Part shown: positions 1 to 64,000 of the stretch, one piece after another | Position numbering within the stretch: the stretch's first letter is position 1 | Layout: each line of letters begins with the position of its first letter | The notes under the pieces: model-generated | What the model was told of the DNA's origin: nothing | What the model saw: the letters and a program-made list of their open reading frames with translations, nothing else | The model's database searches: none | Position numbers and translations under genes: made by a program | DNA from: a virus | DNA length: 64,000 nt | Virus record (IMG/VR): IMGVR_UViG_3300037010_003037 | Location: 1-64,000 of that record | Reading direction: 5' to 3' (one strand)

Positions 1-889
1 AGCTAGTACACCAGTAGCAGATCAATCAACTAGTACAGATCAATCAGCTAGTACAGATCAATCAGCTAGTACACCAGTAGCAGATCAATCAGCTAGTACA
101 GATCAATCAGCTAGTACAGATCAATCAGCTAGTACACCAGTAGCAGATCAATCAGCTAGTACACCAGTAGCAGATCAATCAACTAGTACAGATCAATCAG
201 CTAGTACAGATCAATCAGCTAGTACACCAGTAGCAGATCAATCAGCTAGTACAGATCAATCAGCTAGTACAGATCAATCAACTAGTACAGATCAATCAGC
301 TAGTACAGATCAATCAGCTAGTACACCAGTAGCAGATCAATCAGCTAGTACAGATCAATCAGCTAGTACACCAGTAGCAGATCAATCAGCTAGTACACCA
401 GTAGCAGATCAATCAGCTAGTACACCAGTAGCAGATCAATCAGCTAGTACAGATCAATCAGCTAGTACACCAGTAGCAGATCAATCAGCTAGTACACCAG
501 CTAGTACAGATCAACCAGCTAGTACACCAGCTAGTACACCAGTAGCAGATCAATCAGCTAGTACACCAGCTAGTACACCAGCTAGTACACCAGCTAGTAC
601 AGATCAACCAGCTAGTACACCAGCTAGTACACCAGCTAGTACACCAGCTAGTACAGATCAACCAGCTAGTACACCAGCTAGTACAGATCAACCAGCTAGT
701 ACACCAGCTAGTACAGATCAACCAGCTAGTACACCAGCTAGTACACCAGCTAGTACACCAGCTAGTACAGATCAACCAGCTAGTACACCAGCTAGTACAC
801 CAGCTAGTACACCAGCTAGTACAGATCAACCAGCTAGTACACCAGCTAGTACACCAGCTAGTACACCAGCTAGTACAGATCAACCAGCT
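1..889 (+). repeat. Composite tandem repeat of 12-nt (ccagctagtaca), 18-nt (gctagtacagatcaatca) and 27-nt (gctagtacaccagtagcagatcaatca) units
   Basis: Directly visible; near-identical units with no unique spacers. Confidence 0.97.
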
Positions 890-904
890 GAAAAAGGAAA
901 CTAA
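2..904 (+). CDS. 5'-truncated CDS: C-terminal Ser/Thr/Pro/Ala-rich repeat region (ASTPVADQS / ASTDQS / PAST), ending ...DQPAEKGN*
   Basis: Frame +2 is open from the window edge to TAA at 902-904. All repeat units are multiples of 3 nt, and a terminator follows. Missing from the ORF track because the start lies outside the window. Confidence 0.75.
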   Translation, partial: ASTPVADQSTSTDQSASTDQSASTPVADQSASTDQSASTDQSASTPVADQSASTPVADQSTSTDQSASTDQSASTPVADQSASTDQSASTDQSTSTDQSASTDQSASTPVADQSASTDQSASTPVADQSASTPVADQSASTPVADQSASTDQSASTPVADQSASTPASTDQPASTPASTPVADQSASTPASTPASTPASTDQPASTPASTPASTPASTDQPASTPASTDQPASTPASTDQPASTPASTPASTPASTDQPASTPASTPASTPASTDQPASTPASTPASTPASTDQPAEKGN

Positions 905-1024
905 GACAGATCAATTAGTTGTAAAAACTAAAGTAAAAATGTGATATTTCCAGCACTAAAAAGAAATATCAATACAAAAAGACTTTAAAGAAAATCTTAA
1001 AACCTAATTTAGTAATCTTTAATT

Positions 1025-1056
1025 GAAAAAGGGATTTAATTTTAAATCCCTTTTTC
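1025..1056. terminator. Bidirectional intrinsic terminator between convergent genes
   Basis: gaaaaagggattta...taaatccctttttc inverted repeat with A- and T-tracts. Confidence 0.8.
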
Positions 1057-1058
1057 TT

Positions 1059-1793
1059 TTATTTCATTTTTGATACATTCATAAATGTTATTTTTATAGG
1101 TAGAAGATTTACAGCTGGATTAATCTCTTGAAGATGTGATATTGTGCTTATGTAATTCGGTAATGTTGTTGTTTCAATTCTAGTATTAGGTAAAATAAAC
1201 GTGTAAGCTTCACCTGTTTGCGGAACAAGAATCACCTTATAGAGATATGACGGAATATTAGTCCCATCAAAAAGCTTTCTAGGGTTGTTTGAAAATATTG
1301 GACCAGTGATTATGTAAACTTTACCACGAGAAAGAGTTAAATTTCTAACATAATTTTCAAGAGCACGCCAAATACCTCTATTATTTGCTGAATTTTGAGC
1401 AACCATATTAGTCATAAAAAAGCTTTCAGACGCTGAAACTGGATTATCATTAACGTCTTCGAATGGAACCATGTGTCCTTTATCAAACTCAGTTCCAATA
1501 AATGCTTTAACAGACGCTTGTTGGTCTGGTTTAATAACAGGATCTGGTCTAAATGCATCTACTCGTGGTACTCTATTTTTTGATACTACGTTGTCTGATG
1601 TTAAAACTTCAGCAACCCAGAGTGGAGCCTTTCTTCCAACTGAATACCCAATTACAAAGCGAGTATGACAAATAATAACAGATTGTTCGGACGTTGTTGG
1701 AAATACCCCACCAACAACCATGTCGTTACAGTGTTGAGCGAATGTCAGTGATGTAAATAAAAAGATACTTAATGCTGTTATAAATCTCTTCAT
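1059..1793 (-). CDS. DNA/RNA non-specific endonuclease (NucA/EndoG-type, His-Me finger) with signal peptide
   Basis: FDKGHMVP (DRGH-like), ESFFMTNMVAQ..NRGIWRALE, VYIITGPIF and IPSYLYKVI motifs; N-terminus MKRFITALSIFLFTSLTFA; late-type TAAATA on the minus strand at 1827-1832. Confidence 0.92.
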   Translation of the reverse strand: MKRFITALSIFLFTSLTFAQHCNDMVVGGVFPTTSEQSVIICHTRFVIGYSVGRKAPLWVAEVLTSDNVVSKNRVPRVDAFRPDPVIKPDQQASVKAFIGTEFDKGHMVPFEDVNDNPVSASESFFMTNMVAQNSANNRGIWRALENYVRNLTLSRGKVYIITGPIFSNNPRKLFDGTNIPSYLYKVILVPQTGEAYTFILPNTRIETTTLPNYISTISHLQEINPAVNLLPIKITFMNVSKMK

Positions 1794-1902
1794 ATGGTTA
1801 GTTCTCCTATAATAATGATGTATTATTATTTATCGTGCAGTATTATTTTTGAACTATAAAGAAGCGGTATTTTAAAATGCAAAAATATGCGCCAACATGA
1901 AG

Positions 1903-1931
1903 TTTACAAACGCCATGTTGGATGATATAAT
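1903..1931 (+). promoter_or_regulatory. Early (sigma70-type) promoter
   Basis: gTTTACA (1903-1908), 17-nt spacer, TGn, TATAAT (1926-1931). Confidence 0.8.
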
Positions 1932-1967
1932 AAAAACTAAATTTTAACAACTACGTGGGAGGATAAA

Positions 1968-2117
1968 TTGTACGTTAGTATTGATCTAATAAATGGTGTA
2001 TCATTAGGTATAGAATATATCCCTGTAGTGGAATATGGGGTAACTGTTAACACACTCGTCATTGATTTTGTAATTATTCGATTACGTTTTCAATGGCCAT
2101 CTACGCATGAAATTTGA
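1968..2117 (+). CDS. Small hypothetical protein, 49 aa (MYVSIDLINGVSLGIEY...)
   Basis: GGAGG RBS followed by a TTG start, just downstream of the promoter; below the ORF-track size cutoff. Confidence 0.65.
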   Translation: MYVSIDLINGVSLGIEYIPVVEYGVTVNTLVIDFVIIRLRFQWPSTHEI

Positions 2118-2144
2118 TAAGATGTAAAATACAAGGAAAATGAA

Positions 2145-2735
2145 ATGGCACATATTCTTCAGCTTGATTCACAAGGACAACCAAATGCATGGATTACATG
2201 GCAGGATGCTGTCATCTATCACGCAAAAGGATTAGTTTCTTGGACGGCAGGTGAAGTAGAAACTGTTGTTCGTGGTGGATATAATAGAATTACTGGTGAA
2301 CAGTCTATTATTCGTACATCATCAATCATTGCTGTTAAGGGACAGGTATCTAGCAAATGTTGGCATCGCCCACCAATATTGAACAATCGTGAATTGTTCC
2401 GTCGAGATCGTCACATGTGCGCATATTGTGGAGGTGTTTTTAAAGATTCAAATCTTTCTAGAGATCACATTCAACCTCGTTCACGTGGCGGTGCTGATAT
2501 TTGGATGAATGTTGTCACGTGCTGTTATAAGTGCAATCAAAAGAAGGATAACAAAACTCTTGATGAGGCTGGTATGCAGTTGTTATATGCTCCATATGTA
2601 CCAAGCAGAGCAGAACATCTGATACTTGCTAATCGTAACGTACTTTATGACCAAATGGAATTTCTTCTTTCCTTTATTCCTAAGGATAGTCGTATCAGAG
2701 AAACTGTTAAGCACATGTATCCTCAGTTAACATAA
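2145..2735 (+). CDS. HNH endonuclease (McrA/HNH_5-like)
   Basis: LFRRDRHMCAYCG...SRDHIQPRSRGG...WMNVVTCCYKCNQKK zinc-binding HNH signature. Confidence 0.92.
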   Translation: MAHILQLDSQGQPNAWITWQDAVIYHAKGLVSWTAGEVETVVRGGYNRITGEQSIIRTSSIIAVKGQVSSKCWHRPPILNNRELFRRDRHMCAYCGGVFKDSNLSRDHIQPRSRGGADIWMNVVTCCYKCNQKKDNKTLDEAGMQLLYAPYVPSRAEHLILANRNVLYDQMEFLLSFIPKDSRIRETVKHMYPQLT

Positions 2736-2759
2736 CGCACGAATAAAATTTTCTACACA

Positions 2760-3302
2760 ATGAAACAACCATCTGAACGTTTGACCCGCGTGATTGAGTT
2801 GCAAAGAAGAGCATTCTTCTTGAATGCTCTTCTCTCAGCAATTTTATCTTTCGTATCTGTTAATGCAATAGATATACAGAATTTCTTTTTACAAGTAATT
2901 GCGTGGGTTTTTTTAACACGACTCTTTTTAATGCTGCTGAACACTGTTGTGCTTATGATTATTCAGCTAAAAGTGTATCAAGGTGATACAGCCTCTCTTG
3001 TCGAAGATGCTACAGCGTATGCTAAAGCGATCAACACCCCGGTTCCATATCAACCGGGTGCTGAAATGTTAATGATGAAAATTATTAATGTTCCTGATAA
3101 ACCTATTGGTAAATTCATGGATGCAGATATCTATGAGTGGTTAGACCTGGAAGATTCTAATGGCGTAACTAGACATTTTGAATTTGTTGGCACAGTCAAC
3201 ATGGAGAATGGAGAAGTTGCTCCTCAGGGAATGTTAACTCTTCCTCCAGGCCTTATATATGAACCTAAAAGTCAGGTTAATATTCCATCTATAAATACCT
3301 GA
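2760..3302 (+). CDS. Hypothetical membrane protein (two N-terminal TM segments)
   Basis: Hydrophobic stretches at about aa 18-70, followed by a soluble C-terminus. Confidence 0.7.
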   Translation: MKQPSERLTRVIELQRRAFFLNALLSAILSFVSVNAIDIQNFFLQVIAWVFLTRLFLMLLNTVVLMIIQLKVYQGDTASLVEDATAYAKAINTPVPYQPGAEMLMMKIINVPDKPIGKFMDADIYEWLDLEDSNGVTRHFEFVGTVNMENGEVAPQGMLTLPPGLIYEPKSQVNIPSINT

Positions 3303-3344
3303 CAAAATTAACAGTTTACAACATCACCTTGATAGTGTTATAAT
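3290..3344 (+). promoter_or_regulatory. Tandem late (TATAAATA 3290-3297) and early (TTTACA 3315-3320 / TGn-TATAAT 3339-3344) promoters upstream of the Y RNA-Ro60 locus
   Basis: Consensus matches; the predicted early +1 falls near 3350, at the first stem of the putative Y RNA. Confidence 0.75.
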
Positions 3345-3347
3345 ATA

Positions 3348-3417
3348 AATGAAACCGGAGTGAATTAGTTATCACAACTTTAAATTAAATCACTGATTCA
3401 CAAATATTTGTTTCATT
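3348..3417 (+). ncRNA. Candidate minimal Y RNA (Ro60-binding)
   Basis: Terminal stem AAUGAAAC/GUUUCAUU, a CCGGAG...UUUG bulged helix, upper stem GUGAAUUAGU/ACUGAUUCAC and GUUAUC; lies directly upstream of a Ro60 gene. Confidence 0.7.
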
Positions 3418-3434
3418 ATGATTTTGTTCATGTA

Positions 3435-3752
3435 TTAACTCTCTTAACCATGTCTTCTGATCCGGAGCGTGTTGGTTATCAATAACTTTATATCTTTAAA
3501 AGAAGATACTTAAATGTCAGTACGCGTACTTATGTGCGTAGGCTGAATATCCCTAGTGAGAGATTATCACGAATGGTGTCTAGATTACCATCACAGAAAA
3601 TTCTAGATATTGCACATAGAAATGTGTCGATTTACCATATGTTCGTTAACATATGGTGTAGGAAGTGTTGATGATTAACAACAATTAATCATCACATTTC
3701 TGAAAATATCCGACACCAATTTTTGTGAAGAAGATGCAGTTAAGAGAGTTAA
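3435..3752 (+). ncRNA. Candidate large Y RNA (about 320 nt) with a multi-hairpin internal domain
   Basis: Perfect 14-bp closing stem ttaactctcttaac (3435-3448)/gttaagagagttaa (3739-3752); CCGGAG..GUGUUGGUUAUC pairing with CCGACAC..UUUUG; at least six internal hairpins. Confidence 0.72.
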
Positions 3753-3795
3753 AAATTTGCTGCAAACGCAGCCGCCGTAATCAATCAAGGAGAAA

Positions 3796-5409
3796 ATGAT
3801 GTCAAACAATTTTTACGCTAATGTGATGGTGGGTAACTCAGCTGAAGTTACGCCTCAGACAGAAACAATTCCTGGTCGTGAATCAGAAATGGTTAAGAAC
3901 AGTGCTGGTGGGTTCACCTTCCAGCTAGATATGTGGGGCTATTTGGACCGCTTTTTAATCCTTGGTTCTGAAAAACCGTCATATTACGTTACCGCGCAAA
4001 AGTTAACGCTCGACGCGGCAAAGAATGTTCTTGAGTGCATCAAGACCGATGGAATTAGAACAGTAAACCGCATTGTTGAAATCTCACAGAGTGGTCGCGC
4101 ACCGAAGAATGATCCAGCGGTTTTTGCTTTGGCACTTTGTGCTATCAATGGCAATGAAACAACAGTAAAAGCAGCCTATGATGCACTGCCAATGGTGTGC
4201 CGTATTGGTACGCATTTGTTTCAATTTGTCTCTACGCTGGACGTGCTTGGTAAATGGAATGCTGCTGCAAAACGTGGTATTGCAGCGTGGTACACGAAGC
4301 GCGATGAAAACCGTTTAGCCGTTCAGCTTCTAAAGTATCAATCACGAAATGGTTGGTCGCATCGAGATGTTTTGCGCCTTGCGCACATTAAGCCAGCTAA
4401 TGAGCGCCAGTCAAATATGTTCCGCTATGTTGTGAAGGGAGCAGAAAGCCTACAAGAAGGTATGAGTGTTCCTGAGCTGATTACAGCCTATGAGATGCTA
4501 AAGCGTGATCCTTCAAAGAAGAACGCGCTTAAGTTGATTAGTGAATTTAAGGATATCACATGGGAAATGTTGCCAACTGAACTACATCGCGACCGTGATG
4601 TGATGTCTGCTTTGATTCAAAACATGGGCATGACAGCGCTTATTCGCAAGCTCGGTCAGCTAACAAACATTGGAGTGATTAAGCCCATGTCTTCTGATTT
4701 GAAGACCGTAATCACGAAGCTGTCTGACGTTGAAACTATCAAGGCAAGCAGAATTCATCCAATTACAATTTTGAACGCGTTTAACCAGTATAAAAATGGT
4801 AAAGGTGACAAGGGATCACTAACATGGGAACCAGTGCAAAGAGTTCTAGATGCATTGAACGATGCGTTCTATGAATCATTCAACTATATTGAATCTACAG
4901 GACAAGGTCACTTGATTGGGGTTGATTGTTCTGGTTCAATGTTTGGTGCTAATGTCATTGGTGCTAGTAACCTAACAGCAGCTGAGGTTGCTGGTGTTAT
5001 GGCATTGGCTGTGGCAAAACGCGAACCTAATTATTGGATTGGGGGATTCAATACTAAGATGGGTGAGTTAAAGATCACACCATCAATGCGTCTTGACGCG
5101 GTTCTTAATGTTATGCGTCGTTTTTCTTGGGGTGGTACTGACTGCTCTCTGCCAATGTTGCACGCCATTGATAATAAACTTGACGGTGTTGACAAGTTTG
5201 TAGTTATCACTGATAATGAAACATGGGCAGGTAGAGTTCACCCAGTGCAGGCTTTGGGTATGTACCGGAAACGTTACGTTAAAAATGCAAAGCTGATTGT
5301 TTGCGCCACATCTGCAACGAAATTTACGATCGCTGATCCTAAGGATCCTGGGATGTTGGACACTGCAGGATTTGATTCTTCTGTTCCACAGCTAATTCAG
5401 CAATTTTGA
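3796..5409 (+). CDS. rsr: Ro60/Rsr RNA-binding protein (TROVE + vWA domains)
   Basis: NSAGGFTF..LDRFLILGSE..SYY, LKYQSRNGWSHRDVLRLAH, SRIHPITIL, MIDAS VDCSGSM, GGTDCSLPM, ITDNETW and C-terminal IADPKDPGMLDTAGFD. Confidence 0.96.
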   Translation: MMSNNFYANVMVGNSAEVTPQTETIPGRESEMVKNSAGGFTFQLDMWGYLDRFLILGSEKPSYYVTAQKLTLDAAKNVLECIKTDGIRTVNRIVEISQSGRAPKNDPAVFALALCAINGNETTVKAAYDALPMVCRIGTHLFQFVSTLDVLGKWNAAAKRGIAAWYTKRDENRLAVQLLKYQSRNGWSHRDVLRLAHIKPANERQSNMFRYVVKGAESLQEGMSVPELITAYEMLKRDPSKKNALKLISEFKDITWEMLPTELHRDRDVMSALIQNMGMTALIRKLGQLTNIGVIKPMSSDLKTVITKLSDVETIKASRIHPITILNAFNQYKNGKGDKGSLTWEPVQRVLDALNDAFYESFNYIESTGQGHLIGVDCSGSMFGANVIGASNLTAAEVAGVMALAVAKREPNYWIGGFNTKMGELKITPSMRLDAVLNVMRRFSWGGTDCSLPMLHAIDNKLDGVDKFVVITDNETWAGRVHPVQALGMYRKRYVKNAKLIVCATSATKFTIADPKDPGMLDTAGFDSSVPQLIQQF

Positions 5410-5475
5410 TGTACAAATAATTGTACATGATAGGGAGAGTAAAGTATAATAACTTTATCTCCCTTGTTTTTAGAT

Positions 5476-6030
5476 ATGACGAAATTCAACATCATTGCAG
5501 CGGTATCATTGAATGGAGTGATAGGTGATTCAGTCACTAATACCATACCATGGTATTTACCATCTGACCTTAAGCACTTCAAAAATGTTACGCAAAATGG
5601 CACGGTGGTAATGGGTTCTAGAACTTTTCGGAGCATCGGTAAAGTTCTTCCTAATCGGCGAAATGTAGTTATAACCAGAGCACAAGGTGATATAATAAAA
5701 GAGTTGTTGGAGATGGGGGTTAACCAAACATACACGAGCATAAGGGAAGCTATAAAGCATGAATACCCTAATTTTTTCGTGATAGGCGGTCAACATATTT
5801 ACCAAGAGGCTTTTAAAGCTAGACCTTCTAGACTTTATCTAACTATCGTAAAGATAGAAGCTCAAGGTGATGTTATTTTTCCAATAACCGGCAGTATGTT
5901 GTTGAACGATCAGTTTACAACATCTAATAATGTTTTGTACGTTTGTGAAAAACGATCTGAATGGTTTGATGATAATGGAATCCAATTTCAATTCACAGAA
6001 TTTGTGCCCCATGAATGTCGGGCTTACTAA
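5476..6030 (+). CDS. frd: Dihydrofolate reductase
   Basis: IIAAVSLNGVIG, IPWYLPSDLKHFK, VVMGSRTFRSI..LPNRRNVVITR, FVIGGQHIY. ATG 5476 preferred over TTG 5464. Confidence 0.93.
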   Translation: MTKFNIIAAVSLNGVIGDSVTNTIPWYLPSDLKHFKNVTQNGTVVMGSRTFRSIGKVLPNRRNVVITRAQGDIIKELLEMGVNQTYTSIREAIKHEYPNFFVIGGQHIYQEAFKARPSRLYLTIVKIEAQGDVIFPITGSMLLNDQFTTSNNVLYVCEKRSEWFDDNGIQFQFTEFVPHECRAY

Positions 6031-6265
6031 GCTTTCATCTAATAATTACAATTACGTTATCGTTCGTGATTGCGTACTTGAAACACCTGGGGTAACTATT
6101 ATCCTTACACAAGAATTTTCTAACAAGCAAAAGAAATTCTTTTTAGCAGGCGAATGGAGCAACGTTGACAGTCTGTTTAATCACATGAACTCTCTTACTG
6201 ATGATTTGTGTGGTCAATGGTTTAATGAACGACAACCAAAGAAAAAAGATAAAAAGAATGCATAG
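6011..6265 (+). CDS. Hypothetical protein
   Basis: ORF fills the gap; ATG 6011 chosen to minimise overlap with DHFR. Confidence 0.5.
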   Translation: MNVGLTKLSSNNYNYVIVRDCVLETPGVTIILTQEFSNKQKKFFLAGEWSNVDSLFNHMNSLTDDLCGQWFNERQPKKKDKKNA

Positions 6266-6374
6266 TGAAATTTCATAAAGAATGTTCTCTTAATGAGTAC
6301 TACACACTGCCAGATAATAAAACAAATTTGTTTTAGTTAAGAATTATTTTCATTTTATTAACCATAGGATTCTT

Positions 6375-6803
6375 ATGATGTTTGGACGTAAAGGACGTAA
6401 AAAGCTAACTATTGATTCATTTTCTAATCTTGTTGCTGAGGGCACTGAAATCTCTGGTACTGTTAAGTTTATTGGGGTAATCCTTGTCCGTGGCAAGGTT
6501 ACTGGTGATATCATTGCAGGTATCCAAGATTCAGACGCAAAAAAGCAATTAGATTGCATTAGTGTTGCCTCTACAGGTGAGGTAAGTTCGTCTGAAATGT
6601 TTGCAACAAATATCATTATTGAAGGACGGGTTACAGCAAAAAAGATTTGGGCAGAAGATACAATTAAAATTGCAAGCACTGCTATTATTACTGGTGGTGC
6701 GACAATTTATTGCCGTACTATTGAGGTTGAAACTGGAGCTGTATTGGATGATTGTCAAATTAAACATCTTGACAACTGCTCTAATGATGAAAAACCTGAG
6801 TAA
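6375..6803 (+). CDS. Bactofilin (polymer-forming cytoskeletal protein, DUF583/CcmA family)
   Basis: Beta-helical repeats LVAEGTEISGTVKF / ILVRGKVTGDI / IIIEGRVTAKKI / IEVETGAVLD; N-terminal MFGRK resembles the bactofilin membrane-targeting peptide. Confidence 0.85.
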   Translation: MMFGRKGRKKLTIDSFSNLVAEGTEISGTVKFIGVILVRGKVTGDIIAGIQDSDAKKQLDCISVASTGEVSSSEMFATNIIIEGRVTAKKIWAEDTIKIASTAIITGGATIYCRTIEVETGAVLDDCQIKHLDNCSNDEKPE

Positions 6804-6864
6804 TACAATCGCATATGCATAAATAATGCATAGACATACTATCACACATAGGAGAGCGCTCATA

Positions 6865-8823
6865 ATGAATCTCAGCACAAGTTTTAAAGAATCGTTTACC
6901 AAAAAGTTTGCTAGTGATGATGAGATGCCGCTTTTGCAGTATCTTGAACTTTGCAAAACTGATAAAATGGCATATGCCAACGCAGCTGAGAGGATGCTCG
7001 CTGCTATTGGTGAACCAACGGTCATTGACACATCAACTGATCCACGACTTTCACGAATCTTTTCTAACAAGAAAATTAGGCACTACAAAGCATTTAGTGA
7101 TTTCTATGGTGCAGAAGAAGCAGTTGAACGAATGGTTGCTTATTTCCGCCACTTTGCTCAAGGTTTGGAAGAATCAAAACAAATTCTTTATCTGAAGGGT
7201 CCAGTCGGTGGTGGTAAATCCTCGCTAGTTGAGCGCTTGAAGGTGCTCATGCAGCAAAACCCAATTTATGTTCTCAAGGATCCAAATGAAAAGAATCCTG
7301 AGCTTCAGATTTCCCCTCTTTTCGAATCCCCGCTTGGTCTATTCAATGCCCAAGAGCACGGTGAAATACTTGAAGCTGAATACGGAATTCCATCTCGCTA
7401 TCTTAACACTGTTATGAGTGGGTGGGCACAACAAAAACTACGTGAGTTTGGTGGTGATGTTACAAAGTTTTCAGTTGTTCGCATCTATCCTAACAAGGAC
7501 ACACAGGTTGGCATTATGAAGGTGGAACCTGGTGATGACAACAACCAGGACGTTTCAGTTTTGGTGGGTAAAACTGATATTCGTAAGCTTGAAGTTTACT
7601 CGCAAAACCATCCATATGCTTACTCATACAGCGGTGGTTTGAATCGCACAACTCAGGGGATGATGGACTTTGCCGAAATGTTTAAAGCAAACATTAAGAC
7701 ATTGAATCCACTGCTAACTGCAACACAAGAACACAATTACAATGGTACTGAAAACGTTCCATCGATGCCTTATAATGGTATTATTTGCGCTCACTCTAAT
7801 GAAGCAGAATGGTTTACGTTCCGTAATAACAAGACAAATGAAGCTTTCCTAGATCGTGTTTATATCGTTGATGTTCCGTATTGTCTGCGGGTCGATGAAG
7901 AACAAATGATCTATGAAAAGATGCTGAAGAGCTCAAGCTTGGCAGATGCACCTTGCGCCCCGCAAACTCTAAAATCTTTGTCCGAATTTATGGTTCTAAC
8001 TCGACTCAAAGAACCAGAGAACAGTACCATCTTTGCTAAGATGAAAGTTTACAACGGTGAAAACGTTAAGGACACTATGCCAATGGCTAAGCCTTACGAA
8101 GAATACCGAGAAGCTGCAGGCAAGGATGAGGGCATGACGGGCTTGTCTACCCGCTTTGGCTTCAAGATTTTGTCTCAAACGTTTAATTTGCGCCCAGAAG
8201 AAATTCAAGCCAACCCTATTGATCTGATGTACGTGCTTGAAACTTCTTTGAAGCGAGAGCACCTTCCACAGGAAACGCTAGACACGTACATGGACTTTAT
8301 TAAGTCATGGATTCAGCCGCGTTATTTTGAGTTTATTGATAAGGAGCTTCGCATCGCTTATCTTGAATCGTACAGTGATTTTGGTCAAACCATGTTTGAA
8401 CGATATGTTCTGTTTGCAGAAGCATGGATTGATGAAACTACAGTTCGTGATCCCGAGACACATACTCTGCTGAACAGGGATAACCTAAATGCGAAACTTG
8501 AGGAAATTGAGAAAGCAGCAATGATTGCTAATCCTAAGGATTTTAGAAATGACATTGTGCATTACGTGCTGCGCTACCGCGCTAAGAATGAAGGGAAGAT
8601 GCCAGCCTGGAATTCTTACGAGAAAATCAAAAACGTTATTGAAAAGAAGATGTTTGCTGCTACAAACGAGATTATGCCAATTGTTTCGTTCTCTCCAAAA
8701 GGGTCGAGCGAAGAACAGAAGAAGCATGATGAATTTGTTGCTCGCATGCGCACCAAGGGCTATACTGATCGTCAAATTAAGATCTTGGTTGATTGGTGGG
8801 TCAATAACCGGAAATCTAACTAA
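6865..8823 (+). CDS. prkA: PrkA/YeaG-family AAA+ ATPase (serine kinase-annotated)
   Basis: YANAAERMLAAIGEP, QILYLKGPVGGGKSSLVERLK, EPGDDNNQDVSVLVGK, LNPLLTATQE, NEAFLDR. ATG 6865 has a GGAG RBS; TAAATA at 6820-6825. Confidence 0.95.
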   Translation: MNLSTSFKESFTKKFASDDEMPLLQYLELCKTDKMAYANAAERMLAAIGEPTVIDTSTDPRLSRIFSNKKIRHYKAFSDFYGAEEAVERMVAYFRHFAQGLEESKQILYLKGPVGGGKSSLVERLKVLMQQNPIYVLKDPNEKNPELQISPLFESPLGLFNAQEHGEILEAEYGIPSRYLNTVMSGWAQQKLREFGGDVTKFSVVRIYPNKDTQVGIMKVEPGDDNNQDVSVLVGKTDIRKLEVYSQNHPYAYSYSGGLNRTTQGMMDFAEMFKANIKTLNPLLTATQEHNYNGTENVPSMPYNGIICAHSNEAEWFTFRNNKTNEAFLDRVYIVDVPYCLRVDEEQMIYEKMLKSSSLADAPCAPQTLKSLSEFMVLTRLKEPENSTIFAKMKVYNGENVKDTMPMAKPYEEYREAAGKDEGMTGLSTRFGFKILSQTFNLRPEEIQANPIDLMYVLETSLKREHLPQETLDTYMDFIKSWIQPRYFEFIDKELRIAYLESYSDFGQTMFERYVLFAEAWIDETTVRDPETHTLLNRDNLNAKLEEIEKAAMIANPKDFRNDIVHYVLRYRAKNEGKMPAWNSYEKIKNVIEKKMFAATNEIMPIVSFSPKGSSEEQKKHDEFVARMRTKGYTDRQIKILVDWWVNNRKSN

Positions 8824-8851
8824 TAAACTTAACTAAGATCTGAAGGACATC

Positions 8852-10156
8852 ATGCCATTTATTTTCATTGATAGAAGAAAGGCAGGTGGCGGTAAATCAA
8901 CTAATAATCGTCAGAAGCTTATTCGGCGTGTTAGGGGATTTATTAAAACATCTGTTCCACAAAACATTGGAGCTGGTGGTGTTAGTGGCACTAATGCAAA
9001 AAGCATGAGTCCAGTCAAAGTTACTGGCGAGGCGCTTGAAGAACCATTCTTCGCTTATGCAAATGACGGCAATGAAGTATCTGTCGTTATTGGTAATGAT
9101 CAGTATGATCGCGGTGATGAGATAGAATTTCCAGAAGAACAAGCAGCAGGTTCTGGCGCAGGGCCTGGAGAACAAGGTGAAGATGATTTTATTGTGAACG
9201 TGGCTCGTTCTGAATTCCTTGATGTCTTCTTTGAGGACTGTGAGCTTTATCTAACACACGAGCGCTTTACAGAAAAACTTGATAATAAGCACCAACCTGC
9301 TGGTTTTTCTACTACTGGTAACCCATCTCAGCTTAGTATTATTCGCACGTACAAGCAATCATTGGGCCGTCGTTGGGCTTTAATGAAGCCTTACAAGGAA
9401 GAACTTGAACAGCTTCGTGAGGAAATTAAGACAGTTGAGGAGAACAGTGAGCGTTGGAAAGAGATTGTTGCGCGTATTGAACAACTTCTTGGTAAGCTAT
9501 CATTTCTAGATTCATTTGATAAGTCTGATTTGCGCTATCGTAAGAAGGAAGCTAAACCCCTAAAGACTGTTGACGCTGTTCTTATCATGCTCATGGACAT
9601 TTCTGGATCTATGGGGAAAGAAGAAAAAAGCATAGCGCGGCGGTGGTTTGCTTTGCTTTATGAATTCATTAAACGTAAATATCCAACGGTTGAATTAAGA
9701 TTCATTGCTCACACTGATGAAGTGTTTGAGATGAATGAAGATGACTTCTTCAGTACTCGCATCAACGGTGGTACTCAAGTGTCTGTTGCCCTTAATCATA
9801 TTAGTAAAATGATTATTGAGCAATATGATCCAAATCAAACTAACATAATCGTCTGCCATGCGTCAGATGGTGACAACTGGTATGATGATAATGAAGCTGT
9901 AATTGACGCGATGATAGGGAAAGGAAACCTTATGAACAGGTGTAGCATGTTCAGTTATGTTGAAGTTGGAAATGAGAATTTTATAACGAACAGTGCTGGT
10001 GTACCAATAGTTATTCGCACTAACACTAATCTTTGGGAAACTTATGATGCTGTTCGCTTGAAACAACCGCCACATAAAGTCTCTTTAGCAAGAATTGGAA
10101 CACCAGATGATTGCTATCCTGTTTTCAAAAAAGTTTTTAGCAAAAAATCTAAATGA
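8852..10156 (+). CDS. yeaH: YeaH/YhbH-family vWA protein (DUF444)
   Basis: FIDRR..GKSTNNRQKLIRR, GNDQYDRGDEI, LMDISGSM, FIAHT, GGTQVS, HASDGDNW; follows prkA. Confidence 0.93.
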   Translation: MPFIFIDRRKAGGGKSTNNRQKLIRRVRGFIKTSVPQNIGAGGVSGTNAKSMSPVKVTGEALEEPFFAYANDGNEVSVVIGNDQYDRGDEIEFPEEQAAGSGAGPGEQGEDDFIVNVARSEFLDVFFEDCELYLTHERFTEKLDNKHQPAGFSTTGNPSQLSIIRTYKQSLGRRWALMKPYKEELEQLREEIKTVEENSERWKEIVARIEQLLGKLSFLDSFDKSDLRYRKKEAKPLKTVDAVLIMLMDISGSMGKEEKSIARRWFALLYEFIKRKYPTVELRFIAHTDEVFEMNEDDFFSTRINGGTQVSVALNHISKMIIEQYDPNQTNIIVCHASDGDNWYDDNEAVIDAMIGKGNLMNRCSMFSYVEVGNENFITNSAGVPIVIRTNTNLWETYDAVRLKQPPHKVSLARIGTPDDCYPVFKKVFSKKSK

Positions 10157-11649
10157 CAGAACCACTAATCACATCACGTACTGACTGGACTCCAGAGCTA
10201 CTACAAGAAATTTATAGTCATATTGAAGATGTGGCTTTAAATGATCTGAAGCTAGATGTTTATCCTAACCAAATTGAAGTAATCTCTGCAGAGCAGATGA
10301 TCGATGCATATGCATCAGTTGGTTTACCTGTAATGTACCCACATTGGTCGTTCGGAAAACAATTTTTGTCTAACTGGACAAAATACCAGAAGGGGCGAAT
10401 GGGTCTTGCATATGAGATTGTTATCAACAGTAATCCATGCATTAGCTACTTGATGGAAGAGAATAATGCTGTGATGCAGGCTCTTGTCATCGCCCACGCG
10501 GCGTTTGGGCATAATCACGTCTTTAAGAACAATTACATGTTTAAGGAGTGGACAGCAGCTGGTTCAATTATCGATTACTTGATCTTTGCAAAGACATTTA
10601 TTCGTGACTGTGAACTGCGCTATGGTCAAGATGAAGTTGAACTGCTTTTAGATGCCGCGCACGCGCTAGCACCTCATGGAGTTGATAAGAGAAAACGCAA
10701 GCACAAAAAGAAGCTGACAAAGGAAGAAGAAGCAGCAAAGCTTGTGTTAGATGCTGATGAAGAGCAGTTAAGTCTTGACATTATCATTAAGTCAACATCT
10801 AAGAAGATTGAAGAGAAAAAAGATGAACAGGACGATGATTTAGTCGGAGATGAAGAAAATTTGCTTTACTTTCTAATGAAGTTCTCTCCAACTCTTAAAG
10901 AATGGCAGCGAGAGGTTTTGAGAATCGTTTACAAGATTCATCAGTACTTTTATCCTCAAAGCCAAACTAAAGTCTTAAATGAAGGGTTCGCGACATTCAC
11001 GCACTTCTACATTATGGATGAGCTTGAAAAGCGGGGTTTGATTTCAGCTGACGCGCAGATCTCGTGGTTGCACTCACACTCGAATGTTATATACCAGCCA
11101 ACATATAAAAGTAAGCATTATGATGGTGGTTTTAATCCATACGCTTTAGGTTTTGCAATTCTGAAAGATATACGCCGTATCTGTGAAAATCCAACTGAAG
11201 AAGATAAAGAATGGTTTCCTAACCTAATTGGTATGGAATGGCGGGATGCTATTAAGGATGCAGTTGCTGAATACCGTGATGAAAGCTTTATTCAACAATT
11301 TCTTTCTCCTAAGGTTATTCGTGATTGGAATCTTTTCATTGTTGAACATCACAAAACATATGGTTATGTCAGTGAAATTAGTGATGATAAAGGTTATAGA
11401 AATATTCGAAATGCCCTATCAGCTAATTACGCCACTATCAATCGTATTCCTGATATTGTTGTAAAGTCAGCACGAATGAAAGGAGATAGAACTCTAACTC
11501 TTGAGTACCATCCATACAAAGGAAGATCATTACATGGTCCTTTTGCAAAGAAAACCATAGAGTTCGTTAAACTTCTATGGGGTTATGATGTAGAGATAGT
11601 ACAAACAAATAAAGATAGAATGGAAACAGTCATAGTAAAGGCAAAATAA
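10153..11649 (+). CDS. spoVR: SpoVR/YcgB-family protein
   Basis: YPNQIEVISAEQMIDAYASVGLP..YPHWSFGK, GLAYEIVINSNPC, AHAAFGHNHVFKNN, QTKVLNEGFAT, NPYALGF. Confidence 0.95.
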   Translation: MTEPLITSRTDWTPELLQEIYSHIEDVALNDLKLDVYPNQIEVISAEQMIDAYASVGLPVMYPHWSFGKQFLSNWTKYQKGRMGLAYEIVINSNPCISYLMEENNAVMQALVIAHAAFGHNHVFKNNYMFKEWTAAGSIIDYLIFAKTFIRDCELRYGQDEVELLLDAAHALAPHGVDKRKRKHKKKLTKEEEAAKLVLDADEEQLSLDIIIKSTSKKIEEKKDEQDDDLVGDEENLLYFLMKFSPTLKEWQREVLRIVYKIHQYFYPQSQTKVLNEGFATFTHFYIMDELEKRGLISADAQISWLHSHSNVIYQPTYKSKHYDGGFNPYALGFAILKDIRRICENPTEEDKEWFPNLIGMEWRDAIKDAVAEYRDESFIQQFLSPKVIRDWNLFIVEHHKTYGYVSEISDDKGYRNIRNALSANYATINRIPDIVVKSARMKGDRTLTLEYHPYKGRSLHGPFAKKTIEFVKLLWGYDVEIVQTNKDRMETVIVKAK

Positions 11650-11650
11650 A

Positions 11651-11672
11651 AAAGGGCTCCTAGGAGCCCTTT
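11651..11672. terminator. Bidirectional terminator between convergent genes
   Basis: Perfect palindrome aaagggctcctaggagcccttt. Confidence 0.8.
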
Positions 11673-11694
11673 AATTTTACTGATTTAACTCGGT

Positions 11695-12663
11695 TTAGAA
11701 CGCAGTAATTACTGAGCTTGTTGGCGCGCTAATAACGTACATGCTTGTAGCTCGTAATTGCTGAAGGTTGCTAACAGTACCAGAATTAACTATGTCACTA
11801 TAACTGTTTGTTTGCTCATCAATCAGTCGAACACGAAATTGAAGAGTTGATCCTTTGGCACCGTTAGCACCAGTAATTGACGTCGCCCGGGCGTCAACAT
11901 AAAAGTCGTTAGATGTATATGGTGAAACGCCAGTATTAGTGCCATCGCAAATGACTTGATATGTTGTTGTTAGCTGATAATAACCGATTGCTTGCGCAGC
12001 ACCATATGAGCCGCCAATTCTAACAGATGAGTTTGCTCTAAATGCAAGAGTAAAACCGTTTAGAACGGTATTCCAGCTTTGGTTTCGCGGGCTAGAAGTA
12101 TCTGGGTGCGCTAAGGTAATTCTAAACTCTCCACCAGTATTAAAAAAATACCTAGCATGATTCTCACTGGTAAACACTACTTGAAATTCTGCAGTAATTC
12201 CACTATTTCCACTGCCCCACGTTGAACTACGAGTAGTTGTTTGAATTGTACTAAGTGTCATGTTACCAAGCTGATAATTAAATCTGTTGGTATCAAGAGT
12301 CGCAAGCATATCTTGAATGTCATATGCATTCAATGATGGGGAACTACTTTTATGTGCAACAATGGTTGCACAAGAGTTTAAACTTGTTGATGGTGGAAGT
12401 AAAGACGTTGACGTATTTTGCCAGGTTGCCATGCTTGCTAAAATGGTCCTTAAATTTTGCCATTCACCATTTATAGTCGCTCCAGCTGAAATAGGTGATA
12501 AACTTGGAACGATTTGTCCATAACCTCTATCACCATATCCAACACCATATAAGTACCCGGCTTTATTAGCTGCATCAGCTGGCCCACTGGCAGCAACACC
12601 AGTTTGCCCGGCAAACGTATTAAAATCACTAACTTGAATTGCTGATCCTTTAATATATGACAC
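11695..12663 (-). CDS. Putative virion structural (tail-associated) protein
   Basis: Ser/Thr/Gly-rich; F.SENHARYFFNTGGEF motif shared with 59348..60814; downstream of a fibre gene. Confidence 0.6.
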   Translation of the reverse strand: MSYIKGSAIQVSDFNTFAGQTGVAASGPADAANKAGYLYGVGYGDRGYGQIVPSLSPISAGATINGEWQNLRTILASMATWQNTSTSLLPPSTSLNSCATIVAHKSSSPSLNAYDIQDMLATLDTNRFNYQLGNMTLSTIQTTTRSSTWGSGNSGITAEFQVVFTSENHARYFFNTGGEFRITLAHPDTSSPRNQSWNTVLNGFTLAFRANSSVRIGGSYGAAQAIGYYQLTTTYQVICDGTNTGVSPYTSNDFYVDARATSITGANGAKGSTLQFRVRLIDEQTNSYSDIVNSGTVSNLQQLRATSMYVISAPTSSVITAF

Positions 12664-12690
12664 TGTTTATCTCCAAGATGATCAGACTAT

Positions 12691-15117
12691 TTACGCGTAG
12701 GTAGCGTTTAAGGTGTAGTACTGTGTTGATGATGTTTGGATGAACATGATCTTGGCCCCAACTGATAATGAGAACGCTGCGTTAGTTCCAAGAGAGTCAA
12801 TTGCAGCACCTGATACTGGGTAAACGTTTAGCGCATTTGCACCTGCATTTATAACGACAACCATGGAACCTATGGAGTTAGGTAGAATCACACCAGAGCC
12901 AGATGGGGTTGTGCTGATGACATTGATCATATTTGTCAATGCAAGCGCCGTATCCTGTGTAGTACCAGCAGCTGTTAGACCTGTCGCAGGAACTTGCTGA
13001 ACGAGACCAGAGAACGATGCGGTGCCATTCACTGACATGCTGGTAGAAGAAATACTGACAATGTTGTTTGATGAAGCTCCAAGGTTCAATGAGCCTGTAA
13101 TTGAGCGAATGTAACCATTTGAACCATCATGTTGTACAAGTAAGCCAGTTGACTGATTGATATACAACTTATTAGCACCAATTGTGGTTGTGCCATCGGT
13201 TTCAGCGATCGTGAAACGATTATTGGTAGTTCCAGATGTGTTACGTGAAAAGATGCGGAAATCGTTGTTAGAATATACATCAACGTTCCACGTACCATTC
13301 GTTTCGCCAGTGATACTGGTTGCAGCACCATTAGCATAGCCTAGAACAAGTTGACCACCTTCTGCGCCGGTTCCGCCACCACGAGCAATAAAAGTACTAG
13401 ATCCAATAACTTGCGCTGCAGAGGTAATTGTCGAAGAAGCTTGTATGGTAGTAAAGCTACCGGTTGAAGGAGTTGTTGCACCAATAGTTGTACCATTTAT
13501 AGTACCACCCGTGATTGCAACACTATTCGCATTTTGCGAAGCCATCGTTCCTAGCAGAGCGGTAAGGTCAGCTGAAACGACAGGTGTTGTTCCAGAAACA
13601 CGACCATAAGCATCACGAGTAAACTTCAGGAATGAACCAGTACCAGCATCAGTAACAGTCGCAAGGTCGATGTTGTCTGGATTAACTACAATTCTTGCTG
13701 ACGATGCGGTTCCAACATTAATCGTGGATCCAGATTTTGTCAGACCATCGCCTGCTGCAATTTGACCCAGTCCGTTGAATTGGACAAATGTAAGTGCTGT
13801 CGTTCCGAGAGTAATAGGATTATTTGTTGACAATACCCAACCAGTATCAGCATTTACCGTACCTTGTTCAACGAAGCAGAACATGCCAGAAGTAACTTCA
13901 CCAGCTGGTGAATTATCAGCATCTTCGGCCCGTGGCCAAGTGTCTGATGCAACAACGTAAATGCCGTTTTGCGATGCAGTTGTTTGGTCCTTAACCAAAA
14001 CACGATCACCGACTGATAGTGCAATATCGTCGATTGTCTGTGTACCAGAAAGAGTGATGTTACCAGTAGTTGCTGCCTTAACTGATTGCTTAAAGTCAAG
14101 ACCAGTTGCAATGTTATCAACATAATCCTTAGTCACTGCATGAGAGCCAGATGTTGGTGTGTTAACACTTACCGGATTGCTAAATTGCCATGTTCCAGTA
14201 ATGGTTTCGTTTTCACCAACACGGGCTAGAATCGATCCATCTGTAATCTGAGACTCAGTGATCGTTAGAGCGCTTTGGTACTGTGTAACGTTGGATTGGG
14301 CGATGCGTGCATCGGCAAAAATTCCAGTTGTCACTTGCGATGCATCAATCGCGATTGATGCAGAGCCGGCTGCAGTAATTAAGCCCTTGTCGTTGACTGT
14401 AAACGTAGGTATGCTTGAAGCAGTGCCAAACGAACCAGTATTTGAGTTAACAGTAGCCAGCGTAAATGCCGCAGAAACGTTTGTTGAACCATCAACAGAA
14501 AATAGCGTTGCGGTACCATCACCAGTAAGGCTTAAATTACGTGGTGTTGTCCACTTATCTGCTGTTGCGACCGCACCAGCCTGCACATTAGCGACAGCAG
14601 TAGTAACAAACTCTGTTGTTGCAATTTGGGTGGTATTGGTACCTGCCTGAGCAGTTGGGGCAGTTGGTGTTCCTGTTAGTGCTGGTGAATTAAGTGGCGC
14701 GTATGAAGTAGTATCTAGCGTCCATGTATCTGCTGCTGTCTTACGAAGAATTCCGCTTGTATCAGACAGAGAAGCAATTGCTGTAAGATCCGTATCAAGA
14801 GGTTGTGCATCAGTAATACCATAACCGGCAAGAGTTGTTGGATTTGTACCAGCAGTAACCCGTCCTTTTGCATCAACTGTTACGCTTTTGAAGGAACCAG
14901 GAGAAATTATGTCTGGAAGAAGATTTACAATAGTATCATTAGTGTTAATTTGACGTTTCCATCCTGCTCCATCATAAACATATAGGCCTATATTTAAGGC
15001 ATCTGTACGAAAGAAAAGCTCGCCTTGATCTGGGTTTGCTGGAAAAGAAGTTCCTGAGTCAACAACTAGGTTTTGTACTTCAGAACCTTCTATAAGTTTA
15101 ATGCCATCAAAAAGCAT
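12691..15117 (-). CDS. Tail fibre / fibre-like virion protein
   Basis: Fibre motifs SVTVDAKGRVTAGTNPTTLAGYGITDA, SPALTGTPTAPT..TNTTQIATTEFV and GDRVLVKDQT..SQNGIYVV; late TAAATA on the minus strand at 15171-15176. Confidence 0.8.
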   Translation of the reverse strand: MLFDGIKLIEGSEVQNLVVDSGTSFPANPDQGELFFRTDALNIGLYVYDGAGWKRQINTNDTIVNLLPDIISPGSFKSVTVDAKGRVTAGTNPTTLAGYGITDAQPLDTDLTAIASLSDTSGILRKTAADTWTLDTTSYAPLNSPALTGTPTAPTAQAGTNTTQIATTEFVTTAVANVQAGAVATADKWTTPRNLSLTGDGTATLFSVDGSTNVSAAFTLATVNSNTGSFGTASSIPTFTVNDKGLITAAGSASIAIDASQVTTGIFADARIAQSNVTQYQSALTITESQITDGSILARVGENETITGTWQFSNPVSVNTPTSGSHAVTKDYVDNIATGLDFKQSVKAATTGNITLSGTQTIDDIALSVGDRVLVKDQTTASQNGIYVVASDTWPRAEDADNSPAGEVTSGMFCFVEQGTVNADTGWVLSTNNPITLGTTALTFVQFNGLGQIAAGDGLTKSGSTINVGTASSARIVVNPDNIDLATVTDAGTGSFLKFTRDAYGRVSGTTPVVSADLTALLGTMASQNANSVAITGGTINGTTIGATTPSTGSFTTIQASSTITSAAQVIGSSTFIARGGGTGAEGGQLVLGYANGAATSITGETNGTWNVDVYSNNDFRIFSRNTSGTTNNRFTIAETDGTTTIGANKLYINQSTGLLVQHDGSNGYIRSITGSLNLGASSNNIVSISSTSMSVNGTASFSGLVQQVPATGLTAAGTTQDTALALTNMINVISTTPSGSGVILPNSIGSMVVVINAGANALNVYPVSGAAIDSLGTNAAFSLSVGAKIMFIQTSSTQYYTLNATYA

Positions 15118-15329
15118 ATAAATTTCCTTTTGTTCCGTGTTACGTCATGGTTCTAATAAATCATTGGTAATATTTATTTCATACTAAGATAATTTTATGA
15201 TTAAATCACTTTAATGGAAATGCATTTTATAAGGGGTAATAAATTCTCTATCATTTAAACGTTTTTTGAATGCTGATTTTTGTAATCAAAAAGTGATTGA
15301 TAAATATAATTTTGTATAAAGAGGAACTT

Positions 15330-16217
15330 ATGCTCACGTTCAAAACCTTTCTTTTGTTAGAAGGTGGTCATGCTACTGAAAAGTTCGGTACTACACGAGC
15401 TAATCAAGCAGATATTAACGCTGCCCTAAAATTCGTGTCAAATGTTATTGGGATTGATGAAGCTGAGTTGAAAAAATCTCTTCTTGGATCAACAGAACTC
15501 ACTCTTCTAGGTAAGAAAAAAGATAGTGGTGACATTGACATCGCTTTAGAGCTAAAAGGTTCAAATTATGAAGATATTCACAAGAAGATGATGGCCGCTG
15601 TAAATGATGAAGGATACTTTAATAGCGGTGGGAAGATTGGATCTTACGCTGTTCCTGTTAATGGTAAAAAAGTTCAGGTTGACTTGATGTTTGTGAACAA
15701 TAAGGACTGGGCAAAGTTCATTTATCATTCAGCCCAAGGGCGTGGTTCAAAATACCCAGGTGCTGTTCGTAACATTATTCTGTTTACAGCGCTCACCTTC
15801 GTGCAGGAACCAGGTAAAGATTTTGTTCTTCGTGATGAAAATGGTAATGTTATCGCGCGCGCATCTCGCTCTATTAAGCTTGATTCTGGTATGGAACGCC
15901 TCTTTAAGCGTGCCAAGATCAATTCAAAGACAGGAAAAGCAAACAAAACTTTGGATACTGTTACTCCTGATGAGCTTGAAAATTATCTTCATAAGCTGGG
16001 AAAAAAGATTGATTTTGCTAAGGAAACAGATCGTATTGATGTTCCTGATAAAATTGCAGAATTCATCTTTGGCCCTGGTATAAAAGCAAAGGATATTATG
16101 ACCGCTGAAGATGTAATCAAGCTAATAAAAACAAAGATGAAGAACCCAGAAAAAATTTTATCGCAGGCTAAGAAAGAACTAGAGCGTAATAAGCTTCCAG
16201 TTCCTGAAGAACTATGA
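15330..16217 (+). CDS. Pol-beta-superfamily nucleotidyltransferase-like protein with a capsid-targeting-like leader
   Basis: LGS-x13-DID plus VQVDLMF third Asp; N-terminus MLTFKTFLLLE-GG; GAGG RBS; TAAATA at 15301-15306. Confidence 0.65.
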   Translation: MLTFKTFLLLEGGHATEKFGTTRANQADINAALKFVSNVIGIDEAELKKSLLGSTELTLLGKKKDSGDIDIALELKGSNYEDIHKKMMAAVNDEGYFNSGGKIGSYAVPVNGKKVQVDLMFVNNKDWAKFIYHSAQGRGSKYPGAVRNIILFTALTFVQEPGKDFVLRDENGNVIARASRSIKLDSGMERLFKRAKINSKTGKANKTLDTVTPDELENYLHKLGKKIDFAKETDRIDVPDKIAEFIFGPGIKAKDIMTAEDVIKLIKTKMKNPEKILSQAKKELERNKLPVPEEL

Positions 16218-16289
16218 AACTAACTGTTGTTAAACACTACAGTGTAATCAGAAAGAGCGATTCTAAGAAATTGAATGGCATATAATCAG

Positions 16290-16318
16290 TTTACAAATTT
16301 AGTGCTATGAAGTAAAAT
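16290..16318 (+). promoter_or_regulatory. Early promoter
   Basis: gTTTACA (16290-16295), 17 nt, TAAAAT (16313-16318). Confidence 0.7.
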
Positions 16319-16324
16319 AAAATT

Positions 16325-16392
16325 TCATGGTTAATGTCTCCTTTGCAAGACCATGTTTTTTGGGATCAGAAATTTTTCTGATCCCACTTTTT
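16325..16392 (+). ncRNA. Candidate small RNA or attenuated leader with an anti-Shine-Dalgarno loop
   Basis: Promoter, then hairpin CAUGGUU/GACCAUG with a loop containing UGUCUCCUUU, then terminator-like hairpin tgggatcaga..tctgatccca plus a U-tract. Confidence 0.45.
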
Positions 16393-16479
16393 CATCGTTT
16401 GACATCATTTTAGAATGATGCATGATTCAATGGTGGTTAAATAATATGTCATATCAAATTTTACATGAGGAATCCTCAA

Positions 16480-17268
16480 ATGCTTCCACAAATCCGAACT
16501 GCAGATATTCGTCAAGAATTCAAATCACTCCTATCTGCTGGTAAATTTACGTCTGTTAATCGTGAAGCAACAATGACGAGTTTAACAGGCGACACGACAA
16601 TAGAAATTGTTAGTGCCTCCTTCATCGCTGATGAAGAATCAATCTTTGGTGAAGTTAACTGGGATTACGTTAAGCGAGAAGAAGAGTGGTATAACTCTAT
16701 GTCCCTTAACATAAATGACATTCCCGGTGGCCCTCCACAAATTTGGAGAGCCGTTGCTGACAAAGATGGATACATTAACTCAAATTATGGTTGGTGTATC
16801 TATTCACCAGAAAATGGTTTTAATAAGTCTGTACGTGAAGTAACGAGTCAATATGTAAGAGTCCGCGCAGAACTCAAAACAAATCCAGAATCTCGTAGAG
16901 CTATCATGATCTATACTCGTCCATCCATGTGGGTAGATTACCATAAAAATGGGCGTTCAGATTTTATGTGTACTAATTCCGTGCAATACCTTATTCGTGA
17001 TGGCCAACTGCATGCAATAGTGCAGATGCGCAGCAATGACTCTATCTTTGGTTATCGTAATGATAGAGCATGGCAACAGCATGTTCTTGAAAAGCTTGCT
17101 GCTGAGTTAAACATCCCTGCTGGTAATTTGTATTGGAATGTTGGTTCACTTCACATATACGCGCGCCATTACTATCTGGTAGATCACTTTGCAAAAACAG
17201 GAGAATTAAACATTTCAAAAGCTGACTATAAAAAGCTTTATCCAGACTCTCCATACTTGCTAGTGTAA
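16480..17268 (+). CDS. 42: dCMP hydroxymethylase (T4 gp42 homologue)
   Basis: Nearly colinear with T4 gp42 as I recall it: TIEIVSASFIADE, INSNYGW, SRRAIMIYTRPSM, SDFMCTNSVQYLIRD, MRSND..FGYRND (Asp for cytosine specificity), WNVGSLHIY. Confidence 0.93.
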   Translation: MLPQIRTADIRQEFKSLLSAGKFTSVNREATMTSLTGDTTIEIVSASFIADEESIFGEVNWDYVKREEEWYNSMSLNINDIPGGPPQIWRAVADKDGYINSNYGWCIYSPENGFNKSVREVTSQYVRVRAELKTNPESRRAIMIYTRPSMWVDYHKNGRSDFMCTNSVQYLIRDGQLHAIVQMRSNDSIFGYRNDRAWQQHVLEKLAAELNIPAGNLYWNVGSLHIYARHYYLVDHFAKTGELNISKADYKKLYPDSPYLLV

Positions 17269-17420
17269 ATCATTATCTGTTTTTATGTAATAGATAAAAA
17301 GAATATTACGGGATACAGTTTTTATCTCTTCTTCAATTTGATATAATAAACACAACTCTAAAGTAAAACACTTCGTTTTACCATAGTAATTAAGGCATAA
17401 CAACTAATTAAGGAGAAATT

Positions 17421-17789
17421 ATGCTACCAGAACAATTTAGAGCATGTTTTCAACCTCAGTTTTTATCAACACCACCATGTAATGGTGATTACTTAAATGG
17501 TAAATCTCTAAGTGAGGCGAAAAACGAGTTCATGAAAAGATATCGTCCATTAATTGGAGATTCATCAAAAATTGATGTAGATACCGTTATTCAACAAAAA
17601 ATACAAGAATGGAAAGAACATAAAGGGCAAAGATTGTTGTTCATGTTTGTTGAGCAAAGTTATCAAGACACGAATAATATTAACCTAAATATGCAAAAGG
17701 TTTGGGAAGGAGACCTAGATGAGCTTGCTAGTAAGTACAGTTTTGTTAGACTAGTGGGCAGTGGAATTCCATGTTTCAAGGAAAATTGA
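17421..17789 (+). CDS. Hypothetical protein
   Basis: AGGAG RBS; upstream TATAAT. Confidence 0.7.
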   Translation: MLPEQFRACFQPQFLSTPPCNGDYLNGKSLSEAKNEFMKRYRPLIGDSSKIDVDTVIQQKIQEWKEHKGQRLLFMFVEQSYQDTNNINLNMQKVWEGDLDELASKYSFVRLVGSGIPCFKEN

Positions 17790-18013
17790 TGGAACGCATT
17801 TATCTCTCTCGCAGAAACCTTCAAACTCTTTTAAACAAGTTAAATCGACGCAGTGCAGGCGGCGAAACTCAATGTGTCATCATAAAGAATGATAAACAAC
17901 ACCCAAAGTACCCACAGACAGTGGACTCTATCATGGTAATTGCGATCGAAGATGATGAGTATTATTTTGAACGTTCACCAGGTGCGGTAGTTCCTGAAGA
18001 TGAGCCTCACTGA
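17789..18013 (+). CDS. Hypothetical protein
   Basis: ATG overlaps the previous stop codon; AAGGA RBS. Confidence 0.6.
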   Translation: MERIYLSRRNLQTLLNKLNRRSAGGETQCVIIKNDKQHPKYPQTVDSIMVIAIEDDEYYFERSPGAVVPEDEPH

Positions 18014-18183
18014 TCCATTTCAAAGTCAACAAAATTCCAATTACCCGCTTTTTTACCTGATACGTAATGCTAATGGTGAATTAAGTGGATATTGACTTGA
18101 TAGAGCACAGGTTAAAAGTTTTTTAAAAACACATAGTGTGATAGAATATCATAATACATCAGGGTTACCTATATTCAAGAAGA

Positions 18184-19923
18184 ATGAAATACAAACAACA
18201 AATTGATGCAGCATTTGAACGACTAGGCTTTAATCCAAGAGATGGGCAGAGAGAAGCAGTCAATCAGATACTAGAAGCTTTCATCGATGAAAAAGCAGAG
18301 AACGTAATTCTTAACGCACCTACTGGAACTGGCAAATCCATTATTGGCGCTGTTACAGCTGAAGCACTTACGTCAATTAAAGGTGGTTCCACTGAAGCAA
18401 TCAAGTCAGGCATTTCTCTTACCGCTACCAATGTGCTAGCAAAACAGTACGATAGTACCTTCAAAAGGATTGGTGAGCAGGGCAAGTACATCATGATCAA
18501 GGGGGCGAATAATTATGATTGTTCTGCTCTATCTCAGCCAGATAAATCTGAAAATGCTGAATCATGTGCTTGGTACACGATGGTGCAAAGTGGCAGTGAG
18601 TTTGACGATGTCATTCGCCAGCACTGTAATCATTGTGAGTATCTTGACATTAAGAAAAAGAAAAATTTTGTTCGACATGTTACCACTAACTACTCTTATT
18701 TTTTTATCGATAGGATGTATACTGGTAAATTTGAAGACCGTGACCTAATCGTGTGGGATGAAGCGCACCTTTTAAATGATCTTTTTAGCGAACACAATGC
18801 CATTTATTTCTCTCAGAAGAGAGTACAGCAAATGGCACAAGAAATTGCAGAAACAGTTCGCATTACTAATTTAGAAATTTCTAAGCTTCTTGTTTCAATA
18901 GCGGCAGATTGCGCGAAAAAAGACAAAATAAATGAGAAGAATTATGAGGCATATTTAAATGCCATGATGAAGATTTATCTTTATGCTAAAGAACAAGGAG
19001 CGGTTTTAGCTGAAAAAGCTCTTCGTGCCGGTCAATTACAGACATACAACAAACTTGCGCGCTTTACGAAGAAGTATGAAGGATTGGCATGTAAGATTGA
19101 TGATTTCTTTAAGTATGCTTATGATCACGTTTTTGAGTACAAGGAAGATGAAGCAGCGGTGAGCGTGAAGCCAGTGTTCGTTGGTACTATGATGAAAGCG
19201 TTGCAAGCTGCTGATCACAATCTTTTTATGTCAGCTACCTTAAGTGACACGTTTCTAACCACAACGTTGATGCTTGACAAGTCAAAAACAAAATTCATTA
19301 AGCTTGCTCCAACTTTTCCCAAAGAAAACAAGGAAGTTGTCTTTTTTGATCCTCTTTCACTTAGTTACACATCATTGCAGAACCCTAGTGTAGTTAAAAC
19401 GCTTCGCAATAATGTCTCAAAGATTGTTAGTAAGCACGTACAAGAGAGTGAGCGGGGTATTATTCTAGCACCAAGCTTCAAGCTTCAAAATGAAATTGTT
19501 GATGAACTAAAATCATCCAAGGATTTTTCAAAGTATAAACTGTTCGTTCAATATCAAGGGGAAAAGCTCGAGAATGTTCTGACTGCTTTTAAGGACTATA
19601 AAGGTGGGCCAGCAGTTCTTATTTCTCCTTCAATGTTTGAAGGTATTGATCTACCTGGAAATTTATCTCGCTTTCAAATCTTAGTAAAGGCTCCATTCCC
19701 ATCGCTAGGTGATAAGCGAATGAAGTTTATTTTGGATAAGTATCCTGAGCTGTACAACGTCATAACAATCATGAAAATGGTCCAAGGCGCAGGTCGATCA
19801 GTTAGATCAGCCGATGATTATGCGGTGACGTACATTCTTGATCAAAATGCGCAACGTTTGTTTACCTCTTCTCAAAATATCTGGAAGGACGAATTCAATC
19901 TGCGCTTCACGAAATTTCTTTAA
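18184..19923 (+). CDS. DinG/XPD/YoaA-family SF2 helicase
   Basis: Q-motif PRDGQ, APTGTGKS, Cys cluster, DEAH, MSATL, EGIDLPG, KAPFPSL, QGAGRSVRS. Confidence 0.9.
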   Translation: MKYKQQIDAAFERLGFNPRDGQREAVNQILEAFIDEKAENVILNAPTGTGKSIIGAVTAEALTSIKGGSTEAIKSGISLTATNVLAKQYDSTFKRIGEQGKYIMIKGANNYDCSALSQPDKSENAESCAWYTMVQSGSEFDDVIRQHCNHCEYLDIKKKKNFVRHVTTNYSYFFIDRMYTGKFEDRDLIVWDEAHLLNDLFSEHNAIYFSQKRVQQMAQEIAETVRITNLEISKLLVSIAADCAKKDKINEKNYEAYLNAMMKIYLYAKEQGAVLAEKALRAGQLQTYNKLARFTKKYEGLACKIDDFFKYAYDHVFEYKEDEAAVSVKPVFVGTMMKALQAADHNLFMSATLSDTFLTTTLMLDKSKTKFIKLAPTFPKENKEVVFFDPLSLSYTSLQNPSVVKTLRNNVSKIVSKHVQESERGIILAPSFKLQNEIVDELKSSKDFSKYKLFVQYQGEKLENVLTAFKDYKGGPAVLISPSMFEGIDLPGNLSRFQILVKAPFPSLGDKRMKFILDKYPELYNVITIMKMVQGAGRSVRSADDYAVTYILDQNAQRLFTSSQNIWKDEFNLRFTKFL

Positions 19924-20015
19924 TTGAAAGTTTATTTTTGAAACAATTTATGATAATATTAAAAAATCATTGAACAATAAAAATAGATTAAAGCATAAAA
20001 AGGATACAAGAAATA

Positions 20016-20594
20016 ATGTCTAAAAATATATTCATTATAGAGGGGTTAGACAGATTAGGAAAATCCACTCTTATTCAGGGCATTCGAGATGAGCTTGGTT
20101 ATTATGAAGTAATTCACTTTAATAAACCACAACGCTTAGCCATCTATGATGGTAAAGCTACAACAGAAGGTGAAGTAAACAAGCTGCAAAGTTTTTATTA
20201 TTACCAATATACTAGCTTTGAAAACATGATGCTCTTAATGCGCAGTAATGCTAACATCATTTTTGACAGAGCCCATTTAGGTGAAGTTGTTTATTCACCA
20301 TTGTATCGTAACTATTCTGGTGACTATGTTTTTGAACTAGAAAAACAATATAGCATAGGTGATCTTGAAACTGTTAGGCTGATTCTTTTAGTAGAAGACT
20401 TTGACAAGGCAAAACATTTCGTTGATGATGGTAACAGTCTTGGACCTACTGAAAAGCGTTTTGAAGAACAAGAACGATTTATTTCTGCATTTCACAGATC
20501 ATTAATTAAAGACAAGAGAATTATCTGTGTAACTGACACAACTTTTGGTGGATTTAAAAATAAGAAAGACATTTTAAAGGAAGCACTTGTATGA
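20016..20594 (+). CDS. Thymidylate-kinase-like dNMP kinase
   Basis: IIEGLDRLGKST P-loop and IFDRAHLGE motif. Confidence 0.8.
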   Translation: MSKNIFIIEGLDRLGKSTLIQGIRDELGYYEVIHFNKPQRLAIYDGKATTEGEVNKLQSFYYYQYTSFENMMLLMRSNANIIFDRAHLGEVVYSPLYRNYSGDYVFELEKQYSIGDLETVRLILLVEDFDKAKHFVDDGNSLGPTEKRFEEQERFISAFHRSLIKDKRIICVTDTTFGGFKNKKDILKEALV

Positions 20595-21715
20595 AAGTAG
20601 CAGTAATTAAACTTGGTGCACGAATTTCATTTAACGCTAATGATACTTCTGGTGGTAATGGTGAGGCGCGTTCAATTATCAAAATGCTTCATAAGGGCGG
20701 GGCAGAAGTTAACATTTATACTAAAATTTTGAAAAAGGACAATCTTCTTCCAGAGTATAAATGGTTTGATCTTAGTGATCCTACTACTCTTAGTAATGGT
20801 GTTAATGCCGATGCGCTTATTGTTATAAATGGCAACGTAAACTTTTTTGGTGGGGCAGAAGATCGTGAACAGTTGTTAAACTACGTAATCATCAATGAAT
20901 TCAAGGGACCGGTATTCTACATTTTATGTGATCCAGAACTAACACTAACACAAGTTTGGCCATCTGTCTCAAAGAAAGAATGGGCATCTAACTGGTCGCA
21001 AGAACAATTGCATATTAGCCGATCTGACATCATTTATTTTTCCCAACCATATGATGTTGACAAAGTTCTTGAAGATATTAAGAAAAGGAATAATGAAGTT
21101 ATTCCTAATAAGATTGTTCATTTTCCATTTGAACAATTTCCATGCTTGAATGAACGTTTACCATTTAATCCTAACCCTGAAGTTGATTTGTCATATGGTG
21201 GTACGATGCGAGGTGGAAGACGCATGAAAAAAATGGTAAAGTTTTATTTTAATCATCCAGAAGATATCTCAGTTGAGATGTTCGGTAAAATTGATTTAGA
21301 TGATTTTAAGCCTAATTTAGTTTTTGGTAAGCGTCCACCTACATTTACAGGTCCTGTTCGGTATGATGAGATGCTTTCAAAGATGAATAGTGCGATGTCT
21401 CATTGCGTCATCGGAGATCCTTGGTATGAGGAAATTAATGACATGGCACAGCGCGCGTATGAATCAATTTGGTCCTCTGTGGTTACCTTCATTGATTCTG
21501 ACTTGGACAAATTGCGTAGGGTTTATAGTAGAGATAGAACACTATCAGATTTTTTGTATGTTTCAGATCGTGCAGAATTGTCCGAAAAAATACTGCTTTT
21601 GAAGCATGATACGGAACTTCGAAAGCTTATCATTCAAGATCAATTTAATGCAATTAACTTTGATGCAGAAAAGTATTGTACTAGCTTCGTTAATCAGATC
21701 GAGCAGATGAGTTAA
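20591..21715 (+). CDS. bgt: DNA beta-glucosyltransferase homologue (T4 BGT family, GT-B fold)
   Basis: LIVINGNVNFFGG, QVWPSV..KEW, DLSYGGTMRGGRR.KKMVKF, VEMFGK, PTFTGPV and VIGD..Y parallel T4 BGT as recalled. Confidence 0.88.
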   Translation: MKVAVIKLGARISFNANDTSGGNGEARSIIKMLHKGGAEVNIYTKILKKDNLLPEYKWFDLSDPTTLSNGVNADALIVINGNVNFFGGAEDREQLLNYVIINEFKGPVFYILCDPELTLTQVWPSVSKKEWASNWSQEQLHISRSDIIYFSQPYDVDKVLEDIKKRNNEVIPNKIVHFPFEQFPCLNERLPFNPNPEVDLSYGGTMRGGRRMKKMVKFYFNHPEDISVEMFGKIDLDDFKPNLVFGKRPPTFTGPVRYDEMLSKMNSAMSHCVIGDPWYEEINDMAQRAYESIWSSVVTFIDSDLDKLRRVYSRDRTLSDFLYVSDRAELSEKILLLKHDTELRKLIIQDQFNAINFDAEKYCTSFVNQIEQMS

Positions 21716-21762
21716 TCCCGTAAATATCACGGGCCCGTGATCGTGGTAATAAGGAGAAATGA

Positions 21763-23676
21763 ATGAATATTGTTATCTTAGCTGGTGGAACCGGCTCAAT
21801 TGCTCTTCAGACTGGATTGTACAACCTACTTGACGCTCATCTTGATGGTATTGATACCAAAATTTTGGTTAATGGATATGATAATGGTTTGAGTACTGGA
21901 GCAGTAAGGCAAGTAATGAATGGCCGCATTCTTGGCCCCTCTGACATTAGAAAGAACCAAACTACTCGTTTGGCGCTTGAGCATCCTGATTCACCATGGA
22001 TAAAGTTCCTTAATATTCGCTTTACGATTCCTTCATCAGATGTAAAAAACTTTTGCCTTATGAGAATTGCAGAGCTTGAAAATGCTTTGCAAAACAAGAA
22101 ACACGACACATTTCGGGCAGCTCAAAATGACAGCTTTGAACACGCGGATGATTCAGCTTTCAAAGCTAATATCTTGAGAGAAGCCATTGAAGAGTATTTT
22201 CGTTCACCAATTGCAACAAAGATTGATTACAATGACTTCTCATTAGCAAATATCATTTATGCCGGGTTAGCCAAGGTAAATGGGTATTCATTGCGTTCAG
22301 CAGCTAGAATCATGGCATCATTGATGGGCATTAAGGACAATGTCATTCTCAATGATGATACCTCATTGTTCCTAGGAGCCATCACGAAGAGTGGCAAGCG
22401 AATTACTGATGAAGGTGATATTGTTTCATGGGGCAATCATGATGATCCTTTTGTAGACATCTTCTTCACAGATGCTGAAGGTAATAATGCTGTTCCAGTT
22501 CTTTGTAATGAAGCTCGTGAAGCCCTATTAAATGCAGATCTTATCATTCTTTCGTCAGGTACCCAATGGTCTTCACTTATCCCAACATATGCTTCTGTTG
22601 GCTTTAAGGAAGTTATGTATGATGGTGTTAAGGGTGATGTTTTAATGGTCATGAATCGCAGACCAGATAAAGACTCTCCTGGGCAGGGGGCTTCCGAAAT
22701 TATTGATATTTTAGTACCTCGATATTTTAAGGAAGGTCAGCTCAATGTGATTCTTGATGAATCTGCCGATGATATTATGAAAATCATTGATGAAAAAGCA
22801 AAAGCAAAGATCACAAGCGCTGAATGGTTTAAGATGTCTGCTCCAGGTGAACAGCGAGATACTAAAACTCATGATTCACGGCGGCTAGCTATGGCAGTCG
22901 GTTATACGTATTTCAAGGACTTTGTCAACAGCGATTATTTTGTATTCGACTATGATGATACGCTTGTTGGTCGTGGTAACATCTACCCTCTCTCATCTAA
23001 GAGCAATGTCCAAGCAATCTGTGAGCTAAACACGACAAAGAAAATCGCAATCTGCACCGGTAACTCCATCAAAGCTATAAAAATTCATAATTCAAACTAT
23101 TATGGTTTAAGCACGTACAAAACATCTTTCACTCCTTTGGCTGTTTATGCTGATGGTGGAGTGAATAAGTATCTTTATGATACGCGTTTTCCAGATGGTA
23201 GTGATGATGGGATTTCCCACAAATTTATCGAATGTATCGACAAAAGTGTTTTGCTGGAAAAGGATGGTGCTTATGGAATTAATAGCATTATCAGCTCTCT
23301 GAAAGAACATCACATTCCTCTCTCAAAGATTGAGAATCGAGGTGATGTTATGATCACAATTAAACCAATTGATGAAGAATATCGACCAATGATAATTGAG
23401 CTAATCAAGTTACTCATTCAAGATACTGGTTTAGTTGTAAAGGCTTCTGGTCGAACAACAATTGAGATTCACCATCCTTCACTTTCAAAAGCGGCAGCTA
23501 TTCAGTACATAAAAAACACCGAGAAGCCATCAACTATCACTTATGTCGGTGATGAATTTTATGGTGGTAATGATGAATGTGTGAAATCTATTCCTGGTAT
23601 TCGTTGCTTGCACGTTACAAATCCGGCTAAAACAGCGTTCTTTATTCTTACTCTTACTGGTTATCGTCCTATCTAA
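21763..23676 (+). CDS. CofD/YvcK(GlmR)-like domain fused to a HAD IIB (phosphomannomutase-like) domain
   Basis: N-terminal: VILAGGTG, GYDNGLSTG, GPSDIRK, SLANIIY, ADLIILSSGTQWSSLIP. C-terminal: FDYDDTL, ICTGN, SGRTTIEI..SLSK, YVGDEFYGGND. Confidence 0.8.
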   Translation: MNIVILAGGTGSIALQTGLYNLLDAHLDGIDTKILVNGYDNGLSTGAVRQVMNGRILGPSDIRKNQTTRLALEHPDSPWIKFLNIRFTIPSSDVKNFCLMRIAELENALQNKKHDTFRAAQNDSFEHADDSAFKANILREAIEEYFRSPIATKIDYNDFSLANIIYAGLAKVNGYSLRSAARIMASLMGIKDNVILNDDTSLFLGAITKSGKRITDEGDIVSWGNHDDPFVDIFFTDAEGNNAVPVLCNEAREALLNADLIILSSGTQWSSLIPTYASVGFKEVMYDGVKGDVLMVMNRRPDKDSPGQGASEIIDILVPRYFKEGQLNVILDESADDIMKIIDEKAKAKITSAEWFKMSAPGEQRDTKTHDSRRLAMAVGYTYFKDFVNSDYFVFDYDDTLVGRGNIYPLSSKSNVQAICELNTTKKIAICTGNSIKAIKIHNSNYYGLSTYKTSFTPLAVYADGGVNKYLYDTRFPDGSDDGISHKFIECIDKSVLLEKDGAYGINSIISSLKEHHIPLSKIENRGDVMITIKPIDEEYRPMIIELIKLLIQDTGLVVKASGRTTIEIHHPSLSKAAAIQYIKNTEKPSTITYVGDEFYGGNDECVKSIPGIRCLHVTNPAKTAFFILTLTGYRPI

Positions 23677-24467
23677 TGAAAGCAGATTTATTCATTATTG
23701 CGGCAGGTGTCGGCTCACGCATGAACTCTAACATACCAAAGGCGCTAGTACCTATAGTTGATGAGCCATGCTTGACAACAACCCTTCAACAGATCGCGTA
23801 CAAGTTTAAAACTGTGCACGTGGTAACAAACATTCTCGTTCAAAACCAATGGACAGCATACTTTAAGAACCTAGCTGAGAAATATCCTGAGCTGACAAAA
23901 AATCTCATTAATGTTCCAATCAACTCAGGGCTTGGTGATGGTCATGCAACGATGATAGGCCTTCGATACGCTAGTGAGAATGGAACACTTGCTTCAGATG
24001 AGGTCACTGTCGCGTGGGGAGATGTGTTTTTCCCCAACGCTGAGATAATTGATGAACTTTTTTCTAATGAGCTTCAAGGATCTGGTCTTTTGCCTGCTGT
24101 TAAGGAGAACAATCCATATGTTTCTCTTTTGGTTGATGAAAAAATGCGATGCATTTCAGCTGATTTTTCAAAGTATGGCGAGAAACACCCGACTGGTTTT
24201 CATGATCAATCGGTTTTTAGGTTTAACAGCAGTCATCTTTATGACTCTCTTACGACAATACACGCTGCGTTTTGGAAGGGCGGTCGGTACATTACACCAG
24301 GTGGGGAGCTTTCACTTCTCTACACTTTCCATCATATGTACAACATCAACCGCGCTGCATATGTGTACGAAACAGATTATCCAACCTTAAGCTTCAACAC
24401 ATCAGAAGAAGTTGCAACAATTCAGCAGGAGATTTCTAAAAAATGGAAAGCACGCCACCAATCCTAA
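23676..24467 (+). CDS. NTP-transferase (GlmU/MobA/CofC-like nucleotidyltransferase)
   Basis: LFIIAAGVGSRM..NIPKALVPI, GLGDGHA, VAWGDV and C-terminal SFNT..E. Confidence 0.85.
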   Translation: MKADLFIIAAGVGSRMNSNIPKALVPIVDEPCLTTTLQQIAYKFKTVHVVTNILVQNQWTAYFKNLAEKYPELTKNLINVPINSGLGDGHATMIGLRYASENGTLASDEVTVAWGDVFFPNAEIIDELFSNELQGSGLLPAVKENNPYVSLLVDEKMRCISADFSKYGEKHPTGFHDQSVFRFNSSHLYDSLTTIHAAFWKGGRYITPGGELSLLYTFHHMYNINRAAYVYETDYPTLSFNTSEEVATIQQEISKKWKARHQS

Positions 24468-25129
24468 TCACATTAACATCTCCAACAGCTGCTGGAAAAT
24501 CATACCTGTTCAACTATATTCGTGATGTAGCGAAACTTCCCTGTTTGATCTCAACTACAACTCGTTTACCACGTGAAGGTGAGATTGATGGAGTTGATTA
24601 TTATTTCATTGATTTAGAAGAATCCAAGAGACTTGAAGAAGCAAATGAATTTGCTGAACTAGCCATTTATCGTGGAGTTCGCTACGGCGTTACAAAGAAA
24701 GAATGGAATAACAAGCTTCAGCCAGGAAAGATTGCGTTCTTAATTGTAGAACCAAGTGGTCTTGATCATTATGTAAAACCGGCTCTTGATATTGGTGCTA
24801 TTTGGTTGAAGTATTTCATTAATACGGATCTTCAAGTACGCATGGAACGATTTATTGATCGTATGGTTAAGGATGTTCGTAGCGCTATTAGTGTTGATAT
24901 TCTAAATGGAAAAATGTATTCGCACGTGAAAGAGCCTTCAGAAAAAACAATGAAAACAATCTTGTCATATTTTGATCGTCAACGAGCGATGCTTACTGAA
25001 GAAACACGGTGGGAAGCTAAAACTAACTGGACACGAATCATTTCTGGTGAAAATTCACCAGAAGAAAACTTAATGATCATTCAGAAAGATATTAAGGAAG
25101 CAGTTGAGCGACACATGAATCATGTGTGA
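24443..25129 (+). CDS. Guanylate-kinase-like NMP kinase
   Basis: SPTAAGKS P-loop, ISTTTRLPREGEIDGVDYYF, YRGVRYG. Confidence 0.85.
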   Translation: MESTPPILITLTSPTAAGKSYLFNYIRDVAKLPCLISTTTRLPREGEIDGVDYYFIDLEESKRLEEANEFAELAIYRGVRYGVTKKEWNNKLQPGKIAFLIVEPSGLDHYVKPALDIGAIWLKYFINTDLQVRMERFIDRMVKDVRSAISVDILNGKMYSHVKEPSEKTMKTILSYFDRQRAMLTEETRWEAKTNWTRIISGENSPEENLMIIQKDIKEAVERHMNHV

Positions 25130-25179
25130 TTTATGTCCTTTTAAATACTTTACAACGATATAACATGAGGTGAATTTTA

Positions 25180-25683
25180 ATGTATAATAACGCAAATCAA
25201 TCCCAAATTGGTACTAAGAAAGAATCTACGAATACATGTGATATGATTGGTGATATCTATGATATGCACACTAAATTTGGTGTGCGTGAAATTGTTAAAA
25301 CTTTTGATAAAGAAAAGCTTCAAAGCTTCTTGAAATTTCGCCTAGATTTTCTAAAAGAAGAATTGCTTGAAGCTTATGAAGCTGCTGGCTACAAAGTAGA
25401 TGTTAATATTGAAAAAGTAGCAGAACCTCAGCTAGATCGTGCAGAAGATGTTGTTGATGCAATGATTGATCTGTGCGTTGTTGCAATTGGAACATTGGAC
25501 GCGTTTCAAGTTGACACAGCTGAAGCATGGAATCGTGTCCACACAAAGAACATGGAGAAGGAACCTGGTATTAAACCATCGCGTCCTAATCCATTAGGTC
25601 TTCCAGATTTATGCAAACCGATTGGATGGACCGCACCTACCCATGCTGATAACGTGGGGCTTCTCGCAAAGGCATTTGAATAA
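25180..25683 (+). CDS. MazG-like/PRA-PH all-alpha NTP pyrophosphohydrolase
   Basis: RLDFLKEELLE...VVDAMIDLCVVAIG...VHTKNMEK...KPIGWTAP. Confidence 0.82.
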   Translation: MYNNANQSQIGTKKESTNTCDMIGDIYDMHTKFGVREIVKTFDKEKLQSFLKFRLDFLKEELLEAYEAAGYKVDVNIEKVAEPQLDRAEDVVDAMIDLCVVAIGTLDAFQVDTAEAWNRVHTKNMEKEPGIKPSRPNPLGLPDLCKPIGWTAPTHADNVGLLAKAFE

Positions 25684-25722
25684 ATGCTTTATATTTGTTG
25701 AATAAGAAATAAGGAGTTAAAT

Positions 25723-26019
25723 ATGTCAAATTCTCGTGTTCTCGCCGCAGTTAAACGCACAAAACAGTTTCAATCACTGATTGATGCTGGTCTTCAACTA
25801 GTTTCTACAGAACGTCAGCTTCAAAATGGAACACTTGCTTTCACTGGAAAGATTAAAAAAGGTCGTAAAACATTTAAGCCATCATATAAAGTGACGGTTA
25901 ACGGGGCTGTTTTGAGTAATGAATTTGTAGCGCGACGAGTGACGGAAACAGGAATTTCAGGCTACCGTCAAGGTCTAGAAGCAATTCGAGAGATTTTTGA
26001 AAAAAGACTTACAGCGTAA
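25723..26019 (+). CDS. Small basic hypothetical protein
   Basis: AGGAG RBS; terminator follows. Confidence 0.7.
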   Translation: MSNSRVLAAVKRTKQFQSLIDAGLQLVSTERQLQNGTLAFTGKIKKGRKTFKPSYKVTVNGAVLSNEFVARRVTETGISGYRQGLEAIREIFEKRLTA

Positions 26020-26036
26020 AACCATTACTAACCTTA

Positions 26037-26062
26037 AAAAGGAGAGCTTAAGCTCTCCTTTT
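26037..26062 (+). terminator. Intrinsic terminator
   Basis: Palindrome aaaaggagagcttaagctctcctttt. Confidence 0.8.
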
Positions 26063-26117
26063 GTCATTTATAAGCCAATAAATAGAACATAAGCATGTCA
26101 GCTTTTAGGAAGAATTT

Positions 26118-27611
26118 ATGAAACTTATTGATTTATGTGAGTCAAAAATTAGCGGTAGCAAGGCGCATCTTGCAATGAGCGCTATGGTATCGTACATACA
26201 GCGTAAGCTAGGTCAAAAGCTTATTAAAATTCCAGGTGTTGAGCACTTCAAGAATTCTCGTGAAAGTGGGTATGGGTATCGTTATGTCTTTAATGGCTCA
26301 ACGAAAATGATACGCTTCAATTGGGCATCAGAGCCAAAAACTGGAATGACAGCAGAAATCCAGTCAATTGATATCTTTGATGGAAAGCATGATCCATCTT
26401 TTAACATTAAAACTAGTGGGGTATCATTAGTTAAATCACTACCGGCACTTGTAGCAGCGCTTGAATCACCAACAGTTGGAAAAAGAACAGTTTTTCCTGT
26501 AGATGCTTCTGAGGCTCTTACTGAACAAGTACTTCGTGAAGCAAAGCGTGATGACTTTACAGCAGAAGAAGCGCTCTCTGACTTTTTGTCACAGCTCATT
26601 AAAGGTAATACATTAACACGCTCTGATTTTATTGGGCGTTATCACATTATAAATGTTGGTATTTTTGACACCATCGTTCGTGATTTCAAGGATAAATTTG
26701 AAATATCTGGAAAAAGAGTTGGCCTAGGTGGTAATGTTAATGTAAATGATCTAAAGAAAGAAATTCTTGGTAAAGCAGGTGTTTTAGTTATCACTAAAGG
26801 TGGATCTAATGAAGCGTATGAGCAAACTCGTGCTGAAATACAGGCGCAAGAAGCTGCTCAGCGCCATGAACATGTATCATACTCAGACTCAATTGAGCAC
26901 CTTGAAGGACTAGTAACTGGTATTGTCAAAGGCGCATTCAATGCTTTGTTTGTTACAGGAAGAGGTGGAACAGGAAAAACACAAACAGTTGAAAGAGTTT
27001 TAGAATCACATGGTTTAACTGATGGTCAAGGATATTTCAAGAACACTGGTTCTGCGTCGGCAGCCGGTATATATGCTCTACTTTACCATCACCGCGATAG
27101 CATTATTCTCTTTGATGATTCGGATGGAGCTTTAGCAGATCAAGATGCTAGAAACATCATTAAGGCAGCTACTGATACTAAGAAGAAGCGCAAGTTAGTT
27201 TGGAACAAGAAATCATCATTTATCTTTGATCCAGACAAAGAGGATCCAGAAGATTATGAAGATGATCCAACGATGGCACCAAAGTACTTTGATTTTTATG
27301 GGCGCATTATCTTTATCTCTAACCTATCTTTAGACAAGTTAGACCCTGACGGCGCGCTTAGAACTCGTGCGTTTATCATCAACATTAATCCAACAGATGA
27401 AGAAATGTTCGAATACATGGAGAAAATTCTGTTTGATATTAAGCTTGAAGAAGGGCTGACACTTTCTAAAGAAGAGAGATACAAAGTGCTCGATGTTGTA
27501 AAATCCTCAAAACGCAAGGGTGAAGTGTCTCTTAGAAAGCTTGTGCGTGCTCTCAACCTCGCTGCTTCAGGCGCACCTAACTGGGAAAAATTGGTCACGC
27601 TTTACTGCTAA
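26118..27611 (+). CDS. P-loop (AAA+-like) ATPase with an N-terminal extension and capsid-targeting-like leader
   Basis: GRGGTGKT Walker A, LFDDSD Walker B, IIFISN, ALRTRA; MKLIDLCE-S leader; TAAATA at 26079-26084. Confidence 0.8.
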   Translation: MKLIDLCESKISGSKAHLAMSAMVSYIQRKLGQKLIKIPGVEHFKNSRESGYGYRYVFNGSTKMIRFNWASEPKTGMTAEIQSIDIFDGKHDPSFNIKTSGVSLVKSLPALVAALESPTVGKRTVFPVDASEALTEQVLREAKRDDFTAEEALSDFLSQLIKGNTLTRSDFIGRYHIINVGIFDTIVRDFKDKFEISGKRVGLGGNVNVNDLKKEILGKAGVLVITKGGSNEAYEQTRAEIQAQEAAQRHEHVSYSDSIEHLEGLVTGIVKGAFNALFVTGRGGTGKTQTVERVLESHGLTDGQGYFKNTGSASAAGIYALLYHHRDSIILFDDSDGALADQDARNIIKAATDTKKKRKLVWNKKSSFIFDPDKEDPEDYEDDPTMAPKYFDFYGRIIFISNLSLDKLDPDGALRTRAFIININPTDEEMFEYMEKILFDIKLEEGLTLSKEERYKVLDVVKSSKRKGEVSLRKLVRALNLAASGAPNWEKLVTLYC

Positions 27612-27630
27612 GTATAGATTAGACAATAAT

Positions 27631-27659
27631 AATTACCCTCATCTAAGATGAGGGTAATT
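27631..27659 (+). terminator. Intrinsic terminator
   Basis: aattaccctcatct-a-agatgagggtaatt hairpin followed by T residues. Confidence 0.7.
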
Positions 27660-27729
27660 TTATGCGCGGGCTTTAGCCATTTATATTATTCTATTCTAGA
27701 GATAGAATAATAATCTTTAGAAAAACAGC

Positions 27730-27782
27730 GTTACACTTAGTTACAATTGGACTGATCATTTTTAACAGGTTCATGGTATAAT
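27730..27782 (+). promoter_or_regulatory. Extended -10 promoter with upstream GTTACA boxes
   Basis: GTTACA at 27730 and 27740; TGG-TATAAT at 27777-27782. Confidence 0.6.
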
Positions 27783-27788
27783 TTCTTC

Positions 27789-28121
27789 ATGAACGAAAAA
27801 AACACTCAGAAACGTAAGCGCCGTTCAGATCGTATGCACATTGTTTACGTGCTGATTAATACCATTACAGGTGAGCATTATGTTGGTATTACAGCATGCA
27901 TTGATCGATCAGGCAAGGAAACACTTGCAGCTAGGTTCTCACGTCATGTCGGTCGTGCCTTTAACCAGAACAAGGACTGGGCTCTGTGTAAATCAATTCG
28001 GGAATATGGTCCTGAAGTTTTTGTTCCTATAATTTTTGACTTTGTTCGTGGTAAAGCAGCAGCACACGCGATGGAAAATGAATTACGTAAATCCGGTGAT
28101 TTCAAACTCAACACATTCTAA
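27789..28121 (+). CDS. Small GIY-YIG-like nuclease domain protein
   Basis: HIVYVLINTITGEHYVGIT...RFSRH...ME.EL. Confidence 0.65.
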   Translation: MNEKNTQKRKRRSDRMHIVYVLINTITGEHYVGITACIDRSGKETLAARFSRHVGRAFNQNKDWALCKSIREYGPEVFVPIIFDFVRGKAAAHAMENELRKSGDFKLNTF

Positions 28122-28128
28122 ATTTAAA

Positions 28129-28320
28129 ATGAATAATGGTCTTCAACTTGCACTATACAGTGGTAACTCCTCAGCTAAAAATGCTGAAATTCGTGCGAAT
28201 GCCGTGTTTATCTATGCAAAGCTAGTAGAAGCTGGCGTTTCTATTGATAAAGCTCGTAAAGCAGTGGAGAAACTATTTCAAGATGGTCGTGAGCAGGGTC
28301 ATCTTGATAAACAATTTTGA
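28129..28320 (+). CDS. Hypothetical protein
   Basis: In-frame ATG just after the previous stop codon. Confidence 0.55.
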   Translation: MNNGLQLALYSGNSSAKNAEIRANAVFIYAKLVEAGVSIDKARKAVEKLFQDGREQGHLDKQF

Positions 28321-28340
28321 TTTTTATAAAGGCAGTTGAG

Positions 28341-28520
28341 ATGAAACTTCGTAATTTTGATCTTGAAGACCTCGAATCTTACCAAGATTTGAAATATATT
28401 CAAAAGCTGATGAAGCGCAAAAGCGGTCATTTCAAGGATGTTGATAATGATGAAAGGCGCAAACAAGGAAAGCCTCGTGATCGTGTTGAAATGCGTAACC
28501 GTAAGCAAGGAGAATTTTGA
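28341..28520 (+). CDS. Hypothetical basic protein
   Basis: ATG 28341; stop overlaps the next start. Confidence 0.55.
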   Translation: MKLRNFDLEDLESYQDLKYIQKLMKRKSGHFKDVDNDERRKQGKPRDRVEMRNRKQGEF

Positions 28521-29305
28521 TGGATACCCATGACTACCAATTTTTGTCTGAATTTTTCCCTACAGAAATTAAGGAAGAACGCTATCGCGTAATCCAAGAT
28601 ATGGTGAAATTTATTGTGCAGTGCGTTGATAATCGAAATGAATCGTCATCCCAACTAGCTGCAACACACCTGTTGCAAAATAGCGTTAACGCAATGCTCT
28701 TCCGATATGCTGAGCACACTCCTAAGATGTTCAAACGACGGGTATTTGATTTGCCTGCAACCATCCCCCTAGTCATTGAGGCAGTTCGTAAGTCCATGAA
28801 GCGTGCTATGGTTTCTAAAATCTGTCAGGCACCATTTGCGCTAAATGGACTATCTGAAGCTCTTAGTAATGAACTGCAAGCAGAAGAAATGTTGTGGGAA
28901 GAGCCCAAGGTTCCCTCTGTTAAAGAGGCATTCACTATGGCTAAAGCTAACTTTGTTCGAATTGAAACAGGAATTGTGTTCTTTGTTGCACTGTATGAGA
29001 TGCTTCGTCCATCTCCATACGTCGATATTACACTGGACGGAGTTGATGCAGTTCGAACCGTGCTTTACCATCGACGCCTGGAATTCATGGTAAACGTTCT
29101 TCTCTTTGGTAACATGCTAGGTGGTGAGCATGGCAAAGAAGCAACCAAGATGATGATGCGTGAAATGGTGTATGATCCAAATGCTAACATCAATTTTAGC
29201 GTCATTCAGTTCTTGCAACCGCTTGGTTTCGTTCGAAGTGGATATCTATCTGCGTATGACAAAGCATTTCGCGAGGATATCGTCAAGCATTATGAAAGAC
29301 TGTGA
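28517..29305 (+). CDS. Hypothetical protein
   Basis: AGGAG RBS; long ORF within the operon. Confidence 0.75.
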   Translation: MMDTHDYQFLSEFFPTEIKEERYRVIQDMVKFIVQCVDNRNESSSQLAATHLLQNSVNAMLFRYAEHTPKMFKRRVFDLPATIPLVIEAVRKSMKRAMVSKICQAPFALNGLSEALSNELQAEEMLWEEPKVPSVKEAFTMAKANFVRIETGIVFFVALYEMLRPSPYVDITLDGVDAVRTVLYHRRLEFMVNVLLFGNMLGGEHGKEATKMMMREMVYDPNANINFSVIQFLQPLGFVRSGYLSAYDKAFREDIVKHYERL

Positions 29306-29354
29306 TAGATCACTTTTCGAAAACTATACCATCGCAAAAATTATAGGTGTTAAA

Positions 29355-29771
29355 ATGCAAAATGAAATTATGGGAATTGTTCTCAAGAAGATTGCCTCTG
29401 ATGAAGCTCCATACAGTTCGATCGTGAAGATGACAGCACAGAAGTTGATGAAAAGCTCGTACATGTCTCTTGGGGATTTTTTCAAAAGCTTGACTAATAA
29501 TGATTTGACGGTTCTTAATCTTATGGTTGATATGTTTGAAACAGATGAGCGGTGTCAAGAAGATTTGATAGTTCTAACAGAAATGCTAGCAATGGCAGAA
29601 GGAGAAGATATATCTGCTGACGCTAAACAGCTTGTAAGCAACGTGGCATATTTCTGTGATCTTGTGGCAATTACCTCATTGTATCGGAAAGGTCTTGTTG
29701 ATGTGATTTTTCAGAACATGTCTTTCGGATCTGACATGAGTGACAAACCTGTTGTAAGAGTTAAGATGTAA
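29355..29771 (+). CDS. Hypothetical protein
   Basis: ATG 29355 with an AGGTG RBS avoids overlap with the upstream gene. Confidence 0.65.
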   Translation: MQNEIMGIVLKKIASDEAPYSSIVKMTAQKLMKSSYMSLGDFFKSLTNNDLTVLNLMVDMFETDERCQEDLIVLTEMLAMAEGEDISADAKQLVSNVAYFCDLVAITSLYRKGLVDVIFQNMSFGSDMSDKPVVRVKM

Positions 29772-29810
29772 AACATGAGGTGTTATAAAGCTTGGAAACT
29801 GAAAATTTCT

Positions 29811-29863
29811 GTTACACTTTTCTGCCCAAAAAACTGAGCATATTTCTGCAGGTATGGTATAAT
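29811..29863 (+). promoter_or_regulatory. Extended -10 promoter with an upstream GTTACA box
   Basis: GTTACA at 29811; TGG-TATAAT at 29858-29863. Confidence 0.6.
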
Positions 29864-29898
29864 ACATCTATCGGTTAAACAAACTTAGGAACCTTTAG

Positions 29899-30864
29899 AT
29901 GACTAATGTTGCAGTTCTTTCTTTTGAATCACGTACTGGTAAATGGATGGCGTCCTACGCTGGGAAGATTTTGGCAGCTTCCTCTAACAAAGAATATGTA
30001 GTCAATAACATTAGGGCCGGGCGCTGTACAAAAGCCAAAGCTTTCAATGTTACTGATGTTCGTGAGGTTGGTGAAACTAATGTGAACACAGCAACAGGCA
30101 AAACTGAAAAAATAGATCGTTTTGGAATCAACGAGCGCTTTGATTTCCTCACAGATTTTGTCAGTATGATCGCAGATCGTACTTGTCCCTCTTTGGTAGT
30201 AACTGGAGAAGGGGGGCTTGGCAAAACCTTCACCGTGAACAAAGCGCTGAATGATGCTGGTCTCAAGAATTCAGCAGACATGGTAGGTTTTGGCTCTGAC
30301 AGCGATCTCTTTGAGGAGCAATCTCGCAAGCTCTATAGCGTAGTGAAAGGTTACTCTACGGCAAAAGGTTTGTACCGCACTCTTTATGAGAATCGGAATC
30401 GCATCATCGTGTTTGATGACTGTGACTCTGTTCTCAAAGATCCAGTCGCCTTGAACCTTCTCAAAGGCGCTCTTGACTCTTATGATCGACGTATCATCTC
30501 GTGGAATGCTGAAACGTTTGGTGATGATGATCTGCCACGCTCGTTCGAGTTCAAAGGTGGTGTTATCTTCATCTCTAACCTGCCAATCTATAAGGTTGAT
30601 CAAGCTATCCGCTCTCGCGCTATCTGCGTTGATCTCTCAATGACCGCAGATCAGAAGATCGAGCGCATGAATGCCATCATCAAATCCGATGATTTCATGC
30701 AAGATTATGACCTTGAAATCAAGGAAGCAGCGCTGAAGTTCCTTAATGAGATGAGAGATTCTGCTAAGGAATTGAATCTTCGCACACTCATCTCCACTAT
30801 TAAGGTTGCTGCTCGTGGTGGCGATTGGAAACGTCGGGCAGAATATCTGTTGACATCTGTTTAA
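29899..30864 (+). CDS. P-loop (AAA+-like) ATPase, paralogue of 26118..27611
   Basis: GEGGLGKT, VFDDCD, NLLKGALD, VIFISN, AIRSRA. Confidence 0.82.
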   Translation: MTNVAVLSFESRTGKWMASYAGKILAASSNKEYVVNNIRAGRCTKAKAFNVTDVREVGETNVNTATGKTEKIDRFGINERFDFLTDFVSMIADRTCPSLVVTGEGGLGKTFTVNKALNDAGLKNSADMVGFGSDSDLFEEQSRKLYSVVKGYSTAKGLYRTLYENRNRIIVFDDCDSVLKDPVALNLLKGALDSYDRRIISWNAETFGDDDLPRSFEFKGGVIFISNLPIYKVDQAIRSRAICVDLSMTADQKIERMNAIIKSDDFMQDYDLEIKEAALKFLNEMRDSAKELNLRTLISTIKVAARGGDWKRRAEYLLTSV

Positions 30865-30876
30865 GGAGTTCCAGAA

Positions 30877-31221
30877 ATGAATATGGAAAAAATTATGAAT
30901 TGCTCTGATGTTTACCTTCGCACCCGTCGTGAAGAGCTTATCAAAAACCTGTCAATGATTGATGAAGAGCTTGATCGTCGCCATCAAGAAGCTCTGAAAC
31001 AAGTAGAAGTAACAAAAATTGGAAATGGTCATTTTATCTTAAAACATCCAGTTTTTGGGGAGTTCGAGGCTAAAAATGTAGCGCATGTTGGTAGATACCG
31101 TGTATGGCGCCGCGTTGCTGGAGTTCGGGGAACGAAGCGTGGTGAGGTGGTTGTGAATGAGTCACTTTATGGGATCAATCACATTCGAGAACAAATTTGT
31201 AAGCATGGGTTTGCAAAATGA
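30877..31221 (+). CDS. Hypothetical protein
   Basis: AGGAG RBS; within the operon. Confidence 0.7.
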   Translation: MNMEKIMNCSDVYLRTRREELIKNLSMIDEELDRRHQEALKQVEVTKIGNGHFILKHPVFGEFEAKNVAHVGRYRVWRRVAGVRGTKRGEVVVNESLYGINHIREQICKHGFAK

Positions 31222-31418
31222 ACAAGATTTTCATGCTACTTATCGAGCACCTCGATGGTGATGTTGCCATTGCAAAGGGCGCTGACAACAAGATCGTCAT
31301 CTCTACAGAGGAAAACGTTTATCTGCTCAATGAGCTTGGTGACCGTTTACTTGATGATGACATCATCAAAGGATACCAGATCGTTACCTCAATTGGCTCC
31401 CCAGTAAGGAAACTATAA
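31218..31418 (+). CDS. Hypothetical protein
   Basis: ATGA overlap with the upstream gene. Confidence 0.6.
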   Translation: MNKIFMLLIEHLDGDVAIAKGADNKIVISTEENVYLLNELGDRLLDDDIIKGYQIVTSIGSPVRKL

Positions 31419-31419
31419 A

Positions 31420-31926
31420 ATGAAAAAGATCTTTTTTGCGACGCTTATGATGCTTTCGTTGAGTGCGAAAGCAGGATTTGCAGGATTCGTTCTTGGTTCT
31501 ACCATGTGCTCAGATGGCAATCTGAAAGAATCGTTATCAGTCGTAAGGCCAACATCGTCGAGTACTGCTATCATGACATGCGCCAAGTATCCATATATCG
31601 AAGGGGCATGTGAAGTAGCACCACGAACGACAATTTTCTTTACTGAGATTTTTAACTCGCGTCGACTTAAAGAAGATGAGCAGAAATTCTGGGACAAATG
31701 CCGCAAACAATTTGAGGATGTAACAGGTGAGCGTGTCACAGATAACTCTGATGTGACTATGAGGATTGATGCTCACGGAGAAAAGCAAGTAGCGAGTTGT
31801 GCTGGCTCTATTCGGCATGTGCTTGTCTTTGACTACATTAAAAAGGCAGGGTACTCTAAAATAGACGAGACAAGAGTCATGTACAAAGGAGACACAAAGA
31901 TACTAGTAATGAAGGTTTCAAAATGA
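31420..31926 (+). CDS. Hypothetical exported protein
   Basis: Signal-peptide-like MKKIFFATLMMLSLSAKA; several Cys residues. Confidence 0.65.
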   Translation: MKKIFFATLMMLSLSAKAGFAGFVLGSTMCSDGNLKESLSVVRPTSSSTAIMTCAKYPYIEGACEVAPRTTIFFTEIFNSRRLKEDEQKFWDKCRKQFEDVTGERVTDNSDVTMRIDAHGEKQVASCAGSIRHVLVFDYIKKAGYSKIDETRVMYKGDTKILVMKVSK

Positions 31927-32177
31927 ACGCTCATGATGCAGTTAGACTTCATCGTCAGGTACTAAGACAGATCTTTGATGAGGAGTATTTTCCTTATCTC
32001 GCGCAGCAGCTTATGGAAGCTGATCGATATGCTAACATCGCAGAAACCAAAGACACATGTGCTATTTGTAGCTTCTGGAGCACCTTTTGGTTTCTACTGC
32101 AAGATCATCAGTACGAAAAAAATTCTCTCTACTTTCTTATTTGTGATCTTGCAGAAGGTTCATACCTTATCAGGTAA
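31923..32177 (+). CDS. Hypothetical protein
   Basis: ATGA overlap. Confidence 0.6.
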   Translation: MNAHDAVRLHRQVLRQIFDEEYFPYLAQQLMEADRYANIAETKDTCAICSFWSTFWFLLQDHQYEKNSLYFLICDLAEGSYLIR

Positions 32178-32246
32178 TAATCTTACTTTTGACTGAGCAG
32201 TGTTTAGTTCATTATACTACACGCCGTTAAGATGTGTGGACAAAAT

Positions 32247-33512
32247 TCAAAATATCTTAAAACCATCAGGTAACCATTTTTTAAGATCAAAATCATAACC
32301 TAAAATGACCCGTATGGTTGATAGCATGTGTTCATAGTAAATGTCATCTTCTTCATGATGTTTAATTTGGTAAACAATAAAGTTTATTAATTCTTGGAAT
32401 GCTTTCTTATCTTTATAGATGTGTTCAACGTATTCACGATCATGTGTAATGATAAAAAGCACTTGGTCATTAGAATAACCATAGCTCTTTTTAGCTAATT
32501 CTATCAATTCCATTGGTTCAAACTTAAGAAATACTTTTTTGCATTCTTTCAATAATGAAACATATGTAACGTGTTTAGGGTTATTAAAATAATCAAACAG
32601 TTCAATCAAACCATTCTTAATGGTATCGTTAAGCTTTATGTTTGATTTAGCAAAGCTTCTATTAATCCAATCAACAATTTTAATTGGATGTTTAGCGAAT
32701 GCTTTACGAACATTTTCAAAGATTTTAGCTAACAAATCATTTGTAAGCTTCTTAGGGTCAATCAGCTCAATAACACCCCATTTTTTAGCTTCTTCGTCAA
32801 AAATCTTGTAGAGAACTGGGTATTTGTGTGCAAGCTCACTTAGATCAACTGGTTGATCTGCCGCATTCATGAATTGGTCTGTTGCAAAATGGAACTGGTA
32901 TTTCTTACCATCATCGGTAATCACAATGTACAATGGAGCCCAAGGTTTGCTGTAATAGTTAAACAGATTATCTTTATTAGCAGCAGTACACCACCGCGTA
33001 CCTTTACCAAAACACTTGCTTGCTTCTTCCGTATGCGGTATGATAACTTTAACGCCACCGCCTTCATAAAATAATTCCGCCTGTTTTTCCTTGAAGAGCT
33101 TTTCTATGTACTCACGATTTAACTGCTTGTTAGATTTTTCATCATCAGTGTTAAATGGCGCGAGCGCATCATCAAGCTCAGCGGATGATGCATACTTATT
33201 CAGATCCTTCTTTTCAAGCTTATTTCTAAGTTTCTCGAATTTTTCAATAGAGTTCTTGATCTTGCTTGCATCTTCAAGAGAGAAATCACCCTGTTGGTAC
33301 CAATTAGCAATTTTCTGAAGATGTTTTTCCGAGATGTTGTTAGCCAGATATTTTACTACCTCAGCTGCGTTCTTTAATTTTGGTTTACCAGCACCTCTGT
33401 CCAGCATGTACGCATCCCAAAGATTATCACCTTGTTTATTAGTGATATACTCTACTCTGTCTTCTAACAGCATAGAGTTAAATGATTCTGCAAATGAAAG
33501 TAGTTGGAACAT
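32247..33512 (-). CDS. Hypothetical protein with a GTRWCTA motif domain and capsid-targeting-like leader
   Basis: Long ORF; KDLNKY, EEASKCFGKGTRWCTAA, KKYQFHF..QFMNAAD; leader ...SMLLE-D; minus-strand TAAATA at 33597-33602. Confidence 0.75.
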   Translation of the reverse strand: MFQLLSFAESFNSMLLEDRVEYITNKQGDNLWDAYMLDRGAGKPKLKNAAEVVKYLANNISEKHLQKIANWYQQGDFSLEDASKIKNSIEKFEKLRNKLEKKDLNKYASSAELDDALAPFNTDDEKSNKQLNREYIEKLFKEKQAELFYEGGGVKVIIPHTEEASKCFGKGTRWCTAANKDNLFNYYSKPWAPLYIVITDDGKKYQFHFATDQFMNAADQPVDLSELAHKYPVLYKIFDEEAKKWGVIELIDPKKLTNDLLAKIFENVRKAFAKHPIKIVDWINRSFAKSNIKLNDTIKNGLIELFDYFNNPKHVTYVSLLKECKKVFLKFEPMELIELAKKSYGYSNDQVLFIITHDREYVEHIYKDKKAFQELINFIVYQIKHHEEDDIYYEHMLSTIRVILGYDFDLKKWLPDGFKIF

Positions 33513-33817
33513 TGTTATTAGTGTCGCGAAAGATAATGTAGAAACTTATAATCCTGTGTCTCTTTAAAAACACAATATCTTTTTATATCTGTGCAATATT
33601 TATGGTATAATAATATTAGGAAAAATTTTTTAGGATGGGTTGAACTAGATTTCTTCATGCTCTGGAACTGACAACATACATTATTGATTATTGATTATTG
33701 ATTCGACCAGAATATTGATGAAACTCATTACACTGATGAGAGTCTGTAATTAGAGTAATTAGTGTTTGTAATAACTGATGCATTATATCAGCTTCATATT
33801 GTTTTTGGAGGTTTAAA

Positions 33818-35041
33818 ATGTTAACAGTGAAAATGAGAAATTTGATGATGATTGGTATTATCGCTGTATTGACAGCGTGCGGTGGTGGCGGAGATTTCAC
33901 AACAACACCAGTTGTCACAACAACACCAGTTGTCACAACAACACCAGTTGTCACAACACCAATTCCTGCATTTAAGACGAGTTATGAGAACGCGAATGGC
34001 TATGGCATGTCGCATATTAACTTTCCTGCGACAGTACAAATTGGTATTGGTCAAGTAGCGTGGGGCACTGCTGATTTCTTTAAGACAGGAAACATTGATA
34101 TCTTTACGGCAAAGCAGAATTACAACACCAGTATTCCGTATAGTGTCGTAACGCTTGATGTCAAGTATCAAAGTGATTTTCAGTTTTGGCGACGGGATCC
34201 AGCAACAGGAACGCTAACCCAAGTTGGCCCTACATACAAAGGTTGCTTGCATCCGCGTAAAGCTGTTGTTGCAGATTTTAACAACGATGGTTGGCCTGAT
34301 GTATTTGTCGCATGTCACGGATATGATGCTCCTGTCAATGGGATATGGCTTGGCGAGAAAAGTAAATTGCTGCTTAGTGATGGCAAAGGTGGATTTACTG
34401 TAACCGATGCAACTGACGAAGCAGGATTTTACCATGGAGCTACCGCTGCTGATGTGAACGGCGATGGTTGGGTAGACATAGTGGTGACAAATAATTTTAA
34501 TCTAACCCACCCTCTCTTTGTATTATTAAACAACAAAGATGGTACGTTTACAAAGGATGAGACGAGAATAAAAAATGTGACCCCGGGTCCATTTTTCTCG
34601 GTCGAACTGGTCGATGTAAATGGTGATGGTATTCTTGACCTTATTGCTGGCGGTCATGAGGCAACTCCAGATTGCACTGACTATGTAGGATGCACTGCCG
34701 AAACTGCTATTTTTTACGGGGATGCAACTGGAAATTTCGGGAATACTAAAAAAGTGATCCCAGCAGTCCCTGGGCAGGGCGTTGTATTAAGCTTTAACGT
34801 CGTGCATAGGAATGGTCAAAACGTAGTTTACGTTGGTAGAACATCAGACTCGACGAATCCCATTGGTTTTTACAAAACACGAGTTTTGCAAGCATACAAC
34901 GAAACAACTGGTACTAGTTCTGTATTGTTGAATGAAGTCGGGCAATGGATTCCATGGTGGGGCACCATTACACGTAATGGTGTAGTTGGTGTGGCACCAA
35001 TGGATGGAATATTCCCAGACTATTTTTTTAGTATCCCCTGA
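33818..35041 (+). CDS. Lipoprotein with FG-GAP/VCBS (DxNxDG) repeats
   Basis: GGAGG RBS; lipobox LTAC-GGGG; ADFNNDGWPD, ADVNGDGWVD, VDVNGDGILD. Confidence 0.85.
   Translation: MLTVKMRNLMMIGIIAVLTACGGGGDFTTTPVVTTTPVVTTTPVVTTPIPAFKTSYENANGYGMSHINFPATVQIGIGQVAWGTADFFKTGNIDIFTAKQNYNTSIPYSVVTLDVKYQSDFQFWRRDPATGTLTQVGPTYKGCLHPRKAVVADFNNDGWPDVFVACHGYDAPVNGIWLGEKSKLLLSDGKGGFTVTDATDEAGFYHGATAADVNGDGWVDIVVTNNFNLTHPLFVLLNNKDGTFTKDETRIKNVTPGPFFSVELVDVNGDGILDLIAGGHEATPDCTDYVGCTAETAIFYGDATGNFGNTKKVIPAVPGQGVVLSFNVVHRNGQNVVYVGRTSDSTNPIGFYKTRVLQAYNETTGTSSVLLNEVGQWIPWWGTITRNGVVGVAPMDGIFPDYFFSIP
33899..33961 (+). repeat. About 3.5 copies of an 18-nt repeat encoding a TTTPVV linker
   Basis: acaacaacaccagttgtc x3 plus a partial copy. 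Confidence 0.95.
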
Positions 35042-35066
35042 AATATTCATCCAAGCATTTGTTACA

Positions 35067-35106
35067 AGTGTTATATCGGGCTGCGTTCGCAGCCCGATAT
35101 AACACT
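35067..35106. repeat. Perfect 19-bp inverted repeat (hairpin/cruciform)
   Basis: agtgttatatcgggctgcg-tt-cgcagcccgatataacact. Confidence 0.9.
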
Positions 35107-35260
35107 GTTGTATGAATACGTCTGTGTTCATTTTCCTTGTGTAGATACTAATTTGACTGTCAAGAACCTCGTTACCATGACAAGGTTCAGGTTCCAGACA
35201 CGATACCAGTAACTTAACCTGATCAGTAATTGTTACATTTTGTGATACAGTTTTCAATTG

Positions 35261-35303
35261 GTTACAATTTATCTGCACAATTTTGCTCAGGTTGTGTTAT
35301 AAT
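35261..35303 (+). promoter_or_regulatory. Extended -10 promoter with upstream GTTACA boxes
   Basis: GTTACA at 35232 and 35261; TGT-TATAAT at 35298-35303. Confidence 0.6.
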
Positions 35304-35338
35304 TCAATTATCGATTAAACCACAGGAGTAACGTCCAA

Positions 35339-35797
35339 ATGCTGAAACAAATCGCAAACATCATCAATATTCCCTACATCGAAAATGATCTGGTTTCTCA
35401 GACCATCTTGCAACGCATCGTTGCAAAGCTTCCAAATGGCATGACTGAAGAGTCTGATGGTTTTGAGCAAGCTGTCTTGGAAGCCGAAGCTCAAGTTGAT
35501 CAAGAAGGTCAAATGGCAATCGTTTCTTTGGTCAAGCAAATGACGGCAGAGCCTGTTGAAAAAATGCTAAAGATCAAGTCGAGCCCTAAGGGTGCTCGTG
35601 TTAAGATTGCAGCGGCAAATGGCATTCGTTTTTCATTTGGCCCTATTTGGAATGAATCTGTTAAAAAAGGCAAAGGTATTGCGGTTGCTCCTGCAAACCG
35701 CGCAAAGCTCAATCATCAAGCTTTGCTGGTTGGTATTGCTAACCCAGAAACGATGGAAGCAAGTGCTCTTTGTGCAGAAATTTCCAAAACGCTATAA
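35339..35797 (+). CDS. Hypothetical protein, paralogue of 35916..36371
   Basis: AGGAG RBS; FSFGPIWNESVKKGKGIAVAPAN motif. Confidence 0.75.
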   Translation: MLKQIANIINIPYIENDLVSQTILQRIVAKLPNGMTEESDGFEQAVLEAEAQVDQEGQMAIVSLVKQMTAEPVEKMLKIKSSPKGARVKIAAANGIRFSFGPIWNESVKKGKGIAVAPANRAKLNHQALLVGIANPETMEASALCAEISKTL

Positions 35798-35915
35798 AAA
35801 CACATTTTGATATTGTTGTGGTATAGTAGGTCGAATACCGCAACAATTTAGATTCGTGTCGACCAAACCGTGAACTAACACGCAAACACAATTCTTTTGA
35901 TGAAAGGAAATTAAA

Positions 35916-36371
35916 ATGACGCTGAATGAACTGATCGCCAAGTACAACGCTCTTGCTACTGTTGCTGGGCTTCCTACACGAAAGTGGTTTGAAAACAAAG
36001 CTAAAGCTGAAGCAGCTATTGCTGAAGTAGAGGCTAAAACCAAAGCAACTATCACTGAAGATAAAGCTGAAACTGAAGTAGCTATTACTGAAGTCAAGGC
36101 TGAAGAAGCTATTGCTGAATTCACGGAAAAGAGTAAGGGTGCTAAATTGAAGATTGCCAAGTCAATGAGGACTGTGAAAGTACATGAAAAAGGTCCTCGA
36201 GGCTTCAGGTTTGGACCTGTGTGGATGTCTTCAATCAAGGAAGGTAAAGGCATTGCTCTCTCGCCAGCAAACATGCCGAAACTTCTAGATACCGCAGCCC
36301 ACTTTGGGGTATCTGTTGATAACAAGGCGTCTCAAGCTGATATTGTTGCAGCCGTTGCAGCAGTAATTTAA
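35916..36371 (+). CDS. Hypothetical protein, paralogue of 35339..35797
   Basis: AAGGA RBS; FRFGPVWMSSIKEGKGIALSPAN; Ala/Glu repeats. Confidence 0.78.
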   Translation: MTLNELIAKYNALATVAGLPTRKWFENKAKAEAAIAEVEAKTKATITEDKAETEVAITEVKAEEAIAEFTEKSKGAKLKIAKSMRTVKVHEKGPRGFRFGPVWMSSIKEGKGIALSPANMPKLLDTAAHFGVSVDNKASQADIVAAVAAVI

Positions 36372-36392
36372 ATCGTGCAGTAGAGCACATAA

Positions 36393-36431
36393 TTCTAGGC
36401 CTACCTTTATCCTATAAAGGTAGGCCTAGAA
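36393..36431. terminator. 18-bp hairpin between convergent units
   Basis: ttctaggcctacctttat-cct-ataaaggtaggcctagaa. Confidence 0.7.
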
Positions 36432-36535
36432 GATCTTGATTGACTCTTCTTCATCTCGAATTCCAATGACGATGTATAGATTGTTTTGTATGAGTGTCAT
36501 GAAGAAATCCGTTAGGATCTTATCATCCCCTCAGT

Positions 36536-36733
36536 TTAAGATTCATCATCTGTGCCAATTTTTACCATCTTTGGATTGACCATATCCCAAGCCACTGAAC
36601 CTATCGTGATGAGATATGTGTTGTAGATAAAACATGTAGTTCTTGACAAGTGAGTAAACTCGTTGCAAGTCGTTCCTTGAAGACGTTTGAAGTCATCTTT
36701 GGTGAGCTTAAGCAGCTTCCTTGTGCTCTTCAA
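36536..36733 (-). CDS. Hypothetical protein
   Basis: Short ORF directly downstream of 36749..37405; start uncertain. Confidence 0.4.
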   Translation of the reverse strand: MKSTRKLLKLTKDDFKRLQGTTCNEFTHLSRTTCFIYNTYLITIGSVAWDMVNPKMVKIGTDDES

Positions 36734-36748
36734 GAAGTTCTGCTACAC

Positions 36749-37405
36749 TCATTTCAGTTTAATCTCTAGTTTTTCAGCTAACTTGTCTTTAAAGTAGTAG
36801 TTTCTGACAGCAATGTAACTATCACCAGTGATAAGCACATCATCATACCTACCCTTAAGAACTTCTGCTAGCTCTGATGTAGAGCTAAATGATTTTGGAC
36901 GCATCTTGAGGATTTCCTCCTTCATGCGCTCTATGTCATCACCACTTCCAATTTCCCGCATCTTGAAGAACGTGTAGCCATCTTTCACGGATTCAAACAC
37001 TGTGCCAGTCCAACCGTCCTTCACGAAGATGACATAGACTGATCCCCAGGCTCTAGTCTTGTCAATATTTGTTGTGCAGAAAATGGAATTCATGCGAGTA
37101 GCCTTGAGACCAGCCGCAAGAAATGCCTGGTGCAGCTTCTGATGCGACTTCTCTTCCATTTCAACTGGTTTGCGGTCTTGATGAATCTTTGACTTGATGA
37201 CAACAGTTTCATCGCGGATTCCACGGTACAGAACTAGGCCAGTCTGTTGATAGGCCTTTAGCATCTCGCCACAGTTCTCAGTGATGATTTGAACGAGATG
37301 TTCATCATCCTTCGTGTCATCAATTTTCTTAGATTCGGGTTTGAGCACATCATGTTGTCCTTGTGCTGGATCAAACCATGCTTCAAACAGTTCTGCTACT
37401 TTCAT
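36749..37405 (-). CDS. Hypothetical protein, possible ADP-ribosyltransferase-like fold, with a capsid-targeting-like leader
   Basis: LVLYRGI, NSIFCTT..AWGSVYVIF; MKVAELFE-A; minus-strand TATAAATA at 37472-37479. Confidence 0.65.
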   Translation of the reverse strand: MKVAELFEAWFDPAQGQHDVLKPESKKIDDTKDDEHLVQIITENCGEMLKAYQQTGLVLYRGIRDETVVIKSKIHQDRKPVEMEEKSHQKLHQAFLAAGLKATRMNSIFCTTNIDKTRAWGSVYVIFVKDGWTGTVFESVKDGYTFFKMREIGSGDDIERMKEEILKMRPKSFSSTSELAEVLKGRYDDVLITGDSYIAVRNYYFKDKLAEKLEIKLK

Positions 37406-37718
37406 ATTATAATTTCACAAATGGTTACACAATTTTTGATGTTTACATTTTCAGATTCATAGTATAATTTTTATTTATAAAAGTAGTAAAGTGAGAAAAA
37501 TACACGATCTTTAGTCATGTGTATGAATCGCTAAACTTGTTTTTCAATATATTTTAGTGATGGTACCGATAAAATCATTTTCAATACTAGAAATAAAAAT
37601 ATATTGTCTGGTATCTAGATCACAGCACAGCCCGAGCTACTGGATACCAGAACTACAATCGCGAAATGAAAAAGAAAGATACTGCGACCTGAATGGTCCT
37701 GATTCTTACTGACATCAG

Positions 37719-37747
37719 TTTACACAGGACATCCTGCGTAATAAAAT
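37719..37747 (+). promoter_or_regulatory. Early promoter for the topoisomerase gene
   Basis: gTTTACA, 17 nt, TAAAAT. Confidence 0.7.
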
Positions 37748-37776
37748 AATCTACATCTAACTAACAACGAGACCTC

Positions 37777-39726
37777 ATGACAAAAGACAAGACGATTGAA
37801 CAGAAATTTCGTAAGCTATCGGAGATTGAACATTGCCTATTGAGGCCTGGACGCTACATCGGTTCAATCACGCCTCACACTTCACAGGAATACATTCCTG
37901 TTGTCAAGTCGGCAACCGACGTTTCGATGGTTCGCCGTGAAGTCACCTACAACCCTGGCTTCCTGAAACTCTTCGATGAAGTCATCTCCAACTCTGCTGA
38001 CCACTCAAAGCGGCCTGAGGGCAAGCATCTCGATACGATCCGCGTTGAAGTTGATCAATCTAAGGGCGAGATCAGCATCTTCGACAACGGCGGTATCCCG
38101 GTTGTCAAGCACGCTGAGTACAACCAGTGGGTTCCTGAGATGATCTTTGAACTTCGCGCTGGCTCTAACTTCGACGATGACGATCAAGCAATGCTTACCG
38201 GACAAAACGGTGAGGGTGCTGCTCTGACGAACATCTTCTCCCGCAAGTTCGTGGTCGAAACCTGTGATGGCAAGAACAAGTTCAAGATGATCTTTGAGGA
38301 CAACTCTCAAAATCGCAAGCCCGCAAAGGTTGAATCTGCAGCAGGTGTCAAAGGATTCACGCGGATCACATACATTCCCGACTTCGAGAAGCTGGGAATG
38401 ACTGGTATTGACCAAGACAACCTAGACATGCTCATCGCTCGTGTCTATCAAGTTGCCGCTGTAAACACACACCTAAAGGTTTACTTCAACGGGACTCGTG
38501 TGATGACGCGCTCGTTCAAGGACTACATTGAGATGTTTGTCGGCAAAGATGGTGAATACGCGTACGATGAAACTGAGCACTGGAAGGTAGGTGTAGCAAG
38601 TTCTGAGGATGGATTTCAGCACATCTCCTTCGTAAATGGTACGCACACGAAGATCGGTGGTACTCATGTTTTGTACGTGGGCATGCAGATTTGGGAACGC
38701 ATCCGCGAATACATCAAAAAGAAGCACAAGGTGGACATTAAGCCATCTGAGCTGCGTCAGCACATGACGCTGTTCATTGATTGCTCGATCGTGAATCCAC
38801 GCTATTCAAGCCAAACAAAAGACGATCTTATCACCGAGGTCAAGGACTATAAAACAAGCTGGACAGCGCCTGACAAGATGATTAATAAGATCGTCAAGTC
38901 AACGATCATACAGAACATTCTTGACTGGGCAGCTGCAAAGCAATACCAGGAAGAAATGAGAGAGCTACGCAAGCTTAATAAGGAAACTGATAAAGCTGAT
39001 CCCCGCCGTGTTGAAAAGTTTTCTGACGCCTTTGAGAAAAAAGAACGTCATAAGTGCGTCATCTTTCTGACAGAAGGAGATTCCGCTGCAAAATCTGTCC
39101 AAGCTGGGCGTGGTAAGAATCCATATATTGCAAGCTTCCCATTGCGTGGTAAGCCGTTGAACGTTCGAGAAAAAGACACAAAGCGAATTTTAGAAAACGA
39201 GGAAATCAAGAAGATTCTAACAATCATCGGTTTGAAGCTTGGTGAGAAGGTTACCTCTATCGCTCAGCTTCGATTTGGTCGCATTGCTTTCACGACAGAT
39301 GCAGACGTTGATGGAGCACATATCTCTGGGTTGCTAATGAATCTATTTGACCATTTTTGGCCGGAGTTGTTTGATCTTGGTGTCATTTGCGTATTTCGCA
39401 CTCCTTTGGTAAAAGTAATTCTAAAAGACAAGACGGTTCTGGAATTTTTCACGGAGCGCGAGTTCAAGGAATGGGAAAAGACGGATGGGCAGAAGCTAAA
39501 AGGTTGGACCCATAAGTACTACAAAGGACTTGGTACGAGCACTGCCGCCGAGTTCAAGAACTATTTTGAAAACATGGATAACTATCTGTTCAAGATTGAG
39601 ATGGCTGACAAGGAAGACAAAGATGCTATTGATCTAGCATTCAACAGCCAGCGCGCTGATGATCGCAAGAAATGGCTAGAAACTGGCGCGGCAAATTTTG
39701 AGGATTTTATCATGGAAGCTGTATGA
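37777..39726 (+). CDS. 39: Type IIA DNA topoisomerase, ATPase + TOPRIM subunit (T4 gp39+gp60 equivalent)
   Basis: EHCLLRPGRYIGS, KLFDEVISNSAD, DNGGIPV, GSNFDD, GQNGEGA, LTEGDSA, PLRGK, DADVDG, YYKGLGTS. Confidence 0.95.
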   Translation: MTKDKTIEQKFRKLSEIEHCLLRPGRYIGSITPHTSQEYIPVVKSATDVSMVRREVTYNPGFLKLFDEVISNSADHSKRPEGKHLDTIRVEVDQSKGEISIFDNGGIPVVKHAEYNQWVPEMIFELRAGSNFDDDDQAMLTGQNGEGAALTNIFSRKFVVETCDGKNKFKMIFEDNSQNRKPAKVESAAGVKGFTRITYIPDFEKLGMTGIDQDNLDMLIARVYQVAAVNTHLKVYFNGTRVMTRSFKDYIEMFVGKDGEYAYDETEHWKVGVASSEDGFQHISFVNGTHTKIGGTHVLYVGMQIWERIREYIKKKHKVDIKPSELRQHMTLFIDCSIVNPRYSSQTKDDLITEVKDYKTSWTAPDKMINKIVKSTIIQNILDWAAAKQYQEEMRELRKLNKETDKADPRRVEKFSDAFEKKERHKCVIFLTEGDSAAKSVQAGRGKNPYIASFPLRGKPLNVREKDTKRILENEEIKKILTIIGLKLGEKVTSIAQLRFGRIAFTTDADVDGAHISGLLMNLFDHFWPELFDLGVICVFRTPLVKVILKDKTVLEFFTEREFKEWEKTDGQKLKGWTHKYYKGLGTSTAAEFKNYFENMDNYLFKIEMADKEDKDAIDLAFNSQRADDRKKWLETGAANFEDFIMEAV

Positions 39727-39959
39727 AAGTTATTAAATTTCTGATTGCTGTAGCGCTCATCATTTTAACAATCATTATTTTTGCGTTCGTGCAGAAAGCT
39801 GTGATGCTTTATGGACTGGTTGTTGGAATGACTGAGTTTGGTGCTAGTATTATCGGTTTAATCACAGTTGTATTCTTGTTGGTGATGTTCATTATGATTG
39901 ATCATGTAGGCGATTGGATTGTTGATCCATTTACTAATAAAAATGATAGTAAAAAATGA
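39723..39959 (+). CDS. Small two-TM membrane protein
   Basis: ATGA overlap; two hydrophobic helices. Confidence 0.65.
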   Translation: MKVIKFLIAVALIILTIIIFAFVQKAVMLYGLVVGMTEFGASIIGLITVVFLLVMFIMIDHVGDWIVDPFTNKNDSKK

Positions 39960-39970
39960 TATGAAGATTA

Positions 39971-40038
39971 TTGACAACATCTAAAAATAATCGATAAAAT
40001 CAAAATAAGTTTACACGATACATTAACCTAATTATAAT
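39971..40038 (+). promoter_or_regulatory. Two tandem sigma70-type promoters before the second topoisomerase subunit
   Basis: TTGACA 39971 / TAAAAT 39995; TTTACA 40010 / 17 nt / TATAAT 40033. Confidence 0.65.
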
Positions 40039-40043
40039 TACAC

Positions 40044-41417
40044 ATGGCAAATAAATCTATTTCAAACATGACAAAACACGCTGCTGGTCGTCGAATTCGT
40101 GTTAAGCACTTTATGAACTCTGCGTTTAAGGAGTTCTCGTTGTATGACAATGTGCGGTCAATTCCTATTCTGTTTGATGGCATGAAACCATCACAGCGAA
40201 AAGCAGTATATGGCGTGCAACTTCGTGGTGAGAATGCTCCTGAAATTCAGGTGGAACGCCTTGCAGCCCAAGTTGCCGCAGCTACTGACTACCACCACGG
40301 CACAGGCTCAATGGAAGGTACCATTATTGGTATGGCGACTAACTATGCTGGCGCCAACAACATGAACCTTTTCATGCCAAATGGACAGTTCGGTTCTCGC
40401 TTGACTAAAGAAGCTGCCGCAGGTCGATACATTTTCACAAAATTCTCTCCGTACTTTCGTCAGCTCTTCAAGAAGGAGGATGACTCCATTCTTGAGAACA
40501 ACATGGTTGATGGCGAAAAGATCGAACCTAAGTTCTACATTCCTTTGCTACCGATGATGCTCATCAATGGAGCGCAAGGTACTGGAACAGGTCATGCTTG
40601 CTTGATCATGAACTATCATCCTGAACAAGTTCGGGACGCGTGCATGAAAGTTTTGGACGGTAAGAAGCTTACTAAAGGAATGTTGACACCATGGTATCGT
40701 GGTTTTTCTGGTACGATCGTTCGCAGTGCTGAAACAGGTCAAGTCATTATTACAGGCAAGCTTGAAGTAGTGAATAGTACTACTATCAAGATCACCGAAA
40801 TCCCCATTGGTGTGTATCTTGACACTTACAAAGAACATTTGACGAAGCTAGAAGATGCGGGTTTCATCAAAGATTTTGAAGACCGTTCAACTGAGGAAGG
40901 TTTTGAGTTTGTGGTAACGTGCCCCCGCAGCACAACAGCTCTTGATCATGAAGAGCTCCTCAAGAAGTTCAAACTAATCAGCCGCGATACTGAAAACCTA
41001 ACACTGTGGAATGAAAATGGAATTCTTGAGCGTTTTGAAACCGTCGAGGATATCATTGAGCGGTTCGTGGCGTGGCGAGTTGCTCGCTATGAAGATCGTC
41101 GACAGAAGCTGATTGCTGAAACCACCGAATCGATTCGTTGGATGAATGAGAAGCTTCGTTTCATTCTCTTTTACCTATCGAACGTTGATGCTTTTAAGAA
41201 CAAGAAAAAAGAAGATCTCGTCAAAATGCTTTTAGAGAACAAGTTCGAGGATTACGACCGTCTTCTTCAGATGGCAATGTGGAACCTTACCAAGGACAAG
41301 ATTGATGAGCTAAAGAAACAAATTGATGAGGAAAAGAAACATCTTGCTGGCCTGGAAGCTGACACAGCGCAGGCGATGTACAAGCGTGAATTGAAAGAAT
41401 TCAAGTACGTTTACTAA
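40044..41417 (+). CDS. 52: Type IIA DNA topoisomerase, breakage-reunion subunit (T4 gp52 equivalent)
   Basis: RSIP..DGMKPSQRK, YHHG, GQFGSR, AAAGRYIFT catalytic Tyr, IEPKFYIPLLPM, ITEIPIG. Confidence 0.95.
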   Translation: MANKSISNMTKHAAGRRIRVKHFMNSAFKEFSLYDNVRSIPILFDGMKPSQRKAVYGVQLRGENAPEIQVERLAAQVAAATDYHHGTGSMEGTIIGMATNYAGANNMNLFMPNGQFGSRLTKEAAAGRYIFTKFSPYFRQLFKKEDDSILENNMVDGEKIEPKFYIPLLPMMLINGAQGTGTGHACLIMNYHPEQVRDACMKVLDGKKLTKGMLTPWYRGFSGTIVRSAETGQVIITGKLEVVNSTTIKITEIPIGVYLDTYKEHLTKLEDAGFIKDFEDRSTEEGFEFVVTCPRSTTALDHEELLKKFKLISRDTENLTLWNENGILERFETVEDIIERFVAWRVARYEDRRQKLIAETTESIRWMNEKLRFILFYLSNVDAFKNKKKEDLVKMLLENKFEDYDRLLQMAMWNLTKDKIDELKKQIDEEKKHLAGLEADTAQAMYKRELKEFKYVY

Positions 41418-41437
41418 CTTAGCACCTAATTCAACAA

Positions 41438-41809
41438 ATGGAAAATTTTTTCTATAAAACACTTGCATTTTCATTTATGCCAATGCTGCTAGCATTGCAT
41501 GCTGTCACTCAGTACAACGTATTTTTATACATCTACAGCGCGTTGTTGATTTTTACCATCATCTTCTTTTTGATTGGTATTTTTACGGTATTGCGTAATA
41601 TGGATGATGTTGAGATGATGAAATCAGCTGAAGTGACAATGCCAAAGCCATGGAAAGTGTTTGTTAGCACATTGTACAACTTTTTAGCGCTAGCGTATTT
41701 GCTATACATTAAAGCATATGCGGTAGCCTCAATTCTTGTTTTTCTTATCATTATTCTTATGGCTAGCATGGCTATGCTATGGTCAATTCGTAAAGCAGTA
41801 AAACAATAA
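41438..41809 (+). CDS. Hypothetical four-TM membrane protein
   Basis: Four hydrophobic segments. Confidence 0.7.
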
Positions 41810-41825
41810 CATAGTTTGTAAAAAA

Positions 41826-42632
41826 ATGAAAGATTACTACGCTATTCTAGGCCTAGCTAAAGATGCCACTGAAGAAGAAATTAAGTCTGCTTATCGTAAG
41901 TTAGCGATGAAGTACCATCCAGATCGTGAAGGTGGCGATGAAAGCAAATTTAAAGACATCAATGAAGCATATGAAACACTAAGCGATTCTGCCAAGCGAC
42001 GGGTGTATGATGCAAAAAGCCCAGGTAACAAATACACCTCATTCTTTGAAGATTTTTTACGTGGAACGATGTTTACCCAATATGAGGGGTTTTCTAATAT
42101 CCGAACTGCAATGGTTGATATTAATCTGCATGACGCGTATCATGGTGCGCAAAAGATCATACACCTTCATCAGTTTGGTCAATCTGTTACGCTAGATATT
42201 CCACCAGGAATTCAACAAGACCAACGCGTTGGATCTTTTACCGTGCCGAATGGTGTTGTTTATCATGTTCTTGCAAATCTAAAAAATGATCCAAACTATG
42301 ACTATGATGATGGGCGTCATGATCTGAGTCGTAAAGGAAATATCTACGTTAACATAGGCGTTTCTCCGTTCAAAATGATCTGCGGAGGTTTTGTTGAATA
42401 TACGTGCATTGACGGCGATGTAGTACAAGTTCGGATTCCTGAGGGTCTAGGCGCAGGTAAGTTGCTGAAGATTAAGGAACGTGGCTATTGGAAAAATGAA
42501 AAGTGTTCCCACCGTGGTGACTGTTTTCTAAGGGTTACACCTAACATTATGAAGCTTAGTGATTATCCTGCCAGTGACATTAAAATGCTCATGGAAAAAT
42601 ATAAAGAGATTTCTGAACAAAAGCCGGATTAA
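41826..42632 (+). CDS. dnaJ: DnaJ/CbpA-like co-chaperone
   Basis: [26 protein letters not shown]-domain; C-terminal LDIPPG / VRIPEG / RGD.F repeats; no zinc finger. Confidence 0.9.
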
Positions 42633-42712
42633 ACATATTAGATCTTGTTAATGATGTTCAATGAAATCATCATTGAATAAATAAAATTTAATTAAACTCA
42701 TACTATATCAAA

Positions 42713-42982
42713 ATGTCTTCATCACCTATCGATGCTGCTATTCTTGCCGCTCTTGACGATGTAATTACAAAGCTTGCTAAAGAACTAGTTGTTCTTAATC
42801 CACTCTTGGATGAAAAAAATGCTGACTTGATAATTACTCACAATGGCAGAGACATTGTAATTCACGCCCCCTTGTATTTCAAGGCCTACATTCCAAAGAA
42901 GTACGATAGTTGGAATGTAGTTTTTGTTGAATCTACAGGTAATGAAATTGACATTGACATTGACAGCATCATATCGATATAA
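42713..42982 (+). CDS. Hypothetical protein
   Basis: ORF abuts thyA. Confidence 0.6.
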   Translation: MSSSPIDAAILAALDDVITKLAKELVVLNPLLDEKNADLIITHNGRDIVIHAPLYFKAYIPKKYDSWNVVFVESTGNEIDIDIDSIISI

Positions 42983-42984
42983 AA

Positions 42985-43911
42985 ATGGAACAACAATATC
43001 TTCAACTGCTTAATGATGTTCTTCTCAATGGAGAAGATCGTATGGATCGTACTGGTGTTGGCACTCGCTCAGTTTTCGGTCGACAGATTCGCTGTGATTT
43101 AAATGACGGTTTCCCAGCCATTACAACAAAGAAATTGTTTTGGAAACCGTTGGTTGCAGAACTACTGTGGTTCATTGAAGGAAGCGGAGATGAGCGCCGG
43201 CTTGCTGAAATCCAACATGGTACTAGAGATGCAAGCGCAATCACCATTTGGACTGCGAACGCGCAAGCCGATTACTGGAAACACAAAGCAAAATTTGATG
43301 GCGATGTCGGACGCATTTATGGAGTCCAATGGAGAAAATGGCGAGGATTTAAGCTAGATTCAGCAGGTCATGCTGTACAACACGATGATCCAAATAAGAC
43401 TATCACGTTTTTTAATGCAAAAGTTCAGCGCTGGGAAGTTGATCAACTTGCTAATATCATTCATTCACTTAAGTCAAATCCGGCAGACCGTCGAATGATC
43501 TTGAGTGCGTTTAACGCTGGCGAGCTTGATCAGATGGCACTTCCACCATGTCATATGTTCGCGCAGTTTCATTGCAGTGAAAAGGGACGTCTTAGTTGTC
43601 AGGTGTACATTCGTTCAAATGATTTGTTTCTTGGACTGCCATTCAACATTGCCAGTTATGCGTTGCTAACACATATGTTAGCACAGGTAACTGGTAAGAC
43701 GGTTGGAGATTTAATCATCACAATTGGCGATGCACACATTTACCTTAATCACATTGAACAGGTAAAAGAACAGCTTACACGGACACCCTTCAAGGCGCCT
43801 TCCTTAGTTCTGAACCCTAACATAATGGATATTAACCAGTTCACGATGAACGATATCATGTTAAAGAACTACGAATCTCACCCAGCTATTAAAGCACCAA
43901 TGGCGGTTTAA
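42985..43911 (+). CDS. thyA: Thymidylate synthase ThyA
   Basis: DRTGVGT, ELLWFIEG, YGVQWR, RRMILSA, MALPPCH, RSNDLFLGLPFNIASY, GDAHIYLNH, IKAPMAV; uninterrupted. Confidence 0.97.
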   Translation: MEQQYLQLLNDVLLNGEDRMDRTGVGTRSVFGRQIRCDLNDGFPAITTKKLFWKPLVAELLWFIEGSGDERRLAEIQHGTRDASAITIWTANAQADYWKHKAKFDGDVGRIYGVQWRKWRGFKLDSAGHAVQHDDPNKTITFFNAKVQRWEVDQLANIIHSLKSNPADRRMILSAFNAGELDQMALPPCHMFAQFHCSEKGRLSCQVYIRSNDLFLGLPFNIASYALLTHMLAQVTGKTVGDLIITIGDAHIYLNHIEQVKEQLTRTPFKAPSLVLNPNIMDINQFTMNDIMLKNYESHPAIKAPMAV

Positions 43912-43912
43912 T

Positions 43913-44290
43913 ATGTTAAATTTCGTTCCTAAAGATTCTATTTCAAAACAGCTGCTTAAAAGCATTCCACGTAAGTTCGTTACTTGGATGGAAAATATAG
44001 ATCATGACCAAATTAATAAAGGTAAATTTGGTGATCTAGAATGGAGAGTTGACACTGATAAGAGCTGGGTCACAGTGCTTTCCAGAGATATTACTGTAAG
44101 GTGGTCAGGATCTCATAACAATCCATCATGGATTGCTGGGTCTGATCCAGCATTTGAGAACATTGTTGACAACCTTGATTTTTTTGTGAGTGTTGAGAAG
44201 TCTATCTATGATGAGCTTGAAAAACTCCAAGAACATTACATCAGTTTAAATGCAACAGAAATTCCAATCCTCAAAAGCGCAGATAAATGA
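43913..44290 (+). CDS. Hypothetical protein
   Basis: ORF within the operon. Confidence 0.65.
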   Translation: MLNFVPKDSISKQLLKSIPRKFVTWMENIDHDQINKGKFGDLEWRVDTDKSWVTVLSRDITVRWSGSHNNPSWIAGSDPAFENIVDNLDFFVSVEKSIYDELEKLQEHYISLNATEIPILKSADK

Positions 44291-44696
44291 AATTTTTCGT
44301 CATTTAAGGCCAGTAAGATTTGATTCAAAGTCATTTACTATTGTGCCACAAAGAGATGGCGGTATTTCGTTTATGCTATTACCAAAAGCAAAGGGTGTTT
44401 ATTCTTATTGGGTGTATATTTGTCCAATGAATGCTCCATTCTCAGCTAAGGTTGCGGTGCACAACTTAAGAGACCGAACTAAACGTCAGGTTGAGCCATG
44501 GGGTGAAATTTCATTAAATGATGACCCAATTATTATTCAGCTTTTAAAGTCTGTTATGTCAGAAGAAAAATTATCAACAGAAATATCTAAAATGGCTTTT
44601 GACATAATGATGACGCACTGGGCTGCTGAGGCTAGAAAAGAAAAAGCTAAGTCGTATCATAAAGCAATACAAATTTATAAAGATGATCATCTATGA
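44250..44696 (+). CDS. Hypothetical protein
   Basis: ORF within the operon; stop overlaps the next start. Confidence 0.65.
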   Translation: MQQKFQSSKAQINEIFRHLRPVRFDSKSFTIVPQRDGGISFMLLPKAKGVYSYWVYICPMNAPFSAKVAVHNLRDRTKRQVEPWGEISLNDDPIIIQLLKSVMSEEKLSTEISKMAFDIMMTHWAAEARKEKAKSYHKAIQIYKDDHL

Positions 44697-45175
44697 AAAA
44701 GATCATTTTTGGTGATATCACAACTGCTCACACACATGAAAACAACATTATTGTTCATGGTTGCAATGCTCATGGTGTAATGGGTTCTGGAGTAGCCATG
44801 GCTATTCGAAACAAATGGCCTGGAGCTTTTGATGAATACAGCGCTTACGTAAAGATGAAAGGCGCCGGTAATCCAGAATTGCTTGGTAAGGTTATTCCAT
44901 ATGCTGATAGTGATAATCATATCATAATCGCGAATGCTATCACGCAGCTTGATTTTGGAAAAGATGGAAAAAAGTACGTAAGCTATCAAGCAATTGATAT
45001 GGTGTTCAAAACCATTGCGGAAATTGCTTCTAACTTCAATGGATCACTTGGAATTCATTATCCACAAATTGGTGCAGGATTTGGCGGTGGTGATTGGACT
45101 ATCATTTCTGATATCATCGAAACCGTGTTTGCTAAGTATCCTTATCTAGATCATTATCTTTGGATAATGGAATGA
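44693..45175 (+). CDS. Macrodomain protein (ADP-ribose binding/hydrolase, Poa1p/TARG1-like)
   Basis: GDIT, IVHGCNAHGVMGSGVAMAIRNKWP, IANAITQ, YPQIGAGFGGGDW. Confidence 0.9.
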   Translation: MKKIIFGDITTAHTHENNIIVHGCNAHGVMGSGVAMAIRNKWPGAFDEYSAYVKMKGAGNPELLGKVIPYADSDNHIIIANAITQLDFGKDGKKYVSYQAIDMVFKTIAEIASNFNGSLGIHYPQIGAGFGGGDWTIISDIIETVFAKYPYLDHYLWIME

Positions 45176-45266
45176 AGCTCAAATTACACCCACTGTACTA
45201 AATGCAAATCACCTTTTGCCATGATTTCAGTAAATAAGGGTATTGGAAAACTTTAAAATTCACATT

Positions 45267-46985
45267 ATGTTACTAAAACTACTACTCTTACAAGAAGCAT
45301 CTAGCCTTAGTATTTCTGAGGTAAAAAAAGCTATTCAAAAAGATAAACGTGTATCTCAAGTTCTAAAAAAGGACTTAAAGCTTTCTGACATTCAGAACCC
45401 AGAAACATTTCTTGCGACGTTGAAATACTATATTTTCAATAATGAAAATGTGCGCAATTTCGTTGAAACACGCAACAACATTCGTGACATTGGTGTTTCT
45501 GAGTTCAAAAGATGGCGAACTTTAAGAGCAAATGAATTAACGGATGAAAACATTGAGTGGTTGAGCGAATTTGTACAACTGCTTTTCAAGGAATACGCTT
45601 ATGTAGAGCGTGGATCAATGTCGTCTAAGTTGAAACGCGAGCTTGAGGACTGGCTAAATTCTAACACCAGCCGCCATGTTCTATCTCCATGGGCTCAAAA
45701 GGAACTTATGTCGATTCCTAATCTTCGCCCAAACAAGCGAGTGCTAGTGTATCGTGGTATCTTGTTTAAGGAACATGATTTAAAGTCAGAAAAATCATAT
45801 GATGGTACGTTGGAAGAAGGTAATGGAATTAAATTCCTAAAATCTATTAAAAATGGCGGGCGTGAAGTTGATCTAACATGGAATAGACCTTCTAGCTGGA
45901 CGGTTGATAAAAACATAGCAGAGCGATTTGCTATGTATGGGCCAGCATCAAGCAGTTTTGATGCCACACTTCAATGGCTAGATCGTTCTATGAAACAACA
46001 AGCCATTGATGGCGCTCTTGGATTTGTCATCTCTACTTTTGCTAGGCCAGAAGATATTCTGATTGATATGCGCAGATTATCGGCAAATGGCATAGCTTTA
46101 AAACATGGTGATGAAGGTGAAATTATTCTGAAACCGGGCACATATACAGCACGTATTGTTAAAAAGTATACTGTTAAAGGTGAGGTTGACCCGGAAGCAG
46201 TTGAATCACATGATAATGAAGAACTGAACAAAGCGATTGAAGCTGCAGATGATTTTGTGAAAACTATGAAAGTTCCTTCTGATCTTGGTGATCTCACTAA
46301 AATTAATGATTCTAACTTTAAAATCATTCGTGCGGCACAAATTGCCCAAGATATACCAAAGTTTAGAAAACTTGTTTTAGACAGTACTACGACACAAGTT
46401 ATTCATGAATTTGATAAGTTACTTGATTTTTATAAGAAAAATTTACATAATCTAGAGAATGATGATCTTAGTGCTGACAATTTAATTAGTAATCAAGATG
46501 TTAAGAAAAGAGCCGATTCACTAAAGAAATTTCTCAATATATTGAGACGTGATGTTCGTCATTCAAAATTTGCTAATTCTGATACATCAAAATCAAAAGG
46601 TAAAATTCATGAGCTTACAGCTGAAGAATTTAGATCAACAATCAATCCTGCTGATCTTAAACCTTTAGAAACTGACTTACTTGTTAAAGGCAGAATAGTT
46701 GAAAAGTCAAACATTAAAACTATTGATTTTCTTGCATCAGCTGCAGGTCTTAAGCTGCCAAGTACACATTTTCACATGCTTAGCGTTGCTAAACAGCAAT
46801 CTTTTTTAAATGAAGTATTCTTTAAGTTTCTAGAAAAACTTGGACTTGAACCTTCAAATGATTATAAAGAAAATGTAACACGTGTTCTTAATCTCTTAAA
46901 GAAGGCGTATCGAAATTACGTCATGATTGATATTATTCAGACTGCTGAAAAAGCCCTTAAGGGAAATGGAGATGAATATTGGTAA
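45267..46985 (+). CDS. Putative ADP-ribosyltransferase-domain internal head protein
   Basis: R-S-E pattern: VLVYRGI, PSSWT...AERFA, DEGEIIL; leader MLLKLLLLQE-AS; TAAATA at 45231-45236. Confidence 0.6.
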   Translation: MLLKLLLLQEASSLSISEVKKAIQKDKRVSQVLKKDLKLSDIQNPETFLATLKYYIFNNENVRNFVETRNNIRDIGVSEFKRWRTLRANELTDENIEWLSEFVQLLFKEYAYVERGSMSSKLKRELEDWLNSNTSRHVLSPWAQKELMSIPNLRPNKRVLVYRGILFKEHDLKSEKSYDGTLEEGNGIKFLKSIKNGGREVDLTWNRPSSWTVDKNIAERFAMYGPASSSFDATLQWLDRSMKQQAIDGALGFVISTFARPEDILIDMRRLSANGIALKHGDEGEIILKPGTYTARIVKKYTVKGEVDPEAVESHDNEELNKAIEAADDFVKTMKVPSDLGDLTKINDSNFKIIRAAQIAQDIPKFRKLVLDSTTTQVIHEFDKLLDFYKKNLHNLENDDLSADNLISNQDVKKRADSLKKFLNILRRDVRHSKFANSDTSKSKGKIHELTAEEFRSTINPADLKPLETDLLVKGRIVEKSNIKTIDFLASAAGLKLPSTHFHMLSVAKQQSFLNEVFFKFLEKLGLEPSNDYKENVTRVLNLLKKAYRNYVMIDIIQTAEKALKGNGDEYW

Positions 46986-48072
46986 CCTTTCATTAGAAAA
47001 AACTCCACGTAAAGTTTCACAAATAATTTTTGAATTTCTTGCAAATAGGCTTCCAATCCGTGATGGGAAGCGCCGTGGTGAGGGGTTTAAAAATACTGGT
47101 GCGTATCAAATTCGTATTATGCCTGTAGATTCAAAAAATACTAACAATCTACTAAATGAAACATTGTCGCAAATAAAATCTATTAAAGAACAACAGCTTG
47201 AAATAAAAAACGTTAAAGTAAATGCGAAATCACTTCACTCGCAAAAATTTTCAAGCATTCAGTTTGATGTCGACAATATCACGTATGATGTAGTAATTGC
47301 TGCAGGAGCAAATAAAGGTGAATCATTTGAAAATGAAATCTTGTTTAATCTCAATAATTTCATCGCTGGTATAGATGATAATGTAGAAGCCAAAAAAGCA
47401 CTTGAAGCTATTCAATCAGTTGAACCTTCTATTACTCCTGACCAAATTGATATTATTTCAAAGCGTCAAGGAAAAACTCGACGTGCTAACATAAATGATT
47501 CAGATGAGATTGGTAAGATTATTGCTGATCTTATTATCAGAATGAAGAATGGTAATGAACACTATATCTCATTGAAAAACCTGAATGGCACAAACATCGC
47601 GCAATTTGGTATCGCGAGCATCTTTGATGATAATTTGAATGCTAATACATCTAACCCGCTATGGAATAAATGGTTAGCCCCTTTTAATTTGGATTCAAAG
47701 AAGATTACAGCTGGTTTAAAATCTTACCAAACAAAACAAAAACCATCATTTACTACAGAAGAAACTATTAACAAGAAGCTTACACCCAATTCTGCAGCGT
47801 ACGCACTTCTTGAAAATATGTGGGGCACAGGATATATCTATCTTCGTGAGAAAAGAAATGGGTGGGAAGCAATGAAGATAGACAAAGAATACTTAGCGCA
47901 AAATCTTTTAAAAGATCTTGAGATAGTTAAAATTCTTTACCCTTCTGAAGAACGGAAATCTGTTGAAGTATATTTGAAGTTTACTAATGGTAGTTATAGA
48001 GTTAGATTAAGAAATAAGAATGATCCAAAGTGCCTTAAACCTACGATCATTCAGCTTGAAAAAACTAAATAA
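46966..48072 (+). CDS. PD-(D/E)xK nuclease-like protein
   Basis: NKGESFE ... IIADLII ... HYISLKN pattern; start may be 46966 or 46972. Confidence 0.55.
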   Translation: MEMNIGNLSLEKTPRKVSQIIFEFLANRLPIRDGKRRGEGFKNTGAYQIRIMPVDSKNTNNLLNETLSQIKSIKEQQLEIKNVKVNAKSLHSQKFSSIQFDVDNITYDVVIAAGANKGESFENEILFNLNNFIAGIDDNVEAKKALEAIQSVEPSITPDQIDIISKRQGKTRRANINDSDEIGKIIADLIIRMKNGNEHYISLKNLNGTNIAQFGIASIFDDNLNANTSNPLWNKWLAPFNLDSKKITAGLKSYQTKQKPSFTTEETINKKLTPNSAAYALLENMWGTGYIYLREKRNGWEAMKIDKEYLAQNLLKDLEIVKILYPSEERKSVEVYLKFTNGSYRVRLRNKNDPKCLKPTIIQLEKTK

Positions 48073-48111
48073 ATATTTTCTCATTAATAATAAACACTAA
48101 GGACAGGAGTA

Positions 48112-48483
48112 ATGTCAAGACACGAATACGAACATCATGTTCCTCGTAATTACAAAAATAAAAGTAAGCAACGAGTTTCTGAAGATTTTGATGAAAATAG
48201 ACCGGCAAAAATAAGCTTTAAGCCATACTTGCTTCAAATACGTGAGCAAGAAACTATGGATGAAATGTATATTGAGCCCGTTTATAAACCTGGTGAGATT
48301 GTTGATTTAACACCAGAACACGAGAAACAAATTATCGAGGATTTTGTTAGATGGTCTGGAGGATATTACCCAGATGAAATGAATGACTCAGAACTTCAAG
48401 AATATGCCACTAAAGCTTCTGCAGCAGAATTTGATTCAGACACGGTTCTTAGGTTTATACGAAACTACGTTAAGGAAGACTAA
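48112..48483 (+). CDS. Hypothetical protein
   Basis: AGGAG RBS; TAAATA upstream. Confidence 0.7.
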   Translation: MSRHEYEHHVPRNYKNKSKQRVSEDFDENRPAKISFKPYLLQIREQETMDEMYIEPVYKPGEIVDLTPEHEKQIIEDFVRWSGGYYPDEMNDSELQEYATKASAAEFDSDTVLRFIRNYVKED

Positions 48484-48974
48484 TGTTAGTAGTTCCTATT
48501 CACAAAGATACCATTCTTACAAAAGATGGCAATAAATTACGCGTTATAGAGTACACCAACTATAAAGAGGGTGGACCGGCAGTTTACGCAAAGTCTCCTG
48601 CAAAAGAAGTTATTCTTGTTTACTTCTTCGACATCGCAGAGATAAATGGGACAAAAGTAGAATACGAGCGCAGTTCAAAAGTGTTCAGAGCTTTTGGAAA
48701 AATTTTTAGAGAACAGCATCTTCCTCAGCCTGATGATACCATTATTGTCCTTAAGAATAGTATTTCTGATGAAGATCAGAAATCAAGCGCTAAGGTAGAA
48801 TCACTAAAGCTAAAATCAAAATTACTTGGTGTAAATAAAGGGTTGCTTATTAAAGACGATCAAGGAAATTACTATCGTCTAAAACAAATTTTAGATATTG
48901 AGCGTGCTTTAGGTGGAAATAACTTTGACAGAGACGTTTTTATGGCAATGTATAAGGATTATGCGGGAGTCTAA
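48483..48974 (+). CDS. Hypothetical protein
   Basis: TAATG coupling. Confidence 0.7.
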   Translation: MLVVPIHKDTILTKDGNKLRVIEYTNYKEGGPAVYAKSPAKEVILVYFFDIAEINGTKVEYERSSKVFRAFGKIFREQHLPQPDDTIIVLKNSISDEDQKSSAKVESLKLKSKLLGVNKGLLIKDDQGNYYRLKQILDIERALGGNNFDRDVFMAMYKDYAGV

Positions 48975-48976
48975 AT

Positions 48977-49198
48977 ATGAAGATGCTTGGTCAAGAAATT
49001 TATACACACGAAGAATTTAATACTTTTCTTCAGGAAAAATTTAATCCTTTAAAAGCGCACACTGCGGCACATAATGACATGATTATTTTTCAAAAACAAG
49101 AAATTGAAGAGCTAAAGAAAAACTTAAACAGATATAAGATTTTAACTATTGCTGCTATGTTAATATCTATCATTACCGTCGCGTTAACTGTACTATAA
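48977..49198 (+). CDS. Small protein with coiled coil and C-terminal TM anchor
   Basis: GGAG RBS; hydrophobic C-terminus. Confidence 0.6.
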   Translation: MKMLGQEIYTHEEFNTFLQEKFNPLKAHTAAHNDMIIFQKQEIEELKKNLNRYKILTIAAMLISIITVALTVL

Positions 49199-49231
49199 GC
49201 ACTAAATATACCCATATAATATGGAAACGCT

Positions 49232-49450
49232 ATGTCAAAGCTTGATTTTTTCGCTAATCTTGAAGATGAGATAAAATCTCCTAAGAAGAAATACCAGTTG
49301 TTTGAAGCAAAAATAGGCTTTGAGACTGGTAAGGTTCTCATTCCACTTGAGAATGCTGATGCATTTGAAGCCGCCGCTTTAAAAGCTAAACCAAAAACAC
49401 GAACATCATTTTTAGCGTTAGCTAAAAAATTTGGGGGCCGTGCTGAATGA
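49232..49450 (+). CDS. Hypothetical protein
   Basis: TAAATA at 49203-49208; coupled to the next gene. Confidence 0.6.
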   Translation: MSKLDFFANLEDEIKSPKKKYQLFEAKIGFETGKVLIPLENADAFEAAALKAKPKTRTSFLALAKKFGGRAE

Positions 49451-50118
49451 GTGATTGCTCTCTACAACTTTTTTCTAACAATGCGGTTGCGTTACTTCAA
49501 AACGATGTCTCGCCAACTGATTTAGTTATTCAAGTTCAACCTGGGCTTGGGAAATTTTTCCCGCAACCAACTAATGCTGGTGAGTGGTTTCTAATTACAT
49601 TAGAAACCACTTCTGCACCTTTTCAACATGAGATCATTAAGATCATTGGTAGAACAGGAGATGTTCTTATCGTTGATCCAGCAGGCAGAGGATGGGAAGC
49701 TACCACACCAAGAGCTTGGGCAGCAAACGAAACTCTAGTTGACCATCGTATTACCGCAGGTTCGCTTCGATGTTTTCAACGAAGTACAACATCAAATTTC
49801 GGGGATACTACTCTAGGTCTTACAGTAGAAGTTGGCAATACTGAAAATGCTAACTCTCTTGACATTACTAGGTTAAATAAAACATGCAAGTGGATTGTTA
49901 CTATTGAAACTGCTGATAACAGAATTTGCATGATAGAAATTCTAGCAGTGTATAAGCCAGGTAATCCTATTTGGAATCGCTACTCAAAGGTTGGCGATAA
50001 TATAAGTGTAGCGTTTGATGTACTTGATGCTACAACTCAGATGATTCTTAGCATATCAAATACAGATACATTTAACTTTACAAAAGTAGACGTAATGCGA
50101 TTACAGCACTACGCATGA
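49447..50118 (+). CDS. Putative virion/tail-associated protein
   Basis: FSNNA..L...EIIKI..RTGD..RGWEAT..RITAG module typical of fibre N-termini; first gene of the fibre cluster. Confidence 0.55.
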   Translation: MSDCSLQLFSNNAVALLQNDVSPTDLVIQVQPGLGKFFPQPTNAGEWFLITLETTSAPFQHEIIKIIGRTGDVLIVDPAGRGWEATTPRAWAANETLVDHRITAGSLRCFQRSTTSNFGDTTLGLTVEVGNTENANSLDITRLNKTCKWIVTIETADNRICMIEILAVYKPGNPIWNRYSKVGDNISVAFDVLDATTQMILSISNTDTFNFTKVDVMRLQHYA

Positions 50119-50172
50119 TAAATATTAAACAACCAATAGGTTGAAACCAATCTTTGAAAAAGAGGAGACACG

Positions 50173-51507
50173 ATGTCAACTGATTTCTTTCGCATTTACC
50201 GCGGCTTAGAGCTTGATGAAGCCGCACAATTTCTAACCGGTATCGGTGCTCCAGGAGCTGCTGATGATACTTCTACCGCTCCACGCGGTTCATACTTTAC
50301 AGATACAGCAACTGGCGACTTTTACATTAAGGTGGCGCAAGGTGTTGGTACTGATAAGTGGAAGCGCGTAGCTACTGAAGACTATGTTTCAACCGTGACT
50401 TCTACCGGTATATCGTGGCGTGAACCAGTTGCTGTAATTGATACAACTGCTACCGATGTAACTACACTTAAAGCAGACCTTGATGCTGATAATTTTATCC
50501 AAGGTGTTCCAGTTACAGCTGGGATGCGCATCCTTGGTGCTAATGTTACTGGCAACAAGAATATTTTTGTTGTAAGCGGAACTGCAGGCAACTGGACTCT
50601 GACCGAAGATTTAAATCTAGAATCTGCTGGCGATGCTGTTTATGTTATTGGTGGCGATGATGCTGGCAAGACCTTCCAGTATGATGGCACTAATTGGACA
50701 TGGATCTTAGGTCAAGCAAACACTGAAGATGCATTTATTCGCGCATTTATTGGCAAGGATGCTGCTGGAAATGAGCTACCATTATACACTAGCACGCACG
50801 TTATCAGCAACAATGACAGTCTTGAAACTGCAGCTGGTAAGCTTGATGCAGAAGCAGGATATGCTAATGCGTTCATAGGTAAAACTGGTGTTGGTAATGT
50901 ACTTCCAAACTACAGCTCAGTAAACGTTGTTGCTAATGGCGATAATCTTGAAACAGCTATTGGTAAACTAGATGCTGAGATTGGCCCGGCAGTCGTTAAT
51001 GGAACGGTCATTCAAGCATCCAATACAGCAAATGCAAACATCACTGCTCTTGATGGTGAAGTTGGCCATATCGACACATATCTTGGTAAGACTGCTGGTA
51101 ATAGCACTCCAAATTATTCTTCTACAAGTTTTGTTGCAACTAATGATAGTCTAACAACTGCAGTTGGTAAGCTTGATGCAGCAATTGCATCTACCAGCCT
51201 TACATGTACAGTAACCAATGTAACATCTATTACTGCTGTTGACACCGTTACTGGTGTTGCTGCTGAATGGAATGTTTATATTCGACAGTCTGACACACCT
51301 ACCAACGTTCGTGTATTCAAGGTGTTTGCAATGCATAATGGTACTGACGTTGACAGCACTATTTTCGCGACTCTGTCAAGTGGTGGTGCGATTTCGGGAT
51401 TCCATGCCACTGTCACTCTTAGTGGTGGTAGCCTTGTTCTTAACGTTCAGTCTACAGTAGCCGTTGATGTTAAGGCACAACGTCTGTCTGCTATTGCAGC
51501 GTTTTAA
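50173..51507 (+). CDS. Fibre-like structural protein with internal (N/G)DxLxTAxGKLDA repeats
   Basis: GAGGAG RBS; TAAATA at 50119-50124; three to four repeats such as PNYSS..V..NDSL.TA.GKLDA. Confidence 0.7.
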   Translation: MSTDFFRIYRGLELDEAAQFLTGIGAPGAADDTSTAPRGSYFTDTATGDFYIKVAQGVGTDKWKRVATEDYVSTVTSTGISWREPVAVIDTTATDVTTLKADLDADNFIQGVPVTAGMRILGANVTGNKNIFVVSGTAGNWTLTEDLNLESAGDAVYVIGGDDAGKTFQYDGTNWTWILGQANTEDAFIRAFIGKDAAGNELPLYTSTHVISNNDSLETAAGKLDAEAGYANAFIGKTGVGNVLPNYSSVNVVANGDNLETAIGKLDAEIGPAVVNGTVIQASNTANANITALDGEVGHIDTYLGKTAGNSTPNYSSTSFVATNDSLTTAVGKLDAAIASTSLTCTVTNVTSITAVDTVTGVAAEWNVYIRQSDTPTNVRVFKVFAMHNGTDVDSTIFATLSSGGAISGFHATVTLSGGSLVLNVQSTVAVDVKAQRLSAIAAF

Positions 51508-51533
51508 TTAATGTAACTTTGAAGAGATTGTAA

Positions 51534-53033
51534 ATGACAGATCTTAACTTAGCGTTTCAGTTCGAAAATGGGCTAGTATTCTCTGAGACTGACATTGCAA
51601 TCTTTTCTGGTGCTGATGATCCATCTACAGGGGTTTCGGCCCCTGTAGGTTCGTTCTTTTTAAGATCATCTGGAGACGCCTATCTTAAAACTGGCACGCT
51701 TAACATAAATTGGTCTAGAGTTCTTAAAAATGGCGATGTAACTATTAACTTAGTTCAACCAACTTCAGGTTTAACAATTACTGGTGGTCCAATAAACAAC
51801 AGTGGAACTATTACATTTGCTCTCGCAAATGATCTTGCCGCGCTTGAAGGACTTTCAGGAACAGGTTTTGCTGTTAGAACAGGTACTGACACATGGGCAA
51901 ACAGAACACTTACAGCTGGTACTGGTATTTCCATTTCCAACGGAACTGGAGCAGATGGTGACCCAGTTATTACAAACACTGGTGTTACTTCAGCGTTTGG
52001 AAGAACTGGAGTTGTTTTAGCGCAAGAAGGTGATTACTCGCTTAACCTTTTATCAGATGTATCTCTTACTTCACCATCAGCTTTCCAAGTTCTTGCGTAC
52101 AATGGTTCACAGTGGGTAAATACGGGTGCTGTTGGTGCAAATGCTACTGGTTTGGTTGGTGCTGGGCAATCATCACCGGCTAACTGGACACTTATATCTG
52201 GAACTAGATATAGAGCTGATTTTGTTCACAATCTAGGAACCTCAAACGTAGTTGTAAATGTCTGGAATACAAGCAACAACGATGTGGTTATTCCAGCTCG
52301 TATAACAGCACTAGATGCCAATACAGTTAGAATTGAAGTAAATGGTAACACGGCAACTTTAAGAGTGGTTGTTGTTGCCAATGGGCAATCAATAGTTGCT
52401 GGTGGATCAACTCCTTCAAGCGTTATTGCTGCTAAGGATGGGGTGGATATTCTAAGCGGCGCAACACGTTTGAACTTTGTTGGACAAGCAGTTAATGTTG
52501 CTAATTCTGGTGGTGGAACCGCAAATATTACTATCGGTTCACGCTTTACGTTCTTCTCGGCATCTCTCGACAGCCCTAACAGTTCTGATTGGGCAGTTAA
52601 TGCCAACGCAGCACTTACCACGGACCCATCATATGCTTCACTGAACGTCCGTTCATTCAGTGATACTGTTGAACAGGGTGTTGGCGCGTTAGTGTCTGTT
52701 CCTCCCGGTACAACACAATTCAAACTAAAAATTAGAGGTAGACCACAGACAGCTCCAGGCACTGCATCTGTAGTTCAGTTCCGTGTGTATACACGACAGC
52801 TTCCTCCAAATAGTACTGTCGGCACATGGTCAAGCGCGACCGACTTGTCTAGTTTTAGTGTTCCAACTAATGCTAACTTTCAGTACTTTGAAGTTATCGG
52901 ACCTCTAAGCACGATTGGGATGGTTGCAGACAGAATGTTTCAAATTGAAGTCACTCGTAAAGTATCAGGTGTTTCAGGAACTAATCTTGCAGCCAACTTT
53001 TTACTAGCTGAAATGACTCTGGAGTTCTTCTAA
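51534..53033 (+). CDS. Tail fibre-like protein
   Basis: ANDLAALEGLSGTGFAVRTG, RTLTAGTGISISNG, GVTSAFGRTG and VLAYNGSQWVN fibre motifs. Confidence 0.72.
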   Translation: MTDLNLAFQFENGLVFSETDIAIFSGADDPSTGVSAPVGSFFLRSSGDAYLKTGTLNINWSRVLKNGDVTINLVQPTSGLTITGGPINNSGTITFALANDLAALEGLSGTGFAVRTGTDTWANRTLTAGTGISISNGTGADGDPVITNTGVTSAFGRTGVVLAQEGDYSLNLLSDVSLTSPSAFQVLAYNGSQWVNTGAVGANATGLVGAGQSSPANWTLISGTRYRADFVHNLGTSNVVVNVWNTSNNDVVIPARITALDANTVRIEVNGNTATLRVVVVANGQSIVAGGSTPSSVIAAKDGVDILSGATRLNFVGQAVNVANSGGGTANITIGSRFTFFSASLDSPNSSDWAVNANAALTTDPSYASLNVRSFSDTVEQGVGALVSVPPGTTQFKLKIRGRPQTAPGTASVVQFRVYTRQLPPNSTVGTWSSATDLSSFSVPTNANFQYFEVIGPLSTIGMVADRMFQIEVTRKVSGVSGTNLAANFLLAEMTLEFF

Positions 53034-53770
53034 TGGCAATTCAGTGCACAGCTGCCGACTATCATCTTAGAAGCACAAGTTCTTTTTTGAACATATCAAG
53101 CACTGCACCTTTTTCTATAGCCGTTTGGTTAAATGCCTCCTGGACAGATGGTAATACCTACTCATTTGTTGGAATATATGGTCCGACAAATTCAAATGAT
53201 TCACCAACAGCTACTCCAGTTACCGCTTTACAAATTGGAACAAAGACTGGGCAAGGTAATTTAGTATTTTGGACATGGGGTGGTACCACATTAACAGCAA
53301 CATCAACTGGCGTGATGAACGCGTTTAACAATAAGTGGTGTCATGTGACTTACACGTATGATGGTACTACGCATCGAGGCTATGTAAATGGTAAACTAGT
53401 TACATCAACAGTAGGGTCAAATACAGCTGGTTTTTTAAAACAGATTTACATAAATGGATATCCTGGAGCTACAACAAATGAAACTTCAACTCATCAAGTT
53501 GATGCATACATGCTCTATAACCGTGCGTTAAGAGATGATGAGATACTTACTATCTCATCTGCAAGAGGATCACGTCACGCAATAACATATGGGTTGCTAG
53601 TTTGGCATGAATTTGATGAGCAAGCACAGGGAACTTCTGTTACAAATGTTGTTGATCTTACTAAAAATGGAGTAAATTTAACAAATGTATCTGTAGGAAC
53701 CCCCGGCGCTCCAGCAACATATACGTACATAAATACTCTTGCAAATTCTAACTTGAGGCCAGTTCAATGA
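53033..53770 (+). CDS. LamG/concanavalin-A-like domain protein
   Basis: FSIAVW...NKWCHVTYTYDG..RGYVNGKL...LYNRAL.DDEI. Confidence 0.78.
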   Translation: MAIQCTAADYHLRSTSSFLNISSTAPFSIAVWLNASWTDGNTYSFVGIYGPTNSNDSPTATPVTALQIGTKTGQGNLVFWTWGGTTLTATSTGVMNAFNNKWCHVTYTYDGTTHRGYVNGKLVTSTVGSNTAGFLKQIYINGYPGATTNETSTHQVDAYMLYNRALRDDEILTISSARGSRHAITYGLLVWHEFDEQAQGTSVTNVVDLTKNGVNLTNVSVGTPGAPATYTYINTLANSNLRPVQ

Positions 53771-54708
53771 CTACAGAAGTTCTCGGTAAGCTATCATTTT
53801 TAGAGGTTCCAGATGTAAATGGGAATGATGTTTTGCTCAACGCGGGCGGTGTTCCTTCATTTGCTTCAGGTCCTACAACCAATCTTCCTTCATCTGGAAT
53901 TGTAGGTCGTATCTACATTGATACTACAGCGCTTAAAATTCTTAGAGATAATGGAACCTCTTGGGATTCTATTAGTATTACTTCTTCATCTATTTTAGGA
54001 ACAGCTAATCAGATAAATGTTTCTGGAACTGATCCTTTGAATATTTCTCTTGCAAGTAATGCCATTTTTCCTGGAAGTGAAGGAATTGTGCTTCCATCTG
54101 GTTCTACGTCATCAAGACCAGCTGTTCCTACAGTAGGCAAGATCAGATATAATACCGACCTTCGACGTATTGAGTATTATCAGCCAAGTGTTTGGGTTAA
54201 AAGTAGCGGTATAATTGAAAAGAATGTCACAAATATAAAAATAACAAGTACTGCTGAAAGTGATTTAATGAGCCTGACAATTCCAGGAGGAACACTTGGA
54301 GCAGATGGCATAATCAAAATTAGCATTAATGCATCCATTAATAACGTGTCAGGTGCATACAGAGCATATATTATTAGGGTTAGGTATGGTTCCACTATTG
54401 TATATGCTGATACTACTGCAAACCAAGCAACTGGCACCACAGTAGGGTTAACAGGAAATCTGTACTTAACAGCAAATAGTTCTTCATCTGCCCAAACATT
54501 AAATGGTTTCATAATGATTGGATCAGCTGGGGCTGTTACTACTGGTATTACAGGTGATTTGTCAACAAGTACAATCTTATCTAATGCTATTATTGATGCA
54601 ACAAGCGCTGTAGATAGCAGTGTAGATCAAACACTTCGTGTAACTATTCAACCAAGTGGTACTGGAACAACTACAACTCGTAGATTCTATCTAGTTGAGT
54701 TACTTTGA
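53767..54708 (+). CDS. Tail fibre-like protein
   Basis: GTANQINV, IVLPSGSTSSRP..GKIRYNTD..IEYY fibre motif. Confidence 0.68.
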   Translation: MTTEVLGKLSFLEVPDVNGNDVLLNAGGVPSFASGPTTNLPSSGIVGRIYIDTTALKILRDNGTSWDSISITSSSILGTANQINVSGTDPLNISLASNAIFPGSEGIVLPSGSTSSRPAVPTVGKIRYNTDLRRIEYYQPSVWVKSSGIIEKNVTNIKITSTAESDLMSLTIPGGTLGADGIIKISINASINNVSGAYRAYIIRVRYGSTIVYADTTANQATGTTVGLTGNLYLTANSSSSAQTLNGFIMIGSAGAVTTGITGDLSTSTILSNAIIDATSAVDSSVDQTLRVTIQPSGTGTTTTRRFYLVELL

Positions 54709-54719
54709 GGAGAACATAA

Positions 54720-55280
54720 ATGACTATAGCATATAACAAAGTAACTAGAGAGTGGAAATCAACATCAACGCCAGAAGAATTAGATTCGAATTGGATAATT
54801 GATCCTGTGTTTGAAGATAAAGAATTTGCTAATGAAATAGGTCAAGAATATTGGTCATTTGACGGCAACATCATAAAAACACCAACGCGTGAAGAGTATG
54901 CGGCTATTCAAAAAGAAAATAACCAAAAAGAAATGTGGAGACAAATTCAAGCATTTCGCGATGAACGAGTAAGTACTGGTGGAGTGTTTGTTGCTGGAAA
55001 ATGGTTTCACAGCGATAGCACATCACGTATTCAACAGCTTGGGTTGGTTATGATGGGGCAAAATATGCCATCTAACTTAATGTGGAAGACCATGGATGGT
55101 ACGTTTGTGCAAATGACTCCAGAACTTGCCCAGCAAATTTTCCAAGCATCAGCAGCAAGCGATATGACTAATTTTGCGATTGCTGAACAGCATCGTCAAC
55201 AGATGTTACTTTCAGATGACCCATTGAATTATGATTTTAGAAATACTGCTCCGCAGTGGCCACCAATTTTTGGAGAGTGA
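54720..55280 (+). CDS. DUF4376-like tail fibre assembly protein
   Basis: IQAFRDER..GGV..GKWFHSDSTSRIQQLGL..WKTMDGTFV.MT..WPP. Confidence 0.72.
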   Translation: MTIAYNKVTREWKSTSTPEELDSNWIIDPVFEDKEFANEIGQEYWSFDGNIIKTPTREEYAAIQKENNQKEMWRQIQAFRDERVSTGGVFVAGKWFHSDSTSRIQQLGLVMMGQNMPSNLMWKTMDGTFVQMTPELAQQIFQASAASDMTNFAIAEQHRQQMLLSDDPLNYDFRNTAPQWPPIFGE

Positions 55281-55281
55281 T

Positions 55282-55911
55282 ATGAATAAATCTCTTTTCC
55301 AGCGCGTTCAGGAATGGTTTATAAAGAAAATTTCACCTATTAAATGGAAGCAGAAAAATCCTTTAACTGATGATGATAGAGCTTTCCTTCGAGACGTGCT
55401 TTCAAAGGATTACTTTATCATTGCTATTCGCAGAAGCAATTATCTCACAGCGTTCTTCATTGATTTTGGTAACTTTCTTTTAACAGGACGTTGGGGATAT
55501 TTTACACACGTTTTTATGAACCTTGAAAATGATGTTAAAGATGATTCAGATTTTAGGTTCATTGAAGCAACTACATTAGGAACAGAATACACAACATTTG
55601 ACCAAGCATTTGAAGATGTTGATGGAGTTGCTCTCCTAAAACCGCACTCCATGACGTTAACTGAATGGACAGAATGCCTTGATGCTGCTAAGAAAGAACT
55701 TGGTAAGCCATATGATACACTATTTGATCTAAAGAATGATTTAGAGGTAAACTGTGTTGAGTTAATTCGTATTGCTCTTAAAGCTTTGCCAGACTATGAT
55801 ACCCGTTTTGCAAATTTAGAAAAAATGATTCAAACAAAGAAGGAAATTACACCAGAAATGATTGTTGATTGTGAAGATTTTCACATTTATTACATGATTA
55901 GAAAGTTCTAA
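55282..55911 (+). CDS. Permuted papain-like NlpC/P60 (YiiX/YebB-like) amidase
   Basis: His before Cys: YFTHVFM..FIEAT..G, then LGKPYD..F....VNCVELI; GGAG RBS before ATG 55282. Confidence 0.75.
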   Translation: MNKSLFQRVQEWFIKKISPIKWKQKNPLTDDDRAFLRDVLSKDYFIIAIRRSNYLTAFFIDFGNFLLTGRWGYFTHVFMNLENDVKDDSDFRFIEATTLGTEYTTFDQAFEDVDGVALLKPHSMTLTEWTECLDAAKKELGKPYDTLFDLKNDLEVNCVELIRIALKALPDYDTRFANLEKMIQTKKEITPEMIVDCEDFHIYYMIRKF

Positions 55912-56325
55912 ATGTCTATTAACGCGTGCTCATTAAATGAGCACACAATGAACTCTTTGTGTAGCAGTAAAAGGCAGGCTATCATTAATAGCCTGCTTGA
56001 TCTTGTTCCACGTCAAGAAGAAAAAGGACACCAGCAGAAAGTTCATCTTGATACTTTAGTTCCTCTTAGCATCTTTAGAAGACAAGTTGAAGAAGATACC
56101 GATTTTGCTCCTGTTGAACTGCCATACATAACAGTATCTGTCGAAATAAATGGTGAAACTCAGATGCAAACACTTGATAGGGATGAAATAATTTCGCTTG
56201 TTACAATAAGTAACATTGTTGCAAGAGATGTAGAAACACCAAATGTACGTATCATTGATTTAAACGTCAGTGAAATTGATTCCACAAATGTAAATATCTC
56301 TGATTTGAAAATTAAGGTGCTTTAA
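55912..56325 (+). CDS. Hypothetical protein
   Basis: ORF within the operon. Confidence 0.65.
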   Translation: MSINACSLNEHTMNSLCSSKRQAIINSLLDLVPRQEEKGHQQKVHLDTLVPLSIFRRQVEEDTDFAPVELPYITVSVEINGETQMQTLDRDEIISLVTISNIVARDVETPNVRIIDLNVSEIDSTNVNISDLKIKVL

Positions 56326-57026
56326 TGGAACTAAGATTTCCCTCTCAAAAATCAATTGAAATTTCTTTCAAAGTTAGCATTGCTGGTACAAGTGCTTTGC
56401 CACAAGCGGTGTCAATTGTTCTAACTAATGGAGAAACCGCTCTTAGTTTTACTGCTCAAAAGCGTGATGACACATGGGTTGCTGTTGTTGAACGGCCTGG
56501 TATGATTTTTGGCGATGGCATTATTCAAGTGGCAGTGCATGTTGTCGTTAATAGCAGGCTATTTATCCCAGTTAAAACAACTGCAGAGATTTTTAGTGAT
56601 AGGCTAAACAACTCTGCGGCATTACAACCAGAACCAGAAGTGGTTGATTTAATAACTACTAAACAAGAAATTGAACCTAAAGATGAACCGGATGCTGTTG
56701 CAGTTACAAAACAATATGATGAACTAACACAAACTTTGCCCGTCAAATCAATAGAAAGCATTCTTAAAACGCTTGAATCTGCAAACATGCCAGTTTCAAA
56801 GATAGCGAAAGATAAACAACATAAAACTACAACTCACAAAGTTACAAAACAAACATCCTTACAAGCAAAACAAGTCCAAGAAGACATAAAACCAAATAAT
56901 CTACTTAAGTCCATCGAACCACAAATTGAGCGCACGACAGAAAAAGTTATTGAAACACAAAAACCAACTGTTCCAAGAACACCGTGTGTTTTTGAAATAA
57001 AGCGATCAAAGATTGTAATAATCTGA
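56325..57026 (+). CDS. Hypothetical protein
   Basis: TAATG coupling. Confidence 0.65.
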   Translation: MELRFPSQKSIEISFKVSIAGTSALPQAVSIVLTNGETALSFTAQKRDDTWVAVVERPGMIFGDGIIQVAVHVVVNSRLFIPVKTTAEIFSDRLNNSAALQPEPEVVDLITTKQEIEPKDEPDAVAVTKQYDELTQTLPVKSIESILKTLESANMPVSKIAKDKQHKTTTHKVTKQTSLQAKQVQEDIKPNNLLKSIEPQIERTTEKVIETQKPTVPRTPCVFEIKRSKIVII

Positions 57027-57047
57027 CCTAGATAGTTGTAGTATCAG

Positions 57048-57076
57048 TTTACACATATGTTGTCGTGATGTATAAT
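57048..57076 (+). promoter_or_regulatory. Early promoter
   Basis: gTTTACA, 17 nt, TATAAT. Confidence 0.75.
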
Positions 57077-57089
57077 AATCTCACCGAAA

Positions 57090-57482
57090 GTGAGGTGGAT
57101 TATGGTACAATTTTTGATGTTTTTTATTTTTCCAATTGTCATCTTGTGGCAATTTGGTTTTAGGCAGACTGTCGCAAATTTGCTTAAAGCTGGTTATGTT
57201 ATTCTTGTTTTACTTGTTTCTTCCCTATTAGGATTACTTCTTGAAGTAATGTTCTATCCAGATAATGTTAGAACATATGAAGGGATAACGTTATATACAA
57301 TCCTATATAAAAATAGTATTGAAAATTTGGGTCAAGCTTTTCTTATTCCATATATTTTTGTGATTGATATTCTTCGACTAGTAATTCATTATACATTTAC
57401 ACACTCAAAATGGATTATGAATATAGTTCAATTATATGGTGTTTATGTGTGCTTGTCATTTCTAAATCTAATAGAAAAATAA
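57090..57482 (+). CDS. Hypothetical membrane protein
   Basis: Several hydrophobic segments; directly after a promoter; start may be ATG 57102. Confidence 0.6.
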   Translation: MRWIMVQFLMFFIFPIVILWQFGFRQTVANLLKAGYVILVLLVSSLLGLLLEVMFYPDNVRTYEGITLYTILYKNSIENLGQAFLIPYIFVIDILRLVIHYTFTHSKWIMNIVQLYGVYVCLSFLNLIEK

Positions 57483-57540
57483 ATTTTTAAACATCTGTTT
57501 TTAACACTTAAAACGGCTTTTGCTGTTTTATGCTTTGAAT

Positions 57541-57756
57541 TTAATCTTGATTTGTTCCCATCTCAGCCTCTATCTGTTTCCTCGAAATCAAAGCATCGAG
57601 CTCATTAATAAATCCAAGGTATTGATTTGCAAATGATGCGTTGGCACCGCGTAAGCCAAAATAAATGTCGTACATGTCATTCTTTAGATCAAGTAATTGA
57701 CTGATAGTTAAATTTTTCCATTCGGTTTTAGGTGGTAGTTTTTTATTATTTTCCAT
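57541..57756 (-). CDS. Hypothetical protein
   Basis: AGGAG RBS and TAAATA on the minus strand. Confidence 0.7.
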   Translation of the reverse strand: MENNKKLPPKTEWKNLTISQLLDLKNDMYDIYFGLRGANASFANQYLGFINELDALISRKQIEAEMGTNQD

Positions 57757-57852
57757 ATTGATCTCCTTTTTATTATATTTAATGACACAGTGTTTTCTGT
57801 TGCATCATTATAAATATTAGGTGAATAAACACAAACATGGAAAAAATCAACA

Positions 57853-58248
57853 ATGAAGCTCAACGAAATAAAAACAGCAATTAGTAAAGAATATAATCTT
57901 CTTGAAGGTGTTATTCCTTATCATCTTACGATGACACTTGAGCAAGTTATTTCAGATGGTGGTATTACTAATAATGTTCAGTACTTCATTATGGGTGGTC
58001 TTATAAGCATGTTTAAGGATGGTGGTCCTTATCGTTGGCCAAGAGATCTAAACCCATACTCAATGACTACTAGCTCAGAAATAATTGATGCACTAAAGAC
58101 ATTGTCAGATTTAGAAGCTGTTGAACTGGCATCTTGGCTACTTGATAAGCTTCAAACACCTGCGTCCTTTGAATCTAATCCTTATGTTTGCCCATCTTCT
58201 ATTGACACTGTAGACTGGATAAAATGGGTTCTAAAAAAACAAGACTAA
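57853..58248 (+). CDS. Hypothetical late protein with a capsid-targeting-like leader
   Basis: TATAAATA at 57809-57816; MKLNEIK...NLLE-GV. Confidence 0.7.
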   Translation: MKLNEIKTAISKEYNLLEGVIPYHLTMTLEQVISDGGITNNVQYFIMGGLISMFKDGGPYRWPRDLNPYSMTTSSEIIDALKTLSDLEAVELASWLLDKLQTPASFESNPYVCPSSIDTVDWIKWVLKKQD

Positions 58249-58371
58249 ACTTTTCTTTTCAAAAACAATTTTTCTTTATGAAAGGAGTGTTAATTTTACA
58301 CTGATGAATATCATCTGGTGAATGGTAAGTTTTTTCTTCAACTACTTTACCTATGAGGGAACCAAAAATAA

Positions 58372-59169
58372 ATGGCACGTAACTCCCGAAAACAAAAATA
58401 CCCTCAACAAGTTCCTGCTGAATCTGCTGGGCAACCTGTAAAAATTCGCCACCAAACTAAACCAAAGAATATAGCTCAAGAGCTGTATCTAGAGTCTCTA
58501 AGAGAGCAGCCACTTACTATCTGTAGTGGTCCCGCTGGTTCTGGAAAAACATACCTTGTAACATTAGTCGCTATTGAAAAACTGCTCAACAATGAAGTTG
58601 ATCGGATTGTTATCACACGACCTGTTGTTGAAGCTGGAGAACATCTAGGATTTCTTCCAGGAACTCTTGAGGAAAAGCTTGATCCTTATCTTCTTCCCCT
58701 AATAGATGCCATTGAAGATCATATTGGTCCTACTATGGCAAAGAAACTTTTAGAAAGTGGTAAGATTGAAATTGCCCCGCTAGCATTTATGCGAGGTCGC
58801 ACGTTTAACAATTGTTTCGTTATCCTCGATGAAGCACAAAATGCGACGGTAGAACAAATTAAGATGTTTGTAACCCGCATGGGATATGACAGTATCTTCG
58901 CGATTAATGGTGACATTTCACAGTCTGATTTGCAAAAACCAAAGGGCGCTGGGTCTGATTGGGAAAATGGACTCCAGTTCATTATTCGTAAACTTAAAGG
59001 GAGGGACTCGAAGATCAGCTATATTGAATTCTTTAACAGAGATGTTGTTCGTTCTCAAATGGTCCAACGAATTCTAACTCTTCTTGACTCACCAGAGCCA
59101 AAACAGAGACATGATTTCTATGATCATGTAAACGGACACACGTGTATGGAGCCAAGAGAAAAGTCATAG
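58372..59169 (+). CDS. phoH: PhoH-family ATPase
   Basis: GPAGSGKTY, ITRPVVEAGEHLGFLPG, APLAFMRGRTF, LDEAQN, GDISQSDL, DVVRS. Confidence 0.96.
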   Translation: MARNSRKQKYPQQVPAESAGQPVKIRHQTKPKNIAQELYLESLREQPLTICSGPAGSGKTYLVTLVAIEKLLNNEVDRIVITRPVVEAGEHLGFLPGTLEEKLDPYLLPLIDAIEDHIGPTMAKKLLESGKIEIAPLAFMRGRTFNNCFVILDEAQNATVEQIKMFVTRMGYDSIFAINGDISQSDLQKPKGAGSDWENGLQFIIRKLKGRDSKISYIEFFNRDVVRSQMVQRILTLLDSPEPKQRHDFYDHVNGHTCMEPREKS

Positions 59170-59222
59170 ACGGGTCTACGGGCGCCGCACTACACCGATC
59201 TTAAGGCGTGTCTTTAATAGAC

Positions 59223-59271
59223 CTGGGGACCGATTTAAAAAGGAGGGCGGTCCCCAGTGTTTTTATAAATA
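59223..59271 (+). terminator. Terminator-like hairpin followed by late promoter TATAAATA (59264-59271)
   Basis: ctggggaccg...cggtccccag plus a T-tract. Confidence 0.6.
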
Positions 59272-59347
59272 CCATGTCTAAATTGCACGACATGGTGTAC
59301 CGGATAATCCTAGTCGTGCCAATAGTGAGCCGGCGCTAGGAGAAACA

Positions 59348-60814
59348 ATGACAACATCTTACGATATTAAATGGCAAAGTGGTGGTAATGAAGGAATTCC
59401 TGGTAAAGAAGACATTATCTTACCACAAAAAACAAATAACTCAACGTCTACATCACTGACTCTAACTGGTCGTGGAGTTGCAAACTACGGTGAGATTCAA
59501 CAAGAAAACTTCATCCGTTTGATGGAGAATTTTGCTTCTGCATCCCCACCACCACATCCAACTATTGGTCAACTTTGGTATAATGCTGCTGAAAGCATTT
59601 TGTACTTGCGAGTTGACCCAGACACTGTAGGTGAGCTTCAACCACGCTATTTCCCGCAAAGCCCAGCAGCATGGGTGCAAATTTGGCCAAGTAGAACAAC
59701 CTTCGCATCTTTGACTGAATATGCACCAATGGCAGCGATGATAAACAAGATTATTGGCACGCCTTCAACAGAAGGTTCGTCAACAAATTGTGAAACTATC
59801 CAATATGGATGGGGTCAGACTGATTTAGTTCCAGAATATGATAGTGTAAACAAACTTAAAGCAGGATTTGATCCAAACATTTATCCTCAACAATTTGATA
59901 ATACAGCATGGGTTATTCTTCTTTCTCGTTTGAGAAAAGCGATGCGCCATGTTGGTTTAGATGAAAGTACAGTTTCTCCAGTAGGTTTTATTGATGATGG
60001 TCGCCCAACTCCACCAAATGGTAGCCATCTAGCAAATAATTATAATGATAATCCAGCTCAAACATCACTACCAGACTATACAGCAGGATGGGGTGGTGTT
60101 GGTTATTTGACATTGCAACTTTATTATGCAGCAACACTTAATGCAATATCTGATCTTAAAAATAATCGTTTAGCTCGTCCTCCTCAATCTACAGAAACAC
60201 ATGTTTTGGTAACAGCTACTAGAACAACCGCATGGGATTCTACAATTTCGCACACGGTACGGTTAACGTTCCAAGACGAAAACGCAGCTAAAGCATACTT
60301 TAACACTGGGGGTTCATTACAGTTTAATATGGATCTAGCATCACCTGGGTCTGATCTTATTAGCACTAACTGGTCCCAATGGTTAGCTTTGATCTCTGGA
60401 TTACACTTTGATCTTAAGGGAATTAAGCTTAACGATGGTAATTACTATGTTACGAGTAGCGGGCAGATCGTTGGGTTCTGTGATTTAACATCAACAATGA
60501 TGACGATATTTTCTAGAAGACGTGATATCGCGCATACTGGTTCAGGATATAATTCTTCTGTATATTCTGTGTATGATAATATTATTGACAGTGGTCTTCA
60601 AATTGATGCACGTCGATACAATAGTTCAGGTCATCACGTTCTAGAATTTGTTGTTCGTTTTATTGAAGATAACTCACAGAACATATATGGATCTGGTTTT
60701 ATCACAGGTAACCTTACATCAACTATTACTGGATACAAGGCTTCAGCTAACAATATAAACAGCCCAGTGATTGCATTTCCAACTACTGTGGGATCTGATA
60801 CTACAATCCAGTAA
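59348..60814 (+). CDS. Virion structural (baseplate/tail-associated) protein
   Basis: TSLTLTGRG..NYGE..QENFIRLMENFA..PP.P.IGQLWY module seen in large-phage tail proteins; AKAYFNTGG motif; late promoter. Confidence 0.7.
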   Translation: MTTSYDIKWQSGGNEGIPGKEDIILPQKTNNSTSTSLTLTGRGVANYGEIQQENFIRLMENFASASPPPHPTIGQLWYNAAESILYLRVDPDTVGELQPRYFPQSPAAWVQIWPSRTTFASLTEYAPMAAMINKIIGTPSTEGSSTNCETIQYGWGQTDLVPEYDSVNKLKAGFDPNIYPQQFDNTAWVILLSRLRKAMRHVGLDESTVSPVGFIDDGRPTPPNGSHLANNYNDNPAQTSLPDYTAGWGGVGYLTLQLYYAATLNAISDLKNNRLARPPQSTETHVLVTATRTTAWDSTISHTVRLTFQDENAAKAYFNTGGSLQFNMDLASPGSDLISTNWSQWLALISGLHFDLKGIKLNDGNYYVTSSGQIVGFCDLTSTMMTIFSRRRDIAHTGSGYNSSVYSVYDNIIDSGLQIDARRYNSSGHHVLEFVVRFIEDNSQNIYGSGFITGNLTSTITGYKASANNINSPVIAFPTTVGSDTTIQ

Positions 60815-60840
60815 ATTTTTGTTGATTCTAGTATCTAATA

Positions 60841-60868
60841 AATATCCCTGTCTAATGACAGGGATATT
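60841..60868 (+). terminator. Intrinsic terminator
   Basis: aatatccctgtc-taat-gacagggatatt plus a T-tract. Confidence 0.7.
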
Positions 60869-60908
60869 TTTACTTCTAAATAAGAAATAAGAAATAAGGA
60901 ATATCAAA

Positions 60909-61289
60909 ATGACAGAACTACATCCTGATCTCCAGGCAGCACTTGATGCACGTCTTAATGACGCAATTGCAGCGGCAAACTATCGTCTTACTCTTAATAA
61001 TCAAAAACAAAACGCGCGACTAAAGCTTCAGAAAGATTTAATCTATGCCAAAAATGGTGGCATGTTCAACATTTCTCCTGAACTGATTTCATTTATTCAA
61101 TCGCTCATCAGCATGGGTAAGGAAGACGCGATTCTTCTTGATATAAACAAGAATCCAATTGAAATTTCTGATTTACTGGATTTCCAAGAAGCAATCGTGG
61201 CTCAGTACTATGAGTGCATGAATGATTTCTTATATGAATTCAAATCACTCCAAAAATCACGCACAACAAAAGCATTGATTGGGGAATAA
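60909..61289 (+). CDS. Hypothetical protein
   Basis: AAGGA RBS; first gene of the GT-like cluster. Confidence 0.7.
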   Translation: MTELHPDLQAALDARLNDAIAAANYRLTLNNQKQNARLKLQKDLIYAKNGGMFNISPELISFIQSLISMGKEDAILLDINKNPIEISDLLDFQEAIVAQYYECMNDFLYEFKSLQKSRTTKALIGE

Positions 61290-61290
61290 T

Positions 61291-62181
61291 ATGACACGAG
61301 GAGTCGTATTATTTGGTGTAAACAACACTATGATAGACTATGTACAGCTATGTGTCATGGCCTCTGCTTTTGTAAAGAATAACATGCCAGGCACCCGTGT
61401 AGCACTCATTACAGATGAGTCAAGCTACTACGCGCAAGAATCTAAAGGGAAATGGCCACTTTCAGATTTCTTTGATAATGTAGTGATGATTCCACCACAT
61501 TTCAAAGAGAATTTTAGTAATAAACGAAAATATAAAGATACACGCTATTATGGTATTGATGCACCATTTCGTAATGAATCAAGAAGCTTAATTTATGAGC
61601 TTACTCCATATGATGAGACACTTTTAATTGATAGTGATTATTTAGTTTGCAATAATTCATTGAGCGCTGTTTGGGGGTCAAGTGAAGATGTAATGATTAA
61701 CACTAATGCAATTGGTTTGATGCATAATAAGCTTGAAGGGGCTGAGTTTAGGCTTAACCCGTTTGGAATTAAAATGCATTGGGCAACAGTCATTTACTTT
61801 AAGAAAAGTAAGCGCGCAAAACTTCTCTTTAATCTTGTAGAGCACATCAAAGAAAATTGGGATTTTTACAAGCTCACGTATGATTTCCCAGGTCATCTGT
61901 ACAGAAATGACTATGCTTTTTCCATTGCAATTCACATTCTAAATGGATTTGTTGAAAGCAGTGAGGTTGTAGCACCACTACCAGATAATAGTATCTTTAC
62001 TGCTCTCGATACAGATCAGTTCTATAAAATTAGATCTCCGTCTGATATGACATTCTTTGTGAATGACATCAAAGAAACATGGAAGTTCTATGCCACCCGT
62101 ATTAAGGGCCTAAATGTTCATTGTATGAACAAACTATCCTTGTTGAATAATATGGACAGTATCATGGAGGTCTTACAATGA
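61291..62181 (+). CDS. GT-A glycosyltransferase-like protein (GT8-like)
   Basis: RGVVLF, VALITD, TPYDETLLIDSDY (DxD), YRNDYAFSIA, VHCMNK. Confidence 0.68.
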   Translation: MTRGVVLFGVNNTMIDYVQLCVMASAFVKNNMPGTRVALITDESSYYAQESKGKWPLSDFFDNVVMIPPHFKENFSNKRKYKDTRYYGIDAPFRNESRSLIYELTPYDETLLIDSDYLVCNNSLSAVWGSSEDVMINTNAIGLMHNKLEGAEFRLNPFGIKMHWATVIYFKKSKRAKLLFNLVEHIKENWDFYKLTYDFPGHLYRNDYAFSIAIHILNGFVESSEVVAPLPDNSIFTALDTDQFYKIRSPSDMTFFVNDIKETWKFYATRIKGLNVHCMNKLSLLNNMDSIMEVLQ

Positions 62182-63041
62182 GCTCTCATGGGTTTTTTAC
62201 TATAGCACAGGGAAAAGAATATCAACGCCTTGCGTATGGACTAGCTCTATCTCTTAAGCTATCACAACCAGAACATTTGTCTAAATTGTCAATAGGGGTA
62301 ACTAAAGAAGAAAAATCTAGCATTGATCCAAAATACCTTGAAGTTTTTGATGAAGTTATCGAAATTCCATGGGAAGACCATGCGAAGAACAGCACATGGA
62401 AGCTAGAGAATGAATGGAAAGCCATCTATATGACACCATATGATGAGACGATCAAGCTAGATGCTGATATGCTATTTCCGACTGATATTAGTTATTGGTG
62501 GGAACTTTTATCTCTAAGCGATGGGGTTTTTGCTACATCTCCAAAGACATATCGTGGTGATATCATTACTAGTGATTTTTATCGCAAGACGTTTACAGAA
62601 AGTGATTTACCAAATGTATATACTGCGATGTTTTACTTCAAGAAAAATGATATAAACTTTGAACTGTTCAAGCTGGCTGAGTTCATCTTTAACAACTGGG
62701 AACGCTGCTTTTACGAATTCTTAAAACCAGACAATCGTCCTAAGTTTGTCTCTACAGATGTTGTGTTTGCCATCGCTGCAAAGATTTTGGATTACACGTC
62801 ATTGAATAAAACACCATTAGCAGATATTCCAACCTTTGTTCATATGAAAAGCCGACTGCAAGATTGGCCTGTTGACCAATTTATGGTTGAGGATTGGACA
62901 AAAATGATTCCTTATTATTTCAACAGAGATTGTACATTGAAAATTGGTAATTACGCTCAGCACTTACCTATTCATTATCACGTGAAGACCTTTTTAACGG
63001 ACAAGATGCTTCACACTATGGAAAGGAAGTTAGGACTATGA
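62178..63041 (+). CDS. GT-A glycosyltransferase-like protein, paralogue of 61291..62181
   Basis: HGFFTIAQ, TPYDETIKLDADML (DxD), STDVVFAIA, FVHMK, HYH. Confidence 0.7.
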   Translation: MSSHGFFTIAQGKEYQRLAYGLALSLKLSQPEHLSKLSIGVTKEEKSSIDPKYLEVFDEVIEIPWEDHAKNSTWKLENEWKAIYMTPYDETIKLDADMLFPTDISYWWELLSLSDGVFATSPKTYRGDIITSDFYRKTFTESDLPNVYTAMFYFKKNDINFELFKLAEFIFNNWERCFYEFLKPDNRPKFVSTDVVFAIAAKILDYTSLNKTPLADIPTFVHMKSRLQDWPVDQFMVEDWTKMIPYYFNRDCTLKIGNYAQHLPIHYHVKTFLTDKMLHTMERKLGL

Positions 63042-63865
63042 GCGCGCTACAAAATCTCATTAAGCAAATTAATCCGAACGTTGTTGCTTTTCAGGCATTT
63101 AAGAATAATCCAAAGTTTTATGCACATTTTGATCCAACTTCACTAAAGATCATCTCAATTAATGGTAAATCAAGCATAGAAAATCTTGGTAGTATTGAGC
63201 TTGATTATGAAATAGCACAAAAACTTCTTTCTGGAAAGGAAGATTTAAGCAAATGGATTGTTGGCGTAAAAAATGATAAGCCAACACTTGAGCGAATTGA
63301 TTCTGTTGACAGTTTTTTCATTAATCGTGTTGAACTAAATCCTATCATTAAACTTGATTTTAAGTCAACTGAAGAATATGACGATGAAGCAGAAGCCGCA
63401 AAGAAACGAAAACAAGCACTAAATGATGCGCTTGCTATAAAGCGCAAAAAAATTGAATCACTTATATCAAGAGCATCCCGTCCAAACTTCATGCCAAATG
63501 ATTATTGGCATGATCATATGTTAGTGCAACGAGCTGAACAAGTTACTGAAGATAATTATGATAGCATTTTTGATCTTATTATCAAGATTAACAGGGATGC
63601 AGGCACCGCATCATTCATTTACAATGGTGATATAATTTTAACTAAAGAAAAAATTCTTCGCTTTTACTTCACTAGAGAAGACGATCCATCGCATTTAAAA
63701 TGTGTCCTTAAATTAGATAAGAACACACTTGACAATGTCTTGAAAATAAACAATCTTGATAAATGGCCCAACCCACTTACGTTCAAAATTCCATTTGGAG
63801 CTGACGATTTATCAATTTATACAATTAAATCAGATCTAGAAATTATAGTGCTGGAGGAAAAATGA
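63038..63865 (+). CDS. Hypothetical protein
   Basis: ATGA coupling on both sides. Confidence 0.7.
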   Translation: MSALQNLIKQINPNVVAFQAFKNNPKFYAHFDPTSLKIISINGKSSIENLGSIELDYEIAQKLLSGKEDLSKWIVGVKNDKPTLERIDSVDSFFINRVELNPIIKLDFKSTEEYDDEAEAAKKRKQALNDALAIKRKKIESLISRASRPNFMPNDYWHDHMLVQRAEQVTEDNYDSIFDLIIKINRDAGTASFIYNGDIILTKEKILRFYFTREDDPSHLKCVLKLDKNTLDNVLKINNLDKWPNPLTFKIPFGADDLSIYTIKSDLEIIVLEEK

Positions 63866-64000
63866 GCAAGCATTCAATTACCGAGTTTGATGTCTTCTAT
63901 CTCTCATACGATGAACCACAAAAAGAAGAATTTTGGGCTAAAATTCAAGAACTAGCTCCATGGGCCAAACGAGTTGATGGTGTTAAGGGATTTGATTCAG
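63862..64000 (+). CDS. 3'-truncated CDS, probable glycosyltransferase-like protein (MSKHSITEFDVFYLSYDEP...AKRVDGVKGFDS)
   Basis: GGAGG RBS and ATGA overlap; open to the window end; DVFYLSYDEP/RVDGVKG resembles a GT-like family of large phages. Confidence 0.55.
   Translation, partial: MSKHSITEFDVFYLSYDEPQKEEFWAKIQELAPWAKRVDGVKGFDS

What the first reader, a model, noticed from the sequence alone, without database searches (positions are those of the whole stretch)
3435..3752. Unusually large candidate Y RNA (about 320 nt) with a multi-hairpin domain, directly upstream of a phage Ro60
Seen: a perfect 14-bp closing stem (3435-3448/3739-3752); a further helix UGUCUUCU/AGAAGAUG; a CCGGAG...UUUUG bulged helix; and GUGUUGG(UUAUC)/CCGACAC. 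These enclose about 225 nt folded into hairpins at 3491-3508, 3518-3545, 3547-3610 (branched), 3612-3627, 3633-3658 and 3661-3701. Established: Ro60 binds a bulged-C helix formed by the 5' and 3' ends of Y RNAs; human Y1, recalled from memory, reads CCGAAG-N7-GUUAUC; bacterial Y RNA genes lie next to rsr; typical Y RNAs are about 100 nt, and YrlA carries a tRNA-like module. Inference: this is a Y RNA whose effector module is a new large domain, with no recognisable T-loop, that may tether Ro60 to an unknown protein partner or act as a decoy.
Basis: partly seen in the sequence, partly recalled or inferred. Interest (0 to 1): 0.9.

Follow-up and report, generated by a model that had tools for sequence, protein, structure and literature searches.

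The report
Giant Y RNA of jumbo phages
Just upstream of this uncultured giant phage's Ro60 gene lies a conserved structured RNA of about 318 nt that has the Ro60-docking stem of a Y RNA but is three times the usual size, so it probably lets the phage's Ro60 ring recruit a partner that is still unknown.

Summary

It is one member of a family. In one Ro60 clade of uncultured jumbo phages, 55 of 61 assessable loci carry a 221-395 nt RNA (median about 333) upstream of Ro60, directly so in most. All share:
- a 5' CCG-N9/10-GUUAUC motif and a 3' GAAAUCUCCGAC...UUUUG motif;
- a long basal duplex and three inner helices. In permutation tests no shuffle reached the observed pairing for the three inner helices; cognate basal flanks pair far better than non-cognate ones.

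The docking module closely resembles the Rfam consensus of nematode stem-bulge RNAs, which are Y RNA homologues. The 225-nt interior matches no Rfam family and is not detectably tRNA-like.

A second, 70-nt Y RNA (3348-3417) lies between the promoter (3315-3344) and the large RNA. No terminator precedes Ro60.

I could not test expression or Ro60 binding. No RNA run holds this DNA.

This scan already found the same family on other DNA (e1-5377606, e1-5322737). One of those notes reports an abundant 274-nt RNA; I did not check it.

Verdict: a real Y RNA variant with a new, large effector domain, not found in the papers I searched. Its partner and function are unknown.

The parts
3315..3344 (+). 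Sigma-70-type promoter: TTTACA, 18-nt spacer, TGn-TATAAT. The predicted start is about 3350, at the 5' end of the small Y RNA.
   Evidence: 11 of 12 hexamer matches with an extended -10. It is the only strong + strand promoter before Ro60. No + strand terminator lies between it and 3796.
3348..3417 (+). Small Y RNA (70 nt) with the same docking module (CCGGAGUGAAUUAGUUAUC ... UUUGUUUC).
   Evidence: The covariance model R1, built from 13 Ro60-adjacent small RNAs (11 of 14 pairs show compensatory changes), scores 63 bits here, E 2.5e-16. This row was in the training set, so the score is by construction. Closing stem 3348-3355/3410-3417.
3435..3752 (+). Large Y RNA, whole element (318 nt).
   Evidence: z = -8.6. 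Family members are 221-395 nt in 36 unique loci.
3435..3458 (+). 5' strand of the basal duplex (14 bp, a 2x2 internal loop, then 8 bp). It pairs with 3729-3752. Proposed processing site (inferred).
   Evidence: Cognate 5'/3' flanks in 36 loci pair at a mean of -30.4 kcal/mol, against -11.0 +/- 4.2 for non-cognate combinations. There are 11-41 bp on the 5' side of CCG across the family.
3461..3480 (+). 5' strand of the Ro60-docking module: UCCGGAG, C, GUGUUGG, UUAUC (signature CCG-N10-GUUAUC).
   Evidence: The motif is found upstream of Ro60 in nearly all related loci. It closely resembles the RF01656 consensus ...GGUCCGGaGucgaUGGGUUAUC.
3469..3475 (+). Helix H3, 5' strand (GUGUUGG). It pairs with 3710-3716.
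   Evidence: 36 loci, cognate 6.25 against non-cognate 5.14 pairs of 7. For the five variable positions, 0 of 10,000 permutations reach the observed value. Many compensatory pair types.
3491..3627 (+). Variable part of the interior: hairpins 3491-3508, 3517-3546, 3556-3570, 3575-3611 and 3612-3627.
   Evidence: Only 3556-3570 and its AAUAUCCC leader have a clear counterpart, with compensatory changes, in the closest relative L024. Most other relatives carry a GUUGAAAGAC hairpin and 'hairpin + AUAG(G)' units here.
3633..3658 (+). Conserved hairpin hp6 (U-ACC...GGU-G stem, loop UUCGUUAA), followed by the 2-nt linker UA (3659-3660).
   Evidence: Covariation in 31 loci: cognate 6.16 against 5.24 pairs of 7, with 0 of 5000 permutations reaching it.
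3661..3701 (+). Hairpin hp7. The closing helix GGAAG/UUUCU is conserved in position; the interior is variable.
   Evidence: closing 5 bp in 31 loci, cognate 4.06 against 3.13, with 0 of 10,000 permutations. Examples: GAUCG/CGGUC, GGUCA/UGACU.
3702..3728 (+). 3' strand of the docking module: GAAAAUAU, CCGACAC, CAAU, UUUUGUGA.
   Evidence: The consensus (C)UGAAAUCUCCGAC-N3-5-UUUUG is present in the family. It closely resembles the RF01656 consensus ...CACCAACUUG.
3729..3752 (+). 3' strand of the basal duplex.
3756..3774 (+). Conserved short hairpin UUU-GCUGC-AAAC-GCAGC-CG, 12 nt before the Shine-Dalgarno sequence of Ro60. It belongs to the Ro60 leader, not to the Y RNA.
   Evidence: Present before the RBS in nearly all related loci. 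This includes loci where an ORF separates the Y RNA from Ro60 (L006, L007) and loci without Y RNAs upstream (L066, L070).
3796..5409 (+). Ro60 (TROVE + vWA), 537 aa. SD AAGGAG at 3787-3792. A second in-frame ATG at 3799 has better spacing.

Best explanation
Window 3435-3752 encodes a partner RNA of the phage's Ro60 protein, that is, a Y RNA. It belongs to a family with an oversized effector domain that I found in no Rfam model and no paper searched.

Shown:
- One sigma-70-type promoter (3315-3344) is followed, with no terminator, by a 70-nt Y RNA, the 318-nt RNA, a short conserved hairpin and the Ro60 ORF.
- The RNA's ends form about 22 bp of duplex.
- Next comes a bulged helix plus a 7-bp helix ending in UUAUC. 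The 70-nt paralogue carries the same module, and it closely resembles the animal Y/stem-bulge RNA consensus.
- The 225-nt interior is a multi-hairpin junction. Its last two hairpins and their linkers (UA and GAAAU) are conserved with covariation.

Inferred:
- The RNAs are cut out of the common precursor. This has a precedent in M. smegmatis, and the long duplex would suit a host RNase III-type cut.
- Ro60 docks on the bulged helix.
- The interior acts as the effector module that tethers Ro60 to another protein. The most likely partner is a host 3'-5' exoribonuclease of the PNPase type, as in the Deinococcus/Salmonella RYPER complex and the Thermus phage phiLo complex. This would redirect RNA decay or RNA quality control during infection.

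The identity of the partner is the weakest step.
For: Structure: z = -8.6; the arms are confirmed by the repeat finder.

Context: canonical Ro60 downstream; a promoter and no terminator.

Family: 55 Ro60 loci carry a large RNA, all inside one Ro60 clade of 66 tips, and none of the 64 tips outside it does.

Covariation:
- H3: 0 of 10,000 permutations reach the observed pairing.
- Basal duplex: -30.4 against -11.0 kcal/mol.
- hp6: 0 of 5000.
- hp7 closing helix: 0 of 10,000.

Docking module:
- It is shared with small Y RNAs that have 11 of 14 covarying pairs.
- The small Y RNA of a close relative (L106, Ro60 75% identical) scores 37.0 bits on Rfam RF01656, whose gathering score is 38 (E 5e-6). 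The printed consensus closely resembles the window's large-RNA strands.
- More distant phage Ro60 loci with the same CCG...GUUAUC motif hit YrlA at E 1e-8 to 1e-5, and one hits Y_RNA at 31.7 bits.

Trans-acting rather than a cis leader: in L006, L007, L040, L129 and L013 an ORF or 350-1000 nt separates the RNA from Ro60.

One copy per genome, always at the Ro60 locus.

Precedents from papers:
- Y RNAs processed from a single precursor upstream of rsr (PMC4201824).
- Phage Ro60 binding two upstream Yrl RNAs and host PNPase (PMC12135203).

No phage-encoded PNPase, RtcB or RNase III in three 98-100% complete relatives, so any such partner would be a host protein.
Against: - No expression, end-mapping or binding data exist for this RNA.
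- No Rfam Y_RNA, sbRNA or YrlA model hits the large RNA or the window's small RNA, even at E <= 10. The Y RNA assignment therefore rests on motif identity, synteny and covariation.
- Pairing in the proposed Ro60 site itself is weak (C-G followed by G-U, G-U, A-U and G-U pairs). The bulge falls on the 3' strand in the MFE fold rather than being the bulged C of animal Y RNAs.
- The 5' two-thirds of the interior is poorly conserved even in the closest relative. This fits a loosely constrained spacer as well as a specific binding surface.
- Three loci inside the clade have Ro60 with no Y RNA upstream, and one has only a small Y RNA. The large RNA is therefore dispensable at that position.
- PNPase as the partner is pure analogy.
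Confidence: 0.72

Rival explanations
1. The element is a cis-acting structured leader of the Ro60 mRNA. It would control translation or mRNA stability, for example as an autoregulatory Ro60 operator, and would not be released as a separate RNA.
For: There is no terminator and no second promoter between the RNA and the Ro60 start, so the RNA is part of the Ro60 transcript at least initially. The distance to Ro60 is 72-135 nt in most loci.
Against: In L006, L007, L040 and L129 the RNA lies 354-543 nt upstream with an intervening ORF. In L013 a 247-aa ORF lies between them. The element nearest the RBS that is conserved everywhere is a different small hairpin (3756-3774). A closed 22-bp basal duplex makes an autonomous domain. 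The same module occurs in small RNAs far from Ro60, inside tRNA arrays.
Confidence: 0.1
2. It is a Y RNA, but the big interior is an expanded, degenerate YrlA-type tRNA mimic. It would still work through tRNA-recognising enzymes (RNase P, CCA-adding enzyme, modification enzymes, tRNA-targeting defence nucleases) rather than through a new partner.
For: Distant phage Ro60 loci with the same CCG...GUUAUC docking motif carry YrlA-like interiors. In the large RNAs the conserved order 'stem-loop closed by U-G, UA, stem-loop' (3633-3701) is the order acceptor-like stem, UA, D-arm of the YrlA consensus printed. Hairpin loops rich in CGAA/UCGAA (69 against 43 expected, z 4.6) recall T-loops. Small Y RNAs sit among tRNA genes.
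Against: No tRNA or YrlA covariance-model hit in the window or in 13 core-clade loci at E <= 1 to 10. ARAGORN finds nothing. The window's own loops lack the invariant T-loop A58 (UUCGUUAA). The position of the D-arm is taken by a 41-nt variable hairpin.
Confidence: 0.1
3. It is a Ro60-independent structured RNA, for example a sponge for a host RNA-binding protein or an anti-defence decoy, that merely shares the operon.
For: Repeated 'hairpin + (G/A)UAG(G)' units (UAGG 80 against 30 expected, z 10) resemble the repeated protein-binding sites of sponge RNAs. The number of units varies between phages.
Against: The element is found once per genome and only beside Ro60. Its closing module is the one shared by all the small Y RNAs. 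The UAGG enrichment is partly shared ancestry, and part of each UAGG is base-paired (the GG closes hp7).
Confidence: 0.06
4. It is not an RNA gene: chance palindromes or a small protein-coding gene (ORF 3534-3671, 45 aa, GTG start).
For: the ORF listing lists a 45-aa frame inside the element.
Against: The z-score is -8.6. Helices are kept by compensatory changes across 31-36 loci. The closest relative has large insertions and deletions across that frame. There is no Shine-Dalgarno sequence before 3534.
Confidence: 0.01

Closest known systems
Animal Y RNAs and nematode stem-bulge RNAs (Rfam RF00019, RF01656)
   Same: The 5' and 3' ends pair. There is a bulged lower helix with UCCG in the 5' strand, then a helix of about 7 bp followed by UUAUC, with 3' strand ...CAC-CAA-(C/U)UUG. 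The RF01656 consensus printed closely resembles the window's strands. The partner protein is a canonical Ro60 (1e-107 to PDB chain 1yvp, a 60-kDa SS-A/Ro ribonucleoprotein).
   Different: Length is 318 nt against 100 +/- 20 nt (PMC4726728). The loop domain is a 225-nt seven-hairpin junction. The basal duplex is far longer. It is encoded in a phage operon and presumably cut from a precursor, not a Pol III gene with a U-tail. No covariance-model hit for the large RNA.
Bacterial and phage YrlA (Rfam RF02553; Chen et al. 2014, PMC4201824)
   Same: It lies upstream of rsr/Ro60 in tandem with a second, smaller Y RNA, probably made from one precursor. The order 'stem-loop, UA, stem-loop' next to the closing helix is shared.
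   Different: No T-arm or D-arm and no tRNA-like domain. The 5' motif is CCGGAG rather than GNCGAAN0-1G. It is three times longer.
Deinococcus Yrn1 in the RYPER complex, and Thermus phage phiLo Yrl1/Yrl2 with phage Ro60 and host PNPase (PMC12135203)
   Same: The working model is the same: a Y RNA docks on Ro60 with its stem and uses its interior to tether an exoribonuclease. phiLo also has two Y-like RNAs upstream of the phage Ro60 gene and no phage PNPase.
   Different: Those RNAs are of ordinary Y RNA size. No binding data exist here. The window's Ro60 is much closer to animal Ro60 and Deinococcus Rsr (1e-103 to 1e-108) than to phiLo Ro60 (1.6e-6).

Membership tests
Y RNA (Ro60-associated non-coding RNA, broad sense) | Encoded next to, or co-expressed with, a Ro60/Rsr gene (bacteria, phages) | tested here: met
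   It lies 43 nt upstream of a full-length Ro60 ORF on the same strand, with no terminator between. The same position holds in 55 related loci.
Y RNA (Ro60-associated non-coding RNA, broad sense) | 5' and 3' ends base-pair into a long stem that encloses a variable loop domain | tested here: met
   The stem is supported by cognate against non-cognate duplex energies (-30.4 against -11.0 kcal/mol).
Y RNA (Ro60-associated non-coding RNA, broad sense) | Conserved bulged helix with the Ro60-contacted 5'-strand motif (GGUCCGA in animals, GNCGAA in YrlA) | tested here: inconclusive
   UCCGGAG is conserved as (A/G)NCCG in all loci, and the module closely resembles the RF01656 consensus. However, the predicted bulge is a 3'-strand U rather than the bulged C, and the pairing is mostly G-U.
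Y RNA (Ro60-associated non-coding RNA, broad sense) | Physically bound by Ro60 and stabilised by it | not testable with these tools
   Needs immunoprecipitation or a gel-shift assay.
Y RNA (Ro60-associated non-coding RNA, broad sense) | Size about 100 +/- 20 nt | tested here: not met
   318 nt here; 221-395 nt in the family.
Rfam Y_RNA RF00019 / sbRNA RF01656 | Covariance-model score at or above the gathering threshold | tested here: not met
   No hit in 3250-3850 at E <= 10. The small Y RNA of relative L106 reaches 37.0 bits (threshold 38), and L161 reaches 31.7 bits on RF00019.
YrlA (Rfam RF02553) | tRNA-like domain: T-arm, acceptor-like stem-loop, D-arm | tested here: not met
   No YrlA or tRNA hit in the window or in core-clade loci. 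ARAGORN finds none. Only the 'stem-loop, UA, stem-loop' order is shared.
YrlA (Rfam RF02553) | GNCGAAN0-1G motif near the 5' end | tested here: not met
   The window has AUCCGGAGCG. CGAA occurs only once, in the interior.

The most novel reading that the evidence does not exclude
The 225-nt interior is a new autonomous RNA fold that recruits a partner other than PNPase. Candidates are the conserved HNH nuclease encoded two genes upstream, several Ro60 rings through its CGAA loops, or a host defence or repair enzyme. This would make the particle a phage-specific RNA-targeting machine.
Probability: 0.2. Interest if true: 0.85.

Novelty: new variant of a known kind. Interest (0 to 1): 0.62.

Why it matters
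Y RNAs are modular. A conserved stem docks Ro60, and a variable loop decides what Ro60 is connected to. Known loops are small (animals) or tRNA-like (bacteria, actinophages).

Here a whole clade of giant phages keeps an animal-type docking stem but has a loop domain of about 150-290 nt with its own conserved junction. That implies a binding partner or activity not yet seen for any Ro60 particle.

The family gives a well-defined, covariation-supported RNA for biochemical and structural work with a canonical Ro60. It also offers a way to ask what phages use Ro60 for: host RNA decay, care of phage tRNAs, or countering RNA-cleaving defences.

The animal-like docking motif in phages bears on the open question of whether bacterial and animal Y RNAs are homologous.

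The interest is tempered because function, expression and binding are all untested here.

Tried and rejected
- RNA evidence: the look-up of sequencing runs listed 7 runs that hold the DNA, and no RNA holder was listed. Expression could not be examined and read laying was not used.
- Nucleotide search of cultured phages found nothing. The best cultured-phage Ro60 is 41% identical, so no isolate of this clade is at hand.
- Rfam at gathering thresholds on the window and on 16 loci gave nothing. Rfam at E-value thresholds gave nothing relevant for core-clade RNAs.
- A whole-IMG/VR pattern scan for the 3' module (GGTGTAGG-N14-44-GAARTYTCCGA) returned 38 stretches. Of these, 37 were chance matches inside coding sequence and one was a locus already held, so it was uninformative.
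- I searched the window with the small-Y-RNA covariance model R1, hoping it would span the large RNA. It found only the small RNA. I think the model cannot bridge a 225-nt insertion, so this says nothing about homology.
- MAFFT Q-INS-i is not installed. A plain MAFFT alignment of whole RNAs (617 columns) aligns only the ends and the 3' module, and RNAalifold recovered only H3.
- The model R2 built from the 3' module came out sequence-only because RNAalifold found no pairs in that alignment. Covariation was therefore measured with anchored cognate/non-cognate permutation tests.
- Searches for phage-encoded RtcB, RNase PH/PNPase and RNase III in the window's record and three near-complete relatives were all negative.
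- PHROGs and Pfam give nothing for the 180-aa upstream ORF.
- The Annual Review on bacterial Ro60 (PMC10870794) is not held.
- Complex prediction and structure prediction were not used, because no protein-protein claim is made.
Full report
**1. The observation**

The window is the first 64 kb of a 147.7-kb IMG/VR virus record that CheckV rates 42% complete, which implies a jumbo phage of about 350 kb. ORF 3796-5409 is a canonical Ro60:
- Pfam TROVE and vWA_Ro60;
- PHROG 'RNA-binding protein';
- PDB chains 9nen (deposited as 'RNA-binding protein RO60') and 1yvp (60-kDa SS-A/Ro ribonucleoprotein) at 1e-108/1e-107, and 2nvo (Rsr) at 5e-103.

The upstream ORF ends at 3302, which leaves 493 non-coding bases.

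The energy is -103.1 kcal/mol, against -63.9 +/- 4.6 for dinucleotide shuffles (z = -8.6). The repeat finder returns the same arms.

**2. Relatives**

No cultured phage has similar DNA. The best cultured-phage Ro60 is 41% identical.

Scans of IMG/VR and JGI metagenomes with the Ro60 protein and with an alignment of it gave about 180 loci, 129 of them with distinct Ro60 sequences. Many come from contigs of 330-370 kb.

Almost every locus with Ro60 at least 53% identical to the window's has a 400-650 nt non-coding gap upstream. This gap holds one or two copies of the motif CCG-N9/10-GUUAUC. Each copy is matched downstream by (C)UGAAAUCUCCGAC-N3-5-UUUUG.

The Ro60-proximal copy always encloses a long interior. 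With its basal stem it measures 221-395 nt in 36 unique loci, with a median of about 333. It has 11-41 bp of duplex on the 5' side of CCG and 4-10 predicted inner hairpins. The window's 318 nt is therefore typical of a family, not an oddity.

**3. Covariation**

The interiors differ too much for MAFFT/RNAalifold. I therefore anchored each helix on the invariant motifs and compared each 5' strand with its own 3' strand and with the 3' strands of the other loci.

| Helix | Window coordinates | Loci | Cognate | Non-cognate | Permutations reaching the observed value |
|---|---|---|---|---|---|
| H3 | 3469-3475 / 3710-3716 | 36 | 6.25 of 7 pairs | 5.14 | 0 of 10,000 (five variable positions) |
| Basal duplex | 3435-3458 / 3729-3752 | 36 | -30.4 kcal/mol | -11.0 +/- 4.2 | not run |
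| hp6 | 3633-3658 | 31 | 6.16 of 7 | 5.24 | 0 of 5000 |
| hp7 closing helix | 3661-3665 / 3697-3701 | 31 | 4.06 of 5 | 3.13 | 0 of 10,000 |

For H3, GC, AU, UA, GU and UG all occur at the same positions. For the hp7 closing helix there are clear double changes, such as GGAAG/UUUCU, GAUCG/CGGUC and GGUCA/UGACU.

Related sequences inflate such tests somewhat. However, the helices differ at most positions between loci while staying complementary.

**4. Is it a Y RNA?**

Evidence for:
- It lies beside Ro60, and a long terminal stem closes a variable loop.
- The docking module is the same as in the small RNA upstream (3348-3417; CCGGAGUGAAUUAGUUAUC ... UUUGUUUC).
- An alignment of 13 such small RNAs has 14 consensus pairs, 11 of them with compensatory changes.
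- The small RNA of relative L106 (Ro60 75% identical) scores 37.0 bits on Rfam RF01656, the nematode stem-bulge RNAs, which papers treat as Y RNA homologues (PMC4726728). The gathering score is 38, and E is 5e-6 in that search.
- The model consensus printed there (...GGUCCGGaGucgaUGGGUUAUC ... CCCAucgaCACCAACUUGACC...) can be laid directly on the window's large RNA (GAUCCGGAGCGUGUUGGUUAUC ... CCGACACCAAUUUUUGUGAAG).
- In more distant phage Ro60 loci (42-48% identity) the same CCG...GUUAUC motif heads arrays of two to six small RNAs. Several of these hit YrlA (E 1e-8 to 1e-5, below the gathering score) and one hits Y_RNA at 31.7 bits.

Evidence against: no Rfam model touches the window's RNAs even at E <= 10, nor the core-clade RNAs at E <= 5.

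Membership in the broad Y RNA kind is therefore supported by anatomy and context, not by a curated model and not by binding data.

**5. The interior**

The part conserved family-wide is the 3' third. It runs U-ACC...GGU-G hairpin (hp6), a 2-nt UA linker, a hairpin closed by GG/CU (hp7), then GAAAU(C)U, which leads into H3.

The 5' strand UUAUC and the 3' strand GAAAUCU face each other across the junction and are nearly invariant, in the small RNAs as well. This suggests a defined junction fold.

Upstream of hp6 the relatives carry varying numbers of 'hairpin + (G/A)AUAG(G)UU' units, whose loops are often (Y)CGAA(Y). Most also have a GUUGAAAGAC hairpin. Motif counts against dinucleotide shuffles are UAGG 80 against 30 (z 10), GUAGG 41 against 9, and CCGAA 25 against 9. 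These counts are partly shared ancestry.

The window lacks the GUUGAAAGAC hairpin. It shares only AAUAUCCC plus the GAGA-loop hairpin (3548-3570) and the 3' third with its closest relative L024.

The order 'stem-loop closed by U-G, UA, stem-loop' equals acceptor-like stem, UA, D-arm in the YrlA consensus. The domain may therefore descend from a tRNA-like module. No tRNA or YrlA model or ARAGORN supports tRNA mimicry today.

**6. Distribution**

A profile of the 3' module hits once per genome, at the Ro60 locus. This holds in the window's record and in three 98-100% complete relatives, two of which were not in the training set.

On a FastTree of 130 Ro60 sequences with midpoint rooting, all 55 loci with a large RNA fall in one clade of 66 tips. 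None of the 64 tips outside it has one. Inside the clade:
- three loci have no Y RNA upstream;
- one locus has only a small Y RNA;
- five basal loci have other structured elements;
- two loci lack upstream sequence.

**7. How it probably works**

Shown: one strong promoter (3315-3344, 11 of 12 matches with an extended -10), no + strand terminator before 3796, and no other strong (10 or more of 12) + strand promoter between the RNA and the ORF. The two RNAs and the Ro60 mRNA therefore start as one transcript.

Precedents:
- M. smegmatis YrlA and YrlB are processed from one precursor upstream of rsr (PMC4201824).
- Thermus phage phiLo Ro60 binds two upstream Yrl RNAs and forms a ternary complex with host PNPase (PMC12135203).

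Inferred:
- The 22-bp or longer perfect or near-perfect duplex is where the RNA is released. An RNase III-type cut is the obvious candidate. No phage RNase III gene was found in the near-complete relatives, so the host enzyme would be used.
- Ro60 binds the bulged helix.
- The interior tethers a partner. No phage PNPase or RtcB exists in those genomes, so a host exoribonuclease is my best guess.

The RNA is unlikely to be only a cis leader. In five loci it is separated from Ro60 by an ORF, and the module also occurs far from Ro60 (section 8).

**8. Side observations**

The small-Y model finds further copies inside the tRNA arrays of the complete relatives. In the cultured Sinorhizobium phage Phosso it finds two hits that fill two unannotated gaps between tRNA genes, 130 kb from that phage's Ro60.

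A short hairpin, UU-GCUGN...NCAGC-CG, sits just before the Ro60 RBS in nearly all loci, even those without Y RNAs upstream.

An HNH_5 protein (2145-2735) is conserved at 55-72% identity upstream of the RNAs in 15 of 22 loci.

**9. Earlier notes of this scan (unchecked leads)**

The same family was noted before on other DNA.
- e1-5377606 reports an abundant 274-nt RNA upstream of a giant-phage Ro60 that 'may be joined into a circle'.
- e1-5322737 describes tandem Y-like modules with animal-type hallmarks.
- e1-5322728 describes Y-like RNAs in a tRNA array.

I could not verify the expression claim. My own analyses independently reach the same anatomy.

In the literature I could search, phage Y RNAs are described only as YrlA-like or of ordinary size. 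I found no description of a Y RNA of about 300 nt.

**10. Verdict**

This is a real, conserved, oversized Y-type RNA with a new effector domain: a new variant of a known kind. I put the identity at about 0.7-0.8. The partner and function remain open.

Noticed in passing
window 3348-3417: A second, minimal (70-nt) Y RNA with the same CCG-N10-GUUAUC / UUUG docking module starts at the predicted +1 of the promoter. Most relatives also have a small Y RNA (63-164 nt) upstream of the large one.
   Followed up: yes
window 3756-3774 (and before the Ro60 RBS in nearly all loci, e.g. L001, L004, L012, L024, L066, L070): A conserved short hairpin, UU-GCUG(N)-loop-(N)CAGC-CG, lies 10-20 nt before the Shine-Dalgarno sequence. 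Its inner pairs covary. It stays with Ro60 even where an ORF separates the Y RNA from Ro60, or where there are no Y RNAs upstream. It may be a translational operator or a stabilising 5' hairpin of the processed Ro60 mRNA.
   Followed up: partly
G001:C1:1393-2057; G002:C1:59198-59273 and 210960-211373; G003:C1:19650-22565 (loci L222-L225): Further small Y-like RNAs (24-40 bits with model R1) are embedded in the tRNA gene arrays of complete relatives. They lie on the tRNA strand, directly beside tRNA genes and far from Ro60.
   Followed up: partly
Sinorhizobium phage Phosso PV764938.1, 420437-420500 and 420665-420735 (L227): In this cultured jumbo phage, two hits of the small-Y model fill the unannotated gaps between tRNA-Gly and tRNA-Asp and between tRNA-Arg and tRNA-Leu. 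The first scores 31.1 bits (E 6e-6); the second is weak (17.6 bits, E 0.06). They lie 130 kb from the phage's Ro60 gene. This could serve as an experimental system for phage Y RNAs.
   Followed up: partly
window 2145-2735 (+): The 196-aa HNH_5 endonuclease is unusually well conserved (55-72% identity) and syntenic, one or two genes upstream of the Y RNAs, in 15 of 22 loci. It is a conceivable nuclease partner of the particle. The 180-aa ORF between them (2760-3302) has no family and is poorly conserved.
   Followed up: partly
L013:2268-3011; L006:2557-2904; L007:2574-2900: Genes are inserted between the large Y RNA and Ro60. In L013 it is a 247-aa ORF whose N-terminus looks GIY-YIG-like by eye (not tested). 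In L006 and L007 it is a 108-115-aa ORF homologous to window ORF 5930-6265.
   Followed up: no
L130, L132, L134 (Ro60 55-58% identical); L051: These are exceptions inside the clade. Three loci have only about 140 nt and a promoter before Ro60, with no Y RNA. L051 has only a 100-nt Y RNA.
   Followed up: partly
L161, L075, L181, L164, L169, L076 (Ro60 42-47% identical): Distant phage Ro60 genes are preceded by arrays of three to six Y RNAs with the same CCG(A/G)AG...GGUUAUC motif. Some have YrlA-like tRNA mimics and are interleaved with true tRNA genes.
   Followed up: partly
window 3618-3632 / 3687-3701: An alternative 15-nt pairing (87% complementary) exists between the 3' side of hairpin 3612-3627 and the 3' strand of hp7. 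It would compete with the MFE fold.
   Followed up: no
window 3796-3801: There are two in-frame ATGs. The second (3799) has the better spacing to the AAGGAG at 3787-3792, so Ro60 may start three bases later than the longest ORF.
   Followed up: no

Follow-up and report, generated by a model that had tools for sequence, protein, structure and literature searches.

Why should a jumbo phage keep two conserved, uncharacterised genes directly beside a DNA glucosyltransferase of the T4 type, when T4 itself uses the UDP-glucose of its host and carries no genes for the donor? The window analysed here, 64,000 nucleotides of the IMG/VR virus record IMGVR_UViG_3300037010_003037, suggests that the two genes most likely make an activated sugar donor. 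From 16465 to 25683 on its + strand it encodes a gp42-type dCMP hydroxymethylase, a Tmk-like kinase, a homologue of T4 beta-glucosyltransferase (BGT), a two-domain fusion protein of 637 aa, a nucleotidyltransferase (NTPt), a guanylate kinase and a MazG-like protein. The tightly coupled run of genes that a preliminary description had reported for 20016–25683 is real, its six ORFs all lying on the + strand and carrying the domains named there. From one gene to the next, they overlap by 4 nt, stand 47 nt apart, overlap by 1 nt and then by 25 nt, and stand 50 nt apart. A terminator-like hairpin at 26037–26062 (+; 11-bp stem, 5 G-C pairs), the sole strong + strand site of this kind downstream of 20016, closes the block.

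The gp42 hydroxymethylase gene that the same description had placed about 3 kb upstream was borne out as well (16465–17268, +), its product matching the T4 gp42 structure (PDB 1b49) over residues 38–258 with 270.7 bits (E 1.2e-79). The diagnostic residues are a catalytic Cys, an acidic residue at ThyA L143, Asp at N177, and Asp rather than Asn at D169 (PMC13326640). The window protein has the catalytic Cys, Asp at the L143 position (SDFMCT), Asp at the N177 position (YRND), which is the dCMP-specific state, and Asp at the D169 position (MRSND); because Asp is retained at the last of these (RSND) it is not a 5-hydroxycytosine (5hoC) synthase, and it is predicted to make 5-hm-dCMP. The Tmk-like dNMP kinase (20016–20594, +), probably acting on hm-dCMP and dTMP, scores 26.5 bits against PF02223, just below the cut-off, and 9e-10 against phrog_761; no relative was found in the PDB by sequence, and the gene lies directly upstream of BGT in near relatives and in several distant ones. 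The MazG-like (PRA-PH) NTP pyrophosphohydrolase (25180–25683, +; PF01503 29 bits, phrog_671 2e-16) is a probable dCTPase that would keep C out of the DNA, and its nearest relatives among isolates are Pootjesviridae hydrolases adjoining a dNMP kinase, from phages in which cytosine is fully replaced (PMC13326640). The guanylate kinase (24443–25129, +; PF00625 55 bits), with its P-loop and S-TTR-PR-GE-DG-DY GMP-binding motif intact, is accessory to the conserved core; it was found only in the near clade and in phage L028, and the complete genomes of RsoM2USA, G001 and G003, which carry BGT, fusion and NTPt, lack it. As read from these genes, the phage is one that replaces cytosine with 5-hydroxymethylcytosine (hmC): the gp42-type enzyme would yield hm-dCMP, the Tmk-like kinase together with host NDK would raise it to the triphosphate and the MazG-like NTPase would clear dCTP, and the DNA would therefore be built with hmC replacing C, with the guanylate kinase dealing with dGMP.

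The glycosyltransferase (20591–21715, +) is a GT63 homologue of T4 BGT, with 74.1 bits against PF09198 (cut-off 27), 7e-53 against phrog_7922 and 124.8 bits against PDB 1bgt, and is predicted to glycosylate hmC in DNA. T4 residues D100, R191, R195, Y261 and R269 align with residues invariant in 21 homologues, and E272 with one that is near-invariant among them; D100, R191, R195, R269 and E272 correspond to D114, R207, R211, R288 and E291 of the window protein. We take Asp100 to be catalytic and R191, R195, R269 and E272 to be ligands of the diphosphate and ribose, and that this Asp and the Arg residues which bind the diphosphate are retained argues for the supply of a sugar donor to this enzyme. 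The locus resembles the T4 hmC pathway (gp42, the dNMP kinase gp1, the dCTPase gp56 and BGT) in the diagnostic residues of gp42 and BGT and in having a kinase and an NTP pyrophosphatase. It differs in having a mutase fusion and a nucleotidyltransferase firmly linked to BGT, and in that the kinase is Tmk-like and, by sequence, not gp1-like. No alpha-GT was found within the 147.7 kb of this phage's sequence that the analysis covered.

In the fusion ORF (21763–23676, +; 637 aa), a CofD-superfamily domain is followed by a HAD-IIB domain. The latter (residues 382–637; 22906–23676, +) matches PfHAD5/PMM at 3.9e-18, PMM2 at 5e-15, PMM1 at 1.5e-13 and the L. lactis alpha-PGM at 6e-11, with the best non-mutase match at only 3e-3, and its Foldseek matches are headed by PMM/alpha-PGM. 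Residues D396, D398, T400, K576, G596, E598, G602, N603, D604 and R526 are invariant and D597 and R541 near-invariant, comprising the DxDxT nucleophile and Asp+2, the motif III Lys, the motif IV GDxxxxGGND and the cap Arg, and they align with IELRNG...SPIGR...EER and GDRTDKGGND of PfHAD5. The C-terminal half is thus assigned as a eukaryote-type phosphomannomutase with predicted mutase activity, and the match of its PMM-style motif IV and cap arginines to PfHAD5/PMM counts in favour of a role in making the donor. A generic HAD identity was also considered and was rejected, strong profile matches being restricted to phosphomannomutases and alpha-PGM.

The N-terminal half (residues 1–381; 21763–22905, +) belongs, by profile and fold, to the YvcK/GlmR branch of the CofD superfamily. 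Its profile matches YvcK structures at 7e-37 to 2e-27 (130.7 bits for 2ppv), as against 4e-3 for CofD 3c3d, where only the first 36 residues are covered, and 2.7 for FbiA; Foldseek gives TMt 0.79–0.83 to YvcK versus 0.66 to CofD, and the NCBIfam match is the YvcK model TIGR01826, with no CofD model among the matches listed. An identity as CofD proper (LPPG:Fo 2-phospho-L-lactate transferase/FbiA) was rejected, both profile and fold being nearer to YvcK. With YvcK/GlmR (UPF0052), its top match in sequence and fold, the domain has the GGxG, DNG-STG and GD-RK motifs in common, but it differs in an extra helical insert of ~50 residues, in Thr/Ser at the PNL Asn and in the fused mutase. Invariant residues are G8, G9, G11, N37, D40, D61, R63, K64, G266, T267, N298 and D302, of which D40 and D61 lie in N-terminal motifs that match the metal-binding Asp residues of FbiA (D45, D57) by motif position only. 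The catalytic set proposed for GlmR is D40, D41 and N198 (PMC10128056); mapped by way of the chains from B. halodurans and S. epidermidis instead of L. monocytogenes GlmR itself, D40 is invariant, the residue that follows is N or D (S. epidermidis YvcK likewise has DN), and the PNL-motif Asn aligns with T275 of the fusion, which is Thr or Ser in all homologues. The activities reported for YvcK/GlmR are UDP-sugar binding and uridylyl transfer (PMC10128056), and no tie of the family to DNA modification was found in the literature searched. In the fusion, the domain may serve in NDP-sugar binding or regulation, or in a phosphotransfer step.

The structure model of NTPt (23676–24467, +; NTP_transf_3), which has a pLDDT of 94, superposes on the uridylyltransferase domain of GlmU (3spt) over 247/263 residues (VIA Z 27.9, rmsd 2.2 A), followed by UDP-Glc pyrophosphorylases of the GalU type (Z 24) and RmlA (Z 23), and its matches comprise GlmU, GalU, RmlA, IspD and TarI. 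On this model NTPt is a whole sugar-1-P nucleotidylyltransferase of the GlmU/GalU/RmlA type, sugar-binding lobe included, with the activity predicted. Among 26 homologues K22 and D116 do not vary, and their counterparts in the alignment with GlmU (chain 2v0h) are K25 and D105, which serve NTP binding and catalysis (PMC10128056), and the full architecture together with these equivalents argues for donor synthesis. The Gln that reads uracil in GlmU (Q76) aligns with the near-invariant Ile82, and UTP specificity therefore cannot be assumed.

From these families, folds and conserved catalytic residues, and from the synteny set out below, we infer the enzymatic steps, their order, the hexose and the nucleotide involved and the role of the YvcK-type domain, and we consider it probable that the phage supplies its own donor for hmC glycosylation, from hexose-6-P through hexose-1-P and NDP-hexose to transfer by BGT onto hmC. 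The phosphomannomutase-type domain would convert hexose-6-phosphate to hexose-1-phosphate, the GlmU-like NTPt would join this with an NTP to give NDP-hexose, and the BGT homologue would flip out hmC and put the hexose on its hydroxymethyl group, with the YvcK-type domain most likely binding the NDP-sugar as a feedback control or in order to pass it on. The preliminary description had proposed such a mutase and nucleotidyltransferase making a non-glucose sugar for BGT; the HAD profile and the fold of NTPt favour the supply of BGT, and the sugar could still be plain glucose.

In polysaccharide clusters, manB/manC pairs are donor-supply cassettes. The genes studied here resemble them, and the HAD-type alpha-PGM of L. 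lactis (4bnd), in the presumed logic of hexose-6-P to NDP-hexose and in their glycosyltransferase neighbours, but classical ManB belongs to the alpha-D-phosphohexomutase superfamily rather than to HAD, NTPt is of a distinct GlmU-like family, and the mutase carries a YvcK domain. There is precedent for donor supply by phages in the UDP-arabinose genes of RB69/DLP3 and the NDP-sugar mutase of Pootjesviridae (PMC13326640). The arabinosyl-5hoC clusters of the former and hexosyl-5hoC clusters of the latter (Lee et al. 2026, PMC13326640) also share with this locus a TS homologue, a dNMP kinase, DNA GTs and NDP-sugar supply genes (a HAD enzyme and a nucleotidyltransferase). However, their base is 5-hydroxycytosine (Asn at ThyA D169) instead of hmC, their HAD enzyme is a heptose-bisphosphate-type phosphatase instead of a PMM-type domain joined to YvcK, their nucleotidyltransferase is fused to a kinase, and their GTs are not BGT.

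Against a self-supplied donor, the YvcK domain is equally conserved, with D40 and D61 intact, and a mutase and a pyrophosphorylase account for two of the three domains and give YvcK no necessary role. The same YvcK-like subfamily and an NTP_transf_3 gene also recur without the PMM domain, in GT2 fusions of SAR86 and Fluviispira, a combination closer to an enzyme pair in the manner of CofC/CofD than to a regulator. T4 makes do with host UDP-glucose, so that any selective benefit of a supply cassette is hypothetical. The Ile82 of NTPt, in place of the Gln that reads uracil, counts on this side too.

A rival reading is a phosphodiester relay, in which the YvcK/CofD domain would move hexose-1-phosphate from the NDP-hexose (made by PMM and NTPt) to a primary hydroxyl with release of NMP, something that we regard as unlikely. 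The acceptor would be the BGT-installed glucose, or hmC itself, and the product a phospho-sugar hypermodification beyond glucosyl-hmC. Phospho-sugar adducts are known from the DNA of phage SP-15. Exactly such transfers are catalysed by the CofD superfamily, in which two Asp residues bind a metal (PMC7253369); D40 and D61 would be their counterparts, but CofD-type transfer has been shown for no YvcK, and the acceptors would need to span DNA-bound sugar and bacterial polysaccharides. As in the F420 pair CofC/CofD (FbiD/FbiA), a nucleotidyltransferase stands beside a CofD-superfamily gene, one with conserved Asp in N-terminal motifs that, by position, may correspond to the metal site of FbiA; the association recurs in the bacterial GT2 fusions and in protein P0067, where YvcK, PMM and NTPt form one chain, an arrangement that counts for donor supply as well. 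The domain is, however, far nearer to YvcK (~1e-35 versus 4e-3), its partner is GlmU-like with a sugar-binding lobe and not visibly CofC-like, CofC/FbiD being absent among the matches listed, and the module has a PMM domain and a GT besides. The guanylate kinase, which in the preliminary description recycled the GMP of a CofC/CofD relay, is next to the module in the near clade and a short way upstream of the fusion in L028, but is missing from the complete genomes named above; together with the YvcK-type domain and the lack of a CofC-like signal in NTPt, this weakens that model.

Donor supply for BGT also agrees with how the genes are distributed. The core, a trio of BGT, fusion and NTPt, keeps its order in 23 of 27 distinct viral contigs, at identities as low as 27%, and is present in the cultured Ralstonia jumbo phage RsoM2USA, where it is colinear across the genome ends. 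The order Tmk-BGT-fusion-NTPt(-GMK-MazG) was found in 14 related IMG/VR contigs at 45–75% amino-acid identity, and because the order recurs in relatives and its core is kept to 27% identity, the arrangement is not due to chance. Homologues of the fusion number >550, many of them on contigs >300 kb. A SAM methyltransferase is inserted in the cassette in three other phage lineages, which hints at further tailoring.

Fusion and NTPt were also found as a pair without gp42/bgt in ~35 bacterial contigs, in polysaccharide clusters, and copies from phages and bacteria intermingle in the tree. The pair might then serve a non-DNA glycan, whether to glycosylate virion proteins or to remodel the host envelope, and stand beside BGT merely through clustering of sugar or early genes, which we judge to be quite improbable. 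Whilst the bacterial surface-polysaccharide clusters in which the pair is common have no DNA-modification genes, a DNA glycosyltransferase immediately flanks it in 24/27 phage loci (BGT in 23, TAGT in one, L027, 1.8 kb upstream), and this flanking is kept through rearrangements and to 27% identity, with BGT ~6 kb away in the rearranged L028. Phage L030, 99% complete, has the pair with neither BGT nor a TS homologue, but carries a C5 DNA methylase ~2.3 kb upstream of it, and the window copy of the pair is translationally coupled within a nucleotide-metabolism block. The link to gp42 and bgt drawn in the preliminary description is thus loosened by the bacterial contigs and by L030, whereas in phages the pair still goes with DNA-modification genes. 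A glycosyltransferase always accompanies the pair, BGT or TAGT in phages and GT2, GT8 or an EryCIII-like GT1 in bacteria, and this constancy, whatever the family, fits a donor-supply cassette. A takeover of host metabolism, with the YvcK domain as a GlmR-like UDP-sugar sensor that steers host hexosamine and UDP-sugar flux and does not feed BGT directly, is highly improbable, for although the domain lies in the branch of B. subtilis GlmR, which is reported to bind UDP-sugars and to regulate GlmS, the yvcJ-glmR-whiA operon context is absent, the neighbours being NTPt together with BGT in phages or with a GT in bacteria. In phages and bacteria with very different hosts, moreover, the domain shares one chain with a mutase and goes with a nucleotidyltransferase and a GT, and the Asn of the proposed GlmR set aligns with Thr/Ser here.

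The sugars on hmC govern the cutting of phage DNA by restriction enzymes, type IV nucleases, CRISPR nucleases and antiviral glycosylases, and loss of host galU or pgm leaves T4 unglucosylated and restrictable. If the donor is self-made, the phage would be freed from the host supply of UDP-glucose and may use a sugar unavailable from the host. Though widespread, the cassette is uncharacterised, and it occurs in the cultured phage RsoM2USA, so that its chemistry is directly testable; new pairs of DNA glycosyltransferase and donor would also be useful in 5hmC labelling. Were the phosphodiester relay true instead, the product would be a phospho-disaccharide hypermodification of cytosine, of a type undescribed for hmC phages, and the YvcK family would gain an enzymatic function. 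The biochemically disputed YvcK/GlmR family is placed here in a defined three-enzyme module, found in phages and in bacterial glycan clusters alike, which offers a tractable system for its function.

The run of genes in the preliminary description was confirmed, with all named genes present on the + strand and tightly packed. A gp42-type dCMP hydroxymethylase gene, the TS homologue (16465–17268), and a helicase (18184–19923) precede a block of six genes starting at 20016, which overlap or are separated by gaps of ≤50 nt. These encode a Tmk-like kinase (20016–20594), a homologue of the T4 beta-glucosyltransferase (BGT; 20591–21715), a 637-aa fusion of a CofD-superfamily N-domain with a HAD-IIB C-domain (21763–23676), an NTP_transf_3 nucleotidyltransferase (NTPt; 23676–24467), a guanylate kinase (24443–25129) and a MazG-like NTPase (25180–25683). 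Downstream of the block lies a terminator-like hairpin (26037–26062), the sole strong one on the + strand past 20016, and scanning for sigma-70 promoters gave output no better than background. A 497-aa ORF immediately downstream (26118–27611), which is kept 3′ of the cassette in near relatives, is assigned to phrog_1250, a family of unknown function (1e-34), and shows a weak match to an AAA_16 ATPase. The source record, of which the window is the initial 64 kb, is 147.7 kb long and 42% complete (CheckV), so the whole phage genome is probably ~350 kb. No close nucleotide relative was found among 50,697 phage records by megablast with the 5.7 kb block.

The TS homologue matches the solved T4 gp42 with 271 bits and, at the diagnostic residues set out previously (Lee et al., 2026; PMC13326640), possesses the catalytic Cys and Asp at the positions of ThyA L143, N177 (dCMP substrate) and D169. 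As the newly described 5-hydroxy-dCMP synthases carry Asn at D169 (PMC13326640), the Asp points to a hydroxymethylase; its retention rules out a 5-hydroxycytosine pathway, and the modified base predicted for this phage is hmC. In two related phage contigs the TS-family match is interrupted by a single in-frame stop, TAG in G004:C1:120522-121115 (L125) and TAA in G005:C1:30611-31117 (L126). The nearest matches of the MazG-like protein are Pootjesviridae hydrolases that adjoin dNMP kinases, in phages with cytosine fully replaced, which fits a putative dCTPase role. Within the 147.7 kb record, which is 42% complete, neither an alpha-glucosyltransferase (PF11440) nor an NAD-epimerase (PF01370) was detected, and control genomes gave no PF11440 match either.

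The BGT homologue matches T4 BGT with 125 bits, and in an alignment of 21 homologues T4 residues D100, R191, R195, Y261 and R269 correspond to invariant positions and E272 to a nearly invariant one. The HAD domain of the fusion, when its profile was searched alone, matched the phosphomannomutases (PMM) of P. falciparum (4e-18) and human (PMM2, 5e-15; PMM1, 1e-13) and the PMM-like alpha-PGM of L. lactis (6e-11), with the best non-mutase reaching only 3e-3. It aligns with the PMM residues DxDxT, the motif III Lys and the PMM-style GDExxxGGND motif IV, its cap arginines R526 and R541, which also align with those of PMM, are invariant and nearly invariant, respectively, and the Foldseek result is consistent with a PMM-type assignment. 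In the predicted structure of NTPt (pLDDT 94), 247 of the 263 residues can be superposed on the uridylyltransferase domain of GlmU (Z 27.9, rmsd 2.2 Å), compared with Z 24 for GalU-type enzymes and Z 23 for RmlA. This nearly whole-length superposition marks NTPt as a complete sugar-1-phosphate nucleotidylyltransferase, sugar lobe included. K25 and D105 of GlmU have invariant counterparts in NTPt, and Ile82 stands at the position of the uracil-reading Q76. CofC/FbiD was absent from the sequence and fold matches listed for NTPt, with which a distant kinship is still compatible, and no PHROGs family matched either the fusion or NTPt.

The most economical model, which we consider probable though well short of certain, is that of a donor-supply cassette feeding BGT. 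The PMM-type domain and NTPt would convert hexose-6-phosphate to NDP-hexose in two textbook steps, the YvcK domain would hold the NDP-sugar, and BGT would use it to glycosylate hmC. There is precedent for phage-encoded donor genes in the UDP-arabinose genes of RB69 and DLP3 (PMC13326640). A non-glucose NDP-sugar made for BGT by a phosphomutase and a nucleotidyltransferase had been proposed initially, and the two types of enzyme are indeed found beside BGT, as evidenced by the PMM profile and the GlmU-like fold, but an unusual sugar does not follow. Since alpha-PGM is among the PMM-type enzymes, NDP-glucose is a possible product, and the DNA may carry plain beta-glucosyl-hmC. The modelled complex of the YvcK domain with BGT scored 0.00, which is evidence neither for nor against an interaction.

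The N-domain was previously labelled CofD/YvcK, of which the YvcK half has held, as has the HAD assignment. Its profile matches the YvcK/GlmR branch at 7e-37 to 2e-27, CofD at 4e-3 (N-terminal stretch only) and FbiA at 2.7, and by these matches it belongs to the YvcK/GlmR branch rather than with CofD or FbiA. It has a helical insert of ~50 residues, and Thr/Ser in place of the Asn in the PNL motif of YvcK. This placement bears on the strongest alternative, a generalised form of the earlier relay model, in which a glycan hydroxyl receives a phospho-group from an NDP-activated donor by the action of a CofC/CofD-like pair. FbiA and CofD carry out such a transfer by means of a metal that two Asp residues bind (PMC7253369), and the fusion has D40 and D61, both invariant, in the motifs that correspond by position. 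Three features of the YvcK domain are left unexplained by donor supply and fit such a pair: it is conserved as strongly as the catalytic domains, it is found with an NTP_transf_3 enzyme also where the PMM domain is lacking, and in bacteria it is fused to glycosyltransferases. In bacteria, members of this YvcK-like subfamily are fused to GT2 glycosyltransferases in either domain order with NTP_transf_3 adjacent (SAR86, L078:7044-9236; Fluviispira multicolorata, L104:7977-10004), and one in Lachnotalea lies beside an HAD_2 gene. We regard the relay as improbable in view of the YvcK-branch placement, the GlmU-like partner, the dispensability of the guanylate kinase and the wide acceptor range that it would need. 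The guanylate kinase of the window has an intact GMP-binding motif; together with MazG, it lies 3′ of the BGT–fusion–NTPt trio in the near clade only. It is absent from three complete genomes that possess the trio (RsoM2USA, G001 and G003), and its role as a dedicated GMP recycler was therefore dropped from the core.

Fusion homologues number >550 in metagenomes, many from contigs above 300 kb, whilst among isolates the fusion was found in the Ralstonia jumbo phage RsoM2USA only, in addition to one uncultured 462 kb phage. In RsoM2USA the trio runs across the record ends (BGT, gene 2; fusion, gene 1; NTPt, gene 486) with a dCMP-type TS homologue nearby; the published annotation names ORF2 alone, as a beta-glucosyltransferase. 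An IMG/VR scan with an alignment query yielded 36 loci, among which 27 fusions were distinct. BGT lies upstream of 23 of the 27, directly or with one to two ORFs between, and 6 kb from the fusion in a rearranged locus (L028). NTPt adjoins the fusion wherever the contig extends, with the exception of L038, where none was detected, and the arrangement persists to fusion identities as low as 27%. In the 895-aa protein P0067 (L004:2494-5181), YvcK, PMM-type HAD and NTP_transf_3 domains form a single chain, flanked on its 6.6 kb contig by pieces of IS66 transposase, part of an aldose epimerase and a divergent EryCIII-like glycosyltransferase. In three more distant phage lineages BGT and the fusion are separated by a class I SAM-dependent methyltransferase of the Methyltransf_23/31/12 families (L019:8970-9992; L021:9192-10004, equal to L023:4786-5598; L029:8781-9587), which has no counterpart in the window and may tailor the sugar by methylation. 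Near relatives have ORFs of 205–267 aa at this place with no Pfam family above threshold (L005:8876-9556, L006:8703-9446, L008:885-1664, L016:8931-9734 and L018:9322-9939). That of L016 has a faint PvuRts1I-like match and nothing else, and these inserts may be mobile endonucleases or additional pathway genes.

Three loci are without BGT. In L026 the contig end cuts it, and in L027 its place, 1.8 kb upstream of the fusion, is taken by a TET-associated glycosyltransferase (PF20691; 7247–8218) that matches phrog_842, a beta-glucosyl-HMC-alpha-glucosyltransferase (7e-50). The third, L030 (IMGVR_UViG_3300032007_000006; 352 kb, 99% complete), has NTPt (9306–10010) upstream of the fusion (9998–11773), as in Lachnospiraceae, with no BGT near the pair and no TS homologue genome-wide. 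A C5 cytosine DNA methylase (5768–6979) lies ~2.3 kb upstream of the pair with several family-less ORFs, and the acceptor base may here be obtained by way of a methylase. The phage pair thus keeps to DNA-modification genes despite a changed glycosyltransferase family or modified-base route.

In bacteria, scanning one genome per species showed ~35 contigs, mostly from Clostridia, in which the full-length fusion adjoins an NTPt homologue, with no BGT, TS homologue or Tmk near the pair. Three contexts were looked at. In a Lachnospiraceae MAG (L056) the pair lies in a surface-polysaccharide cluster with an initiating sugar transferase, GT8, LicD and WavE; L056:5214-13810 also encodes a PFL-like glycyl-radical enzyme, a radical-SAM activase and a 661-aa HAD protein, which are unusual for a glycan cluster. 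In L065 and L072 a membrane GT2 is directly upstream, surrounded by housekeeping genes. The fusion of a Steroidobacteraceae MAG (L041; JBJMWM010000041.1, 7980–9875) is 53% identical to that of the window, in a cluster of 57% GC with three sulfotransferase genes, MatE, an EryCIII-like GT1 and a capsule/pyruvyl-transferase protein. A quick tree intermixes the fusions of phages with those of bacteria, the label changing at least four times; L041 falls within the jumbo-phage clade, which suggests recent phage–bacterium exchange, and L030 among Lachnospiraceae. Independence from gp42/bgt, taken earlier as pointing away from DNA, is seen in the ~35 bacterial contigs and L030, but not insofar as phage copies stay with DNA-modification genes, and it is quite unlikely that the phage pair serves a glycan that is not on DNA. 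Less likely still is that a GlmR-like regulator takes over the host, a reading suggested by the family of the N-domain. Throughout, the pair is accompanied by a glycosyltransferase of one family or another, a pattern that fits donor supply.

Donor supply to BGT would make this a case of hmC glycosylation in which the phage encodes its own donor genes, by enzymes previously undescribed for such use. In literature searches no paper turned up that connects phage DNA modification with YvcK/CofD or with a PMM-type mutase, nor any on CofD in jumbo phages. The cassette is widespread and conserved, a cultured phage allows it to be tested directly, and either a new sugar on hmC or a function for the YvcK family may come to light.
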